A DNA stretch of 49,851 nt from an uncultured Desulfobacteraceae bacterium (lineage in GTDB: Bacteria > Desulfobacterota > Desulfobacteria > Desulfobacterales > CAZWAE01). Shown piece by piece: positions 1 through 49,851 of the stretch. The notes beneath the pieces were generated by a model that made no database searches, was not told where the DNA came from, and saw only the letters and a program-made list of their open reading frames with translations. The stretch covers positions 9,661 through 59,511 of the forward strand of contig CAZWAE010000004.1 of the NCBI GenBank assembly GCA_964631805.1, in the 5' to 3' direction. A program made the translations under genes and the position numbers. Each line of letters opens with the position of its first letter. The stretch's first letter is position 1.

Positions 1-1087
1 GGGGTTTGATCAGTTCCCCGTTCATCTGGCCGAGAAAATCGATCTTTCGATCGGGCAACAGGCGTTGAATCTCCCTGACATATTGCCCGAGGTTCATTTC
101 GACCACGACAATTCGCCGGAAACCAGCCGCCTTTTTTATGATCAGTCCTTCAGGGACGGGCCACAGGGTCTTCAAAATCAACAGGGAAGCACGGCACCCG
201 GCCTGCCGGGCGTTTTTGACCGCGACCCCCGCGGCACGTGCGGTGACGCCGAGAGTTATCACCAGGGTGTCGGCATCCGGAATCGCGTCTTCATCAAAAT
301 AAGTAAAGGATTCCACCGCTGCTCCGATTTTTTCCCGGAGGCGGGCCTGATTGCGGGCGATTACATCCGGGTCGGTGGTGATGTAACCGTCCGGCCCGTG
401 GGTGGAGGATGTCTGGCGAACCAGATGCTCTCCGCCGATGGGCAGGAACGGTGGAACCGGTCCGTACCCGTCTTCGAAAGGTCGAAACGGCGTATCCCCA
501 TCCGCCAGACGGCGTTCCATGATCTTGGGAATTTTCAAACCGTCTATATCTACGGTTTCCCGGGTCATGGAGATCTCCTTGTTGGCGGCGATAAACACCG
601 GGCATCGGTACTGTTCGGCCAGATTGAACGCCCGTATGGTCAGCAGGCAGCAGTCCTTTACATCCACCGGTGCGAGAACGATCACCGGCAGTCCGCCGCT
701 GTTGCCCCACTGCAAAAACTGGATGTCTCCGTCAGCCCCCTTGGTGGCAGAACCGGTGGAGGGCCCAAGCCGCTGCACATCGACGATGACCATGGGGATT
801 TCGCTGCCGATGGCAAAGGAGAGCTGTTCACTGTACAGGCTGATCCCGGGGCCCGACGTGGCGGTCATGGTTTTCATGCCGGCCATGGCGGCTCCCAGGC
901 AGTAGCCGATAGAGGCGATCTCATCCTCCCCCTGGAGGCAGACCCCACCGGCCGGCGGCAGGAGTCTGAGCATGGTGTTGTAGATGGTGGTGGCCGGAGT
1001 GATCGGGTAACCCGCAAAGAAGTTGCAGCCGGCGGCTTTTGCCCCCCACGCGATCGCTTCGTTGCCTTCCATTAATGTTAATGCCAT
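1..1087 (-). CDS. 2-oxoacid:ferredoxin oxidoreductase alpha subunit (KorA-like), 3' end runs off the window
   Basis: Missing from the ORF track. Manual minus-strand translation from ATG at 1087 gives MALTLMEGNEAIAWGAKAAGCNFFAGYPITPATT...QGEDEIASIG...TATSGPGISL...VDVQRLGPSTG, the hallmark OFOR alpha motifs. The 65..1075 + ORF is its antisense shadow. Confidence 0.93.
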   Translation of the reverse strand, partial: MALTLMEGNEAIAWGAKAAGCNFFAGYPITPATTIYNTMLRLLPPAGGVCLQGEDEIASIGYCLGAAMAGMKTMTATSGPGISLYSEQLSFAIGSEIPMVIVDVQRLGPSTGSATKGADGDIQFLQWGNSGGLPVIVLAPVDVKDCCLLTIRAFNLAEQYRCPVFIAANKEISMTRETVDIDGLKIPKIMERRLADGDTPFRPFEDGYGPVPPFLPIGGEHLVRQTSSTHGPDGYITTDPDVIARNQARLREKIGAAVESFTYFDEDAIPDADTLVITLGVTARAAGVAVKNARQAGCRASLLILKTLWPVPEGLIIKKAAGFRRIVVVEMNLGQYVREIQRLLPDRKIDFLGQMNGELIKP

Positions 1088-1323
1088 ATCTGTTCTCCAT
1101 TCTCAGTCGTCCATTGAAGGTTCGGGCAGAAAGAGATGCCGATTCCCATATCCATCGATATCCGTCGATGTTGCGGACCCGGAATTCCCTGCCGTGAACC
1201 CAATGGGGTTTCCGATTAATTCAAAGATACCATTTTGTCAATGCGGGATTGTAAAGCAGCGGCACAGGATAACAGGCAGGGATTACCACCCCACCGGGAG
1301 ATAGCATTCCTATGAAAGTTACC

Positions 1324-2619
1324 CTATTTGTCGAGCAGTACCGTTTCAAGCTTCGCCATCATGAAGTCGAGTTCGTCATCGGAGATGTTCAACGGCGGCG
1401 AAATGCGGATGGTGTGCCCGTGGCTGTCGTTGATGATCAGGCCAAGATCGAGGAGCCGGTGACAGAATTCCATGGCATTGCCTTTCTCCACTTCGACGCC
1501 GATAAAAAGACCCCTTCCGCGCACCTCCTTGATATGCCGGCTGCGTTCCGCCAGCTTGAGCAGCCGCTTTTTCAGTTTGGCGCCCTGTTTGGCTGCCGAT
1601 GCGGCCAGTGCTTCCTCCTCGATCACCTCTAGAGCGGCAACACCCGCCACGCAGGCCAGGGGATATCCCCCGAAGGTGGATCCGTCCGACCCGGCCCTGA
1701 ACACCAGATCCATCAGTTCCGAGTTGGTGACGAACACCGACAGCGGCACCAGGCCTCCTGAGAGGGCCTTACCTAAGATCAAGCCGTCGGGTACGATCTC
1801 TTCGTGCTCAAAACAGAAGTTTTTTCCGGTGCGCCCGAGCCCCACCTGGATCTCGTCAAACATCAGGAGCAGGTCATGGCGGTCGGCCACGTCGCGCAGT
1901 CCCTTTAGAAATCCGACGGGCGGGATCTGCATGCCGCCTTCGCCCTGCATCGGTTCCACGAGAATTCCGCAGGTATTTGGCGTGACCGCCCGTTCTACGG
2001 CTTCGATATCCCCGAAGGGGACCGAAACGTATCCGGGTGTCAGGGGGCCGAATCCCTGCCGGTATTTATCCACCGACGAGAAGGAGATCACGCTGATCAT
2101 GCGGCCATGAAAATTATGGTCAAAAACGATGATTTCCTGTTTTCCGTCTTCGATGCCCTTGGTTTTCCACCCATAGTACCGGGCGGTTTTGATGGCGGTT
2201 TCCACCGATTCCACCCCGCCGTTTTTGGGCAGCACCTTATTGCCGTTTTCTCCGAACCGTGGGGCCAGCTGGGGTACGAAGCCGGCCATTTTGGATAGAA
2301 ACAGGCCCAGCGGGTCGGTGTATACCACGTTGGAGATCACCGAGCCGTAATTGCCGAGCAGCGCCTTTACCACCGCATTGACGATTCTGGGGTGGTGATG
2401 TCCGGGGTTGGCCGCCGAGTACGCCGCCAGACAGTCCAGATACTTCTTGCCGTTTGCATCGGTAATCCAGCTGCCGCTGGCCTTGCGCACCACCACGTCG
2501 AGACGCTCGTAATGATGGGCGCCGCAAGCTTTTTCGAGAGAGAGAATGGCCGGATCGGATGCGTTGGAAAACCCGTAAACAGGTGCATCATATAGTTTAA
2601 TCGGTTGTTCAAGCATCAT
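1324..2619 (-). CDS. rocD: Class III PLP-dependent aminotransferase, ornithine aminotransferase-like
   Basis: YLDCLAAYSAANPGHHHP, NGGVESVETAIK, NFHGR, VEPMQGEGG, FDEIQVGLGRTG, LGKALSGG (PLP lysine) and GSTFGGYPLAC motifs. Confidence 0.85.
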   Translation of the reverse strand: MMLEQPIKLYDAPVYGFSNASDPAILSLEKACGAHHYERLDVVVRKASGSWITDANGKKYLDCLAAYSAANPGHHHPRIVNAVVKALLGNYGSVISNVVYTDPLGLFLSKMAGFVPQLAPRFGENGNKVLPKNGGVESVETAIKTARYYGWKTKGIEDGKQEIIVFDHNFHGRMISVISFSSVDKYRQGFGPLTPGYVSVPFGDIEAVERAVTPNTCGILVEPMQGEGGMQIPPVGFLKGLRDVADRHDLLLMFDEIQVGLGRTGKNFCFEHEEIVPDGLILGKALSGGLVPLSVFVTNSELMDLVFRAGSDGSTFGGYPLACVAGVAALEVIEEEALAASAAKQGAKLKKRLLKLAERSRHIKEVRGRGLFIGVEVEKGNAMEFCHRLLDLGLIINDSHGHTIRISPPLNISDDELDFMMAKLETVLLDK

Positions 2620-2637
2620 ATCCCCCTTTTGGGTTAC

Positions 2638-2659
2638 TGTTGCTATCTTTGTAGCAACA
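2638..2659. promoter_or_regulatory. Palindromic operator TGTTGCTA-N6-TAGCAACA upstream of the aminotransferase
   Basis: Perfect 8-bp inverted repeat 18 bp upstream of the rocD-like start. A second near-identical copy lies at 2863-2884. Confidence 0.65.
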
Positions 2660-2862
2660 TTTTTAGCACGAATCGGTTCCCCCTGTCAACTCCTCCCTTT
2701 CCATCGGGATAATTCCATCCCGAAACAAATTCAAAAAGCCTGAGGTTGACCCTTTGGAGGATTCGTGGCATGATGCCTTGAATCCATGATTCTACCGGTG
2801 CAACCGGCGGATCAGGGGGGATGCCGCTGTTTCGTCTCCCTGAAATCTATATCGGCAAAACT

Positions 2863-2884
2863 TGTAACTACTTGAGTAGCAACT
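2863..2884. promoter_or_regulatory. Second operator copy TGTAACTA-N6-TAGCAACT upstream of the TrmB-family gene
   Basis: Same arm and spacer architecture as 2638-2659, 13 bp before the regulator start. Confidence 0.6.
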
Positions 2885-2897
2885 TGAAGGTTCTGAT

Positions 2898-3686
2898 GTG
2901 AATATCACGACGCTGTTAAAAGATTTCGCCTTCTCCCAGTACGAAACAGCCTGCTACCTGACCCTTTTGAACAATCACCCCAACAACGGGTCGCAACTGA
3001 GCAAGCTGTCCGGTATCGCCCGTTCCCGGATCTATGACGTGTTAAGGGGGTTGATCCGCAAAGGAGTGGTGTTTGAGATCGAAAAGGGGAAGTACGTACC
3101 GCTGCCATTCGAGGAGCTGAAAAAAAGGCTGCGGAGCCAATTTGAATCCAACCTGACCATTTTAGAGGAGAAACTGTATGCCCTGACCGCCGAAACGGAG
3201 TACGAGTATTTGTTGACACTAAGAGGCTATGAGGCGGTGATGGCCAAAGCGGTGGATATTATCCAGACCGCCACTTGTGAACTGTATCTGCGTCTCTTTG
3301 CCAATACCTATGAACGGCTGGAAAAAGAGATTGAAAGGGCAGCAGCCCGCGGGGTTGGCATCCGATTGGTATCCATGGGAAGCATCCCCATGATCCATGA
3401 CTACCAGGTGATCCATCCCTTTGTGAAATCCCTGACTCAAAAAATCGGCGGTGAGTCCATCGACATCGTCGCCGACAAATCGGAGGCACTGTCGGGGATT
3501 TTTGAAACCGGCAGGGTCGATACCTCCCCCATCATCTGGACCCGCAACCGCTCTTTCGTGACCGCCAACCGCGACAGCGTGCGGCACGATTTCTATCACT
3601 ACTTCCTCGATAGAATCTACGAACATCGCAAGGTGTTGTCACCCCGTGAAAAGACCATATACGAATTTATCAAAAGGGATGATTAG
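2898..3686 (+). CDS. TrmB family transcriptional regulator
   Basis: N-terminal wHTH FSQYETACYLTLL...GSQLSKLSGIARSRIYDVLRGL..KG followed by an effector-binding domain; divergent from rocD. Confidence 0.88.
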   Translation: MNITTLLKDFAFSQYETACYLTLLNNHPNNGSQLSKLSGIARSRIYDVLRGLIRKGVVFEIEKGKYVPLPFEELKKRLRSQFESNLTILEEKLYALTAETEYEYLLTLRGYEAVMAKAVDIIQTATCELYLRLFANTYERLEKEIERAAARGVGIRLVSMGSIPMIHDYQVIHPFVKSLTQKIGGESIDIVADKSEALSGIFETGRVDTSPIIWTRNRSFVTANRDSVRHDFYHYFLDRIYEHRKVLSPREKTIYEFIKRDD

Positions 3687-3884
3687 AGAAGGATCAACAT
3701 CCGCCAATCCATTTATCTCCATTGGTTGATATTACCATCTATTACACAATATCTTGTATTTGATAGCCGCCTCAAATATAATAAAATCAGGCAGAGTTTT
3801 TAATGAAAATGAAGAACAAGAGGTGGCGTCATTAACACACTTAATAAATCCGATGAAAATCCCATTAGGATTAAGACATACGCT

Positions 3885-5981
3885 TTGATTATAGCGATTG
3901 TTTGGTCAATTTGCGTTGCCGCGTCCCTGGTTTGGAATATTCACAATTTAGAACAGGGAAACCTTGAGGCCGCCCGGATACAGGCGAGGGCTTCTTTTCT
4001 ACAAGATGTTATATACCGTCGTTGGAATGCGGAACACGGGGGGGTCTACGTACCGGTAACCGGAAAGACACTTCCGAACCAATATTTAAACGTGGAGGAT
4101 CGTGACATCACAACTCGTTCCGGCCTTGAGCTAACTATGATAAATCCGGCCTATATGACTCGACAAGTGCATGAATTTGCGGCCAAATCATATGGTATAT
4201 ACAGCCATATCACAAGTCTTAATCCTATTAGACCTGAAAATGCACCCGACGATTGGGAGAGAAAAGCATTAGAAGCCTTTCAGAAAGGCACTCAAGAGGT
4301 CAGTTCGGTAGAAACGATTGAAGGTGAAAATTATTTTCGCCTCATGCGTTCTTTAATAACAGAAAAAGGCTGTCTCAAATGCCATGCAATACAAGGATAC
4401 AAGATTGGAGATGTTCGAGGAGGGATAAGTGTCGCGGTGCCCATGTCACCCTTTGAGATTATTGAGGACTCGCACAGACTTACTGTGTCAATTGGACATG
4501 CTTTCCTTTGGTTATTAGGGCTGTTGGGCCTTGGTTTTGGCGCCTATAGTATAGGCAGACGGCTAAGTGAGCGTGATCAGGCTCAAGAGGCGTTGCAAGA
4601 AAGTGAGGAAAAATATCGATCCATACTCGAAGATGTGGTTGATAATTCAGATGTGGGTCTTTTTATCCTCGACTCTGAATTTAGGGTTGTCTATATAAAC
4701 CAGGCGCTGGAGCTTTACTTTGATATGAAAAGGGAAGAGGTTGTAGGAAAAGATAAAAGGCGGCTTATTCAGGAGAAAATAAAACATAAATTTGATAATC
4801 CGGAAGCCTTTAGTGAAAAGGTGTTGGCAGCATATAGCCAAAACACTTATTCTGAGAGGTTTGAGTGCTACATCAAACCCGGCGGCGTGCGAAAGGGACG
4901 TTGGGTTGAACACCGAAGTCAGCCTATTAGAAGTGGACTTTACGATGGAGGTCGAATAGAACTTTACTATGACCTAAGCAAACAGAAAAAATTTGAAGAG
5001 AAACTCACTCAAGCTAAGGACGAGTGGGAGGGGACTTTCAATGCTGTTCCAGATTTAATTGCAATTTTGGATGATAAACACCAAATAGTCAAAGTTAATA
5101 AACCAATGGCGGAGAAATTAGGCGTCTCTATTGAAGAAGCGGTTGGATTAACTTGTTATAACTATGTTCATGGGACTGAGGAACCCCCAGATTATTGCCC
5201 TCATAGTCTTTTTCTCAGGGACGGAAAAGAGCATATAGCCGAAGTTTTTGAAAAACGATTGGGCGGCGACTTTTTGGTTACGGTTAGCCCACTTCCTGAC
5301 CCTAACGGTGAACCGATAAAAAGCGTTCATGTAGCACGCGATATTACCAATCGGAAGAAAGCAGAAGAGGCACTTCGAGCAAGTGAAAAAAAGTTTCGGG
5401 CCATTTTCGAACAGGCTGCGGTAGGTGTCACTCTGGCTTCGTCTAATACCGGACAGTTTTTTAAGGTTAATCAAAAATTTTGTGATATTGTTGGCTACTT
5501 CAAAGATGAACTTTTTTCAAGCAGCTTCCAGAAAATTACTCATCCTGATGATCTTCAAACTGATCTTGATTATATGCAACAGCTGATGGAAGGCACAATA
5601 AATACATTTTCGATGGAAAAGCGATATATTCGAAAAGATGGTACAATTATATGGGTAAACCTGACTGTTTCACCTATGTGGGCAATCGGTGAGCAGCCAA
5701 ATTTTCATATTGCGATCGTGGAAGATATCACGGACCGCAAGTATGCAGAAGAGGCATTATTGTTAGAAAAGAATAAACTTCAAAACGCCCTGCAGAAAAT
5801 AAAACAGTTAAGCGGCATGTTGCCTATCTGTTCTTCATGCAAGAAAATACGTGATGATAAAGGCTATTGGAAACAGATTGAAGCATATATCGAAGATCAT
5901 TCAGAAGCGGAATTTAGTCACAGCATTTGTCCGGACTGTGCAAAAATACTGTATCCTGATTTGGATATTTACGACGATTGA
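3885..5981 (+). CDS. Membrane sensor: heme-c DUF3365 (Tll0287-like) periplasmic domain, three PAS domains and a C-terminal Cys-rich domain; no kinase domain
   Basis: Two TM segments; WNAEHGGVYV, INPAYMTRQ, SLNPIRPENAPDDWE, CLKCH heme motif; PAS/PAC repeats (ITHPDD, DITDRK); C-terminal LPICSSCKKIRDDKGYW...SHSICPDC. The start may lie further upstream (frame open from 3813). Confidence 0.85.
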   Translation: MIIAIVWSICVAASLVWNIHNLEQGNLEAARIQARASFLQDVIYRRWNAEHGGVYVPVTGKTLPNQYLNVEDRDITTRSGLELTMINPAYMTRQVHEFAAKSYGIYSHITSLNPIRPENAPDDWERKALEAFQKGTQEVSSVETIEGENYFRLMRSLITEKGCLKCHAIQGYKIGDVRGGISVAVPMSPFEIIEDSHRLTVSIGHAFLWLLGLLGLGFGAYSIGRRLSERDQAQEALQESEEKYRSILEDVVDNSDVGLFILDSEFRVVYINQALELYFDMKREEVVGKDKRRLIQEKIKHKFDNPEAFSEKVLAAYSQNTYSERFECYIKPGGVRKGRWVEHRSQPIRSGLYDGGRIELYYDLSKQKKFEEKLTQAKDEWEGTFNAVPDLIAILDDKHQIVKVNKPMAEKLGVSIEEAVGLTCYNYVHGTEEPPDYCPHSLFLRDGKEHIAEVFEKRLGGDFLVTVSPLPDPNGEPIKSVHVARDITNRKKAEEALRASEKKFRAIFEQAAVGVTLASSNTGQFFKVNQKFCDIVGYFKDELFSSSFQKITHPDDLQTDLDYMQQLMEGTINTFSMEKRYIRKDGTIIWVNLTVSPMWAIGEQPNFHIAIVEDITDRKYAEEALLLEKNKLQNALQKIKQLSGMLPICSSCKKIRDDKGYWKQIEAYIEDHSEAEFSHSICPDCAKILYPDLDIYDD

Positions 5982-6222
5982 GTGAAAACAAGACTATCCT
6001 GTACATAAGTTCCATCCACCATCTTAAAGTCAATAATACCGGAACACAGCATTAGGCCCTCAATGCACCACAGTATATAACAACCGCTGAATGGGGACGA
6101 TTCGGTGATATGTGAGATTGCCAGGGACTAAAATGGAATGAAACGTATAACTGAATGTGTTTATTCTGGGTAATCGTGGGTCAAACGCACTTTTCACCCC
6201 AAACCCTTTTACTTCTTCCGGT

Positions 6223-9200
6223 TTACTTCAAACTGAAGTTAGCCCGGCTGTTCTGGTGTTTTTTACTCTTCCGGTTGAAATCGGTATCCGGTTCAACGAC
6301 AAACACCTTTGCCGGATCGGACTTTTCGTTCTTGAGTAGATAGTCCTTGACCCTGGAAGCCCTCTTGTGAGCCAGCAATCTTAAATCGTCCTCTGTGACC
6401 TGAATATTCGTGAGGAGCCGCTTTTTGATTTCCTCCGGTGGAAGTGCTTTTATTTTGCCGGGCGGCTCCTTGGGCTTCGGGAGTTCGGCCGCCCGATAGG
6501 CCAGATCGGCGAGCTGGTCCTGTTCCGTTTCTTCGATTTCCACTTCATTGAGGGGGACCGCCTTTTGTCCCGCCTGTGTCATCAGCTTTAATTTTTCTGT
6601 TTTCAACAGGTCTTCATACCGCTTTTTTCTTATGGCATCCCCATCTGTGGCGGGGTTGACTTCACCTTTGATCTCCAGCTGGAGGGCCGGACGTTCATAG
6701 AGCGCATCGACCAGGGTATCGAGGGTTTTCTTCCCCGATTCCGGTACTTCAATGCCTCCGGGGTTGAAATCCACGTGGCTCAACTGTTCGTTGCCCCCAA
6801 ATGCGGCGCCGAGAGCGGCAAAGGGCGAAGTGATGATTTTTGTAAACAGGTTGACGATCATTCGGACAATGATTTTTCCGATTTTGAATTTCGGATCCTT
6901 TACATCACCGGCCACCGGAAGATCGATCTCGATCCGGCCGCTGCGATCCTTGAGAAGTGAGATGGCGAACGATACCGGCAGTGAGGTGGCATCCGGACTT
7001 TCCACTTTTTCTCCCAAAGTCAGCTGGTCCAGAACTAGGAGATTTTTCCCTTTGAGTTTGTTTTTCTGCATCTCGTATTCAAGATTCAGGTGGAGCTTTC
7101 CTTTTTGGACCAGGTAGCCGATGTACTTTCCGGAATAAGCTGAAAATGGACTGAGCTCGATATCCTTAAAGAGCAGCTTCAGATCCACAACCCGGTCGTC
7201 TCCAAAGGGGTTCATCCGGCCCCTTATCTCCATGGGCGCCGTGTTTTGGCTGACACCCTGGAGGGAAAGATCGGCCATAGCGCCCTTTTCCGAGGAGAGC
7301 CCGGATATGCGTCCCCCCAATTGTTGGATATTCGTTTCGAAGCTGGGTTTGTTCAGCAGGTCCGTGAATTTGAGGGTGCTGTCCTCGATGATAATTTGGT
7401 GAATAGCCACCTTTGCCGCGGGTTGTTTGACGCTTCCGGTTCCAGCCTCTGCCGGCTTGGGCGAGTCCGCAGAGGCTTCGGACCTGCGGCCCGCGATGAC
7501 ATGATTAATATTTATGGTACCGTCAGGTAGAATGATGATCCGGGTATGATATTTATTGAGCGCCATCTTCTCCACCAGATACCGGTTCGGATTCAGCCCC
7601 GCGGTCATACCGGAAACGGTGAGGGAGTCCCACTTAACAAAATCGTGGGATTGCACCTTGTCCACCGATGCGAAACGGACAATGGATGCGTCTCCAGCAT
7701 AGGTGAAACTCGGTGGCGCTGTCCCATCTGATTTGAAATCGACTTTGCCCTCACAGTTGACTTCGCCTCCGGTCACCACGGCGTTTAAGTGTTGTGAGAT
7801 ATAGGGTTGAAAGGAACGGATATCGAGATTGTCGATTTTGACGGACAGATCCGCTGCAACCGGGTTGATGGAAACGTCTCCTTTTGCCGCGATTTTTCCT
7901 TTCCGGTTCCATCGCGTGGCGACCGAGATCTTGCTTTTCCGGTCAGCGGCGGTTGTAAAGGGGTTTGCCTGCAAGGAAATTCGATCCAGGTCCAGAAGAA
8001 CCGGTTCCGGCATCTGATGATCCTCGTAACGGACGGTATAATCGCGGATCCGGATCTGATCTGCAATGAGCTGCCAGGGCGTGGCGGGTGTTGATTTCTC
8101 CGCGGTGGATTTAGCGACTTCTTTATGGGGACCTGTTGGAAACAGGTGTTGAAGGTTCACGCGACCGTTCTTCGATCGATGAAATAGGGCGTATCCTTTT
8201 TCCGATGCGAGATGCCCCAGCTTGATGCTTTTGTTGGAGGTGTCCACCTCGATGCCTTTTATTGCCAGGATCGGAACGGACATCACCTTTTTTTTCGTAC
8301 TCTTATCCGTCAGTTTCAGGGAATCGATTCGGATGGACCCATCTGTCAGGTGTACCAACGGCTCCTCTTTTCCGGCCTCATATCGAAATGAGGATGCCAC
8401 ATCCAGTGTACCCTTCTTTGTTACCTCGAAATTCACTTTGCCGTTGTAATAGGGTGCATATTTGCTTGGAGCCATGCCGGATAGCTCTATGCGGCCTTCG
8501 GTTCGCAATGGTTTGGCGGAAAAACTGCCGGACAGGGATAATTTTTCGCCGGACTCTGTTTGAAGCGATAGCGTGTAATCCGTCGGAGTGTCTCCTTGAA
8601 GGGTGAACCGGTCCACCGATAACCGGACAGGGTCCAGGGTGGTCTGGAACAAACCGTCAGCCGCCCGGTCTGAAAACATCAATCGTGCGGGATCCACGCG
8701 TATCGAATCCACGACAATGTCAAGCGGCGTCCCAGTCCCGCCTTCCTTGCTTTCCGGTTTCGACGATTCCCCCTGCTTGGGTATCAGATCCTTGAGATTC
8801 AGCCTGCCGCCATCGTCCCGATTGAGGGTCATTGCCAGTGATCGGCAGGTCACCGATCTCAAATGCACCTTGCCCGAGAGCAGGTCGGCCGGTGAAGCGA
8901 CCACGGTAAATTCCGCCAGGTCAATGAGGGGAGCGCCGGTGGAATCCGTTATCTTGACCTCGCTGAGCGTGACGGGTCCCGAAACCGTGACACGCGGTTT
9001 TCCGGTGCCGTCTTCATCATAGGTAGCGGTGGTGTCCACGTGAACCACGGCGCTTTTGATCCCGGCTTTGAGTTGAACGGGAAGATACACCAGTTCCGGT
9101 ACCAGGTCGAACCTGCGAATATCGATGTTAAGCCTTGCCTGGCGGTTTTCTGCAAACGGCCTGACACTTCCCGATAAGGACACAGATGCGCCGTTCAGCC

Positions 9201-9834
9201 GGGCGGTCAAGTTGGGCCTCGATTCGACAACCTCGTCCACCGGCAAGCTTGACAGGGCAGGCAGCGTCAGATGGAGATCCGCCAGTTCATGCCGACGGTC
9301 TGCGACTCGGTCCTCAAACAGGAAATGACCGCCGACCACCACGATATTCCGGACCTGAAATCCCGGGACAGCGGTTTTTTCCGCTTTATCTTCTCCCGGT
9401 CTGTCCGTCAGATCCGAAAAGTTAAATGTCTCTTTTTCAGTCCGGACAACACGTAAATAGGGTTTTACCATACGGACCCTATGGATGACCACCGCCTTTT
9501 TGAACAGGGAAGAGAGTTGCAGGTTGATGAAAAACTCATCCAGGGACAAAAACCGTTTGTCGTCCCGGTCCTTGACATCAAGTCCCTTTATCGTCACCGA
9601 CAGCACATAGGGATTGGTCTTGATTTTTTCAATACTCACCGGACGTTTCAACAGATCGGACAGTTGTTCCGTCAAGACGGATTTGGCCACCATCGGAAGG
9701 ACCAGAAATCCGATCACGGTGTATAAAGCGATGACGCCGAAGATTCCGAGAAGCGGTATTTTCAAACGGCGGGGAATATCGATCTGCTTGAGTTGCTTCA
9801 TTTGCTTTTCCTGTTGTCTTCGGTTTTTACCCAT
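6223..9834 (-). CDS. DUF748 domain-containing large membrane-anchored protein
   Basis: 1203 aa, N-terminal TM anchor (LYTVIGFLVLP), repeated beta-rich units, C-terminal LSPFSAYSGKYIGY..KGKL, LPVSFAISLLKDRSGRIEIDLPV and OmpA-like tail typical of this family. Confidence 0.85.
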   Translation of the reverse strand: MGKNRRQQEKQMKQLKQIDIPRRLKIPLLGIFGVIALYTVIGFLVLPMVAKSVLTEQLSDLLKRPVSIEKIKTNPYVLSVTIKGLDVKDRDDKRFLSLDEFFINLQLSSLFKKAVVIHRVRMVKPYLRVVRTEKETFNFSDLTDRPGEDKAEKTAVPGFQVRNIVVVGGHFLFEDRVADRRHELADLHLTLPALSSLPVDEVVESRPNLTARLNGASVSLSGSVRPFAENRQARLNIDIRRFDLVPELVYLPVQLKAGIKSAVVHVDTTATYDEDGTGKPRVTVSGPVTLSEVKITDSTGAPLIDLAEFTVVASPADLLSGKVHLRSVTCRSLAMTLNRDDGGRLNLKDLIPKQGESSKPESKEGGTGTPLDIVVDSIRVDPARLMFSDRAADGLFQTTLDPVRLSVDRFTLQGDTPTDYTLSLQTESGEKLSLSGSFSAKPLRTEGRIELSGMAPSKYAPYYNGKVNFEVTKKGTLDVASSFRYEAGKEEPLVHLTDGSIRIDSLKLTDKSTKKKVMSVPILAIKGIEVDTSNKSIKLGHLASEKGYALFHRSKNGRVNLQHLFPTGPHKEVAKSTAEKSTPATPWQLIADQIRIRDYTVRYEDHQMPEPVLLDLDRISLQANPFTTAADRKSKISVATRWNRKGKIAAKGDVSINPVAADLSVKIDNLDIRSFQPYISQHLNAVVTGGEVNCEGKVDFKSDGTAPPSFTYAGDASIVRFASVDKVQSHDFVKWDSLTVSGMTAGLNPNRYLVEKMALNKYHTRIIILPDGTININHVIAGRRSEASADSPKPAEAGTGSVKQPAAKVAIHQIIIEDSTLKFTDLLNKPSFETNIQQLGGRISGLSSEKGAMADLSLQGVSQNTAPMEIRGRMNPFGDDRVVDLKLLFKDIELSPFSAYSGKYIGYLVQKGKLHLNLEYEMQKNKLKGKNLLVLDQLTLGEKVESPDATSLPVSFAISLLKDRSGRIEIDLPVAGDVKDPKFKIGKIIVRMIVNLFTKIITSPFAALGAAFGGNEQLSHVDFNPGGIEVPESGKKTLDTLVDALYERPALQLEIKGEVNPATDGDAIRKKRYEDLLKTEKLKLMTQAGQKAVPLNEVEIEETEQDQLADLAYRAAELPKPKEPPGKIKALPPEEIKKRLLTNIQVTEDDLRLLAHKRASRVKDYLLKNEKSDPAKVFVVEPDTDFNRKSKKHQNSRANFSLK

Positions 9835-10090
9835 GGTCTAATAACTAAATTGACACTGCTGTCGGCCAGCCGGCGATAAAGTAAACTTCCTTCCTGCCGG
9901 GTCCATCTTAATCATCAATAGATGATATGGATCCGTTCGTCAAACCGTTATTGGACCGGTCTGCAACCGATTCAGCAGCTTTGGCCTAGCGGAACCTCAC
10001 GATCTGAATCGTATTCAATTATGATATTATCACCAGATGCTCAATAAACAGTTGACAGGGTGCGTCACCGGGTCTAATTAGTCCGATTTT

Positions 10091-10106
10091 CCGGAACCGG
10101 TTCCGG
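10091..10106. promoter_or_regulatory. Perfect 16-bp palindrome CCGGAACCGGTTCCGG, possible operator
   Basis: Lies in the divergent intergenic region, downstream of TTGACA (10052-10057). Confidence 0.4.
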
Positions 10107-10176
10107 GAAGTCGTCCAATATAGCGTGATTATTAACCATTATCCAAAACGGATAGGATTCCGGAAGAGAGCAAAAG

Positions 10177-10908
10177 ATGAACACCAACGACATGGCGGTG
10201 GAAGAATTTTTTAGTAATTACACCAAAACGCTGATCGATAAACTGGGTGATGCCGGCCGGAGGGAGAAGATCGGCATTCCGGTCATCACCATCAGCATGC
10301 AGCCCGGAGGGGGAGGAGATGCCATTGCCAGAAAGCTGGCGGAGCGTCTGGGATTTTCCCTGTTCAACAAGGAGATTCTCAAACCCATGGCGGATTGGAA
10401 CAATGTCAGCAGCAAGGTGCTGGAAGCGGTTGAAAAATATCGGATGACGGGGATACAGGATATGATCTCTTCATTGATGGGTAAGCAGCATGTCTATCCG
10501 GAACAGTACCTGCGTTATCTGACAGAGTTTGTAACGGTGCTTGGCAGGGTGGGCAATGCCGTGGTTGTCGGCCGGGGAGTCAATTTCATCCTTCCGGCCT
10601 CGTCACGATTTGCAGTCAGAATCATTGCACCCCTGGATACGAGGGTGAAAAATGTCGCCTCTGCCTTTGGCGTACCCCTGGAAAAGGCAAAACGCCGGAT
10701 AAAAAATCGGGCGGCCAAACGTCGGGATTTCGTCAAGCGTAATTTCCATGTCGATATCGACGATCCGTTGCACTACGACCTGATCATCAACACCCAGCGC
10801 CTGGATGTGGAATCGGCGGTGGATGCCATCATCGGCACTATCATGGGGGCACAGTTCAACCATCCTTTTGAAAAAGAGGAATCGTTCATTCTCGGAAAAA
10901 GCCGTTAA
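10177..10908 (+). CDS. Cytidylate kinase-like family protein (Cytidylate_kin2)
   Basis: VITISMQPGGGGDAIARKLAERLG, VVVGRG, VRIIAPLDTRV, DPLHYDLIINT motifs. Confidence 0.85.
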   Translation: MNTNDMAVEEFFSNYTKTLIDKLGDAGRREKIGIPVITISMQPGGGGDAIARKLAERLGFSLFNKEILKPMADWNNVSSKVLEAVEKYRMTGIQDMISSLMGKQHVYPEQYLRYLTEFVTVLGRVGNAVVVGRGVNFILPASSRFAVRIIAPLDTRVKNVASAFGVPLEKAKRRIKNRAAKRRDFVKRNFHVDIDDPLHYDLIINTQRLDVESAVDAIIGTIMGAQFNHPFEKEESFILGKSR

Positions 10909-11116
10909 ACTAAACGTTCCTGAAAGCCGGAACCGGCGGCAGTCTTCTTGTCATCGGATCGGCCGCCGGGGTGGCGCTCATGGGATCCGCCCGGGGTGTC
11001 TACACCTTCGTGCCCACCTGAAGTGGATCCCGATGGTTGCCGTCGGGTATGTGTTGACAAAAACGTATGCTCCGATATTCTCAATACTCTCAAACAGGAA
11101 ATCGGAGGCAGTCATC

Positions 11117-11872
11117 ATGACAGGTAGACGTTTTTTCGACACATCAAAATATCAACCGTACAAAAAAATGGCGAAAAAGTGCCGGTTGAAAAACATCACT
11201 GAATTCCAAATCAAGTGGCCCGAATTGACAATGGAAGGCAACTTGAAGAATAATGACCTTGTGATGCGTTATATCCGGCCCAGTGATATCGATGAAGTGG
11301 TCGAACTCTGGAAAAATGTTTATCCCGAAGTCTATGGCTCCACCCACCAATTTGTTTTTGATACCCGATGGTATCAGGACAATGTTCTCTTCGAAGAGAA
11401 TTGGAGCGCCGACGCCGGGAGTAAGGATCATGCGATCATTCTTCTGGAGGATCGCAAGGAGAACCGACTGGTGGGGATATTGCTCATGACAAAATGGGAT
11501 CGGAACCTTCAGATCGAGCTCACCATGGGGGGACTTCATTCCGCGTTCCGGGAAAAGAAGGTTTTTTATCCGTTTTTCAAAAATATCCTGGACCGGGTCT
11601 CAACCACGGCAGTGGAGCTTATCACCGTATTTGCCGAGACCTGGCATCGTAAAACCCAGGATCTGATGGATCATCATGGATTCAGAATCTGGGGTATTTT
11701 CCCCGGGCAGATGTTGCGCTGGAGCCATGATGAGAAAGGCTATCGGGCCTGCGAAGTGCACTATTATAAATTCGTGAACGGTGGGGAAAAATACGCAACG
11801 GGTCCCGATGAGTGGGTGCTTTCAGAAAAAAGCCGGGAATTGTGGCAGGCCATGGAAAAACTAAATGGTTGA
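11117..11872 (+). CDS. Hypothetical protein, probable GNAT-fold acetyltransferase
   Basis: ATG at 11117 after GGAGG; the upstream part of the 10805 ORF is non-coding-like. MRYIRPSDIDEVVELW and C-terminal LMDHHGFRIWG resemble GNAT patterns. TTGACA...TATTCT promoter-like pair at 11054-11081. Confidence 0.6.
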   Translation: MTGRRFFDTSKYQPYKKMAKKCRLKNITEFQIKWPELTMEGNLKNNDLVMRYIRPSDIDEVVELWKNVYPEVYGSTHQFVFDTRWYQDNVLFEENWSADAGSKDHAIILLEDRKENRLVGILLMTKWDRNLQIELTMGGLHSAFREKKVFYPFFKNILDRVSTTAVELITVFAETWHRKTQDLMDHHGFRIWGIFPGQMLRWSHDEKGYRACEVHYYKFVNGGEKYATGPDEWVLSEKSRELWQAMEKLNG

Positions 11873-11880
11873 TATGTATC

Positions 11881-12687
11881 TTAATTATTTTTCTTAAATA
11901 CGAAGGAAAGCCAGGGGCATGGTTGAAGATCCGGCATTTGAACGGGGAGTTTTTCATGGGTGCCGATGACCAGATAGCCGCCCGGGCAAAGGGCATCCAC
12001 AATGGCGTTAAGGGTGGGTTCGATCCGTTTTTCCTGGTAATAGGTCAACAGATTGTTTCTCAGAAAGATAAGCTGGAATCCAGATGCCGGGGGGGTGGAG
12101 AAAAAATTGTGAACAAGCCATGTGATGCCGCCTCTGAAACCGGGTTTGACACTGAACCGCCGTCCGCCGCGTTTCGTTTGAAAACAGGCGGATCGCATCT
12201 CTTCCGGAACTTCTTTCAGACTGCTGAAAGGATATAGGGCTCTCCTGGCCTTTTCGATATAAAGGGGGTTCATATCTGTGGCCATTATGTCGAACACAGG
12301 AAGTTTGCCTATGGTCCGGCCTAATTGATTCCACAAGATCCTGAGGCTATAGGCCTCTTCCCCGCAGGCGCAGCCGGCGGACCATACCTTCATTGTTTTG
12401 CCGCGGGTTTCGATCAGTTCGGGTATGATCCGGGTTTCAAGAACCTGCCAGAGTCTTTGATCGCGGAAAAATCGGCTGATGGAAACGCTCATCACCCGCT
12501 CGCATTGTTTTTCGTCAGCCTGGCTTTGCTCCAGCAAAACCAGATATTCGCGCATGTTGCGACATCCCAGCTGCTGCATATGACGGCCGACCCGTTTTTT
12601 TACCCCTTTCCTGACCTTGCGGTATCCCCGCCGGGAAAGATCAAGATGTTCCAGAAGCTGATAAAATTCTTTGTCTTCCATACCCAT
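11881..12687 (-). CDS. CheR family protein-glutamate methyltransferase (orphan)
   Basis: SISRFFRD, KVWSAGCACGEEAYSL, IMATDMN, FQLIFLRNNLLTY, LCPGGYLVIGTHE. Confidence 0.88.
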   Translation of the reverse strand: MGMEDKEFYQLLEHLDLSRRGYRKVRKGVKKRVGRHMQQLGCRNMREYLVLLEQSQADEKQCERVMSVSISRFFRDQRLWQVLETRIIPELIETRGKTMKVWSAGCACGEEAYSLRILWNQLGRTIGKLPVFDIMATDMNPLYIEKARRALYPFSSLKEVPEEMRSACFQTKRGGRRFSVKPGFRGGITWLVHNFFSTPPASGFQLIFLRNNLLTYYQEKRIEPTLNAIVDALCPGGYLVIGTHEKLPVQMPDLQPCPWLSFVFKKNN

Positions 12688-12727
12688 CTCCCGCTATAAT
12701 ACTTCTACAGATTAGCGGATTGTAGAC

Positions 12728-13471
12728 ATGAGTGCAAAGCATCTGACAAGAAGAAAGATTTTAAAGACGATTTACCGTTATCTTGCGGCATTGTTTCTGA
12801 TGCCCTTTTTCTCTGTCCGGAAGGCCATGGCAGGAAAGGTCCATGGACCCAACGGGAGGATGGAGGCCAAGATGAAATTACCGGAACCCGGATTAAAAGG
12901 AGCCGTCTCTGTGGAGCAGGCTATCTGGCAGCGTCGCACCATTCGCTCCTATGGACCCAACCCTTTAAGCCTTGAACAATTTTCCCAGGTTTTATGGGCC
13001 GCACAGGGCATTACAGGGGATAGGGGCTATAAGCGGTCAGCCCCATCCGGCGGGGCTTTATATCCCCTGGATATCTATGCGGTACTGGGTGTTCGTGGTG
13101 TGACGGGACTGCAGGAGGGTATCTATCATTATAACCCTGAAAAACATGCGGCGCAGTTGATCGCAAAGGGGGACTTCAGAAGGGATGTGGCCGAGGCAGC
13201 CTTGTCACAGTTGTGGATGGCCAACGCTCCGTTGAACCTGGTGATTACGGTGGAATATGGCCGCATCACCGGCAAGTACGGCGTAAGGGGGAAACGGTAT
13301 GCGATGATCGAGGCCGGGCACGTCGGGCAGAATATCTTTCTCCAGGCCGAAGCCCTTGGCCTCAAAGCCGGGATCGTGGGTGCTTTTCACGACGATGATG
13401 TGAAGAGGGTCATGACCATCACCGGATCCCATGAACCGGTGCTCATCATGCCTGTGGGATATATCAAATAG
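12728..13471 (+). CDS. SagB/ThcOx family nitroreductase-fold dehydrogenase with Tat-like N-terminus
   Basis: RRTIRSY, LSLEQFSQVLWAAQG, RSAPSGGALYPL, EAGHVGQNIFLQAEALGL; N-terminal TRRKILK plus a hydrophobic stretch. Confidence 0.88.
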   Translation: MSAKHLTRRKILKTIYRYLAALFLMPFFSVRKAMAGKVHGPNGRMEAKMKLPEPGLKGAVSVEQAIWQRRTIRSYGPNPLSLEQFSQVLWAAQGITGDRGYKRSAPSGGALYPLDIYAVLGVRGVTGLQEGIYHYNPEKHAAQLIAKGDFRRDVAEAALSQLWMANAPLNLVITVEYGRITGKYGVRGKRYAMIEAGHVGQNIFLQAEALGLKAGIVGAFHDDDVKRVMTITGSHEPVLIMPVGYIK

Positions 13472-13836
13472 GCGAGATCCTTCAGATCATCAAAAGATTG
13501 GTGGTCATTGAGAGATTGCCGTGTCATGCCGCCGGTTGCCCGGGCGGTTGAGTTGCAAGCAGTCTCTCGAGTCCCGACAGGAAAGCGGTTTCGGAACCGT
13601 GGGCTGAGGCGGCTTCAAAAGGGCATTGGGGCGTACCGCAATTCGTAAACCTGCAGAGGATGTTGCCGTTCTGATCCTTGAGTACAATTTTTTTGCCAAT
13701 CAGATCCTGGCTTAAAAAATTCATTACCATGCTGCCATCGGATTAAGCCCGTTGTCACATCAACAGAGGGCATCGCTAAAAGGATTATTACCGCGATGAT
13801 GTAGTGATGCCCCTGCAAGGTGATTTGGCATTTAGC

Positions 13837-13871
13837 TGTGATAATTTTTCCCATAACTCCAAATTATCACA
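13837..13871. promoter_or_regulatory. 11-bp inverted repeat TGTGATAATTT-N13-AAATTATCACA adjacent to the -35 box
   Basis: Perfect inverted repeat ending 6 bp before TTGACA (13878). Confidence 0.55.
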
Positions 13872-13877
13872 AATTAT

Positions 13878-13907
13878 TTGACATATGGTGCCTGGATATC
13901 CTATAAA
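13878..13907 (+). promoter_or_regulatory. Sigma70 promoter TTGACA-N18-TATAAA for the AAA/DUF4143 gene
   Basis: Consensus -35 (13878-13883) and near-consensus -10 (13902-13907); the ATG follows after only 6 bp. Confidence 0.65.
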
Positions 13908-13913
13908 GCCCCC

Positions 13914-15065
13914 ATGAAAGATCCCGTTCCAATACAAAGAATTCAAAATATCGAGCTGCCGCCAAACCGGTCCGCCTTTTTGTGGGGTCCCAGAAAAACA
14001 GGCAAAACCACGCTGCTCAGGCAACAATTTCCCACTGCCTGCTGGATCGATCTGTTGGATTATGACCTGTATTTTCCGTTGAGCCGGAAACCCAGCCTGC
14101 TGCGTCAGATGGTAGGCGCACAATCCTCGAAAACCGTGGTGGTTGACGAAATCCAGAAAATCCCGGATTTAATGGATGAAATCCATTACTTGATCGAAAA
14201 CGGGAAATATCAGTTTATTTTATCCGGCTCCAGCGCTCGCAAAATGAAACGAGGCAATGTCAACCTTCTGGGTGGAAGGGCCTGGCGTTTTGAGCTTTTT
14301 CCTTTTGTTACCAAAGAACTTGGAGATATCGATCTGGATCGGTGCCTGGTATCCGGGTTCGTGCCGCCGCATTATCTTTCCGAAGACAGTTCGATGGATT
14401 TGAAAGCCTATATTCACGATTACCTGAAAGAGGAGATCCAGGCCGAAGCAATGACCCGGAACTTGCCGGCCTTTTCGCGATTTCTGCAGTCGGCTGCCAT
14501 CACCAACGGCATGCTGCTGAATTATTCCAATGCCGCAAGGGAATCCGGCGTTTCGGTAAAAACCATCCGGCAGTATTTTCAAATACTGGAAGATACCCTC
14601 ATCGGCAGGCAGGTGCCTCCCTGGAGAAAATCGCGAAAAAGAAGGCTTATCGAAACGGCCAAATTTTATTTTTTTGATGTCGGCGTGGTTTCTTCAATGC
14701 TCCGTTACAGATCGCTTACACCCGGAACACCGGAGTATGGCAGGGCTTTTGAGCATTTTATCCTGCAGGAGTGTTGGGCCTATCGTCATTATAGCCGGTC
14801 GGATTTCCCCATCGCTTTTTGGAGAACTGCCAGCGGCGCTGAAGTCGATCTTATTCTGGGGGATGCGGAGGTGGCCATTGAAATCAAATCAACAACCAAC
14901 GCGGGGAACCGCACCAAGGGGCTGCATCTGTTTCTTGAAGAGTTTCGATGCAACAAGGGCCTTATCGTATCCAAAGATCCATCTCCGAGGAAACTGAATG
15001 CCGATATCACGATTTTACCATGGCAGCATTTTTGTGACAGGCTTTGGCAGGGAGATATTATCTGA
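13914..15065 (+). CDS. AAA_14 ATPase with DUF4143 domain
   Basis: Walker A GPRKTGKT, Walker B VVVDEIQK, LSGSSA, LLGGRA, KFYFFDVG, FWRTASGAEVDL..AIEIKS (PD-(D/E)XK-like tail). Start reassigned to ATG 13914. Confidence 0.9.
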   Translation: MKDPVPIQRIQNIELPPNRSAFLWGPRKTGKTTLLRQQFPTACWIDLLDYDLYFPLSRKPSLLRQMVGAQSSKTVVVDEIQKIPDLMDEIHYLIENGKYQFILSGSSARKMKRGNVNLLGGRAWRFELFPFVTKELGDIDLDRCLVSGFVPPHYLSEDSSMDLKAYIHDYLKEEIQAEAMTRNLPAFSRFLQSAAITNGMLLNYSNAARESGVSVKTIRQYFQILEDTLIGRQVPPWRKSRKRRLIETAKFYFFDVGVVSSMLRYRSLTPGTPEYGRAFEHFILQECWAYRHYSRSDFPIAFWRTASGAEVDLILGDAEVAIEIKSTTNAGNRTKGLHLFLEEFRCNKGLIVSKDPSPRKLNADITILPWQHFCDRLWQGDII

Positions 15066-15089
15066 CACCCCAAAAGAGAAATTCTTTGG

Positions 15090-18000
15090 ATGAATTTGCA
15101 TGATCTGCTATCCCGTACACTGCTGATCGATCTGGAAACAACCCGATCCGGCAAAGTTCGTCACATCGGGGCCGTGCTGAACGGGAGCATATTTGAGAAA
15201 AAGAAACACGCTGGGTCAAAAAGGGTTTTGACGCAACTGGACCAGCTGGCTGCTAAGGCCGAGTTTGTCCTGGGCCACAACCTGCTGGGGCACGACTTCC
15301 CGATCCTTCGGGTCACCGCTCCATGGCTCAATATACTCAAAAAGCCCATCATCGATACCCTTTATCTGTCACCCCTCGCATTCCCCCAGAATCCCTACCA
15401 TCGCCTGGTAAAAAACTATAAATTGGTTCGTGAATCCATCAACCATCCCGTTGAAGATGCAGAGCTGGCGGCATCCGTGTTCAAAGATCAGTGGGAGAGC
15501 TTCAGGACCCTTGCTGAAAAGAAAGCGGTCCTGATCGAATTTTATCGCTTTTGCTTCCGGGACAGCGTTTTAAACTCATTTTCCGGCAAGGGGATTTCTT
15601 CGGTCTTTTCTATTATTGCCTCCGGTTATTTTCAAACCTCCGACCAGGCCCTTGAATGTTTTCTGACGCAGACGGAAAATCTTGTTTGCGACAGGGCGGT
15701 CAGAGAGACAATTCCCGGTATACTGGTAAAAGCGGATAAACGCCCGGCCGCTGCCTACACCATGGCGTGGCTGCAGGTGGCAGGGGGCAATTCGGTACTG
15801 CCGCCCTGGGTAAGGTATCGATTTCCGGACGTACCGGCGATCATCAAAACACTTCGGGAAAAGCCCTGCGGAGAATCTTCCTGCGACTACTGTTCGAAGA
15901 ACCACGATCCCGGTCGATCGCTGGCCCGCTTTTTCGGCTATCCATCCTTTCGCGAAAAACCTCGAACCCGCGAGGGCGAAAGCCTGCAAAGGGAGATTGT
16001 GCGAAGCTGTATGAGCGACGCTCCTGTTCTCGGGATTTTACCTACCGGTGCCGGGAAATCGCTGTGCTACCAGTTGCCGGCACTGATCCGGTATTGGCGG
16101 CGAGGCGCTCTCACCGTCGTCATCTCTCCGCTCCAGGCCTTGATGAAGGATCAGGTGGACAACCTGGTCAAAAAAACGGGGACCCTTTTCGCCGAAGCGG
16201 TCTACGGCCTCCAGACCCTGCCGGAGCGCGGGGAGGTTTTTGAGAGGATTCGTTTGGGAGACACCGCCATTCTGTACCTTTCCCCCGAGCAGCTTCGCAG
16301 CAAAGGGGTGCGGAATATACTGCGTCAAAGAGAGATCGGCTGCTGGGTGTTCGATGAAGCGCACTGCCTTTCGAAATGGGGGCACGACTTCAGGCCGGAT
16401 TACCTATACGCCGCCCGGTTCATCCGTGAATTCGCCAAAGAACAGAATATGCCGGTGCCGCCGATCTGCTGCTTCACGGCCACCGCGAAAACAAGTGTCA
16501 TCGATGAGATCGGGTCCCACTTTCACCAGGAACTCGACCAGGACCTGAGCCTTTTTGCCGGCGGTGTGGAGCGGGAAAACCTCTCTTTTGAAGTCATTCC
16601 GGTAGCAGAAGCGGAAAAGCTCGAAAAAACACACGAAATCGTCGGTGAACAGCTCAACGCAACGGACGAGCCGGCGGGTATCATCGTCTATGCCGCCACC
16701 CGGAAAACCACAGAGGAGATAAGGGATTTTCTGAACCATCAGGGCGCGATTGCCGAGGCGTTTCATGCCGGTGTCAATGCCAAAGAGAAGCGGGAGATCA
16801 TCGAAGCCTTCATCACCGGGGAGGTTCCCGTCATTTGTGCCACCAATGCCTTTGGTATGGGAATCGACAAGGAAAATATACGGCTTGTGCTGCACTATCA
16901 AATGCCGGGCTCTCTGGAAAACTATATTCAGGAAGCCGGCCGCGCCGGCCGGGACCTGAAACCGGCACGCTGTATCCTTCTGTACGATCCTCAGGATGGC
17001 AACAGGCAGTTTGGGATGCAGACTTTTTCCGAGGTGAAACGAAAGGAGATCTCGCGCATCCTGCGCGCATTGCGGCGTAAGAAGCGGAATCAATTCGGCG
17101 AGATCGTTGTTACCAGCGATGAATTGCTGCGTGATGATGCTCTGGCCGGCATGAACCGTTCAGACCATGAAAAAAACGATACGAAAGTCAAGGCCGCCGT
17201 CGCCTGGCTTGAAAGAGCGGGTTTTCTACAGCGAAACCAGAACTTGACCGAGGCCTTCCAGGGGAAACCGCTTTTTGGCACCATTGAAGAAGCTGAAATA
17301 ATGATGCGGCGTCTCAACTTGAACCGGTACACTAAAAACCGGTGGCTCACCATTCTTCGATACATCATCAACCATTTCGATGCCGGAGGGATCCGGGCGG
17401 ACAATCTTGCCGAAGCGCTGTTCCCGGAAAAGGAGTTGATGCAGGCAGAGGAGAGGAAAACGGGACTCACGGCTGGCCAGATCGTGCTGATTGATCTGCA
17501 TCGCATGGCGGATGCCGGATTGATCGACCAGGGCATTATGCTGTCCGTCACTTTTCGGCCCAGGGGCAAAAACAGGGCATTGACGGTTCTGGAACATGCG
17601 TGTGCGTTGGAAAATAAGCTGATCCGCCTGCTGGAGTCCGAAGCACCGGATGCCGATGGCGGCAATTGGGTATGGCTCAACATCCGACGCCTGAACCAGA
17701 AACTGATAAACGACGGGGAGGAAACCAACCCGGATGCACTGCGGCTGCTGATCAAAGGGATATCATATGACGGAAAAGGACTTGCCGCGTCACAGGGCAG
17801 CTTCGAGATCAGCTACATCGACCGCAACCGATACCAGGTAAAGCTCCAGCGAAGTTGGGACAGTATCAGAAAAACCATATTCCTGAGGCAGAGTGTGGCC
17901 CATGCGATTCTACGAACGCTGACCGATCTGGCCAGAAAACAGGCCGTGAAAACAGGAAAGGAGATCACCGGTGACGTGCAACTCTCATTTGCGAGCAACG

Positions 18001-20336
18001 ACCTGTCCGCGGCCATCAAGTCGGATATCACCCTGATTCCGGAAATCAAAAGGGTTTTGCCGGCAATCGACAGGGCGCTGACCTTCCTGCATGATCAGAA
18101 GGTGATCACCCTGCAGGGGGGCTTGGCCATCTTGAGGCAGGCCATGACCCTTCGGCTGTCGCCGTCCGCCAAGGGGCGCTACTATGGCAAAGGTGATTTC
18201 AAGCCGCTGGCGGTTCACTACCGGGAAAAACATCTCCAGGTCCACGTGATGATGCGGTATGCGTCAATGGCCCTCGAAAAGATCGCCTCTGCACTCACAT
18301 TGATTCTGGACTATTTCTCCCTGGGCCGGATCAAATTCATCAACAAGTATTTCGAAGCGGATAAAGATCTTTTGGATAAGGCAACCACCGCCGAATCCTA
18401 CCGAACGATCGTGGAAAATTTGAGAAATCCCGTCCAGATCTCCGCTGTGGGAAAGTCTCTGGAAGACAATATGCTCATCCTGGCAGGGCCCGGATCGGGT
18501 AAAACCACCGTGATTGTTCATCGCTGCGCCTACCTGTTGGAGGTCGAACGGGTGCCGGCGCGCCAGATCCTGGTGTTATGTTTTAACCACAGTTCAGCCG
18601 TGGTGCTCAAAAAACGGCTCGGTAATCTGGTCGGAAGGGCCGCGAGAGGGGTGACGGTTGCGACTTATCACGGTGCTGCCATGCGGTTGGCCGGCATCTC
18701 GATCAGGGATATGGCGGAATCCCATCATAAGGACAACATCGATTTCGACCGCATTGTCAGGGATGCCGTACAACTGATCAGAGGCGATAGGGAGATCCCG
18801 GGAATGGAGCCTGACGAGGTGCGGGATCGATTGCTGGCGGGTTACAGCCATATCCTGGTGGATGAGTATCAGGACATCGACGAAATTCAGTATGACCTGG
18901 TATCGGCCATCGCCGGACGGTCGCTTGAAGAGGAAGAGGGGCGCCTGACCATTATGGCCGTAGGGGACGACGATCAAAACATTTATACCTTCAGGGGAGC
19001 CAATGTTCGTTTTATCCGGCAATTTCAGGAAGACTATCTGACGCAGGTTGTTTACCTGGTTGAGAACTATCGTTCCAGCAAACATATCATTACCGCTGCC
19101 AACGGGTTGATAGACGCCAACCGGGACAGAATGAAAGGGGGACACCCCATCTGCATCAACCGCGAGCGGGAGTCCAGTTTACCCGGTGGCAGATGGGAAG
19201 ACTGCGATCCGGTGAGCAAAGGATGTGTTCAAATCGTTTCCGTCAGGGATCTGTCCCACCAGGCCGGCTTCGTAAAGAGTGAAATCGATCGTATACGGCA
19301 GATCGCCCCCAACACCAAATGGACTGAATTCGCTGTCCTATCACGAACCAAAGCCCCACTGGCGGCCGTCAGGGCAGCATTGGAAAATGCAGGATACCCG
19401 CTTAGGATAACGTTGAGTAAAGGATTCCCCCTTCACCGGGTGCGGGAGATCCGGATGACCCTCAACTGGCTTATGGAAAGAGAAAAAGAGAATTCACGTG
19501 CGTCCGGTTTGCAGGCGGGCCTCATGGAGATTCGGGGTGAGCTGGAATCAAATATCTGGTGGCATATGATCGACATGTTTTGGGATCATTACCGCGATGA
19601 AACGGCCGATAGTCTGCTTCCTGTGTGCCGGGTGATAGATCATTTATTTGAATTCATAGCGGAACAACGCAGGGAAAAGGTGCTGGGGCATGGAATATTC
19701 CTGACCACCATTCACTCGGCCAAAGGGATGGAATTTCCACATGTTTTTATCCTGGACGGAGATTGGTGCCATCCTGCGGGTAAGGCCCGGTGGGAGGAGG
19801 AGCGGCGGATTCTGTATGTGGGTATGACACGAGCCGAAGAAACCCTTTGTTTATTAAAAATTCCGGGCAGACCCAACCCCTTTTTGAAGGAAATAAAGGG
19901 CGGCTGTTCGATTCCGTTGACCTATCGGGGCGTCGTGGAGACCGGTGAGCACAGTGGGAAGAGGTATGAGCTGCTGGGTCTAAACGAGATCTATCTGGAT
20001 TATGCCGGAAAATTCCCAGCGGCGGATCCCATTCACCACCGGTTAGCCGCGCTGGAAACCGGGCAACGTGTTTCCTTCTGCCAAAACAACTCAAAAACGG
20101 AAATCAACGATGCCGAAGGCAATTGCCTGGCACGGCTGTCAGCTGAAGGGACAAGCAAATGGCGTAACCGGCTGGATCGAATACTGGAAGTGAGAGTCGT
20201 TGCCATGTTGCAGCGCGACCGGGAAGATCCTGATGAAAATTTCCAGAAATGGATCCAGGCAGAGCAATGGGAACTTCCCATACTCGAAGTGGTATCTGCG
20301 GGAGACGATCAATCTTTTGACAGGAACCGTGTATAG
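15090..20336 (+). CDS. Exonuclease-like domain + RecQ (SF2) helicase + UvrD/Rep (SF1) helicase fusion
   Basis: N-terminal LIDLET/GHNLLGHD/DTLYLS/HPVEDA; RecQ motifs LPTGAGKSLCYQLP, DEAHCLSKWGHDFRPDY, ATNAFGMGIDK, QEAGRAGRD; UvrD motifs AGPGSGKT, VDEYQD, VGDDDQNIY, ENYRS, TIHSAKGMEF, YVGMTRA. Confidence 0.92.
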   Translation: MNLHDLLSRTLLIDLETTRSGKVRHIGAVLNGSIFEKKKHAGSKRVLTQLDQLAAKAEFVLGHNLLGHDFPILRVTAPWLNILKKPIIDTLYLSPLAFPQNPYHRLVKNYKLVRESINHPVEDAELAASVFKDQWESFRTLAEKKAVLIEFYRFCFRDSVLNSFSGKGISSVFSIIASGYFQTSDQALECFLTQTENLVCDRAVRETIPGILVKADKRPAAAYTMAWLQVAGGNSVLPPWVRYRFPDVPAIIKTLREKPCGESSCDYCSKNHDPGRSLARFFGYPSFREKPRTREGESLQREIVRSCMSDAPVLGILPTGAGKSLCYQLPALIRYWRRGALTVVISPLQALMKDQVDNLVKKTGTLFAEAVYGLQTLPERGEVFERIRLGDTAILYLSPEQLRSKGVRNILRQREIGCWVFDEAHCLSKWGHDFRPDYLYAARFIREFAKEQNMPVPPICCFTATAKTSVIDEIGSHFHQELDQDLSLFAGGVERENLSFEVIPVAEAEKLEKTHEIVGEQLNATDEPAGIIVYAATRKTTEEIRDFLNHQGAIAEAFHAGVNAKEKREIIEAFITGEVPVICATNAFGMGIDKENIRLVLHYQMPGSLENYIQEAGRAGRDLKPARCILLYDPQDGNRQFGMQTFSEVKRKEISRILRALRRKKRNQFGEIVVTSDELLRDDALAGMNRSDHEKNDTKVKAAVAWLERAGFLQRNQNLTEAFQGKPLFGTIEEAEIMMRRLNLNRYTKNRWLTILRYIINHFDAGGIRADNLAEALFPEKELMQAEERKTGLTAGQIVLIDLHRMADAGLIDQGIMLSVTFRPRGKNRALTVLEHACALENKLIRLLESEAPDADGGNWVWLNIRRLNQKLINDGEETNPDALRLLIKGISYDGKGLAASQGSFEISYIDRNRYQVKLQRSWDSIRKTIFLRQSVAHAILRTLTDLARKQAVKTGKEITGDVQLSFASNDLSAAIKSDITLIPEIKRVLPAIDRALTFLHDQKVITLQGGLAILRQAMTLRLSPSAKGRYYGKGDFKPLAVHYREKHLQVHVMMRYASMALEKIASALTLILDYFSLGRIKFINKYFEADKDLLDKATTAESYRTIVENLRNPVQISAVGKSLEDNMLILAGPGSGKTTVIVHRCAYLLEVERVPARQILVLCFNHSSAVVLKKRLGNLVGRAARGVTVATYHGAAMRLAGISIRDMAESHHKDNIDFDRIVRDAVQLIRGDREIPGMEPDEVRDRLLAGYSHILVDEYQDIDEIQYDLVSAIAGRSLEEEEGRLTIMAVGDDDQNIYTFRGANVRFIRQFQEDYLTQVVYLVENYRSSKHIITAANGLIDANRDRMKGGHPICINRERESSLPGGRWEDCDPVSKGCVQIVSVRDLSHQAGFVKSEIDRIRQIAPNTKWTEFAVLSRTKAPLAAVRAALENAGYPLRITLSKGFPLHRVREIRMTLNWLMEREKENSRASGLQAGLMEIRGELESNIWWHMIDMFWDHYRDETADSLLPVCRVIDHLFEFIAEQRREKVLGHGIFLTTIHSAKGMEFPHVFILDGDWCHPAGKARWEEERRILYVGMTRAEETLCLLKIPGRPNPFLKEIKGGCSIPLTYRGVVETGEHSGKRYELLGLNEIYLDYAGKFPAADPIHHRLAALETGQRVSFCQNNSKTEINDAEGNCLARLSAEGTSKWRNRLDRILEVRVVAMLQRDREDPDENFQKWIQAEQWELPILEVVSAGDDQSFDRNRV

Positions 20337-20364
20337 GAAAATCACGCCAATCGTGTCCGGGAAT

Positions 20365-20819
20365 TTAAATCTGGCGGTGGCAGCTATGTTTTCCCGGTTG
20401 TCATTCACGCCCGGTATCACCGGCATACGTGCCTGGAGATGCTTTGTTTCTTTGGACAGCGTGATAAAGTTTTCCCGGATACGACCATTTCCCATCCCGA
20501 CGAACCTTATGTGCGCGTCGTTGTCCATCACCTTCAGGTCGTAAAAAAACAAGGTCCAGATGCGGCAGGAGATTTTTCATCTGCTGCCAGGCAAAAAAAC
20601 CGCAGGTTTCAATATTCACGTGAATATGTCTGTTTTTCAACTCAGGCAGAGATGTTGGTAAAATGCGATTTCAGGCTTTTTTCCCCACGACTCGGGGTTC
20701 TGGCACCACGCACAGCGCAACGGACATCCCTTGAAAAATACCGTCGTCCTGATCCCCGGTCCGTCATGCAGTGAAAATCTCTGGATATCAGATATGACGG
20801 CTTTTTCGGTTTTAGACAT
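20365..20819 (-). pseudogene. Glycyl-radical enzyme activating protein (radical SAM) relic
   Basis: Three frames give [34 protein letters not shown] / IHVNIETCG / YDLKVMD...RMPVIPGVND. The central ferredoxin and GGEP region is deleted and the 3' end is truncated. Confidence 0.85.
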
Positions 20820-20901
20820 CCTGAACCCTGCGGATTGCACCTGTAAATTTTGTTGGATAAGGGAACCGGATCAAACCTTTTGTGCCGATCCGCATGGACG
20901 A

Positions 20902-21648
20902 CTACAGCGAATCGGCCTTTCTTTCTGAAAATTCGGGTCGGTCATACCAGAGATGGCACAGGCGGCGGGAAAACAGGGCAAAAGGAAAAAGCATCAGGAT
21001 CAGGCTTGAAAAAAGAAGCCGGGCCGGTGAAAACCAATCCAGCTTGCGGACCGAGGTGACCACCGGAAGGTCTCTGATGACCCGGAATCGCTTTCCGTGG
21101 CGGAGAGCCCAGAGATGCATACGGATGGAAAACCAGATCTCTTCGCTGGCGTATACCCGTTCCGAGAAGCCGCCCACAGCCTCAAAAGCCCTTCTCTCAC
21201 AATAGATAAAGGATCCGGCCGCGATATTGAATCGCCTGGAAAACCGGTTCCATGTATTGAGTGCCGCCTGTGCTGAAGCTTCCATAGGCCGGTCCGGGGC
21301 CACAACCGTCCCTCCACCGGCAATGCGTCCTGATGCAAGGTTCTTCAGGGCCTGCCCGAGCAGCATCGACGTCAGGGTTGTGTCGGCATCCAGGAAGACA
21401 AAAAAACGCCCCTTTGCCGCCCGCGCGCCCGTGTTTCGCGCCCGGGCGATCTGATTGACCGGCTCGTATGCGACGGTTGCGCCCATGGAACGGGCGATTT
21501 TGGCAGTATCGTCGTCGGAGTTGTTGTCCACCACCACCACCTCCGCCGTCCCTGAAATGCCGGCCATAGCTGCGAATACGGATGTTAACGCCTGCGGTAG
21601 ATAGGCCTCTTCGTTGTAGGCGGGAATGATAATGGAATAGTCTGTCAT
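20902..21648 (-). CDS. Glycosyltransferase family 2
   Basis: SIIIPAYNEE, VVVVDNNSDDDT, ARARNTGA, FLDADT, GGFSE..ASEE. Confidence 0.9.
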   Translation of the reverse strand: MTDYSIIIPAYNEEAYLPQALTSVFAAMAGISGTAEVVVVDNNSDDDTAKIARSMGATVAYEPVNQIARARNTGARAAKGRFFVFLDADTTLTSMLLGQALKNLASGRIAGGGTVVAPDRPMEASAQAALNTWNRFSRRFNIAAGSFIYCERRAFEAVGGFSERVYASEEIWFSIRMHLWALRHGKRFRVIRDLPVVTSVRKLDWFSPARLLFSSLILMLFPFALFSRRLCHLWYDRPEFSERKADSL

Positions 21649-21809
21649 AGAAACACAGATTTAGATTTAGGGGAAAATGGGATCGGGCCGCGTCATGTGA
21701 TAGATGATAGGGACATTGTGCTAAAAAGCAAGCGGTTTTGCAATCAGGATATCTCCCGATTGGGTTGATGTTCATTGGATCAACCTGCACATTTTTTCAG
21801 GTTGATTGA

Positions 21810-21886
21810 TTCGATAATTTCGATTAATATAGATAAAGGATCGTTTTCAACGATTTATTTAGATACAATTCATCGCTATGAACGAT
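21810..21886. promoter_or_regulatory. Three LysR-type boxes (A/T)TCG-N7-CGAT
   Basis: TTCG-ATAATTT-CGAT 21810-21824, ATCG-TTTTCAA-CGAT 21840-21854, ATCG-CTATGAA-CGAT 21872-21886; each contains T-N11-A. Confidence 0.65.
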
Positions 21887-21898
21887 AGGAGGGGGGTA

Positions 21899-22786
21899 GT
21901 GGAATTCAGACAGCTCAGAACATTTCGCGTGGTTGCGGACCAGCTCAGCTTTACCAAGGCCGCCAAGCAGCTTTACATGGCCCAGTCCTCCATCTCCGCG
22001 CAGATCCGCGCCCTGGAGGAGGAACTCGACCTGAAGCTGTTCGACCGCATTGGCAGAAGGGTGCTCATTACAGATGCAGGTATGAAGCTCTATGAATACG
22101 CCCGGAGGATCCAGGAGATGACCGATGAGATCCACTCTGAGGTGACCGGAGAGAAGAATGTTCGCGGTGCCTTGACGGTCCGGGTACCCGAAACCCTGGC
22201 CACCCTGCATATGCCCGAGGTGGTGGAGCGATTTCACCGGGACAACCCACGCGTGAAACTGAGTCTCGTCAATTGCTCGGATCTTCAGCTTAGGGAGGAA
22301 CTCAATACCGGACGGATCGACCTGGCTTTTCTGATGACCGATTCTATTCATTTCAAGGAAGTCAATGTCCGGATGCTCAAAACCGAGATCCTGATTTTCA
22401 TTTCCGGTCTCCGGCATGAACTGACCTGTTTGAAAAAAATGACCATGGGGGATCTGGAGGGTCATACGGCGCTGCTTCCCAAAAGCGATTGAAGCTACCG
22501 CCGGGCATTCGAGCGGTCGCTCGAAGAGGAAGGCGTTTCGATCCGCAAACTCGAGTTCTCCAGCATCAACAGCCTGCGACGCTGTCTGAAAAGGGGCATG
22601 GGTTTTACCGTTTGTCCCCTTCGCTCGGTTCAGCAGGAGCTGGATGAGGGCAGCCTTACCAGGCTCGACTGGAGGGGTCCGGAATTAGAGACATCCGTCA
22701 TCATGATTTGGCACGCGGAAAAGTGGTGTTCCCCTTTGCTCAGGCATTTCATGTCCCTGTGCGAAACCGTTATGGCGGAGGGGTAG
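21899..22786 (+). CDS. LysR family transcriptional regulator with in-frame TGA (probable selenocysteine, residue 198)
   Basis: GTG start after AGGAGG; LysR HTH FRQLRTF...SFTKAAKQLYMAQSSISAQIRALEEEL. The frame continues through TGA 22490-22492 (PKSD*SYRRAFE) into the 22598..22786 ORF, giving 295 aa. A hairpin follows the TGA. Confidence 0.8.
22508..22525 (+). other. Candidate bacterial SECIS hairpin TTCGAGC-GGTC-GCTCGAA
   Basis: Perfect 7-bp stem with a G-initiated apical loop beginning 23 nt after the in-frame UGA. Confidence 0.65.
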
Positions 22787-22817
22787 GTGCTTGGCTGTGG
22801 GAATTAAATAGCTTTTG

Positions 22818-22973
22818 ATGGGTGCCCGGCCCGGGGAGCGCAACGAGCCGGCGTATCTGGTCACCGCCATCCGGGCCATTGCGGAGATCAAGGATTTGAA
22901 CGTTGAAACGGTGGTTTCCCAGATCAGCCGGAACACCGCAAAGTTATATGGGATTAAACAGGAGACAACATGA
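22818..22973 (+). pseudogene. 3' remnant of a TatD-family hydrolase
   Basis: Translates to GERNEPAYLVTAIRAIAEIKDLNVETVVSQISRNTAKLYG, the TatD C-terminal signature. Its stop overlaps the next ATG (ATGA). Confidence 0.72.
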
Positions 22974-23539
22974 CGGACTTTTTGACGGTGGTGGCACTGG
23001 GCAACAGCCTGACCGAAGGATTCGGGGTGGCCCCCCACGACGCCTACACGGTGAAACTCGAGGCCCTGTTGAAACAGCAGGGCATAAACTGCCGGATGAT
23101 CAACGCCGGTATCAGCGGTGATACCTGCCGCGGGGTGCTGAGCCGGCTGCACCTAATCCGGAGCATGGACCCGGATCTGGTGATCCTGGAGATCGGTATC
23201 AATGATGTGCTGATGGGCGCCATGACCGAACGGATCCAGGCCAATGTGAGTGCCATTGTGGAAAAAATTCTGTCCTGGGACACTGTTGTGGCCCTGGCCG
23301 GCATGGAGCTTCCCCCCATGGGCAATCCGGACATAGAGAAAACTTTTGCGGCCCTCTACATTGCTGTGGCCGAAAGCTTCGATCTGCCCTTCATTCCCGG
23401 GTTCACAGCTCCGCTGTGGGCAGAACCCGGGCGCGTGCAGTACGACGGCCTGCATCCGAATGGTGCCGGTTACGAGGCCATTGCCAACCACATTGCGCCC
23501 TGGGTGATCCGGGCGCTGAAACGCGTTTCCGTCGCATAG
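22970..23539 (+). CDS. Arylesterase / acyl-CoA thioesterase I (SGNH hydrolase)
   Basis: ALGNSLTEGFG, NAGISGDT, EIGIND, DGLHPNGAGY. Confidence 0.88.
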   Translation: MTDFLTVVALGNSLTEGFGVAPHDAYTVKLEALLKQQGINCRMINAGISGDTCRGVLSRLHLIRSMDPDLVILEIGINDVLMGAMTERIQANVSAIVEKILSWDTVVALAGMELPPMGNPDIEKTFAALYIAVAESFDLPFIPGFTAPLWAEPGRVQYDGLHPNGAGYEAIANHIAPWVIRALKRVSVA

Positions 23540-23649
23540 TCGGGATACAAGCCTAATACCTGGGCTCCGGATGAGAAGCATGTGTTCGGTAGCGGGATCG
23601 GTGGGATCAACTATCTGATCATGAATATCCGGTATCCAAATAAATTTAG

Positions 23650-24732
23650 ATGAAAGGATTGATCGTGGCCAAATTGTTTTCGCCTTTAAAATTGAAAGAA
23701 ATTATGTTCAGAAATCGGATTTTCGTTTCCCCTATGTGTCAGTACTCCTGTAAGGATGGCATGCCCAACGACTGGCATCTGGTGCATCTGGGCTCCCGTG
23801 CGGTGGGGGGTGCCGGTCTGGTGATAGCAGAGGCTGCTGCCGTCTCTGCCGAGGGGCGGATTTCCCCCGGGGATTGCGGCATCTGGTCCGATGCACAGGC
23901 AGCGGCATTCAAACCCATTACCGCATTTATCGAAGCCCAGGGATCGGTTCCGGGGATTCAGATCGCACATGCCGGAAGAAAGGCCTCAACGGATCTACCA
24001 TGGCGTGGCGGTCATCCCTTACCGGAAGGAGATGGCGGTTGGCAACCCATTGCGCCCAGCCCCGTACCCTTTGATGATGCGCACTCCGTTCCGCGGGAGA
24101 TGACCGAAACCGACATGGATCGGGTGGTCGGTGAGTTTGCCTTGGCCGCCGAAAGGAGTCTTGCGGCCGGTTTTAAAGTGCTGGAGCTGCACATGGCCCA
24201 TGGGTACCTGATGCATCAATTCTTGTCTCCCATATCCAATCTCCGGGAGGATCAGTGGGGCGGGACATTGGAAAATCGACAGTCTTTTCCCCTTCTGGTA
24301 GCAGCGGCCGTTCGAAAAGTATGGCCTGAAAACCTGCCGCTGTTTGTCCGCATCTCCTGTACCGACTGGGTTGATAACGGCTGGGACCTTTCCCAGTCCA
24401 TCGATCTTTCAGGCCGGCTCAAGGTGCTGGGTGTTGATCTTATCGATTGTTCCAGCGGTGGAACCGTCCCTGATGCCCGGATTCCCGCCGGTCCCGGTTT
24501 TCAGGCCGTGTTTTCAGCAGCGGTCCGCAACACCGTCGGGATTGACACCGGAGCCGTTGGTTTCATCACATCACCTTTCCAGGCGGAACAGGTTCTGGTC
24601 ACAGGGCAGGCCGATGCCGTTTTGCTGGGGAGAGAATTATTGCGGTCGCCTTACTGGCCGCTGAGCGCTGCGGCTGATCTGGGGGTTGATCTTCACTGGC
24701 CGGATCAATACAAACGGGCCAAACCTGTGTGA
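23650..24732 (+). CDS. NADH:flavin oxidoreductase, Old Yellow Enzyme YqjM/NamA-like
   Basis: RNRIFVSPMCQYS, QIAHAGRKAS, ELHMAHGYL.HQFLSP, GRELLRSPYW. Start may be GTG near 23674. Confidence 0.93.
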   Translation: MKGLIVAKLFSPLKLKEIMFRNRIFVSPMCQYSCKDGMPNDWHLVHLGSRAVGGAGLVIAEAAAVSAEGRISPGDCGIWSDAQAAAFKPITAFIEAQGSVPGIQIAHAGRKASTDLPWRGGHPLPEGDGGWQPIAPSPVPFDDAHSVPREMTETDMDRVVGEFALAAERSLAAGFKVLELHMAHGYLMHQFLSPISNLREDQWGGTLENRQSFPLLVAAAVRKVWPENLPLFVRISCTDWVDNGWDLSQSIDLSGRLKVLGVDLIDCSSGGTVPDARIPAGPGFQAVFSAAVRNTVGIDTGAVGFITSPFQAEQVLVTGQADAVLLGRELLRSPYWPLSAAADLGVDLHWPDQYKRAKPV

Positions 24733-24789
24733 GCACATTACATCTTTCGGAGTAAAACCTTTTATTTACGCAACCCCAAGGGAATTACT

Positions 24790-25374
24790 ATGAAAATCAT
24801 CGATTCAACGGTTGTAAGCAAAAGTAAATTCGTGACGCTGGTTGCGGTGACGTATGAGGATCAGAAGGGTAACACCAAGCGGTGGCACATGGTCAGCCGG
24901 GGGGAGAAGCCGAAATGCATTACCGGCAAGATCCGGCGCCCTGATGCGGCGATCATTGTCCCTTATCACCGCCGGGAAAATAAGCTGGTGGTGATCAAGG
25001 AGTTCCGGATCCCCGTAGGCGGCTACCAGTACGGTTTCCCCGCCGGGCTATTGGACCCCGGCGAAGATCTTGCATCTGCGGCGGGCAGGGAGTTGCATGA
25101 AGAGACCGGTCTGGATATGGTGAGGGTAACCCGCTACAGCCCGGCCATTTTTTCCTCTGCAGGTATTACGGACGAGGCCATCGCCATGGTTTTTGCCGAG
25201 GTCGAGGGTACCCCCGGCATCCTCCACAATGAGGATTCAGAAGACATCCAGGTCTTTCTGATGGATCGGCATGAGGTGCGGAGCCTGCTGGACCGCAGCG
25301 ATATCGTTTTCGGTGCGCGGTCCTGGCTGGTGATGGACGCGTTTGTGCGCATGGGTAAAGAGTATTTTGAATGA
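24790..25374 (+). CDS. NUDIX hydrolase (ADP-ribose pyrophosphatase-like)
   Basis: Nudix box PAGLLDPGEDLASAAGRELHEETGL. Confidence 0.9.
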   Translation: MKIIDSTVVSKSKFVTLVAVTYEDQKGNTKRWHMVSRGEKPKCITGKIRRPDAAIIVPYHRRENKLVVIKEFRIPVGGYQYGFPAGLLDPGEDLASAAGRELHEETGLDMVRVTRYSPAIFSSAGITDEAIAMVFAEVEGTPGILHNEDSEDIQVFLMDRHEVRSLLDRSDIVFGARSWLVMDAFVRMGKEYFE

Positions 25375-25438
25375 AATAACTTTCCCTTCCATGTCGAAAC
25401 CCTTGACAAATAGATCGGAAAGCCGGAACGGGGTATAG

Positions 25439-25675
25439 ATGAACAAGGAAAATGAGTGCAAACCGGATGCGGCTGTTTTACTGAAACTGGCAGAGATGCG
25501 AATGCCGTTTGGCAAGTACAAGGAGCGACGGCTGATCGATCTGCCCGAGCCTTATGTGGTCTGGTGGGCCCATAAAGGATTTCCGGAAGGACAATTGGGC
25601 GATATGTTGCGAATGGTTTACGAGATCAAAGTAAACGGTCTGGAATATCTTTTTAAGCCACTGAGGGATCTATAG
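25439..25675 (+). CDS. DUF3820 family protein
   Basis: MPFGKYKERRLIDLPEPYVVWW..KGFPEGQLG...YEIKVNGLEYL. Confidence 0.88.
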   Translation: MNKENECKPDAAVLLKLAEMRMPFGKYKERRLIDLPEPYVVWWAHKGFPEGQLGDMLRMVYEIKVNGLEYLFKPLRDL

Positions 25676-25677
25676 AT

Positions 25678-26649
25678 TCATCTGACTTCCCGCCTGAAAA
25701 TACCCGCGTTTTTACCCTCGGACGTCACATATAGCGCCCTGCTGTCGGCGGCAAAACAGACGGCTTCACGCTGGCGCAGATCGCTGCGGTCCTGGGGAAG
25801 CGGGAGGGGGATGGTGACGGGATTTCCGCCCAATGACGCCGCCCACGATTCGTGATGCCTGCGTTCAAACAGGTAGGCGTGCTTGTAGGTGAGCACCACG
25901 GCATAACGGTTGTCGGGGGACAGGTCCAGAGAGGTGGGCTGGGATCGGAAAAATCCGTACTTTTGCATCAGATCTCCGTCCGAAGGCGGTGGGATTCGGC
26001 CGACCGTTCCGATTTTTTGAGCCGTCACCGGCCGGTCGCCGGGAGGCGGAAATAGCGGAACCTCGTACAGGAGTGGCGGATTGTCGCGTTTGGTGAGGAT
26101 AAGGATGGTTTGTCCCACTGGGTCCACGGCCACAGCCTCTGCGTCATGTCTCCCGTCCGGATAGGAAAAGAGGATACGCCGGGCCACCGGGATTTCAGTC
26201 GGTTCCCTAAAGTGTTTTCCGCTAAGACGGGGTTCCTCGACGATGTAAAGTGTGTGGGTGTCATACCTCCTATCGTTGTCGCCGAAGTCCGCGATGAGGA
26301 TCATGGGGCGGTCGGCACTCCGAAACATGTCCATTCCCTCCCAATCCCGGTTTTCAGCGCCAGCAACCCGCACCCGACCCCGGCTGCGGCCGTCACCGCC
26401 CAGGGCATACAGGAATGGCTCGTTGCCGCCGTCATTGATGGCCCAGAAAAGATCGCCGGCGGCAAGGGAGGGCTCCATACCGGAGCATTCGACAAGCCGG
26501 CGGTCCTCTATTTGCCCGATCCTTTTCACTCCTTGCGATGCAGGCCCGTCGTTTTGCGGACCCGACGGGTTTTTTTCTGCCCACGAGCAGCTCAGCAGGC
26601 TGAACAGGAATAGCGATAGCACCCATAGATATCTTCCGGGAATTATCAT
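25678..26649 (-). CDS. Hypothetical lipoprotein, probable beta-propeller
   Basis: Signal peptide with lipobox-like LLSC; conserved-looking ECSG, WAINDGG, NRDWEG, IADFGDN, DAEA, QREAV, LYVTSEG blocks. Confidence 0.7.
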   Translation of the reverse strand: MIIPGRYLWVLSLFLFSLLSCSWAEKNPSGPQNDGPASQGVKRIGQIEDRRLVECSGMEPSLAAGDLFWAINDGGNEPFLYALGGDGRSRGRVRVAGAENRDWEGMDMFRSADRPMILIADFGDNDRRYDTHTLYIVEEPRLSGKHFREPTEIPVARRILFSYPDGRHDAEAVAVDPVGQTILILTKRDNPPLLYEVPLFPPPGDRPVTAQKIGTVGRIPPPSDGDLMQKYGFFRSQPTSLDLSPDNRYAVVLTYKHAYLFERRHHESWAASLGGNPVTIPLPLPQDRSDLRQREAVCFAADSRALYVTSEGKNAGIFRREVR

Positions 26650-26887
26650 TCAGGCACCCTCACAGATGGATCTTGATTTGTAATGAATAGGGCCGTTTTT
26701 TAGAATCATGGGGCTGGCCCGAATAAAATATTTGCTGTCGCCTTATAATATGCTAAATCTTCATTTCCGGCAATAAGGTGGTGCATTAATGGCAGCCGGG
26801 AGTGAAATTTTCATATCTTGAAGGGTTGGTCGGGTTCAAATTTTCAATTAATTGTACCAGGGCTTAAACATCGAAAGGATCGGTATC

Positions 26888-27526
26888 ATGGGTATTGAAA
26901 TATTGGGAATCTCCGGGAGTCCGGTGAAAAACAGCAACACGGATCGACTCGTTAAAGCGGTATTGGAAGTATCCGGCCTTAAGTCCGAATTTGTGAAACT
27001 CAGCGATATTACCGTCCGGCCCTGCATCGCCTGTAAAAGATGCGTACCGGACAATGTCTGCAAGGTTCAGGATGATTTTCCGGGGCTTTCGGAAAAGATA
27101 AAAAATACCAAAGCGATGGTTTTGGGTTCATATATCCCCTATGGGCAGATAGATGGCTTTACGAAAGCGCTCTTGGAGAGATTCTGGTCGCTGAGGCATG
27201 TGAACAACCTGTTGAACGGCAAGCTATGTGCCACGATTCTGACCGGCCTGATTCCCGATGCCACAACTTATGTCAATCAGGCATTGGCGACGGAGTTGAG
27301 GGATTATGAACGGATGGAACTTGTCGGGCAAATTACAATCAGTGGAAATCTTCCCTGTTTGACGTGCGGCAGGGGAGACGAGTGCCGGATGAGCGGGTTG
27401 GAATTGATGTACGGACCCGATGCCAAGACATCCGATATCGACTATTCACGAGTTGAGGATCAGAGGGAAGTATGGGAAGAGGCGTTGCAAATCGGTTATC
27501 GGATGGGCAAACGGATCACCGCCTGA
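26888..27526 (+). CDS. Iron-sulfur flavoprotein / NADPH-dependent FMN reductase (flavodoxin family)
   Basis: ILGISGSPVKNSNT, CIACKRC...C cluster motif, extra C-terminal CLTCGRGDEC. Confidence 0.85.
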   Translation: MGIEILGISGSPVKNSNTDRLVKAVLEVSGLKSEFVKLSDITVRPCIACKRCVPDNVCKVQDDFPGLSEKIKNTKAMVLGSYIPYGQIDGFTKALLERFWSLRHVNNLLNGKLCATILTGLIPDATTYVNQALATELRDYERMELVGQITISGNLPCLTCGRGDECRMSGLELMYGPDAKTSDIDYSRVEDQREVWEEALQIGYRMGKRITA

Positions 27527-27531
27527 AATTT

Positions 27532-28800
27532 TCATTCTGAGATATCCAATATGTTGAGTTTCAGGCTGGAGAACGTGGCCAGCAGAAGACCGCCAGCCGC
27601 GGTGATAAAGGCCCATTCATATGATCCCGTGTGATCAAAGATCCAACCGGCCAGATAGGGGCCCGCAGCGGAGCCCAGACCCCAGCTGATCATGAGAATA
27701 CCCATCATGGTGCCTACCTTGGCGGTTCCGAAAACGTCCGTCACCACGGCGATCACCGGCGGATCTCCTCCGCCGAAGGCCATGCCGAAGAGGACGGCGA
27801 ACAGATAGATCATCCAGGGACGGTCGGCTGCAGCCAGAAAAATCATGCAAAAGGCCATGACCATCGTCAGGACGGCGATCAGCCGGCGTCGGTCCATCCG
27901 GTCGGCCACCACGCCCCCGGCCAGGCGTGACACTGCACTTATCCCTGTCATGATACTCATCACGGAGGCGGCCTGCATGGGCGCGAGCCCGATGTCCTGT
28001 GCCAAAGGGACAATATGGGTGACCACCATGTACAGGCAGAACGAAAACCAGAACCATACCAGGTTCAGGTACCAGAAGCTGCGGCTTTGGATCGCCCCGA
28101 TGATGGAAAAGTCAGGTTTCGTATCGGGGCCGGCATCGGGATCTACTGCTAAACGGGGATCGCCGTCGGGTCCGGCCCCGATTTCTGCCGGGTCCTGCTT
28201 CAGCAGCAGGGCCCCCGGGATGATCAACATCCAGGCCATGATGCCGGTCACCACATAGGCGGTGCGCCACTGGTAGGCACCGATCAGCCAAGCGCTCACC
28301 GGCGCCATCGCCACTGTCCCCAGAGACGCCCCGGCACCCAGGATGCCCATGGCGGTGGCTCTTTTTCGGGTAAACCAGCGTGAGGCGGTGGACATGACGA
28401 TGATGTACATTCCCCCGGTACCGGCCGCCAGCAGCACGCTGTAAGTGAAGTAGAGCTGCCACAGGGACTGTACCTGGGCGGTCAGGATAAGGCTGACGCC
28501 GCTGATCATCCCCATGATCACCACCACCGGTTTGGGTCCGTAGCGGTCCACGGCCCGCCCGCAGAGAATGGAAAATACACCCGTCAGCAGCAGGTACAGT
28601 GAAAAGGCCCCGGAGGTGGCGGCCCGGTTCCAGGAAAATTCCGATTGCAGGGATGAGAAGAAAACGCTGAACGAGTAACTGATGCCGAAACAGGTCGCCA
28701 TCAGCAAGGTGCCGGCGGCGATGACGATCCAGCCATAGAAAATGTTGAAAGGACCGTTGCCGGCGGTGTCTACGGCTCGATGGTTAGGGGCAATGTCCAT
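27532..28800 (-). CDS. MFS transporter (OFA/MCT-like)
   Basis: About 12 TM segments; YGWIVI, GRAVDRYGPK, WFTRKRATAMG, GPYLAGWIFD. Start chosen at MDIAPN. Confidence 0.9.
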   Translation of the reverse strand: MDIAPNHRAVDTAGNGPFNIFYGWIVIAAGTLLMATCFGISYSFSVFFSSLQSEFSWNRAATSGAFSLYLLLTGVFSILCGRAVDRYGPKPVVVIMGMISGVSLILTAQVQSLWQLYFTYSVLLAAGTGGMYIIVMSTASRWFTRKRATAMGILGAGASLGTVAMAPVSAWLIGAYQWRTAYVVTGIMAWMLIIPGALLLKQDPAEIGAGPDGDPRLAVDPDAGPDTKPDFSIIGAIQSRSFWYLNLVWFWFSFCLYMVVTHIVPLAQDIGLAPMQAASVMSIMTGISAVSRLAGGVVADRMDRRRLIAVLTMVMAFCMIFLAAADRPWMIYLFAVLFGMAFGGGDPPVIAVVTDVFGTAKVGTMMGILMISWGLGSAAGPYLAGWIFDHTGSYEWAFITAAGGLLLATFSSLKLNILDISE

Positions 28801-29128
28801 ATGGTTTTCCCAAAACAGCGCCATGGTTGAACATACGTTGGTTGTGTCCATAAACAGCTAGCGGCGCGACTATGGCAGGAGTTGAGAGGGAATGTCAACG
28901 AAGGAAGACGAAAGGTTCGGATTTGGATAAAACCCCGCCGGTTCCCTGTTACGGAGAACCTGTGGGGTGCTGGGCCGTAATTCGTAATCCTTTTGCAGAG
29001 TTGACAAGCTCAATCGTTCCCAATGACGGCATGATCTGCAATTTCGCCGGGTCCATTGCCATAACGGCAGCGGCATCAGTTGAAAAGAGTGGATTGAAAT
29101 CATGTGGCCGGCCTGCTATTGTAGGTAT

Positions 29129-30243
29129 ATGGATCAGCAATATCAGGCAGCCGGGCCACCCCATTCACGCTCATTTTTAAAGCGCGCCACAGTGACAATC
29201 CTGATGCTGAGTTGGGTGTTTGTTCTGCCCCTCTTTTCCCTTGCCCTGGCACAGGCCCCCCCGCGTCCATCAAAATCGCCGTAAAGGAGTTTCCGCCCTT
29301 TGTCTTCAAGGAACCCAGGGGGTTTGCCATCGATATGGCCCGGGCGATCTGCGAGAAGAACGGACTGACACCGGAGTTTGTCTATTATGATACGGTTCGG
29401 GAGGTGCTCGAGGCCGTAGAAACCGGTGCCTGCGACATCAACTTTTCCGGGATCACCATTACCGCCGAACGGGAGAAGAGGGTCGATTTTTCCCATCCTT
29501 TTTTTGATTCCGGACTCATCGTTGCCGTCATGGAAACCCAAGACAACCGTTCGCTCGACTTTGTGGTGCATATTTTGAAGGTGATCGGTTACTCTCTTTT
29601 GGTCTTTTTTATCGGGCTTACGGTGGTGGCCCATATGATCTGGTTTCTTGAAAAAAGCGACGCAGACCCCAGGAGTTTTCCCACCGATTACAAAAAGGGA
29701 ATCATGGATGCCTACTGGTGGGCGGTGGTCACTATGACCACCGTCGGTTATGGCGACAAATGTCCGAAAAAAGTCATCGGCCGCATCATCGCTTCGGTCT
29801 GGATGATTATCGGCATCATCTGGTTTGCCGCCTTCACGGCGTCCCTGTCATCGACATTGACCTTAAATCGCATCGATCATGGGGAGATCAAAGGGCTTTC
29901 GGACCTCGGCAGCAAAAGCGTTTCGGTGATCAAGGGGACCACCAGCGAGAACTACATGCGCTATCACGATGTGACCGTCATGCTGGCCGAAACCCTGGAT
30001 GACCTGATCAAAAGCCTTAAAACCGGTGTCGTCGATGCCATCGTGTATGATGCCCCCGCATTGATGTACATTGCCAAAACAGATCCGTCGATACGGGTGG
30101 TCGGTGAGATGTTCGATGAGCAGCGATACGGTGTGGTATTTCCCCAGGGCGCTAAGAATTCCCTAAAAGAGACGTTCAACATCGGCATTCTCGAAATACA
30201 GAATAGCGGTGAATACCGGGAACTATACAACAAATGGTTTTGA
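29129..30243 (+). CDS. GluR0-like ligand-gated K+ channel (SBP_bac_3 split by an ion-channel pore), frameshifted at a C7 run after the signal peptide
   Basis: PPFV..GFAIDM, ITITAEREKRVDFSHPFFDSG, pore WWAVVTMTTVGYGD, VYDAPAL, YGVVFP. The signal peptide (...LFSLALAQAPP) is in a different frame, joined at C7 29256-29262. Confidence 0.82.
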
Positions 30244-30274
30244 TTGAAGTGACGAAAGTCGAAGGGAATCGAGG

Positions 30275-31240
30275 ATGTCGAACATCGCGCTGAAGGAGGT
30301 CGATAGGGTTGAAATTACCGTTCTGGTAGACAATGTCAGCGATCTGCTCCTGGAAGATTCAGACACGATCAAACGGCTGCGGGTTTTACCGCCCAATGCC
30401 CCCCTTGCCGAGCCTGGGTTGTCCTGTTTGATCACCGTCACCGAGGGGGTGGAATCCTCCACCGTTTTGATGGACACGGGAATCTCGGGGACCTGCCTGA
30501 AACACAACGGGGAGATGCTGGCCTCTAGCCTCGGTGTGATGACCGGAGCGGTCCGGCAACGGCTCGAAACGGTGGAAACCATCGTGTTGAGCCACGGCCA
30601 TTTCGATCATTTTTCGGGGTTGACTGCGTATCTTCAGGAAATGGGGAAAGAAATGACGGTGGTCGTGCATCCCGGGGCATTCGTGGATCGGCGACTCAAG
30701 GTTGGCCCCGATGCTTATGTGGAGATGCCGGCGATGGTGCAGGCGGAGATGGAGGCGGCCGGGGCGATTTTCGACATACGGAGCCATGCCTCCACCCTTG
30801 CCTCGGATCGCATCCTCGTCACCGGAGAGGTGGCACGCACCACCGGTTTCGAGAAAGGATCACAGGGTCTTGAAGCCTGCCTTGACGGCGCCTGGGTAAA
30901 TGATCCCTTTGAAGACGACCAGGGAATCGCCATGAAAATAAAGGGAAAGGGACTCGTGATCATCGGCGGATGCGCCCATTCCGGCATCATCAATATTGTT
31001 GAACATGTCAGGAGGATCACAGGGACCGGGGCGGTGCATGCGGTGATCGGCGGTTTCCACCTGGGCGGGCAGAGCAAGGCGGTGATCGAATCCACCGTGC
31101 AGGCCATGAAAGCCATCGGTCCCGATCTCATCGTGCCCATGCATTGCACGGGGTGGCAGGCGATCCAGCGGTTTGCATCGGAGATGCCCGACCAGTTCGC
31201 ATTCAACAGTGTGGGCACAACTTATTTGTTGGGTGACTGA
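30275..31240 (+). CDS. MBL-fold metallo-hydrolase
   Basis: ITVLVDN, LMDTG, LSHGHFDH, GCAHSGIINI, GGFHL, PMHCTG. Confidence 0.9.
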   Translation: MSNIALKEVDRVEITVLVDNVSDLLLEDSDTIKRLRVLPPNAPLAEPGLSCLITVTEGVESSTVLMDTGISGTCLKHNGEMLASSLGVMTGAVRQRLETVETIVLSHGHFDHFSGLTAYLQEMGKEMTVVVHPGAFVDRRLKVGPDAYVEMPAMVQAEMEAAGAIFDIRSHASTLASDRILVTGEVARTTGFEKGSQGLEACLDGAWVNDPFEDDQGIAMKIKGKGLVIIGGCAHSGIINIVEHVRRITGTGAVHAVIGGFHLGGQSKAVIESTVQAMKAIGPDLIVPMHCTGWQAIQRFASEMPDQFAFNSVGTTYLLGD

Positions 31241-31270
31241 ACATGGATGCATTTCCTGAGAAGGGGCCAT

Positions 31271-31330
31271 GGGCCGGCGCGAATAAGAGCCCTCTATTTT
31301 AGATTTTTGATTTGAGATTGAAGATTTGGC
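31271..31330. repeat. Intergenic element: 16-bp motif shared with 26711 followed by a heptamer tandem
   Basis: GGGCCGGCGCGAATAA (14/16 identical to 26711-26726), then ATTTTAG ATTTTTG ATTTGAG ATTGAAG ATTTGGC. Confidence 0.4.
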
Positions 31331-31431
31331 GGTTCAGACGCAGTTAAAAAAGAAGGGATGATTTAAATTGTGTTGGTTGAAGACTGCGTGAAGATATCGT
31401 TCCGTACGGGCCGGAAAATGGGAGACCGATT

Positions 31432-31776
31432 TTGGACGATGGGAAAAGAGAAAAACTGAAACTTCATGTGCGGGATAAGATAGAAGGATTGAAGGAAGAT
31501 ATTGCGGCTTATAAACTGCGTACCCTGCCGGTATCGCCGGATAATGCCATCGGGCGGATCTCGCGCATGGAGGCGATCAACGACAAAAGCATCTATGACG
31601 CCGCCCTGAACAAGGCGCTTCAGACGTTGCCGAAACTGGAACGCTTGTTGACAATGATCGATGATCCGGAATTCGGGTTATGCCGCGAGTGTGAGGAACC
31701 GATCCCGTTTGGCAGATTGATGATCATGCCCGAGTCCGATCTTTGCGTTCACTGTGCCGGGTTTCTGGAAGGGTAG
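31432..31776 (+). CDS. TraR/DksA C4-type zinc finger protein
   Basis: PVSPDNAIGRISRMEAI, FGLCRECEEPIPFGRL..MPESDLCVHC. Confidence 0.88.
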   Translation: MDDGKREKLKLHVRDKIEGLKEDIAAYKLRTLPVSPDNAIGRISRMEAINDKSIYDAALNKALQTLPKLERLLTMIDDPEFGLCRECEEPIPFGRLMIMPESDLCVHCAGFLEG

Positions 31777-31828
31777 GGATTATTAACTTACCGGAGTTGA
31801 GAAAAAGAAGACTGAAAGGAGAACCGGG

Positions 31829-32629
31829 ATGAATTTCCACAAGACCAGACTGATCTATTTTTCCCCCACTCGAACGACGAAAAAAATAATGGAAGGGATC
31901 TCCCTCGGCATACAGGCAGACACTACAGCCCATATGGACCTGACCGCCCTTGACGCCAGGTCCCAAATTGGCGGCACCATCGGCGACGACCTTGTCGTCT
32001 TCGGTGTTCCCGTCTATGCGGGGCGGGTCCCCAAAGTTGCGGCCGAGGGCCTTTCGAAACTGAAAGGGAGCAATGTGCCCTGCGCCGTTGTGGTCGTTTA
32101 CGGGAACCGGGAATATGAAGATGCCCTCCTGGAGCTAAGAGATCTGGTATCCAAGGCGGGCTTTACGCCCATCGTCGGCGGGGCGTTTATCGGGGAGCAT
32201 TCCTTTTCAACGGAAGAAAAACCCATCGCCCCCGACCGGCCCGATTCGGATGATTCGGATGCAGCCAAACGATTCGGAGAGATGATCCGGAAAAAGCTTT
32301 CAGGAATCGATACCCTGGATGGGTTGCCGCCATTGGAGGTACCGGGAAACTTTCCTTACAAGGAGCATCCCAATCGCCCCCCCATCTCTCCTGCCACCCG
32401 GGAAGAGCCGTGTATCCTCTGCGGCGAGTGTGTGGCTGTGTGCCCCACGGAGGTGATTACCTTAAAGGATTCCGTGGAAACGGACGCAGAAGGGTGTATC
32501 ATCTGTTGTGCCTGCGTCAAGGCCTGTCCCACAGGGGCGCGAGTGATGGCGGCGGAGCCGATCCTTCAGATTGCCGACTGGCTGTATACCAACTACAGCG
32601 AGCCCAAAAAGCCCGAAATGTTCGTCTGA
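31829..32629 (+). CDS. Flavodoxin-like + 2x[4Fe-4S] ferredoxin protein (EFR1-like)
   Basis: IYFSPTRTT, GVPVYAGRVP, VVYGNREYEDALLEL; CILCGECVAVCP and CIICCACVKACP. Confidence 0.88.
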   Translation: MNFHKTRLIYFSPTRTTKKIMEGISLGIQADTTAHMDLTALDARSQIGGTIGDDLVVFGVPVYAGRVPKVAAEGLSKLKGSNVPCAVVVVYGNREYEDALLELRDLVSKAGFTPIVGGAFIGEHSFSTEEKPIAPDRPDSDDSDAAKRFGEMIRKKLSGIDTLDGLPPLEVPGNFPYKEHPNRPPISPATREEPCILCGECVAVCPTEVITLKDSVETDAEGCIICCACVKACPTGARVMAAEPILQIADWLYTNYSEPKKPEMFV

Positions 32630-32652
32630 AGATGGATCCTGTACATCCCTGC

Positions 32653-32866
32653 GTTGCATAAATTTACATTATCCATGAATCCAGAGTTACACGAACTTAT
32701 TACAGTAATTGGACAGATACTGGATGCTCGATTCTGGATAAACAGAAACGCTCCGATGGTGGCATCGAAAATATCCAGCATCCAGCATCCAGAAACCAGG
32801 ATCAGTTTACGCCGACAGCGGATTTCCCCATAATCACCGCATATCAAAATATAAGATTTATGCAAC
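32653..32866. repeat. MITE/REP-like palindromic intergenic element
   Basis: 11-bp terminal inverted repeats GTTGCATAAAT...ATTTATGCAAC enclosing inverted heptamer arrays (GATACTG GATGCTC GATTCTG vs ATCCAGC ATCCAGC ATCCAGA AACCAGG). Confidence 0.6.
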
Positions 32867-32890
32867 TATGAGGTAAATAGAGGCCTCCCA

Positions 32891-33640
32891 ATGAAAAAGC
32901 TGCCAACCCGAATCGTGGTTTGGGGTCTTGCCTTGATGCTGGCCGGTTCGGTTATCGGCAACATTGTCGGATACCGGACGGTCTACAGGGTTTATGACCA
33001 ATTTAACGATGTGCGGCTGGACCCTTTGGGAGAGAATAGCCGACGGTCTGAATCGACGTCTTCCGGTTACCGGGATGTCGTTCTTCTGGGGGATTCCCAT
33101 GCGGAAAACTGGCAGTATAAAGTAGGCGATGCCTTTAACCTGGGAATAGCGGGGCAGACCTCCGTCCAGGTTCGCATACGTTCGGACGTTTACCGGGAAG
33201 ATCTTTCCGGAAGGCGCCTCATCGTGATGGCGGGGGGAAACGACCTCAAAAGCCTCAGTACCAATACCCATCGGAAAGAGGCCGTTGTCGGGCGCTGCCT
33301 GTCCTCCCTTGACGCCATCGTCTCCAACCACCGTGGCCGGTTTGAAGAGATCGTATTGGTCACGGTGCCCCCGGTGTTTTCAATGCCGCTGGAATACCGT
33401 TTTCTTCATTCCCATGTGATCGACAGCGCACACCGGGAGCTCAACCGGGGCATCCGCAGGCTTGCGGCAAAAAGGAAAGTCAGGCTTCTGGACGCTTATG
33501 CGATCCTGAGTGAGAAAAAGGAGACCGAAACGCTGTCCAAGGACGGCATCCATCTCAATGCCACCGCCTATCGCTACCTGGAGGCGGCGCTTTCGGGCGG
33601 GATAATCCACGCTCAATCGGCAGAGGAAGCCACACCCTGA
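32891..33640 (+). CDS. SGNH/GDSL hydrolase family protein, membrane-anchored
   Basis: LLGDSH, NLGIAGQTS, AGGND, DGIHLN; N-terminal hydrophobic segment. Confidence 0.85.
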   Translation: MKKLPTRIVVWGLALMLAGSVIGNIVGYRTVYRVYDQFNDVRLDPLGENSRRSESTSSGYRDVVLLGDSHAENWQYKVGDAFNLGIAGQTSVQVRIRSDVYREDLSGRRLIVMAGGNDLKSLSTNTHRKEAVVGRCLSSLDAIVSNHRGRFEEIVLVTVPPVFSMPLEYRFLHSHVIDSAHRELNRGIRRLAAKRKVRLLDAYAILSEKKETETLSKDGIHLNATAYRYLEAALSGGIIHAQSAEEATP

Positions 33641-33797
33641 AATGGCAACAGGACCGGCCCTGCACATCCGATTGCCCGGCGCGTTCACTCCTTGACTTCT
33701 TTTACAGGAGCCTTACTCGTTTATGAATGGTTTTGTTTTCCATTGAGACCCGGATCTTCCGGGTCTGACGCGTTACTCAAAACGGAGACCCGCTCCA

Positions 33798-35027
33798 GTG
33801 AAAAATACCACCGGCATGAACGAGAACGGATCGAGCTATTTTTTGATTGCCACCGGCTGCCTGCTATTGCTGCTCTCTTTCGGGTTTCGCTCCAGTTTCG
33901 GGTTGTTTGTCCGGCCCATCACCGAAGCCAACGGCTGGGGGCGCGAGACGATCTCCATGGCTCTGGCCATCCAAAACCTCGTCTGGGGGATCGTGGCTGT
34001 ATTTGCCGGTGGATTGGCCGACCGCTTCGGCAACGTCAAGGTCGTGGTGGCCGGAACCCTGGTGTATTCCCTGGGAATGGTTACGATGGCCGGTGTGGAC
34101 AGCCGGTGGATGCTGCACAGTTCGGCGGGCATTTTGGTGGGGGCCGGCATTGCCGGCACCTCTTTCGGTATTGTGCTGCCGGCCATGGCCAGGGCGGTGG
34201 GTGAAGAAAGGCGCCAGATGGCATTGGGACTGGGCACGGCTGCCGGTTCCTTCGGCCAGTTTGCCGTCGTTCCCCTGGCTCAGCAGATGATCGATGGCTT
34301 TGGCTGGATCACCGCCCTGAACGTCCTGGCGGCGGCGGCCCTGGTCATGGCGTTGTTGGCCATTCCTCTGGCACCCTACTCGGGAAAAGGGGAAATCACT
34401 CCCATCCAAAAGGATCAGACCGTCTCCGAAGCTTTGCAGGAAGCCCTGCACCATCGCTCTTTTCTCCTGCTGGTGACCGGATTTTTTGTGTGTGGTTTTC
34501 ATGTGGCCTTTATCACGGCCCACATGCCGGCTTTTTTGGTCGACAAGGGATTTGATGCCCAATTGGGTGCCTGGAGCATCGCCATTATCGGGCTCTGCAA
34601 CGTGGTGGGCGCTTTTCTTTCCGGTATCTGGTCCGGCCGGATATTCAAACGCTATCTGCTGGTGGGCATTTATATCGGCCGTGGCATTGCCATCACCCTC
34701 TTTTTGCTGATCCCCATGACCCTGCCGTCGGTACTTTTCTTCAGCGCGGTGATGGGGTTTTTGTGGCTGGCCACGGTTCCGCCCACCTCCGGACTGGTGG
34801 CGGTGATGTTCGGCACCCGCTACATGGCACTGCTCTACGGCATTGTCTTTTTGGGTCACCAGATCGGCAGTTTCAGCGGCGTCTGGCTGGGGGGCTGGCT
34901 GTATGACCGCAGCGGCAGCTACGACGGGGTCTGGTGGCTGGGTGTGGCATTCGGCATCATGGCCGCGGTGGTGCATTGGCCCATTGAGGAGCGGCCCGTC
35001 GGGCGGCTGGTTGCCGAAACTCCATAA
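33798..35027 (+). CDS. MFS transporter
   Basis: GFRSSFGLF, GGLADRFG, GFFVCGFHVAFI..H, LWLATVPPT, HQIGSF.G.WLGG.LYD. Confidence 0.9.
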   Translation: MKNTTGMNENGSSYFLIATGCLLLLLSFGFRSSFGLFVRPITEANGWGRETISMALAIQNLVWGIVAVFAGGLADRFGNVKVVVAGTLVYSLGMVTMAGVDSRWMLHSSAGILVGAGIAGTSFGIVLPAMARAVGEERRQMALGLGTAAGSFGQFAVVPLAQQMIDGFGWITALNVLAAAALVMALLAIPLAPYSGKGEITPIQKDQTVSEALQEALHHRSFLLLVTGFFVCGFHVAFITAHMPAFLVDKGFDAQLGAWSIAIIGLCNVVGAFLSGIWSGRIFKRYLLVGIYIGRGIAITLFLLIPMTLPSVLFFSAVMGFLWLATVPPTSGLVAVMFGTRYMALLYGIVFLGHQIGSFSGVWLGGWLYDRSGSYDGVWWLGVAFGIMAAVVHWPIEERPVGRLVAETP

Positions 35028-35068
35028 GTGTGGATCCGCCGACGAAAACGGGTAGGGGTATATTCAAG

Positions 35069-35704
35069 ATGACCATCGGCATCATTTACTGCGAAACATT
35101 GGCGAGCGAAATTGAGATACTTGCAGGGGAGATTCCCCAAATCGGTTGTCTTGAGAAAATGCCTTGGGACTTGCATATCGATCCGGAGAAACTCCTGAAC
35201 AAGGTGCGGGAAAAAATAGAGCACCTCCAGAACCGGGTCGACGTGATCATCCTGGGTTACGGCCGATGCCAGTCCCTTGGCCGGTTGGGAAGTGATTTCA
35301 AGGTACCGGTTCTTAGGCCGGACGCAGAGGACTGTATCGGGATTCTACTGGGACAGGAACGCTATAATGCGGAACTGGAAAACGAACCGGGAACCTGGTT
35401 TCTCTCTCCGGGATGGACGAAAATGGGAACCGATTTTGTATTTAGAGAGCTGCAAATCAGTCCTCTGGGTTATAAAAAGGAGATCGATCCGCTGCAGCTC
35501 GCCCGCCGCTTGTTGGAAGGATTCACACGTGCGCTTTACATCGATATGGAGCTGGGCCGCGATGGGGAAGATTTACCGGCCAGGGCTCGTTGCATTGCCG
35601 CCGACCTGGATTTGAGGCTGGAGAAAACCCGGGGCTCATATGCCGTATTGAATAATATCATAGAAAAAGCCCTGGCTCTTGACAGTGCAGGGCGGGACCG
35701 GTGA
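35069..35704 (+). CDS. DUF1638 domain-containing protein
   Basis: IIYCETL..EI, LHIDPEKL, ILGYGRC, EDCIGILLG, PGTWFLSPGW. Confidence 0.82.
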   Translation: MTIGIIYCETLASEIEILAGEIPQIGCLEKMPWDLHIDPEKLLNKVREKIEHLQNRVDVIILGYGRCQSLGRLGSDFKVPVLRPDAEDCIGILLGQERYNAELENEPGTWFLSPGWTKMGTDFVFRELQISPLGYKKEIDPLQLARRLLEGFTRALYIDMELGRDGEDLPARARCIAADLDLRLEKTRGSYAVLNNIIEKALALDSAGRDR

Positions 35705-35705
35705 A

Positions 35706-36485
35706 ATGGAAGAAAAAATCGTAAGAATAGCGGAGATGATCAAAGAGGGTGGCCGGAATATCGTCTTTACGGGGGCGGGCATATCCACCGAAAGCGGTAT
35801 TCCGGACTATCGCAGTCAGGGCGGTATCTGGGACCGATTCCGGCCGGTCTATTTCGACGAATTCATGTCCTTCAGAGAAGCCAGGGAGGAGTACTGGCGG
35901 CGATGGACGGAGCTCTACCGGGGCCTTCTTCAGGCCGACCCCAATCCCGCACACCGGGCGGTGGCCGAACTGTGCGACGCAGGACTTCTGGATGCGGTCA
36001 TTACCCAGAACGTAGACGGCCTTCATCAGGCTTCCGGCGTTCCCGATGACAAGATCATCGAACTGCACGGCAACACCCGGCGAATTCGTTGCATGCACTG
36101 CCAAAAGTTAACCTCCACAGAGGAAGTCTGGGAGCGTATGGCCGAGGGTGACAAAGCACCGGAATGCTCATGCGGCGGCTACCTGAAACCGGACACCATC
36201 TCTTTCGGCCAATCCATGCCTGTGGCAGAAGTGGAGAGGGCCGCAAAACTATCGAGTACCAGTGATTTCTTCATGGTGGTGGGGTCGACACTGCTGGTAC
36301 AGCCGGCGGCCCATATGCCCTTTTACGCCAAGAAAAATGATGCCCGGCTTGTGGTCGTCAACCTTTCCGAGACCCCTTGCGACGAGATCTGCGACGTTCT
36401 CATCCGGAAAGAGGCCGGGAAGGTGTTGCCCGCGATAGTCGAAAGTGTGAGGGCAAAAGGCGGGGGGCGCCGGGTTATGACCTAA
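35706..36485 (+). CDS. cobB: Sir2-family NAD-dependent protein deacylase
   Basis: FTGAGISTESGIPDYRS, ITQNVDGLHQ, ELHG, CxxC/CxC zinc sites, KPD, VGSTL.V.PAA. Confidence 0.88.
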   Translation: MEEKIVRIAEMIKEGGRNIVFTGAGISTESGIPDYRSQGGIWDRFRPVYFDEFMSFREAREEYWRRWTELYRGLLQADPNPAHRAVAELCDAGLLDAVITQNVDGLHQASGVPDDKIIELHGNTRRIRCMHCQKLTSTEEVWERMAEGDKAPECSCGGYLKPDTISFGQSMPVAEVERAAKLSSTSDFFMVVGSTLLVQPAAHMPFYAKKNDARLVVVNLSETPCDEICDVLIRKEAGKVLPAIVESVRAKGGGRRVMT

Positions 36486-36556
36486 GGTCCTCTTGGCTAT
36501 ATAAAATCCGGCCCGGGGGGCAGGGCTTTGGTTTGTTGGAATAAAACGGATTTGAA

Positions 36557-39085
36557 ATGACAGACCTTCCGGTTGAAACAATATTAGAAAAGTTAAGCGA
36601 CACCCTGCAAAAAACTCCCTGCGCCGTGCTGCAGGCACCGCCCGGGGCGGGCAAAACCACCCGGGTGCCGCTGGCTATATTGGAGCGGACGTGGCTGTCC
36701 GGCCGGCGGATTCTGATGCTGGAGCCGCGCCGGCTGGCCACCCGGGCTGCAGCGGCACGGATGGCGGCCAGCCTGGGGCAGCGGGTGGGCGAGACCGTGG
36801 GGTATCGCATGCGAATGGAGAGCCGGGTGTCTCCAAAAACCCGCATCGAGGTGTTGACCGAAGGGGTGCTCACTCGCCTGCTGCAGCGTGATCCGGGGCT
36901 TGAAGGGATCGGACTGGTGATTTTCGACGAGTTCCACGAACGCAGTCTGGCAGCGGATCTGTCTCTGTCCCTTTGCCTGGATATCCAGGGGGTTTTAAAT
37001 GAGTCCCTCCGTTTGCTGGTCATGTCTGCCACCCTGGATTCACAGCCTCTTTCACGGATAATGAACCATGCACCGGTGGTTTCATGCACCGGGAAACAGT
37101 TTGAAGTGGAAACCGTTTACATCGGACCCGGCCGGGCATCCACCCTGGCCCGGAATACGGCCGACACCATTTGCCGCGCTCTCAGGCGTTATTCCGGCAG
37201 CCTTCTTGTCTTTTTACCGGGTGCACCGGAAATTCGAAAGGTGCAGGGGATGCTTGAAAAATCGGATTTAGGTGCCGAGTGCCGGGTGGCCCCGCTTTTC
37301 GGCAACCTGACCCGGGCGGAGCAGCAGGCGGCTATCAATCCTTCTCCTGCAGGCCAGCGTAAAATCGTTTTGGCCACCGATATCGCAGAAACCAGCCTGA
37401 CCATCGAAGGAATCGAGGTGGTGGTTGACGGTGGCCATAGGCGGGCGCCCCTGTTCGATGTCTCCAGCGGCATGACCCGTCTGATGACCCTTCCGGTGTC
37501 CCGGGCTTCGGCCGATCAGCGTCGAGGCCGTGCCGGGCGGCTGGGGCCGGGAGTCTGCCTCAGGATGTGGGATCAAAACCGCCATCCGCTTCTGTCCCCA
37601 CACAACCGGCCCGAAATTCTGGAGACCGATCTCACGCCTTTTGCCTTGGAGCTGGCTGTGTGGGGGGTGAACCATCCCGGACAACTCAGGTGGCTTGACC
37701 CGCCGCCCGAGGCGGCTTTCCGCAGGGCCCGGCAGCTTTTGGGGGAACTGGGAGCGCTCGCTCCCCTTGACACCGGGCAGGAAACAGTGACCGAACATGG
37801 ACGGCAGATGGCGGAACTGGCCGTGCACCCGCGTTTGGCGCACATGCTTCTGATGGCACGTGAAGCGGGTGCCGGCGCCCCGGCCTGCCGGCTGGCGGCG
37901 TTGCTGGGCGAGCGCGATTTTATCCGGTTCAGGCCCGGCAGCCGGGACGCCGATCTGGGTTTGCGGCTGGAGGTGTTAGCGACAGTTGCTGCGGGCGCAA
38001 GGTTTGACCATGGGGAGCTTGACATCGATGCCGGCGTCTGCCGCCGAATTCTCAAAACCGCCGGGCTTCTTCAAAAAAGGTTGAAAACAAATTCAACTGC
38101 ATCGGACCGGGTCGATGCGGGGATGCTTCTGGCATGGGCATACCCCGACCGCATCGCCCGTCAGCGCAACGGTAGCCGGCGCCGTTACCTCATGACAAAT
38201 GGCAGGGGGGCTTGTTTTACTGATTACCAGCCCCTCTGCGCACAGACCCATCTGGTCGTGGCGGCTCTGGACGGGGACCGCCGGGAAGCCCGAATTTTCC
38301 TGGCGGCGGGCTACAACGAGGCGGATCTGCTGGAGCAATATGGAGACAAGATCCGGGAAGAGCAGCAGGTTCAATGGGATGCATCGACAAAGGCCGTTAC
38401 CGCCGTGAGGCTGCGAAAGCTGGGGGCCTTGACCCTTACGAAGGTCCGGATTGACGGATCGTCGGAGGACTTGCAGGTACAGGCGGCCATGGCGGACGGC
38501 ATCCGCCGGCAGGGACTCTCATGCCTGCCCTGGACCCGGCTGCTGCGAGCCTGGCAGGCGCGGGTGCTTTTTCTACGGCGTCTTCTCGGTGCCGGCGAGG
38601 GGTGGCCGGACCTCTCCGGCCAGGCCCTTATCGATACCCTCGAGATATGGCTGGGGCCCTATCTTGACGGCATCACACGGCTGAAACAACTCGGCGGCAT
38701 CGATCTGAAGAGCGCTTTGCAAGGCCATTTGAGCTGGCGCCGTCAACGCCTGCTGGACCGGCTGGCCCCGACGCACCTGGACCTGCCCAGCGGAGCCCGG
38801 GTGCCCATCGATTATCAGGTCGATCCCCCGACAGTATCCGTGCGTATTCAGCAGATGTTTGGTGAAACCCGGACGCCTGAGATCGCCGGCGGCCGGCAAC
38901 CTTTGCTGTTGCATCTCCTTTCCCCGGCTGGCCGGCCCATGCAGATCACCTCCGATCTGGCCGGTTTCTGGGAAGGCAGCTACAGCGACGTCAAAAAAGA
39001 CTTAAAAGCCCGCTACCCCAAACACCCCTGGCCGGACGACCCGCTCGCAGCCGCTCCCACCAATCGCGCCAAGCCGCGCTCTTGA
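36557..39085 (+). CDS. hrpB: ATP-dependent helicase HrpB
   Basis: APPGAGKTTRVPL, EPRRLA, DEFHERSL, MSATL, ATDIAETSLTI, QRRGRAGR, HrpB C-terminus LLSPAGRP.QIT.DL..FW...RYPKHPWPDDP. Confidence 0.95.
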   Translation: MTDLPVETILEKLSDTLQKTPCAVLQAPPGAGKTTRVPLAILERTWLSGRRILMLEPRRLATRAAAARMAASLGQRVGETVGYRMRMESRVSPKTRIEVLTEGVLTRLLQRDPGLEGIGLVIFDEFHERSLAADLSLSLCLDIQGVLNESLRLLVMSATLDSQPLSRIMNHAPVVSCTGKQFEVETVYIGPGRASTLARNTADTICRALRRYSGSLLVFLPGAPEIRKVQGMLEKSDLGAECRVAPLFGNLTRAEQQAAINPSPAGQRKIVLATDIAETSLTIEGIEVVVDGGHRRAPLFDVSSGMTRLMTLPVSRASADQRRGRAGRLGPGVCLRMWDQNRHPLLSPHNRPEILETDLTPFALELAVWGVNHPGQLRWLDPPPEAAFRRARQLLGELGALAPLDTGQETVTEHGRQMAELAVHPRLAHMLLMAREAGAGAPACRLAALLGERDFIRFRPGSRDADLGLRLEVLATVAAGARFDHGELDIDAGVCRRILKTAGLLQKRLKTNSTASDRVDAGMLLAWAYPDRIARQRNGSRRRYLMTNGRGACFTDYQPLCAQTHLVVAALDGDRREARIFLAAGYNEADLLEQYGDKIREEQQVQWDASTKAVTAVRLRKLGALTLTKVRIDGSSEDLQVQAAMADGIRRQGLSCLPWTRLLRAWQARVLFLRRLLGAGEGWPDLSGQALIDTLEIWLGPYLDGITRLKQLGGIDLKSALQGHLSWRRQRLLDRLAPTHLDLPSGARVPIDYQVDPPTVSVRIQQMFGETRTPEIAGGRQPLLLHLLSPAGRPMQITSDLAGFWEGSYSDVKKDLKARYPKHPWPDDPLAAAPTNRAKPRS

Positions 39086-39104
39086 AATCTGGTTACTTTT
39101 TCGG

Positions 39105-39332
39105 ATGGTCAGGAATCAATTTAAAAAACAACTGGAGAGGCGGCTCGAAAATCCACACGTGGAAACATCACGGCTCAGGGGCTACAGAAACCTTTACAAA
39201 ATAAAACTCATATCCCTGGGGTATCGACTAACCTATGTTGTCAAGGAAAATGAAATTACCATTTTTATCGTCAGTGTGAGACGTAGAGATAAGATCTACG
39301 AATTGCTGACAGACAAACTTCCTGATTCATAG
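39105..39332 (+). pseudogene. RelE/StbE-family toxin, apparently 5'-truncated, no adjacent antitoxin
   Basis: QFKKQLERRLENPHVETSRLRG...YKIKL..LGYRLTY.V...I.IVSVRRRD. It lacks the usual ~20 N-terminal residues and an RBS. Confidence 0.72.
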
Positions 39333-39421
39333 CGACGGGACGTGCACCTCCAGTTTCCCAACCAAAACAAATTGGTCGTAATTATTCAGTATCCTGATGA
39401 CGTGACAAAGGGTCTAACCAC

Positions 39422-40171
39422 TCAGCGGAAAAGCGGTTCCTGACCCTTCCAGGAATCGAATTCCCGGGGGAGTAGTTTCAGGATCTCTTTGCCCGACATG
39501 CTGAACAGGTCGTAGGTGACGTCCAACTGCTGGATGACGTGAATGAAACGGTGGAAGGTGCCGGGATTCTGTTTTCTCAGAAGCGTTCCCCGCTTGGGCC
39601 GGCGGGTTTTGGGATTGAAGTAGAGATGATGGGCTGCCTCGACCACCGATCGATTTTGGATGAGGCTCTGCCTTGCGAGAAGTTCATGGTGGAGCCGGCT
39701 CTCTTTCGACAGCGGCGTGTAAAGAAACAGGGCGGAAAGGTCCGGGCCCAACCCGTAAACGGAATAGACCAGGTAGGCGCCGCCCAACAGATGTCGATGT
39801 CCGGAACGGAAACCGGGTTCCAGGATGTGCCGGTAGTCCCGGCCGGGCTTTCGGTGGCCTTCGGCGTCCTTGGGACAGACCTGGTCGAAATAATAGAGGG
39901 ACATCCAGCTCCAGAGCCCCACGTCCGATTCGAGGCCTTCGAAGGCCGCCTCCCGGAACAACTCGTCCGCCGCCGCTGCAAAATCCAGGGCCGAGGCAAA
40001 CGTAAGCGGTTCCACCGACTTTTGAAAGCCGGCGGGCTCGGAGGTTTCCGGGTCCGTCAACAGGTCGTCGGGGCGCTCCATGACCGCGCCGCTACGCAAT
40101 GCTTCGAGATAGGAACGGAACCGGGCCACACCCGCCGCTGTCAGTCTTCGTATGTCGCAAGATGCATTCAT
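39422..40171 (-). CDS. Hypothetical protein (third gene of the GHKL cassette)
   Basis: 249-aa ORF with a 4-bp ATGA overlap with the upstream gene; LWSWMSLYYFDQVCP and HRHLLGG blocks. Confidence 0.8.
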   Translation of the reverse strand: MNASCDIRRLTAAGVARFRSYLEALRSGAVMERPDDLLTDPETSEPAGFQKSVEPLTFASALDFAAAADELFREAAFEGLESDVGLWSWMSLYYFDQVCPKDAEGHRKPGRDYRHILEPGFRSGHRHLLGGAYLVYSVYGLGPDLSALFLYTPLSKESRLHHELLARQSLIQNRSVVEAAHHLYFNPKTRRPKRGTLLRKQNPGTFHRFIHVIQQLDVTYDLFSMSGKEILKLLPREFDSWKGQEPLFR

Positions 40172-40929
40172 AGAACCTGGGTCACGGATTGGTTGAACAG
40201 TTCAAGGGCGTTGCACTGGGCACAGAAAACTTCCACCGCGGTTTCGATCCAGTCGACCTGTTCTGCCCTCGATGCCGTCGAGGGTGGACGCATTTCCGGA
40301 TAGGCGCACACCAGCTTCAGCCACTGACTCGGCCAGTCGTCATCGCAATCCGGATCGGTGTGCCGGTTCTCCAAAACAATGCGTTTGAGTATCTGCCGCA
40401 ACACTTCCGGATAGACCAGGGCCATGAAGCGGCTGTCGGTACCGGCAATGAGGCCGATCTCCGCCGCCCGGGTGTTCAGGCGCAGAACCGGCCAGTCTCC
40501 GTCCAGGTCAAGCTGCCAGATACGATGGCCCAGGTCCTCGTACTCCACGTACAGAAGCGACTGGCCGCCGATCTCCACATCGCCGACGCTGGCCGGTCGG
40601 ATTCGATCCAGGGCGGCAAGGATTCTGCCGCGGTGGGGATGTTTTCCCACCACCTTTACCCGGAACAAGGGGATAACGGTTTCGGGAAAACGATTCAGGT
40701 ACCGGTCGGCGGGCACCGACAGACGGAAGACAGTGCCGTAGGCATACCGCTGGTAGGAATAGCGATGGTAGGCTTCGACAAAAACCGATGCGTTTTCCGG
40801 AAGCCCGAGGCCATCAAATCCCAGGCGCATATTGAAAAAACGCCGGTTGTTCCCGTCCGCCAGGATATCCACCCGAACCCCGGACCGTCTTATTTTTTTA
40901 CGGCCGGTATAGTTCAGTTTTCGGATCAT
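40168..40929 (-). CDS. Hypothetical protein (second gene of the GHKL cassette)
   Basis: 253-aa ORF with an AAGGGGA RBS, 16 bp after the upstream stop; beta-rich N-half and helical C-half. Confidence 0.8.
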   Translation of the reverse strand: MIRKLNYTGRKKIRRSGVRVDILADGNNRRFFNMRLGFDGLGLPENASVFVEAYHRYSYQRYAYGTVFRLSVPADRYLNRFPETVIPLFRVKVVGKHPHRGRILAALDRIRPASVGDVEIGGQSLLYVEYEDLGHRIWQLDLDGDWPVLRLNTRAAEIGLIAGTDSRFMALVYPEVLRQILKRIVLENRHTDPDCDDDWPSQWLKLVCAYPEMRPPSTASRAEQVDWIETAVEVFCAQCNALELFNQSVTQVL

Positions 40930-40945
40930 ATAGACGTTCCCCTTT

Positions 40946-42838
40946 TCAGGGTGTTACCCGCACCCGGAGGTCCCGGTGCGGGTCGAATCCCGTTACCGTG
41001 ATCCTGAAATCGGTGTTCCGCACCCATAACTGGATGAGATTCAATTGCGCCATCACCAGCCTGGCTCCCCGGGTCTGCACCTTCAGCGGAGGGGCCGACA
41101 GATCGAAATCCAGCCGGGTGTATTGCTTAAAGGGGTTGCCGCTGCGAACCTCGTAGGCCATCCGAATCGTGACAATGGGCGGTACACGGCCATTGTCCGC
41201 CCTGGGAGTCAGGGCAAAGCCCCCTTTTATCTTCTGTATCTGAATGGTCGCCGTGGTGCCGCCGCCGGCATACGGAACGGCCGGTGACCGCGGCCCCTCT
41301 TCCTCGCCGGAACCGGGTTGGTCTCCCCGTGTCCCGGCACCTGGTTCGGTTGTGGGCAGGGCAAACAGATGGCGCAGGAGGTTCACATCGCGACCCTTCC
41401 GGGGCCGTGTGAGAATTTTAACGATCTCCCTGGGGCTGGATTTGATAAAGTCCAGCGTCGACGGACCCAGGCGGTATTTTCGTTTGAACTTCTTCGAGTT
41501 GCGCTCCCACTCCGTATGGGCAGGATTTTCCGCATCCCCGAGAAACCCGGACAACACCGGATCGGTAACCGAGACGATGGCTCGCATCCCTTTGTGCCGG
41601 AGTGAGGAGACCTCGGGGATGGTAATTCCCTGCCGAATGAAGTGGTCCTCGGCCCGGTCCAGTTTGTCATCGATCTCCACGAATACGAAAAATCCGGTCG
41701 GTAAAAAGTCCCTGGAATCCGCCTTCTGGATACTGACCGGCACATGAAACCCGACCCGCGCCCGGCTGTTGAAACGGTCCCGCAGCTCGGCGAGGGCTTC
41801 CGGGTCGAACAGGGCTTCGCGCAGTTTCGGCGCCCGTCCGGCAGAGGGGGCCTGTAAATGCGTTAACCGCTTTTTCTCCTGACGGATGGACCATCTGGCA
41901 AAATCGAGAAGTCCCCCCATATGCCGCCAGGCCGGGTTTTTCGATTTTTTGAAAAATTTCTCCAGAGTCAGGTCGTCCAGGCGGGTTGTTTTACCCGCCG
42001 ACCGGAATTCGACAATGAGACCGGCGGCCAGGATCGGATAAAAATAGTGGCGTACGGCGGAGACCAGGCAGTCGTTGTAGGTCACCTCCCGGTCCGGGAA
42101 GGGAATGAGAATACTCAGGCCCGGTTTCCGGTCACGATTCATGGCAAAGGTCACTGCAAATCGTGCCAGGAAATCGGTGTCTTCAACCGGGAGCGGCAAC
42201 CCGTTTTCCGCCACCCCGAAAAAGCCGTAGGGGGCATATCTGCGTCCGTCGAGTTTGTGAATCTTAAGGGCGGATTGGCCCATGAGCATCATACGCCCGT
42301 CATCTCTCCTCACGGTAATCCCAAGGATCGCGTTGATACGGGAAACCGCCTGAAAAACCGTTTTGCCGAGTCCCCACCGGCCAAGATCCGTACTGGTTTT
42401 TCGCGTACGCCCGATGTTGCGCCAGAAGTAGAAAAAATCATTCCGGGTCACATCATCGTCCAGGTCGTCGAACTGCCGGACGTCGCCCTGGAGACCCCGG
42501 GTATGGTAATCCTCGATGAGCAAGTGGCTGAAGGCTTCATCCTCAACCGGAATATCCTGTAAACCGGAATGACTGCTGAGAAGATGGGGAAAAAGCCCAT
42601 CGAGGTACTGCCTGCGGGCCGTGTCGGCTTCCGGCGTCGCCGGCCCGGAAAAAGAGAACCGGACCGTGACAGGCCCCTCCCCGCTTCCCGCATCCAGGGA
42701 ATTCTGGATCGCCTCCCGTACCAGGGCATCGGTTACACTGCCGATGGCCTCGGTCGTGAAAAACTCCTCTTCTATGGGGTCGATGTTGATTTCACCGGGA
42801 TTCATTTCCCGGAATCGCCATCGGGCGTCAAACGGCAT
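40946..42838 (-). CDS. Divergent GHKL (Hsp90/MORC-like) ATPase domain protein
   Basis: N-box LVREAIQNSLDA, G1-like IEDYHTRGL, G2 GRWGLGK, G3-like KPGLSILIP; later AENPAHTEW. Confidence 0.8.
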   Translation of the reverse strand: MPFDARWRFREMNPGEINIDPIEEEFFTTEAIGSVTDALVREAIQNSLDAGSGEGPVTVRFSFSGPATPEADTARRQYLDGLFPHLLSSHSGLQDIPVEDEAFSHLLIEDYHTRGLQGDVRQFDDLDDDVTRNDFFYFWRNIGRTRKTSTDLGRWGLGKTVFQAVSRINAILGITVRRDDGRMMLMGQSALKIHKLDGRRYAPYGFFGVAENGLPLPVEDTDFLARFAVTFAMNRDRKPGLSILIPFPDREVTYNDCLVSAVRHYFYPILAAGLIVEFRSAGKTTRLDDLTLEKFFKKSKNPAWRHMGGLLDFARWSIRQEKKRLTHLQAPSAGRAPKLREALFDPEALAELRDRFNSRARVGFHVPVSIQKADSRDFLPTGFFVFVEIDDKLDRAEDHFIRQGITIPEVSSLRHKGMRAIVSVTDPVLSGFLGDAENPAHTEWERNSKKFKRKYRLGPSTLDFIKSSPREIVKILTRPRKGRDVNLLRHLFALPTTEPGAGTRGDQPGSGEEEGPRSPAVPYAGGGTTATIQIQKIKGGFALTPRADNGRVPPIVTIRMAYEVRSGNPFKQYTRLDFDLSAPPLKVQTRGARLVMAQLNLIQLWVRNTDFRITVTGFDPHRDLRVRVTP

Positions 42839-43415
42839 ACAAACGGTCCTTTCAAATAAGGAGGCTCAACCGGCGGTCCGGTTATTCCTGAATTCCATCA
42901 CGGGTGTTCTCCTTCGATCTCCCAGGTATTGGCCGGTGACGACAACCTTCCCTCATTTCTTCCTTTTTTTAGACCCGTTATCAGAAACATCCACTTTATT
43001 ACGTGGATGTTTCTGACACCTACGGGTCTTATCCAGCTCTACCGGGTTGGTTGGAAAAACAACCGGAACGCAGATGGGGCCGGGTCGATGCTGTAGGCTT
43101 ATGCAATATAAACGACTCCCGAAAAGAATACAATCTTGCCAGGTGTTTTTCAGCGATTTTCGGTGAACAGTCCCATCTCGTTTCAACAGATGCCCAATGG
43201 TCGATTTTCAAAATGCCATTCGCGAACCGGAGATTTACCGGAACTTGACTATGTCTATTGGTATACCTAATTATCGGTGATAACTGACTCAGGAATTGAT
43301 CCAGTCGTAAAAAGTTAAGAAAATTCGTACAGCCATATGACGCGTTTCGGGAAAATGTATGCGCTACACATTACTTATAACGCCCGTGAATGCGACTCTT
43401 TGCGAAATGATCCGG

Positions 43416-43804
43416 ATGCCATATGACTGTGGTGACTACCTGATTGCACGACCCGATGAGGTCGCAGGGGAAAGCACTGTCTGGTACGCATCGTTTTGGG
43501 ATTTCTGCGCCGTTTATTTGAGACAGCGCTTCGGGACGAACTATTGCCTTTCGCTAGGGCAATCCCTGCTGCTTCACATGGGTATATCCATCCAAACATG
43601 GACGGTAACGGCCGCATGGGCCGATTTGTCATGAACGTCATGATGGCCGCCGGCGGGTTTCCCTGGACGGTCATACCGGTTGAAAACCGCGATGATTATA
43701 TGGATGCCCTAGAAAGCGCCAGCGTCAGGCAGGACATCTCGCCGTTTGCCCGTTTTCTTGCAGGCCTGCTTCAAGAGCCGATATCAAATAGTGCTGACCG
43801 ATAA
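43416..43804 (+). pseudogene. Fic-family protein relic with a large internal deletion
   Basis: N-terminal block RPDEVAGESTVWYASFWDFCAVYLRQRFG..YCLS..QSLLLH is joined out of frame to the C-terminal Fic motif YIHPNMDGNGRMGRF...RDDYMDALESAS. Confidence 0.8.
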
Positions 43805-43942
43805 ATAGCAGGGGAAGGGGTTTGAACCGTCCAATTGCTGTGTGTCGCCCAAGGGGTGGATTTTCATACAGCATGGGTATGGGGTAGTATGCCAAGGACA
43901 GCGTACAGCAAATCAGGCATTATAATTAATGTCAATGTGTAG

Positions 43943-43976
43943 TGACCCTCATGTTTTTCTGACTCTCATGTTTTTC
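43943..43976 (+). repeat. 17-bp tandem duplication TGAC(C/T)CTCATGTTTTTC
   Basis: Two adjacent copies with one mismatch at the start of an AT-richer segment. Confidence 0.6.
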
Positions 43977-44127
43977 AATCTTGTTTGTTTTGTCCGGGAT
44001 TCTCCGGAATATGCAGCCTAACAATTTTCAGCCTGTTACATTCAAGAACCAGCTAAAGTTGGGCACCGAATAGCCAATAATAAAGTAAGTTTGTTACTAT
44101 CATGTTGTGATTAAAAGGCCTATCATT

Positions 44128-44358
44128 ATGAGCTCCAAAACCGTTCTGGTAGTTGAGGACAGTAATTTTATTGCCCGAGCTATTGCATTGCGTATTCAAA
44201 GAGATCTCGGGCACGAAGTGGTGATCGCCGATTCCTTTGCGGTTACTTCGGAGCTTTTTCAAAACCCAAAGTTTTCACCGTTTGCAGCGATCGTCGATTT
44301 GGTACTTCCTGATGCAGAAGAGGGTCAGAAATACAACGATCCATTTTTTGAAACTTAA
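44128..44358 (+). pseudogene. Truncated response-regulator receiver domain
   Basis: KTVLVVEDS...AAIVDLVLPDAEEG, then it stops at about 76 aa, before the conserved T/K half. Confidence 0.68.
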
Positions 44359-44369
44359 GGGAGGAGTTC

Positions 44370-45410
44370 ATGAAGTGCAAGAAGATACAGACAATGACCC
44401 TTCAGCTGTTTTTGATAATAATGATAACTGGGTTGACATCCTTGGCGGCAGCCGGTGATGTCAAAAAAGTCATTCTGATAGAAACAATGCCGGTTCCGTC
44501 AGTCTTAACACATTCTCGATGGTTTCAATTTCAACTGAAACAGATGGGATTTGAACGAAGTAAAAATTTAAAATTGACAATCTTAGAAGCTAACGGTGAT
44601 AGACAGCTGGCTGAAAAACTTTTGAAGACTGAATTGGCTGGGGGAAATCCGGATTTGGTCGTAACGATTGCGACCCTTGCTTCACAAACAGCTGTAAAAC
44701 TGCTTAAAGACACAGATGTCCCAATCCTGTTTTTTCAGGTCTCCGATCCAGTTGGTGCGGGTTTGGTGAAACAGATTAATGCGCCGACTGAAACAAATAT
44801 AACCGGAAAGGTGTTCACTGTTAACAGAGATGCTAAAATCGAGATGCTTTTTCAACTTGTGAACCAGATAGCTGCCCATCGGCCGGTTCGATTCGGTTAC
44901 ATTCACTCAACTTACCCCTCTTCTCTCGGAGATATAAGAGAGTTAAAATCGGTTGCGAAAAGGCGCGGAGATGTTCATTTTGTATCCTATGAGATCGAAT
45001 ACAGAAATGTCCCGGAAGGTTTGCCTGCTATGATCGACGACACAAAAAAGGGAATTAAAGCGCTGGAAGGAAAAGTCGACTTTTGGGTAGAACCTTCAGG
45101 TCCTTTGGGAGAATCCTTTGAATATACGCAGACGATACTTAAAAACTCGACCATTCCAATTGCATTTGGGGCCAAGCTGGAAAGTGTGAAAAGGGGCGCT
45201 CTAATGCATGTTACACCGAACATGGAAGCAAGTGGCCGAGAAGCCGCCCGGCTGGCGGGTGCAATACTCAGAGGGAAAAATCCTGGAACGATTCCGGTAA
45301 CCCCGCCCTCAAACTTTGACCTGGGGATTAATATAACAACGGCCCTAAAACTAAAAATCGTTATACATCCTGATCTCCTTCAACTTGCTGGCAAAAATGT
45401 ATACAGATAA
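44370..45410 (+). CDS. ABC_sub_bind-type periplasmic binding protein (orphan, paired with a sensor)
   Basis: Signal peptide; PDLVVTIATLAS, VSDPVGAGLV, NITG, GREAARLA..IL.G.NPGTIPV, INITTA.KL; GGAGG RBS. Confidence 0.85.
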   Translation: MKCKKIQTMTLQLFLIIMITGLTSLAAAGDVKKVILIETMPVPSVLTHSRWFQFQLKQMGFERSKNLKLTILEANGDRQLAEKLLKTELAGGNPDLVVTIATLASQTAVKLLKDTDVPILFFQVSDPVGAGLVKQINAPTETNITGKVFTVNRDAKIEMLFQLVNQIAAHRPVRFGYIHSTYPSSLGDIRELKSVAKRRGDVHFVSYEIEYRNVPEGLPAMIDDTKKGIKALEGKVDFWVEPSGPLGESFEYTQTILKNSTIPIAFGAKLESVKRGALMHVTPNMEASGREAARLAGAILRGKNPGTIPVTPPSNFDLGINITTALKLKIVIHPDLLQLAGKNVYR

Positions 45411-45421
45411 GTTAGGAAACG

Positions 45422-46942
45422 ATGAAGATTCAGACTAAAATCGGATTGGGCCTCCTTCCTTTAGTTTTATTATCCATCACCGTTTTGGGATCGTGGTCTA
45501 TTCGTATTACCACTAACGGAATTGAGAAGTCTGCTTTTCAACATATGAATACCCTTTTAGACTCTTATGTGGACGACAAAATCAGAGATCCGCATCGTTT
45601 GCTGGTCAGAAATCTACTGGATAACGAAGAATCATTTATCACGGATTATCAGAGACTTGCTGCCAAATCGGCAGAAGAGTTGGAATTGACTAAAACCGGT
45701 CATATTTTTGTCTTGAATGCAGATGGGAAATTCGTTTTCGGCAACAAAAAAATTGACCCCCGATTGATAGAATCCGTATGGGGAAAACATTCGGTCAGCA
45801 TAGCAGATGGAACTGCAGCCAAGTTAACAGGGCATCATCATGCTTTAAACACCGGCGCTGTTTATGCCGCACGCTATTTTGAACCTTGGGAATGGGTCAT
45901 TTTTTATGCCACGGCAGACGATGGGATTCTTGCGGCTAAACAGGCGATTCGAAATGTAACCATTCTGATAGCCGTTTTTTGCGCAGCTACTTCATGGCTG
46001 CTTATTTTCTTTGTAATTCGCAATTTTCTTATCAGGCCGGTAGGAATCCTCCAAAATGCAGCTTCAAAAATTGCCAAGGGGGAAACAATCACCAACATTG
46101 ATGTCAATTCCCAGGATGAACTTGGAGAATTAACCCGCAACATGGAGTTTATGGCCAAAGCCATTCAGGAACATCAAGCCGAACAAAAGGTGTGGCAAGA
46201 AAAGCTTGAAACGAAAGTAAAAGAACAAACCAAACATTTGACAAAAGAAATTGATGAACGCAAGCAGGTTGATAAGGCGTTGCACGAAAGCGAGAGATTT
46301 CTTTCTGCGGTTTTTGATTCGATTCAGGACGGTATCAGCGTTCTCGACAATGAAATGAAGGTTGTTCGCGTGAATCAAGCTATGCGAGACTGGTATGCTT
46401 ACGCGCTTCCCTTGGAAGGAAAGCGATGTTATGAAGTGTATCATGGACGCGAAAAAGCATGCGATGTTTGTCCGGTCCTTCGCTCGACCCAAACCGGAAA
46501 AATTGAAATGAACGAGGTTCCGCTTATTCAGCAGGATGGCACTCCCGGCACACTGGAACTTTTTGCGTTTCCAATGCTTGACGATTCTACCCAGGTCGTA
46601 GGCGTCGTAGAATATGTCCGTAACATCACAAAACGCAAGCATGGTGAAGTGGCGTTACGCGAAAGTGAGCGCATGAAAGGTGTGCTTGAAATGGCTGGTG
46701 CCGTGTGCCATGAGCTGAATCAACCGCTTATGGCAATTGCTGGATATTCAGATTTAATGTCTATGAAACTATCAAAAGATGACCCTCTATTAGAAAAAAT
46801 TACCAGAATTACCGAACAGAGTGATCGGTTAAAAAAAATTACTCAGAAACTCATGAATATCACGAGATATGAAACAAAAGATTACCTTAAAGGTAAAATA
46901 ATTGATATCGAGAAATCATCCAATGGTAGTATCATTAATTAG
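45422..46942 (+). CDS. Membrane sensor Cache-HAMP-PAS-HisKA lacking the HATPase_c domain
   Basis: Two TMs, YFEPWEW, HAMP (DELGELTRNMEFM), PAS with CYEVYHGREKACDVCP, H-box CHELNQPL, protein ends about 65 aa later. Confidence 0.85.
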   Translation: MKIQTKIGLGLLPLVLLSITVLGSWSIRITTNGIEKSAFQHMNTLLDSYVDDKIRDPHRLLVRNLLDNEESFITDYQRLAAKSAEELELTKTGHIFVLNADGKFVFGNKKIDPRLIESVWGKHSVSIADGTAAKLTGHHHALNTGAVYAARYFEPWEWVIFYATADDGILAAKQAIRNVTILIAVFCAATSWLLIFFVIRNFLIRPVGILQNAASKIAKGETITNIDVNSQDELGELTRNMEFMAKAIQEHQAEQKVWQEKLETKVKEQTKHLTKEIDERKQVDKALHESERFLSAVFDSIQDGISVLDNEMKVVRVNQAMRDWYAYALPLEGKRCYEVYHGREKACDVCPVLRSTQTGKIEMNEVPLIQQDGTPGTLELFAFPMLDDSTQVVGVVEYVRNITKRKHGEVALRESERMKGVLEMAGAVCHELNQPLMAIAGYSDLMSMKLSKDDPLLEKITRITEQSDRLKKITQKLMNITRYETKDYLKGKIIDIEKSSNGSIIN

Positions 46943-47012
46943 TTATGCAGGGTGTCAGCACAAAAGGCTACGTAACGGCTACAAATATCCAACCATCAGA
47001 GCCTTTGTCTCT

Positions 47013-47112
47013 TTTCAATTGGTCAACACTTGACTTTCAATTGGTCGTCGTATAGTTTTCAATCAGTCGTATCGGAAAATTCAGTTAAACAGCAGTCATC
47101 TTTCAAGCAGTC
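47013..47112 (+). repeat. Five 12-bp direct repeats at an exact 22-bp period upstream of the AAA/DUF4143 gene
   Basis: TTTCAATTGGTC 47013, TTTCAATTGGTC 47035, TTTCAATCAGTC 47057, ATTCAGTTAAAC 47079 (degenerate), TTTCAAGCAGTC 47101. Confidence 0.8.
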
Positions 47113-47137
47113 AAAAAAAGGACGGAGTATTCCCTGC

Positions 47138-48358
47138 ATGTACCCACGATTTGTTGAACAGCAAATTAAAGAAGCCCTTGACGATACTCGGGTCGTCCTG
47201 CTCACCGGTCCGAGGCAAGCTGGAAAAACGACATTAGTTCAGCGCCTCGCCGGGAACAATATGCCCTTTTTCACTCTGGATAATGCAACCACTCTTGATG
47301 CCGCAAAAAGAGATCCGGTTGGGTTTATCCGAAATCTGGACCGGGCCATTATTGATGAAGTCCAGCGGGTCCCCGAGCTCCTGCTGGCGATCAAGGAGAG
47401 TGTGGACAATGACCAGCGTCCCGGTCGTTTTATTTTAACCGGGTCGGCAAATTTGATGACACTGCCGCGGATTGCCGACTCCCTGGCTGGGCGCATGGAG
47501 ATGGTCCATCTGTTCCCTCTGGCCCAAGGTGAAATTCAAGGCGTGAAGCCAACATTTCTGGATAATGTGATGAAGGGTGAAGTACCTGAGGTGCGCACCC
47601 CAATCATTGCCGACAAGTTGTTGGAAATCGTCCTGGCCGGAGGATTTCCCGAGGCGATCAAGCGGAAGACCTGGAAACGACGTCAGAACTGGCATCTCAA
47701 CTACATAGACGCCCTGATCCATCGTGATGTCAAGGATATCGCACAAATTGATAAAATTCAGCAGCTGCATGCCTTGCTGCAAATGGTCTCCCACTATAAC
47801 GGCCAGCTTGTCAACTACTCCGGCATCGGTGCCCCTTTGGATATGAGCCACACCATAACGCGAAAATATCTTGGCATCCTTGCGCAGCTTTTTTTGATCC
47901 ACAAATTGAATCCCTGGTACTCCAACCAATTAAAGCGCCTTACCAAAACCCCCAAGCTACATTTTGTAGATACCGGACTGCTGGCAGCACTCCAGGGCCT
48001 TTCCATCGGTAAGCTGCAAACCGATCGTCAATTATTCGGGCCGATGCTTGAAACCTTCGTTTTGACGGAACTCTTGAAACTTGAAAGCTGGAGTGGAGAC
48101 CGACTGGAGTTCTCACATTACCGCGACAAGGAAAAAAATGAGGTCGATATCATCATACGTAATCGAAGCGGATTCACCGCCGGCATTGAGGTAAAGGCAT
48201 CGGCAACCGTCACCACAGCAGACTTCAAAGGATTGAACAAGCTCGCAGCGGCCTGTAAAGACAGGTTTTCAATAGGTCTTGTGTTATACGATCACGACAA
48301 AATGATTCCGTTTGGAGACCGGCTGTATGCCGCACCCGTATCAGCGATCTGGCACTGA
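47138..48358 (+). CDS. AAA_14 ATPase with DUF4143 domain
   Basis: MYPR start after GGAG; GPRQAGKTT, IIDEVQR, LTGSAN, SLAGR, GGFPE, KTPKLHFVDTG, YRDKEKNEVD..IEVKAS. Confidence 0.92.
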   Translation: MYPRFVEQQIKEALDDTRVVLLTGPRQAGKTTLVQRLAGNNMPFFTLDNATTLDAAKRDPVGFIRNLDRAIIDEVQRVPELLLAIKESVDNDQRPGRFILTGSANLMTLPRIADSLAGRMEMVHLFPLAQGEIQGVKPTFLDNVMKGEVPEVRTPIIADKLLEIVLAGGFPEAIKRKTWKRRQNWHLNYIDALIHRDVKDIAQIDKIQQLHALLQMVSHYNGQLVNYSGIGAPLDMSHTITRKYLGILAQLFLIHKLNPWYSNQLKRLTKTPKLHFVDTGLLAALQGLSIGKLQTDRQLFGPMLETFVLTELLKLESWSGDRLEFSHYRDKEKNEVDIIIRNRSGFTAGIEVKASATVTTADFKGLNKLAAACKDRFSIGLVLYDHDKMIPFGDRLYAAPVSAIWH

Positions 48359-48370
48359 GAAATGACTTTC

Positions 48371-48405
48371 AAAAGAAAAAACGGGAAAGCTTGTCAGCTA
48401 ACCCG
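48371..48405 (-). terminator. Rho-independent terminator-like hairpin (minus strand)
   Basis: Minus strand CGGGTTAGCT-GACA-AGCTTTCCCG followed by TTTTTTCTTTT. Confidence 0.5.
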
Positions 48406-48425
48406 CCTTAATTATATTAAATTAT

Positions 48426-48450
48426 TGGTCGGGACGATCCCTTGAACCCC
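48426..48450 (-). other. Degenerate tRNA-Pro-like 3' end fragment (possible att-site relic)
   Basis: Minus strand GGGGTTCAAGGGATCGTCCCGACCA resembles T-loop GGTTCAA plus the tRNA-Pro acceptor end CGTCCCGACCA, followed by an AT-rich spacer and terminator. Confidence 0.5.
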
Positions 48451-48696
48451 ATATCGGACGAATGGTATTCTCCAACCCTCTGAAAACACATAAGTATTTA
48501 ATATCTCCCATTCCTTCCGTATAAACAAAACAAGCAATAGTAGTCACATTTAAAACACGAGTCGCAGGATTAGATGGTTTTCAATGATATCTTAAATTTC
48601 CAATTTCATTTATGCATAGTTTGAGATATTGACAAAGTGCTGTTATTTGTACTATAAAAAGCTCAATTAAAAGGTTCTATTGGAATAGGGGGATCT

Positions 48697-48951
48697 ATGC
48701 TTGAAACAATTCTTGCAGGGAAAACGACTAGTATTTCGGACTTCAAAAAGAATCCGCAGGCGATAATTGATGCTGCCCAAGGTGAATCCATAGCGCTTTT
48801 GAATCGCAACAAAGCGACAGCGTATATTGTATCCCCCGAAGTTTATGAACGACTTTTGGAGACCGCAGAGGACGTGGAACTAGGGCGGATCTACGAAGAG
48901 CGAAAAAGCGAAATCGATAATGCGATAGAGGTAGACATCGATGATTATTAA
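48697..48951 (+). CDS. Phd/YefM (StbD/RelB-like) antitoxin, orphan
   Basis: SISDFKKNP...ALLNRNKATAYIVSPEVYERLLE..ED.EL...EVDIDDY; TTGACA (48629) and TATAAA (48653) promoter upstream. Confidence 0.88.
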   Translation: MLETILAGKTTSISDFKKNPQAIIDAAQGESIALLNRNKATAYIVSPEVYERLLETAEDVELGRIYEERKSEIDNAIEVDIDDY

Positions 48952-48968
48952 AGAATGACCCCGCCTTC

Positions 48969-49637
48969 TTATTTTACCATTTTTATCCTGACTTCTTTTT
49001 TCCGCTCATCAATCCGGTAATCCTTGAAATCAGTGGCCTCGATTATTGATCGTATCTTTTGAATGCGGAGTGGTTTTGCCGGTTGATGGATCTTCAGCCA
49101 TGTGAACAATTTAAAAAAGATTTTTTCATGAAAAGCGAGGGATGCTTTCCATTCTTTTATTCCATGGGCGGAGCCAATCGTAGCCGGATCATAGAACCAG
49201 GCTTGTCTGCCTTTCTTCAATACGCGATATGTTTCTTTAAAAACAACTACCGGTTTTTTAAGGGAATGAAGCATTCCGGTACTGATCACCATATCGAAGC
49301 TATGGTCTTCAAAGCGCAGCCTTGCACAATCTCCAACCGAAAACGTCAGTTGGTGACCAACACCTGCTTTGGTGGCGTTGGCCCGGGCCGCTTTGATCAG
49401 CTTTCGGCTCAGGTCGATTCCAATGATGGTAACGTCAGGCGCCCTTTTGGCAATTTGAACAGGTAGGTGTCCCGGACCTGTCCCCAGATCCAAAATCAGT
49501 CCCTTGTTCATATTCGAGACGATCTCCCCGGCCACCGGACGATAATAACCGTCGATCCCCAGTCTGCTGGCTTTTATGTAAGCAGATGCCAGCAAGCCCG
49601 GGATTCTTTCCATCTTTATCATCTTGGTTGATTGCAT
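48969..49637 (-). CDS. Class I SAM-dependent methyltransferase
   Basis: ILDLGTGPG, GIDLS, GDC..L.FEDHSFDMVIS, YRVLKKG. Confidence 0.9.
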   Translation of the reverse strand: MQSTKMIKMERIPGLLASAYIKASRLGIDGYYRPVAGEIVSNMNKGLILDLGTGPGHLPVQIAKRAPDVTIIGIDLSRKLIKAARANATKAGVGHQLTFSVGDCARLRFEDHSFDMVISTGMLHSLKKPVVVFKETYRVLKKGRQAWFYDPATIGSAHGIKEWKASLAFHEKIFFKLFTWLKIHQPAKPLRIQKIRSIIEATDFKDYRIDERKKEVRIKMVK

Positions 49638-49801
49638 TACCCTGATTTATAAATCTCCGGTTCGTTATCAGCCAATAGTTGGCGTATGGCCGCTGCGATT
49701 TCCCCGGTTGTCCGATGTTTCATTATGAATTTGTGAACCAGCATCCATTTCAACCTTTCACCCGTCCCTCGGGCGTTTCGACCGGTAATTGATATCGTCA
49801 T
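49637..49801 (-). pseudogene. Possible degenerate C-terminal half of a receiver domain
   Basis: 54-aa ORF ...ISITG...KFIMKHRTTGEIAAAIRQLL, similar to the REC C-terminal T..G/(F)xxKP..helix; TAATG overlap with the methyltransferase. Confidence 0.3.
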
Positions 49802-49851
49802 CTTCAAACCAGACTCTATGAAAGCCTATACCAGGTTCCTTTACCTGAACC

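Follow-up and report, generated by a model that had tools for sequence, protein, structure and literature searches.

The locus analyzed here encodes a LysR-type transcriptional regulator (LTTR) with one in-frame TGA codon. It lies in a window of 49,851 nucleotides (the whole stretch analyzed) from an uncultured Desulfobacteraceae bacterium (assembly GCA_964631805.1, contig CAZWAE010000004.1), and its features are positioned in Table 1. The frame opens with a GTG codon at 21899 and closes with a TAG at 22784-22786, and the TGA is the sole in-frame stop before that terminus. Read-through yields a product of 295 amino acids in which the codon has the context LLPKSD-U-SYRRAFERSLEE. The first-pass annotation had joined two LysR fragments into a single 295-residue frame split by the TGA only, and this reconstruction holds in all its coordinates. 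The product has the architecture of the LTTR family, with an N-terminal HTH_1 domain and a C-terminal LysR_substrate domain within approximately 300 amino acids, and the Pfam match to the latter spans the TGA. An AF2 model adopts the LTTR fold (mean pLDDT 87.6) and was matched by Foldseek to full-length LTTR structures with E-values of 1e-27 to 1e-19, a ranking in which OxyR is not singled out. A phmmer search of the PDB returned no match at 1e-20 and generic LTTRs at 1e-5.

Table 1. Positions of the regulator gene and associated features within the window.
Feature	Position	Strand	Description
Upstream repeat TTCGATAATTTCGATTAATA	21810..21829		Faces the divergent gene; probably a second site of LysR binding (activation site)
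Conserved operator, ATCG-N7-CGAT-TTATTT-(C/A)GAT-N8-CATCG	21834..21883	+	Predicted; LysR-type T-N11-A box; ends 15 nt 5' of the start codon
Ribosome-binding site GGAGG	21888..21892	+	6 nt 5' of the GTG; from sequence
LysR-type regulator gene	21899..22786	+	295 codons including one in-frame TGA, then TAG stop; homologues start MEFRQL here
HTH_1 DNA-binding domain	21905..22081	+	Residues 3-61; Pfam PF00126, 77.3 bits
LysR_substrate effector domain	22160..22771	+	Residues 88-291; Pfam PF03466, 132.5 bits, profile 4-207 of 209
Cys126 codon	22274..22276	+	Invariant in 44/44 aligned sequences including distant Cys forms; candidate partner of Sec198
In-frame TGA, very probably read as selenocysteine (U198)	22490..22492	+	Cross-locus codon comparison, OxyR alignment and independent contigs
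Predicted bacterial SECIS core	22508..22525	+	7-bp stem, loop GGUC at 22515-22518, 22 nt past the UGA; folding and cross-locus comparison

To place this codon in context, we compared homologous loci. The codon was tallied by tblastn over 89 loci (L020-L108), nine of which lack coverage of codon 198 (eight without a hit and one not covered). Among the 80 covering loci the codon is TGA in 58, TGC or TGT in 22, and anything else in none, Trp included. The first-pass annotation had made the selenocysteine (Sec) reading depend on homologues carrying Cys rather than Trp or Arg, on other genomes sharing the TGA, and on reads not showing TGC or TGT, and the reading came through on all three. Cys is encoded in all 22 non-TGA loci, down to ~32% local identity, and in 10/10 full-length clusters among the best 120 homologous clusters. 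Apart from the window's own locus, 57 others share the TGA, and all of them have the hairpin described below. Independent assemblies of three DNA runs (X1, X2 and X5), searched as contigs, retain the TGA; X1 and X2 are possibly the very sample behind the window's assembly. In 108 of the best 120 clusters the gene call breaks off at this codon after ...[ST/A]D, with a length of exactly 197 amino acids in 103, and both NCBI and gene callers label these fragments as LysR family regulators. The family-level genome sample consisted of the window's own genome only, so the search was widened to the order, where exactly one TGA was found in 7/7 genomes matching at 62-100% identity. The TGA loci are distributed over at least six families of the order, plus SAR324. 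The frame 3' of the TGA has a pN/pS of 0.38 (codons 212-290) versus 0.26 upstream over 630 pairs, and by this substitution pattern it is under purifying selection. The set used for pN/pS and for the tree comprised 44 full-length distinct proteins (36 Sec, 8 Cys), excluding partial loci and L043, for which no full frame was found. An RNA run (X10) contributed a single 240-nt contig corresponding to 22522-22761 with 10 differences (~96% identity), which may derive from a relative or from contaminating DNA; since it ends short of the UGA, it offers no evidence for expression or read-through.

The hairpin TTCGAGC-GGTC-GCTCGAA, which the first-pass annotation had placed with its loop G 23 nt past the UGA, was recovered in just that position, the first loop G (22515) being the 23rd base past the A of the TGA. 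Published criteria for bacterial SECIS elements specify a loop of 3-9 nt, a stem of 4-16 bp, a G at loop position 1 or 2, a spacing of 16-37 nt and a minimum free energy of <= -7.5 kcal/mol (PMC13188914, section 5). With a 4-nt GGUC loop, a 7-bp stem, 22-nt spacing and a predicted energy of -9.8 kcal/mol for 28 nt, the hairpin falls within every one of these limits. The single-sequence fold of the 61 nt past the UGA is at chance level (z = -0.15, with 73/200 shuffles equally stable), so the significance of the hairpin lies in the cross-locus comparison only. All seven stem pairs are present in 44 of 46 distinct Sec sequences and six of seven in the other 2; over 308 stem cells, 99.7% are paired, versus 31-46% when the partner is slid. 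The loop reads GGUC in 39 sequences, AGUU in 4 and GGUU in 3, with N-G-U-N fixed in 46/46. Compensatory changes occur in L024 and L062 (CG>UA) and in L061 and L094 (UA>AU); formal covariation is thin, with double changes at one pair and 13/500 shuffles reaching the score. The hairpin overlaps the conserved peptide FERSLE. Synonymous entropy is 0 at its GAG (46/46), CGG (42/42) and TCG (39/39) codons, versus 1.8-2.2 bits at nearby Arg/Leu codons, and synonymous variation returns in distant Cys forms. These distant forms lack the hairpin, retaining 3-4/7 pairs in the seven of the motif-regex set and 2-5/7 in the tblastn set. The hairpin, entropy and pN/pS counts rest on that motif-regex set, which holds 46 distinct Sec windows after L096 was dropped as too short, and which lacks three Sec loci (L051, L061 and L094) as well as some dozen distant Cys loci. 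In the SECIS elements of the two fdhA genes of this genome, the loop is GGUCU. The hairpin of the regulator gene is under RNA-level constraint.

The phylogenetic tree groups the 36 Sec forms in one clade together with two separately nested Cys forms (L068 and L085), while six distant Cys forms stand apart. In both nested forms the stem is kept and the loop G-U is lost (GGAC and GATC), and by position and sequence the two look like reversions from Sec to Cys. These loci appear to represent a selenoprotein family that is widespread among marine sulfate reducers and related bacteria but missing from the catalogues.

The host Sec machinery, on which the first-pass annotation had also relied, was recovered in large part. 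The window's genome contains selA (535.9 bits), selB (367.5 bits) and selD (354.1 bits), all above cut-off, as well as two fdhA genes with CARL-TGA-HS (...CARL-U-HS). The one component not recovered is tRNA-Sec, which was not found in the window's assembly (86% complete, 391 contigs): ARAGORN gave 24 tRNA genes with no tRNA-SeC among them, the best match to RF01852 (44.2 bits, below the 47-bit threshold) is a tRNA-Trp, the best Rfam matches are tRNA-Trp, Ser, Glu and Arg, and blastn with the tRNA-Sec of three relatives returned 15-nt chance matches only. SelA and tRNA-Sec (72-76 bits, anticodon TCA) were detected in 5/5 of the other TGA-form genomes tested. We have treated the tRNA-Sec as missing from the assembly rather than absent from the genome.

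The position of the recoded residue within the effector domain suggests a function. Alignment to E. coli OxyR with hhalign (99.85% probability) pairs U198 with C199, the correspondence proposed in the first-pass annotation, along with T99 with T100 and D128 with T129. The column is C or U in 44/44 aligned sequences, and Cys126, which lies two residues N-terminal to the counterpart of OxyR T129, is equally invariant. OxyR C208 has no equivalent, aligning with Ser207, so the OxyR-type disulfide mechanism is not simply transferable. Classification as an OxyR orthologue was rejected on the score against NF008361 (100.6 bits versus a cut-off of 329) and on the missing C208 equivalent. The gene is intact, and its internal TGA is very probably a selenocysteine codon at the sensing position.

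Upstream of the gene, a position weight matrix (PWM) built from 35 distinct upstream sites describes a predicted operator whose ATCG-N7-CGAT motif is conserved across those sites and also occurs upstream of Cys-form homologues. At 56.1 bits, the site in the window has no rival above 18 bits anywhere in the assembly, where the PWM scan found no second operator site. Strings similar to the upstream repeat, of the form (T)TCG-N-TAATT-N-CGATTAATA, were seen by eye at the same place in most of the upstream regions compared. Gene pairing is likewise recurrent at the sequence level: a divergent C_GCAxxG_C_C gene accompanies the regulator in 24/42 Sec loci (those with >=600 nt upstream) and in 5/9 Cys-form loci inspected. 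This partner family is Cys-rich, and the members inspected are Cys forms. In L027 and L033 the partners are CMD/AhpD-like genes, and a ferritin/rubrerythrin-like gene lies just downstream in four loci. Divergent MerB-family genes (PF03243, 65.8 bits) with two TGA codons are found in 7/42 Sec loci; in the MerB-like homologue one TGA falls in a U-x-x-D motif and the other at a second site, and we take these to be the two catalytic Cys positions of MerB. In the window itself the usual partner is missing and the divergent neighbor is a GT2 gene; no PF09719 gene was found in the window's genome (86% completeness), and its MerB-like gene lies on another contig with no operator nearby. In the loci with flanks listed, the regulator had no sel genes beside it, and genes for mer transport or a mer reductase were likewise not seen.

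We consider it highly likely that this gene encodes a full-length LysR regulator whose UGA is decoded as Sec, under the direction of the SECIS element, at the sensing position. The Sec reading of the first-pass annotation is strongly supported by the Cys/TGA pairing, the conserved hairpin and the sel genes. SelB and Sec-tRNA would decode the UGA as directed by the hairpin, inserting selenium where an otherwise invariant Cys sits in the effector cleft. Since OxyR senses peroxide through Cys199, at the corresponding position, sensing most likely falls to the selenol itself. Oxidants or other thiophilic agents would react with it, perhaps with formation of a Se-S bond to the invariant Cys126, its presumed partner, and the reaction would alter the conformation of a regulator sitting on the operator that immediately precedes its gene. 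The regulator would thereby control, in most relatives, a divergent Cys-rich, "redox-active" gene, namely C_GCAxxG_C_C or, in some loci, an AhpD-like or MerB-like gene. More tentatively, we propose as a possibility that the use of Sec by a transcription factor is seen here for the first time: an OxyR-like selenol switch at the C199 position that reacts with peroxide or other thiophiles, forms with the resolving Cys126 a selenenylsulfide bridging the two effector subdomains, is tied to selenium supply, and defines a new family and regulon.

The same selenoprotein regulator could instead respond to a soft metal or organometal, such as Hg(II) or methylmercury, or perhaps arsenic or further thiophiles, which Sec198 and Cys126 would bind between them across the cleft, with no oxidation of the selenol. 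An invariant Cys and Sec pair fits a metal-binding site, the C_GCAxxG_C_C partner is Cys-rich, and the divergent double-TGA genes are homologues of alkylmercury lyase. We nevertheless judge this reading unlikely, given that the MerB-like partners are a minority (7 loci versus 24 with C_GCAxxG_C_C), that the CMD/AhpD-like and ferritin/rubrerythrin-like partners indicate oxidant defense, that the MerB-like gene of the window's genome is remote from the regulator and its operator, and that the listed flanks are devoid of mer transport and reductase genes.

Alternatively, and compatibly with a sensing role, the main function of the UGA may be to gauge selenium: the protein would be made at full length when selenium is supplied, and otherwise translation would stop at codon 198 to leave a 197-aa product of different activity, so that the targets track selenium. 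Such a product, comprising the DNA-binding domain and part of the effector domain, would retain the HTH and linker helix, and some partners are themselves selenoproteins (the MerB-like genes with two TGA codons) or belong to the "(seleno)protein" family TIGR01909. The best NCBIfam match is also a LysR regulator of selenium metabolism, at a score (145.6 versus a cut-off of 250) barely above other LysR families. Against this, the invariance of Cys in 22/22 non-Sec relatives argues that the residue matters for its chemistry and not just for switching translation on or off, those C_GCAxxG_C_C partners that were inspected have Cys, and sel genes were not among the regulator's listed neighbors; we regard selenium gauging as the main role of the UGA as improbable.

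Read-through of the UGA as Cys or Trp, by near-cognate decoding or miscoding, would agree with Cys as the ancestral residue. It is nonetheless very improbable, as the SelB-type hairpin shares its GGUC loop with the SECIS elements of the genome's fdhA genes, Sec machinery is present in the five other TGA-form genomes tested and represented by selA, selB and selD here, and no homologue has Trp at the site. That the TGA is a true stop, in a pseudogene or between two genes (one for a 197-aa protein, the other an unrelated ORF farther downstream), would accord with the annotation of the 197-aa fragments and with a tRNA-Sec lacking from this assembly, yet we give it hardly any credence, since 58 loci from at least six families and SAR324 share the TGA, the downstream frame is under purifying selection and completes a Pfam domain, the hairpin is constrained as RNA, and a pseudogene would not retain a single stop and nothing else across 58-89% identity.

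Setting these alternatives aside for the Sec-containing sensor, its significance would lie in what it adds to selenium biology. The 2022 catalogue of selenoproteins lists 87 families (Table 1 of PMC9312934) and that of 2026 lists 119 (Table 1 of PMC13188914); none has an HTH DNA-binding domain, none is a LysR protein, and the families in both consist of enzymes, transporters, redox carriers and proteins of unknown role. With a DNA-binding regulator that senses through Sec, the field would extend to signal perception. Full-text literature searches found no LysR selenoprotein, the supplements of deep-Sep, BSepDB and earlier surveys, which could name one, being outside their scope; nor did term look-ups in the main texts of PMC13188914, PMC12013277, PMC13326102, bioRxiv 10.1101/2022.07.06.499078, PMC1914089 and PMC8318568 find one. 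NCBIfam has no dedicated model for a Sec-containing LysR family, and more than 100 database entries of the family are cut at 197 amino acids, which means that annotation pipelines systematically miss it. The natural Sec/Cys pair, including the two apparent reversions, offers a way to ask what a redox or metal sensor gains from selenium, and the gene pairing provides a first regulatory handle on the uncharacterized C_GCAxxG_C_C family. If the proposal is correct, strict anaerobes would have in it a stress sensor of higher speed and sensitivity that is proof against over-oxidation. Its response would also be tied to selenium supply because its synthesis needs Sec-tRNA, and it would define a new selenoprotein family, together with a regulon of C_GCAxxG_C_C, AhpD-like and double-Sec MerB-like genes.

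Among the closest known systems are the Cys-form homologues (the Salidesulfovibrio onnuriiensis LysR regulator P0020, and L027-L047, L068 and L085), which have the same architecture, the invariant C126, a Cys at 198, the same operator motif and, in 5/9 inspected, the same C_GCAxxG_C_C partner, differing in TGC or TGT in place of TGA. Catalogued selenoproteins with Cys homologues, such as FdhA and the selenoprotein forms of C_GCAxxG_C_C, share the Sec/Cys pair, the bSECIS within the ORF and the cut-off database entries; unlike the regulator, they have no HTH DNA-binding domain. LysR_Se/HrsM (NF040786), the best-scoring NCBIfam model for the protein, is also a LysR regulator tied to selenium biology, and in the parts of PMC9312934 consulted it is treated as selenium-related and not placed among the selenoproteins; membership in it was rejected (145.6 bits versus a cut-off of 250). 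OxyR (E. coli b3961; PDB 1I69/1I6A, 4X6G and 6G1D) shares the LTTR fold, a reactive chalcogen residue at the same column, the conserved T100 position and a link to genes for Cys-based redox proteins. At 26% identity to the protein described here, OxyR has Cys where the latter has Sec and C208 where the latter has Ser, and a different Cys (C126) is invariant in the Sec-LysR family, which also differs from OxyR in its operator and in its hosts, anaerobic Desulfobacterales and SAR324.

The LysR-type regulator gene was read by the first-pass annotation as a single frame broken solely by one TGA, and this reading holds: with the TGA read through, the gene encodes 295 residues, in which Pfam places HTH_1 at residues 3-61 and a LysR_substrate domain at residues 88-291 that is continuous across the TGA. 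Across 630 pairs of 36 Sec-form genes (TGA at codon 198), pN/pS was 0.38 in codons 212-290 versus 0.26 in codons 2-197, synonymous sites being close to saturated, and the frame 3' of the TGA is, to judge from its codons, translated. When 5.8 billion protein clusters were searched, 108 of the best 120 matches had ...[K/R/N/T][T/S/A]D as their C-terminus, at the codon immediately preceding the window's TGA, and 103 of the 108 are exactly 197 aa long. All ten full-length matches (49-70% identical) have D-C-S/R-Y-R-K at the TGA column, and both partial matches also have Cys there. At the DNA level, 89 loci were drawn from an even sample of 301 same-order genomes, one genome per GTDB species and JGI metagenome contigs; nine do not reach codon 198 and were left out of the tally, and the 80 covering it have TGA (58), TGC (21) or TGT (1) and nothing else. 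The proposed Cys/TGA pairing is thus found in homologues, and the TGA is not unique to this genome. Exactly one TGA is present in each of the seven order-sample genomes matching at 62-100% identity, which span six families and include the window's own genome, and TGA-form carriers in the GTDB species set are Desulfobacteraceae, Desulfatitalea, Desulfobacterium and two SAR324 MAGs. In contigs from three DNA runs, which belong to two studies, codon 198 is likewise TGA rather than TGC or TGT, although the source sample may account for two of the runs. A maximum-likelihood tree of 44 full-length proteins sets a long-branch clade of 38 (36 Sec and 2 Cys) apart from six distant Cys forms (TGC or TGT at codon 198). 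Each of the two Cys rows in the Sec clade is nested on its own behind starred branches, and three Cys/Sec changes are therefore required; these would be one Cys-to-Sec gain and two reversions if the root, here a midpoint only, lies between the two groups.

The perfect hairpin with a G-initiated loop described 3' of the UGA is present (loop GGUC); its single-sequence fold is unremarkable (z = -0.15 versus shuffles), and the case is therefore built by comparing related sequences. The hairpin is conserved in 46 distinct Sec-form sequences, with 7/7 stem pairs in 44 and 6/7 in two, and loops of GGUC (39), AGUU (4) or GGUU (3) in which G-U at positions 2-3 is invariant. Paired cells make up 99.7% of 308; when the partner is shifted by 1-3 columns, the share is 31-46%. 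Stem substitutions include ten of G-C to G-U, several other wobble changes and CG to UA in two sequences, with UA to AU (loci L061 and L094) and AU to GU (L051) in three further Sec loci. Because true covariation is sparse (13 of 500 shuffles match the stem score) and the same stem encodes a conserved peptide, FERSLE, constraint at synonymous sites is the stronger argument for a SECIS: stem codons are fixed in Sec forms as GAG for Glu (46/46), CGG for Arg (42/42) and TCG for Ser (39/39), and codon entropy in these sequences is 1.8-2.2 bits at the Arg and Leu codons close by. The stem forms 3-4 of 7 pairs in seven distant Cys forms (2-5 of 7 in a wider tblastn set), and the two Cys forms inside the Sec clade keep it and have lost the loop G-U (GGAC, GATC), states that fit the SECIS picture. 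Published bSECIS criteria comprise a loop of 3-9 nt, a stem of 4-16 bp, G within the first two loop positions, spacing of 16-37 nt and MFE <= -7.5 kcal/mol (PMC13188914, section 5). The LysR hairpin falls within all of these limits (28-nt core MFE = -9.8 kcal/mol) and, by comparison across relatives, behaves as a SECIS.

Host Sec machinery was recovered in part: selA (535.9 bits), selB (367.5 bits) and selD (354.1 bits) exceed their cut-offs in the own genome, and tRNA-Sec was not found in its assembly (86% complete, 391 contigs, 24 tRNA genes only). SelA and a 94-nt tRNA-Sec (72-76 bits) occur in all five other TGA-form genomes tested, with anticodon TCA in the three fetched for ARAGORN; given this and an incomplete assembly with few tRNA genes, the miss is read as a probable assembly gap. 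Two own-genome formate dehydrogenase alpha (fdhA) genes served as an internal SECIS control, and since their hairpins carry GGUCU loops, one SelB could plausibly read both the fdhA and LysR hairpins.

Features of the probable Sec-LysR locus, its relatives (L handles) and the window's own genome (G000, with contigs as C numbers)
Feature	Position	Strand	Details
LysR-type regulator gene	21899-22786	+	GTG start 21899, TAG stop 22784-22786
In-frame TGA	22490-22492	+	sole interruption of the frame
GGAGG	6 nt 5' of GTG start	+	
Hairpin TTCGAGC-GGTC-GCTCGAA	22508-22525	+	loop 22 nt 3' of UGA
Candidate operator	21834-21883		upstream of LysR gene
TTCGATAATTTCGATTAATA	21810-21829		precedes candidate operator
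fdhA gene	G000:C260:6-440		canonical CARL-TGA-HS Sec site
fdhA gene	G000:C18:7716-8483		canonical CARL-TGA-HS Sec site
MerB-family double-TGA gene	L021:566-1273	-	divergent neighbour of Sec-LysR; also L025, L050, L057, L074, L077, L093
183-aa ORF	L069:163-711	-	similar in L024, L070, L073, L075, L076, L078

Nearly all loci, Cys forms included, carry the motif ATCGtGTCcAACGATTTATTTCGAT-N8-CATCG with its end about 15 nt 5' of the start codon, and the window's copy is the only such site in its own assembly. Upstream sequence of 600 nt or more was available for 42 Sec loci, in which partner genes were counted: 24 have a C_GCAxxG_C_C gene (PF09719) that is divergent and apparently monocistronic, seven a MerB-family gene (PF03243, 65.8 bits) containing two TGAs in frame, and seven a conserved upstream ORF, about 183 aa long and bearing a GWRFC motif, that matches nothing in Pfam or NCBIfam. 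The MerB-family TGAs lie in the contexts ...FTP-U-GFD... and ...SFA-U-GRMN..., which we take to be the two catalytic Cys positions of MerB, and as the gene reaches only 43.8 bits for the catalogued single-Sec SaoL family, whose cut-off is 140, it may represent a distinct double-Sec MerB type. A gene of this kind also lies in the own genome, at G000:C126:659-1039 (L118). A ferritin/rubrerythrin-like gene lies directly downstream of the regulator in four loci, and the nine Cys-form loci inspected have C_GCAxxG_C_C (5) and CMD/AhpD-like (2) partners.

The window and L080, a locus 89% identical to it, depart from the usual partner pattern, with a GT2 gene upstream (plus NUDIX in L080) and, downstream, TatD, a GDSL hydrolase and an Old-Yellow-Enzyme flavin oxidoreductase. 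TatD is intact in L080 (277 aa, 4064-4897), and the corresponding place in the window holds a 52-aa ORF (22815-22973, +) matching only the last 41 TatD_DNase profile positions (27.1 bits), so the window has lost most of TatD just 3' of the regulator. At 21649-21790 (-), where the divergent partner gene begins in relatives, the window has only a brief Cys-rich opening (MNINPIGRYPDCKTACFLAQC...) that leads, in a different frame, into the GT2 gene; it is probably a remnant of a lost partner gene, or else spurious. Elsewhere in the window, three overlapping ORF pieces at 20139-20840 (-) (20637-20840, with a Fer4_12 match, 20401-20640 and 20139-20552) resemble a single radical-SAM activating-enzyme gene broken up over different frames, through either misassembly or a frameshift that made it a pseudogene, and a very large 1748-aa ORF at 15090-20336 (+) joins DEAD/Helicase_C and UvrD-helicase/UvrD_C domains.

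At the level of sequence, these regulators form a Sec/Cys LTTR family with a constrained SECIS, a conserved candidate operator and a conserved pairing with Cys-based redox-type genes. The selenol at the OxyR-C199 position would be the sensing group, reacting with an oxidant or thiophile, perhaps through an Se-S bond to C126, and this reaction would switch the regulator at the divergent promoter. We lean towards oxidant or thiol stress as the signal because the partners are AhpD-like, ferritin/rubrerythrin-like and C_GCAxxG_C_C genes; the MerB-like partners would fit a soft metal or organometal, which may be the signal instead. Either signal would leave room for the UGA to act as a selenium gauge, but Cys is invariant in all non-Sec relatives, so this role cannot be the sole explanation.

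No LysR or other HTH regulator is listed in Table 1 of a 2022 review of 87 families (PMC9312934) or Table 1 of a 2026 review of 119 families and subfamilies (PMC13188914), and "LysR" and "transcriptional regulator" are absent from the main texts of deep-Sep, BSepDB and a 2022 preprint on eight new families. Full-text literature searching, covering main texts, found no LysR selenoprotein. Given these absences, we regard Sec-LysR as a selenoprotein family not yet catalogued, namely the Sec variant of a Cys-sensor LTTR; to our knowledge, no transcription factor containing selenocysteine has been described before, and this one would be the first. The protein matches no dedicated NCBIfam model and was rejected both as an OxyR orthologue (100.6 bits versus a cut-off of 329) and as belonging to the selenium-metabolism LysR family (145.6 versus 250). 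Its AF2 model has an LTTR fold (mean pLDDT 87.6), with residue 126 ending strand 119-125 and residue 198 in the loop preceding helix 200-210, and the closest PDB matches are full-length LTTRs (CcmR, ACIAD0746, OxyR, CbnR and BenM). C126 and C/U198 are the sole Cys columns invariant in all 44 sequences, and C229 is conserved in at least 90% of them. In OxyR, T100, T129 and C199 line the peroxide pocket. Alignment of the family profile with E. coli OxyR (probability 99.85%) pairs T99 with T100, D128 with T129 and U198 with C199, bearing out the equivalence that the first-pass annotation had claimed for Sec198, whereas the residue aligned with OxyR C208 is Ser207.

What the first reader, a model, noticed from the sequence alone, without database searches (positions are those of the whole stretch)
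39422..42838. Three-gene GHKL/MORC-like ATPase cassette: candidate undescribed anti-phage system
Seen: a tight minus-strand operon of 630, 253 and 249 aa (16-bp gap, then ATGA overlap). Gene 1 has Bergerat-fold motifs (REAIQNSLDA, EDYHTRGL, GRWGLGK) but none of the other MutL, gyrase, Hsp90 or kinase domains. Genes 2 and 3 have no recognisable domain; gene 3 has RDYRH and RSGHRH (R-x4-H) basic/His motifs that could be a nuclease site. The cassette is flanked by a RelE relic and a Fic relic. Established: prokaryotic MORC-type GHKL ATPases occur in restriction and defence operons. Inference: an ATPase + adaptor + effector defence system. Genes 1-2 may be related to Azaca-type components, but the cassette has no helicase or methylase.
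Basis: partly seen in the sequence, partly recalled or inferred. Interest (0 to 1): 0.82.

Follow-up and report, generated by a model that had tools for sequence, protein, structure and literature searches.

The report
Three-gene GHL-ATPase cassette, probable defence module
A real, widely conserved three-gene operon (a gyrase/Hsp90/MutL-type ATPase, a bridging protein and a protein with no known fold) that is a distant, uncatalogued cousin of an untested candidate phage-defence system called PDC-M33.

Summary
Three minus-strand ORFs of 630, 253 and 249 aa lie at 39422-42838, with a 16-nt gap and then an ATGA overlap.

- **Conservation:** the trio keeps this order in 77 of 80 fetched loci from about eight bacterial phyla and one archaeon. 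No fourth gene is conserved, and its spread is patchy (2 of 41 genomes of its order).
- **Gene 1:** a true GHKL ATPase with an S5-type transducer. Motifs I-IV are conserved, and the AlphaFold model matches SMCHD1, GRP94, Topo VI-B, MutL and MORC about equally. A C-terminal beta-sandwich follows.
- **Gene 3:** folds confidently (pLDDT 93) but matches no solved structure. It is a remote homologue of Pfam DUF6339.
- **Relation to PDC-M33:** genes 1 and 3 are profile-level homologues of PADLOC candidates PDC-M33A and PDC-M33C. Gene 2 and the gene-1 C-terminal domain show no similarity to their M33 counterparts.
- **Complex model:** gene 2 is predicted to bridge the gene-1 C-terminal domain and gene 3.

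Defence is plausible but untested. PDC-M33 is itself untested, and the link to restriction-modification genes is modest (C5 methylase beside 6 of 80 loci). The nuclease and Azaca ideas are not supported. This copy carries His at a near-invariant motif-II glycine.

The parts
40946..42838 (-). Gene 1 (A), 630 aa: GHL-type ATPase (GHKL domain, S5-like transducer, disordered linker, C-terminal beta-sandwich)
   Evidence: ORF. AF2 model pLDDT 81.6, pTM 0.72. Fold matches. PADLOC PDC-M33A E 1.6e-16 over residues 5-279. hhalign against an M33A alignment: probability 99.9%, E 6e-33, columns 8-487.
41969..42802 (-). GHKL (Bergerat) ATP-binding domain, about residues 13-290. Motif I is E42/N46/D49. Motif II is D110-x-G112(H here)-x-x-G115. 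Motif III is G153-R-W-G-L-G-K159. Motif IV is T175.
   Evidence: Column counts over 71 family members: E42 70/71, N46 71/71, D110 71/71, G112 68/71, G153-K159 71/71, T175 66/71. HtpG, sacsin and Hsp90 N-domains align to residues 3-290.
42503..42505 (-). Codon of His112, at the first glycine of motif II (DxGxxG). The position is Gly in 68 of 71 relatives.
   Evidence: The same letters stand in contigs of runs from two studies: X2 and X3 (study P1) and X5 (study P2), with no difference listed at this place.
41369..41968 (-). Transducer region, about residues 291-490: helical insert, S5-like beta/alpha domain, and the invariant motif G434-D-A-E437-N-P439-A-H441-T-E-W444
   Evidence: MutL, MORC3, Topo VI-B, GRP94 and SMCHD1 align through to about residue 480-492. 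Motif invariance. E-x-P-x-H-x-x-W is also kept in the PDC-M33A consensus.
40949..41272 (-). C-terminal beta-sandwich, about residues 523-630. Predicted docking site for the N-terminal strand of gene 2.
   Evidence: AF2 strands 532-629. Only weak matches (tombusvirus P domains, Z about 7). Not aligned to PDC-M33A. Predicted contacts: gene 1 residues 623-627 with gene 2 residues 2-5. R622 and D623 are invariant.
40930..40945 (-). 16-nt spacer between genes 1 and 2, with a Shine-Dalgarno-like AAAGGGGA
   Evidence: Sequence.
40168..40929 (-). Gene 2 (B), 253 aa: family-specific bridging protein with no known domain. N-terminus MIRKLNYTGRKK has M1, R3, N6, T8 and R10 invariant.
   Evidence: ORF. 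No Pfam, NCBIfam, PADLOC or PDB match. 2147 cluster representatives at E <= 1e-3. Invariant columns. No similarity to PDC-M33B (hhalign E 0.86). Complex model ipSAE 0.69 against best control 0.31.
39422..40171 (-). Gene 3 (C), 249 aa: mostly helical protein, remote DUF6339/PDC-M33C homologue, with no match among solved structures
   Evidence: ORF. AF2 pLDDT 93.4, pTM 0.89. Foldseek PDB best E 1.3. VIA-wide best Z 4.3. BFVD best E 2.2. hhalign against M33C: probability 94.5%, E 7.8e-8, 229 columns. Invariant residues W87, W89, P100, H127, R167, Y184, R208, Q215, D221, E237.
42839..43358 (-). Non-coding leader upstream of gene 1 (presumed promoter region, not shown), with a perfect hairpin at about 42980-43018
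   Evidence: Sequence. The consensus scan found no convincing minus-strand sigma-70 promoter here.

Best explanation
The cassette is a three-protein machine of the PDC-M33 type and most likely an accessory immunity (anti-phage or anti-mobile-DNA) module. Gene 1 is a GHL ATPase. By analogy with MutL, Hsp90, Topo VI-B and MORC, it would dimerise through its N-terminal GHKL domains on ATP binding and act as a clamp or switch. Gene 2 is a bridge: its invariant N-terminal strand docks on the C-terminal beta-sandwich of gene 1, and its body holds gene 3 at a conserved surface around D221 and R167. Gene 3 is a DUF6339-like protein of unknown fold and would be the output or sensor subunit. Shown here: the ORFs; conservation of the trio; the GHKL motifs and fold; remote homology of genes 1 and 3 to PDC-M33A and PDC-M33C; the absence of a known fold for gene 3. 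Modelled only: the A-B-C contacts. Inferred: dimeric clamp action, a DNA target, and defence function. This genome's copy has His at motif-II Gly112, so its ATPase may be weakened.
For: Conserved module: genes 2 and 3 follow gene 1 in 79 and 77 of 80 loci from Desulfobacterota, Gamma- and Betaproteobacteria, Nitrospirota, Nitrospinota, Planctomycetota, Acidobacteriota, Myxococcota and one Methanoregula bin. No neighbour family is shared by more than 6 loci. Accessory spread: 2 of 41 genomes of the same order. Decayed copies exist: in-frame stops in gene 1 in 4 of 76 copies, an IS256/Mutator transposase inside gene 2 in L037, and a deletion fusing genes 2 and 3 in L016. ATPase: motifs I-IV are invariant or nearly so. 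Foldseek gives Topo VI-B E 2.7e-10, GyrB about 1e-7 and Hsp90 about 5e-7. VIA gives Z 15.3 to 13.3 for SMCHD1, GRP94, Topo VI-B, MutL and MORC3 over residues 13 to about 490. Kinship with PDC-M33: bona fide M33 trios (Arthrobacter plasmid, a 6-kb virome contig, and 34 of 79 examined loci (77 metagenome loci plus L091 and L092)) have the same A-B-C order and sizes. hhalign gives gene 1 vs M33A 99.9% and gene 3 vs M33C 94.5%; the cross-pair controls are null. PDC systems were proposed from embedding in BREX, DISARM and type I RM loci (passages read). Context: C5 DNA methylases only 25-32% identical to each other lie within 1.3 kb in 6 of 80 loci from five lineages (3 Planctomycetota loci, Myxococcota, Syntrophorhabdus, Methanoregula). 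Vsr accompanies them in 3 loci and a full EcoRII enzyme in L073. PLD-SNF2 helicases occur in 3 loci. The Arthrobacter M33 locus sits between dcm-vsr-REase, a HEPN protein and Shedu. The window copy lies between ParE and Fic fragments. Complex: ipSAE 0.69 (three runs 0.68-0.70) against best control 0.31. That mark was reached by 58 of 80 solved complexes and 2 of 110 mismatched pairs. The runs agree in at least 47% of contacts and the partner's pLDDT is at least 77. The interface residues coincide with invariant columns: gene 2 R3, N6, E52, K92; gene 1 R622, D623; gene 3 R167, D221.
Against: No member of this family or of PDC-M33 has been tested, so defence rests on association only. The association is modest. 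Of 235 nearest neighbours scanned, most are housekeeping (NUDIX, radical SAM, PAS kinases, TPR, oxidoreductases). In PADLOC no family matched more than 3 of 118 neighbours. There was no neighbourhood background control, and related loci are not independent. Gene 1 relatives are almost absent from plasmids (2 of 72,556 records) and phages (1 of 50,697), and genes of the gene 3 or DUF6339 type were not found in viral contigs with the patterns used. Gene 2 was not folded. Gene 3 has no recognisable catalytic fold, so no effector chemistry is identified. Its conserved residues partly lie in the predicted interface and may be structural. The complex job differed from its calibration (three chains, own alignments, gene 1 cut to 290-630). 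His112 in this copy may mean a weakened ATPase.
Confidence: 0.55

Rival explanations
1. An accessory DNA-maintenance or repair module rather than immunity. A MutL-, MORC- or SMCHD1-like clamp would act on the cell's own DNA (repair of deaminated or methylated cytosine, compaction, recombination control), with genes 2 and 3 as specific cofactors.
For: Structural matches to MutL (Z 14.0), SMCHD1 (15.3) and MORC3 (13.3) are as good as any other. Recurrent neighbours include Vsr and C5 methylase, which are also a repair pair. Most neighbours are housekeeping genes. The window copy lies beside an HrpB helicase and a Sir2 deacetylase.
Against: Present in only 2 of 41 genomes of the order. Contexts are variable with no syntenic anchor. 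Copies are frequently broken. The M33 sister family sits in clear defence islands. L073 has a complete EcoRII restriction-modification system, not just dcm-vsr.
Confidence: 0.15
2. An Hsp90-like chaperone system. Gene 1 would be a specialised Hsp90/HtpG-type ATPase, with genes 2 and 3 as co-chaperone and client.
For: GRP94 (Z 14.8), HtpG (13.0) and TRAP1 (12.0) are among the best structural matches. The N-M-C three-part layout with a C-terminal domain resembles Hsp90.
Against: No Hsp90 Pfam or NCBIfam model matches. The Hsp90 matches are not better than those to topoisomerase or MutL. The rare, patchy distribution and the links to restriction-modification genes do not suggest proteostasis.
Confidence: 0.07
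3. The system type is functional, but this genome's copy is a decaying relic. The ATPase is crippled by G112H, in a locus that also holds broken ParE and Fic genes.
For: Gly at motif II position 112 in 68 of 71 relatives, His only here. The flanking toxin genes are fragments. Other copies of the family are visibly broken.
Against: All three ORFs are intact, with preserved translational coupling. Every other invariant residue is kept. The His codon is stable in contigs from two studies. Two other relatives tolerate Thr or Asn at this position.
Confidence: 0.2

Closest known systems
PDC-M33 (PADLOC-DB v2 phage defence candidate; models PDLC04582-04587; untested)
   Same: Three genes in the same order and of the same sizes (about 630, 250-290 and 250 aa). 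The A proteins are homologous over the GHKL and transducer region (hhalign 99.9%, E 6e-33), including the E-x-P-x-H-x-x-W motif. The C proteins are remotely homologous over their full length (94.5%, E 7.8e-8), sharing D..LW..L and RH motifs.
   Different: PADLOC models do not call the system. A matches only residues 5-279 (E 1.6e-16), and B and C do not match at all. Pfam DUF6339 does not match gene 3. Gene 2 has no detectable similarity to M33B, and the gene 1 C-terminal domain is not aligned to M33A. Gene 1 has an extra helical insert at about residues 302-381.
GHL ATPases (MutL, Hsp90/GRP94, Topo VI-B, GyrB/ParE, MORC, SMCHD1)
   Same: Bergerat fold with motifs I-IV, followed by an S5-type transducer. 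Z 12-15 over about 280-316 aligned residues.
   Different: No sequence model of any of these families matches. The C-terminal beta-sandwich and both partner proteins are unlike theirs. No Toprim/5Y-CAP (Top6A) partner was identified.
GHKL-based defence proteins: Shedu type I-D / paraMORC3 (VcSduA) and Tiamat
   Same: An N-terminal GHKL/GHL ATPase coupled to an output module. ATPase-dead mutants of VcSduA (E27A) and Tiamat (E44A) lose defence (PMC12137116, passages read; bioRxiv 10.64898/2026.09.30.754977, passages read).
   Different: Those are single polypeptides with a recognisable nuclease (DUF4263 PD-(D/E)xK; the Tiamat C-terminal nuclease). Here the output is on separate proteins with no recognisable nuclease fold, and no PADLOC Shedu or Tiamat model matched.
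Pfam DUF6339 (PF19866)
   Same: Gene 3 aligns over its full length to an alignment of DUF6339/M33C proteins. Length (about 250 aa) and position (third gene after a GHL ATPase) are the same.
   Different: 12% identity. The Pfam model finds nothing in the window's genome. A narrower 40-sequence DUF6339 alignment gave only 42% probability.

Membership tests
GHKL (Bergerat-fold) ATPase superfamily | Motif I (ExxxNxxD), motif II (DxGxxG), motif III (GxxGxG), motif IV (T) | tested here: met
   E42 70/71, N46 71/71, D49 71/71, D110 71/71, G115 71/71, G153-K159 71/71, T175 66/71 across the family. The window copy has H at G112 (68/71 Gly).
GHKL (Bergerat-fold) ATPase superfamily | Bergerat alpha/beta sandwich fold | tested here: met
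   AF2 model pLDDT 81.6. Foldseek gives 231 PDB matches at E <= 0.001, all the listed ones GHKL proteins. VIA Z 10-15.
GHL subclass (gyrase/Hsp90/MutL/MORC type) | S5 domain-2-like transducer directly after the ATPase domain | tested here: met
   MutL N-terminal domain, MORC3, Topo VI-B, GRP94 and SMCHD1 align from about residue 13 to 475-492.
MORC / paraMORC | Specific sequence or structure affinity to MORC over other GHL families | tested here: inconclusive
   No Pfam hit at E <= 1. MORC3 Z 13.3 and MORC2 Z 11.9 lie within the tie with SMCHD1, GRP94, Topo VI-B and MutL.
Topoisomerase VI (B subunit with an A subunit partner) | Partner with 5Y-CAP and Toprim domains (Top6A/Spo11-like) | tested here: inconclusive
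   Topo VI-B is the top Foldseek match. The gene 3 model matches no solved chain above Z 4.3.
PDC-M33 (PADLOC candidate) | A protein matches model PDLC04582 along its length | tested here: not met
   Only residues 5-279 match, E 1.6e-16. True members match about 4-622 of 627 at E 1e-82 to 1e-96. Profile-profile homology does extend to residue 487.
PDC-M33 (PADLOC candidate) | B protein matches PDLC04583 | tested here: not met
   No hit at E <= 1. hhalign against a 29-sequence M33B alignment gives E 0.86.
PDC-M33 (PADLOC candidate) | C protein matches PDLC04584-87 / Pfam DUF6339 | tested here: not met
   No PADLOC or Pfam hit. There is remote homology only: hhalign 94.5%, E 7.8e-8.
PDC-M33 (PADLOC candidate) | A-B-C gene order, co-directional and tightly spaced | tested here: met
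Azaca (ZacABC) | Match to the ZacA, ZacB or ZacC models | tested here: not met
   The PADLOC scan at E <= 1 gave only PDC-M33A for gene 1 and nothing for genes 2 and 3.
Anti-phage defence system (functional class) | Experimental protection against phage | not testable with these tools
   No paper holds 'PDC-M33' or 'DUF6339'. PDCs are described as untested.
Anti-phage defence system (functional class) | Enrichment next to known defence genes | tested here: inconclusive
   C5 methylase in 6 of 80 loci, Vsr in 3, EcoRII in 1, PLD-SNF2 in 3. Most of the 235 neighbours are housekeeping, and no background control was run.

The most novel reading that the evidence does not exclude
The A-B-C cassettes (this family plus PDC-M33) are a new class of GHL-ATPase immune machine. 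An ATP-driven clamp of the topoisomerase VI-B / MutL type is coupled, through an exchangeable adaptor that plugs into an exchangeable C-terminal domain, to a DUF6339-type subunit. That subunit would have a fold absent from the PDB and carry a new DNA-directed activity, using the invariant W87, W89, R126-H127, Y184 and R208 that lie outside the predicted interface. Gene 1's own invariant E-x-P-x-H-x-x-W motif would be a second functional site.
Probability: 0.15. Interest if true: 0.85.

Novelty: new variant of a known kind. Interest (0 to 1): 0.55.

Why it matters
GHL ATPases (MORC, paraMORC/Shedu, Tiamat) are only now emerging as immune components, and in those systems the effector is a recognisable nuclease fused to the ATPase. 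Here the ATPase core is kept across two deeply diverged families (this one and PDC-M33), while the adaptor and the ATPase C-terminal domain appear to have been exchanged together. The third subunit is a confidently folded protein with no structural relative.

If it is defensive, it adds a widespread family that current detectors miss. At least 199 of 185,579 species' genomes carry it in a pattern-limited scan, and the gene 2 family has more than 2,000 sequence clusters. It would also give DUF6339 a context and offer a modular clamp-adaptor-output design to dissect.

If it is not defensive, it is still an uncharacterised, conserved GHL machine.

Tried and rejected
- **Sequence and profile searches against the PDB.** These gave nothing usable for genes 1, 2 or 3. 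The best hits were E 0.1-0.9 chance matches.
- **ESM Atlas.** Gene 3 gave no lead (best score 0.77). Gene 2 found only its own unnamed clusters (0.97-0.98). No structure search was possible for either.
- **Are genes 2 and 3 paralogues?** No. hhalign probability was 1.7%.
- **Tyrosine-recombinase or topoisomerase-like idea for gene 3** (from R107, R126-H127, R167, Y184). There is no structural support, and R167 lies in the predicted interface. I keep it only inside the novel reading.
- **Split Top6A idea for genes 2 and 3.** Untested for gene 2 and unsupported for gene 3.
- **Folding genes 2 and 3 together.** I tried to use the natural L016 deletion fusion (P0122, 411 aa) with a block alignment. 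MAFFT laid the gene 3 rows on the gene 2 part (A6). A second try with the fusion reference repeated 20 times also failed (A7). Both alignments were abandoned and never folded, so gene 2 has no structure model.
- **Fused forms of gene 3.** The search for longer forms found one protein (P0121, 523 aa). Its C-terminal repeats look AP2-like to me, but Pfam AP2 gives only E 4.3e-4, below the family cut-off. This is a weak hint of DNA association, not evidence.
- **Mobile-element carriage.** Plasmids 2 of 72,556 records and phages 1 of 50,697 for gene 1. Viral contigs gave none for the gene 3 or DUF6339 alignments with the patterns used.
- **Expression.** No RNA holder was listed. The contigs laid say nothing about expression.
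- **tRNA or integration-site search.** No tRNA in the window. The promoter and terminator scan was no better than shuffles.
- **Literature.** 'PDC-M33' 0 papers. 'DUF6339' 0 papers. The GHKL/defence, paraMORC and Hsp90-like searches turned up no description of this trio.

Full report
**1. Observation**

The three minus-strand ORFs are exactly as reported: 40946-42838 (630 aa), 40168-40929 (253 aa) and 39422-40171 (249 aa). The gene 1 stop is followed by a 16-nt spacer carrying AAAGGGGA before the gene 2 ATG. Genes 2 and 3 overlap in ATGA. The quoted motifs are present.

The flanks are a ParE/RelE-superfamily fragment (Pfam E 4.6e-7) and a Fic fragment (E 3.9e-5). Further upstream are an HrpB helicase and a Sir2 deacetylase. 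Downstream are an ABC substrate-binding protein and a sensor kinase.

**2. Is it a unit?**

Gene 1 has more than 1,166 database relatives, all unnamed. A pattern scan of one genome per species found 199 relatives, and the best 80 loci were fetched.

- In those 80 loci gene 2 follows gene 1 in 79 and gene 3 follows in 77, always in the order 1-2-3 on one strand.
- Two of the gene 3 misses (L012, L071) are contig ends. L066 is a truncated copy.
- The carriers span Desulfobacterota, Gamma- and Betaproteobacteria, Nitrospirota, Nitrospinota, Planctomycetota, Acidobacteriota, Myxococcota and one Methanoregula bin.
- Clustering 684 flanking ORFs found no neighbour family shared by more than 6 loci. 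The module is therefore three genes, self-contained, in variable contexts.
- Within the window's own order only 2 of 41 genomes have gene 1.
- Broken copies occur. Gene 1 has in-frame stops in 4 of 76 copies. An IS256/Mutator transposase sits inside gene 2 in L037. An in-frame deletion fuses genes 2 and 3 in L016.
- The gene 2 family alone has 2,147 representatives at 50% identity.

**3. Gene 1**

Pfam, NCBIfam and PDB sequence or profile searches are blank. The AlphaFold model from 71 sequences (pLDDT 81.6) is clear.

- Foldseek puts Topo VI-B first (E 2.7e-10), then GyrB/ParE and Hsp90.
- The exhaustive aligner gives SMCHD1 Z 15.3, GRP94 14.8, Topo VI-B 14.3, MutL 14.0 and MORC3 13.3, all over residues about 13-490.
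- This is the two-domain GHL module (Bergerat fold plus S5-type transducer), and the matches are tied. 'MORC-like' is therefore no more apt than 'MutL-like' or 'Hsp90-like'.
- Motifs I-IV are invariant or nearly so in 71 relatives.
- After a disordered linker (492-529) comes a beta-sandwich (about 523-630) with only weak, generic matches (Z about 7).
- A further invariant motif, GDAENPAHTEW (434-444), lies in the transducer.

This genome's copy has His at Gly112, the first glycine of motif II, which is Gly in 68 of 71 relatives. The same letters are seen in contigs of runs from two studies. It is therefore a real variant, possibly one that weakens the ATPase.

**4. Gene 3**

No family matches. 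The model is very confident (pLDDT 93.4, pTM 0.89) and mostly helical. It matches nothing:

- Foldseek against the PDB: best E 1.3.
- Exhaustive aligner: best Z 4.3 on a 66-residue sub-bundle, below that tool's stated noise level.
- Viral models: best E 2.2.

No nuclease fold is recognisable.

**5. Link to a catalogued candidate**

PADLOC matched gene 1 residues 5-279 to PDC-M33A (E 1.6e-16) and nothing else. Distant tblastn hits of gene 1 led to three further loci:

- An Arthrobacter agilis plasmid and a 6-kb virome contig carry genes of 628-662, 287-295 and about 251 aa. These match PDC-M33A, B and C along their length, and C is Pfam DUF6339.
- A Rhizobium megaplasmid trio is a distant member of the present family. 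hhalign gives gene 2 97.7% and gene 3 99.6%.

Of the 80 metagenome loci fetched with a DUF6339 alignment, 77 gave a DUF6339 ORF; with L091 and L092 that makes 79 loci examined, and 34 of them showed the full A-B-C trio, most of the rest being short contigs. Profile-profile comparison against alignments built from these trios gave:

| Comparison | Probability | E-value | Extent |
|---|---|---|---|
| Gene 1 vs M33A | 99.9% | 6e-33 | columns 8-487 |
| Gene 3 vs M33C | 94.5% | 7.8e-8 | 229 columns, full length |
| Gene 2 vs M33B | about 0% | 0.86 | none |
| Cross-pair controls | null | | |

The gene 3 / M33C alignment shares D..LW..L and RH motifs. The gene 1 C-terminal domain is not aligned to M33A. 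The E-x-P-x-H-x-x-W motif is shared by both A families. A narrower DUF6339 alignment had given only 42% for gene 3, so the gene 3 link is probable rather than certain.

The cassette is thus a deep sister of PDC-M33. The ATPase core and the third protein are kept. The adaptor and the ATPase C-terminal domain are replaced or diverged beyond recognition.

PDC systems are 145 untested candidates inferred from embedding in BREX, DISARM and type I RM loci (bioRxiv 10.1101/2024.01.29.577857; passages read). M33 is not named in the main text, and the supplements are closed.

**6. Assembly**

I ran a three-chain complex job with gene 1 residues 290-630, gene 3, and gene 2 as the scored partner.

- ipSAE was 0.69 (runs 0.68-0.70) against a best control of 0.31.
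- That mark was reached by 58 of 80 solved complexes and 2 of 110 mismatched pairs.
- The runs agree in at least 47% of contacts, and the partner's pLDDT is at least 77.
- The job differs from its calibration (three chains, my own alignments).

In the model, gene 2 residues 2-5 pair with gene 1 strand 623-627. Gene 2 residues 50-54, 92-94 and 100-103 hold gene 3 residues 218-225 and 165-172.

These are the invariant positions of all three families: gene 2 R3, N6, T8, E52 and K92; gene 1 R622 and D623; gene 3 R167 and D221. This supports a bridging role for gene 2. It also fits the apparent joint replacement of gene 2 and the gene 1 C-terminal domain relative to M33. It is a model, not a measurement.

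**7. Context**

I scanned 235 nearest neighbours (two per side; 118 and 117).

- Most are housekeeping genes.
- Restriction or defence signatures recur: ResIII 4 of 118 and 2 of 117; N6_Mtase 2 of 118; Eco57I 2 of 118; C5 DNA_methylase 5 of 117; Vsr 3 of 117; SNF2 2 of 117; PIN 2 of 117.
- The commonest neighbour family overall is C5 methylase. It occurs in 6 of 80 loci from five lineages (3 Planctomycetota loci, Myxococcota, Syntrophorhabdus, Methanoregula), at varying positions and orientations. The methylases are only 25-32% identical to each other, so the associations are independent.
- L073 has a full EcoRII-Dcm-Vsr system. L030 and L037 have PLD-SNF2 helicases.
- In PADLOC no family matched more than 3 of 118 neighbours.

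The association with defence genes is therefore real but modest. I ran no background control.

**8. Reading**

The best-supported reading is an accessory GHL-ATPase machine of the PDC-M33 type, most likely defensive. In it an ATP-driven clamp or switch (A) is coupled through an adaptor (B) to a DUF6339-like subunit (C).

- Confidence that this is a conserved three-protein module with a GHL ATPase: above 0.95.
- Confidence that it is a defence system: about 0.55.
- The proposed clamp-adaptor-output mechanism is an inference from family behaviour plus one complex model.

The rival readings are a repair or chromatin role, an Hsp90-like chaperone, and a decaying copy in this particular genome. None is excluded.

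**9. Novelty**

No paper in the searched library mentions PDC-M33 or DUF6339. The GHKL/defence, paraMORC and Hsp90-like searches found no description of this trio.

Noticed in passing
window 42503-42505 (gene 1 codon 112): His replaces the near-invariant first glycine of GHKL motif II (Gly in 68 of 71 relatives). The same letters appear in contigs of runs from two studies.
   Followed up: yes
window 41507-41539 (gene 1 residues 434-444): The invariant motif GDAENPAHTEW lies in the transducer region. Its E-x-P-x-H-x-x-W core is also kept in the PDC-M33A consensus. It could be a second functional site or a switch; its function is unknown.
   Followed up: partly
window 40900-40929 and 40141-40171 (N-termini of genes 2 and 3): Both small proteins start with a similar (I/L)R(K/R)L(N/T)xxG motif. 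In the complex model the gene 2 copy adds a strand to the gene 1 C-terminal beta-sandwich. Gene 3's copy might dock in the same way on a second protomer, but this was not tested.
   Followed up: partly
window 42980-43018: A perfect inverted repeat of about 15 bp (GTCAGAAACATCCAC / GTGGATGTTTCTGA, 8-nt loop) lies in the 520-bp leader upstream of gene 1. It could be an operator or a terminator of the neighbouring fragment.
   Followed up: no
window 39105-39332 and 43496-43804: Truncated ParE-family toxin (75 aa, lacks the first quarter of the profile) and a Fic fragment (only the core 22 residues match) bracket the cassette. No antitoxin ORFs were looked for.
   Followed up: partly
window 35679-39085: A Sir2-family deacetylase (268 aa) and an HrpB helicase (842 aa) lie immediately upstream. 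They are probably housekeeping and are not conserved beside the cassette elsewhere.
   Followed up: partly
window 36000-49000: There is a sharp G+C step: 59-63% at 36-39 kb, 54-59% over the cassette and 42-48% from 43 kb on. This suggests a mosaic region.
   Followed up: no
P0121 (523 aa): A single gene 3-like protein (32% identity over residues 1-248) is fused to three C-terminal repeats that look AP2-like. Pfam AP2 reaches only E 4.3e-4, below its cut-off. Its genomic context could not be fetched.
   Followed up: partly
L037:8890-11717; L016:6932-9831: Natural disruptions of the cassette: an IS256/Mutator transposase inserted in gene 2 (L037), and an in-frame deletion joining gene 2 residues 1 to about 236 to gene 3 residues about 78-242, with an N-terminally shortened gene 1 (L016).
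   Followed up: yes
L054, L062, L063, L064, L073, L080 (flanks of the cassette): Unrelated C5 DNA methylases (25-32% identical to each other) lie within 1.3 kb of the cassette, with Vsr in three loci and EcoRII in L073. In L064 the methylase is 41 nt upstream in the same orientation. The Arthrobacter PDC-M33 locus also has dcm-vsr-REase.
   Followed up: partly
L092 (MT837792.1, 6.2-kb 'Bacteriophage sp.' contig): A complete PDC-M33 trio fills half of an unverified virome contig. Whether the contig is viral or bacterial carry-over was not examined.
   Followed up: no
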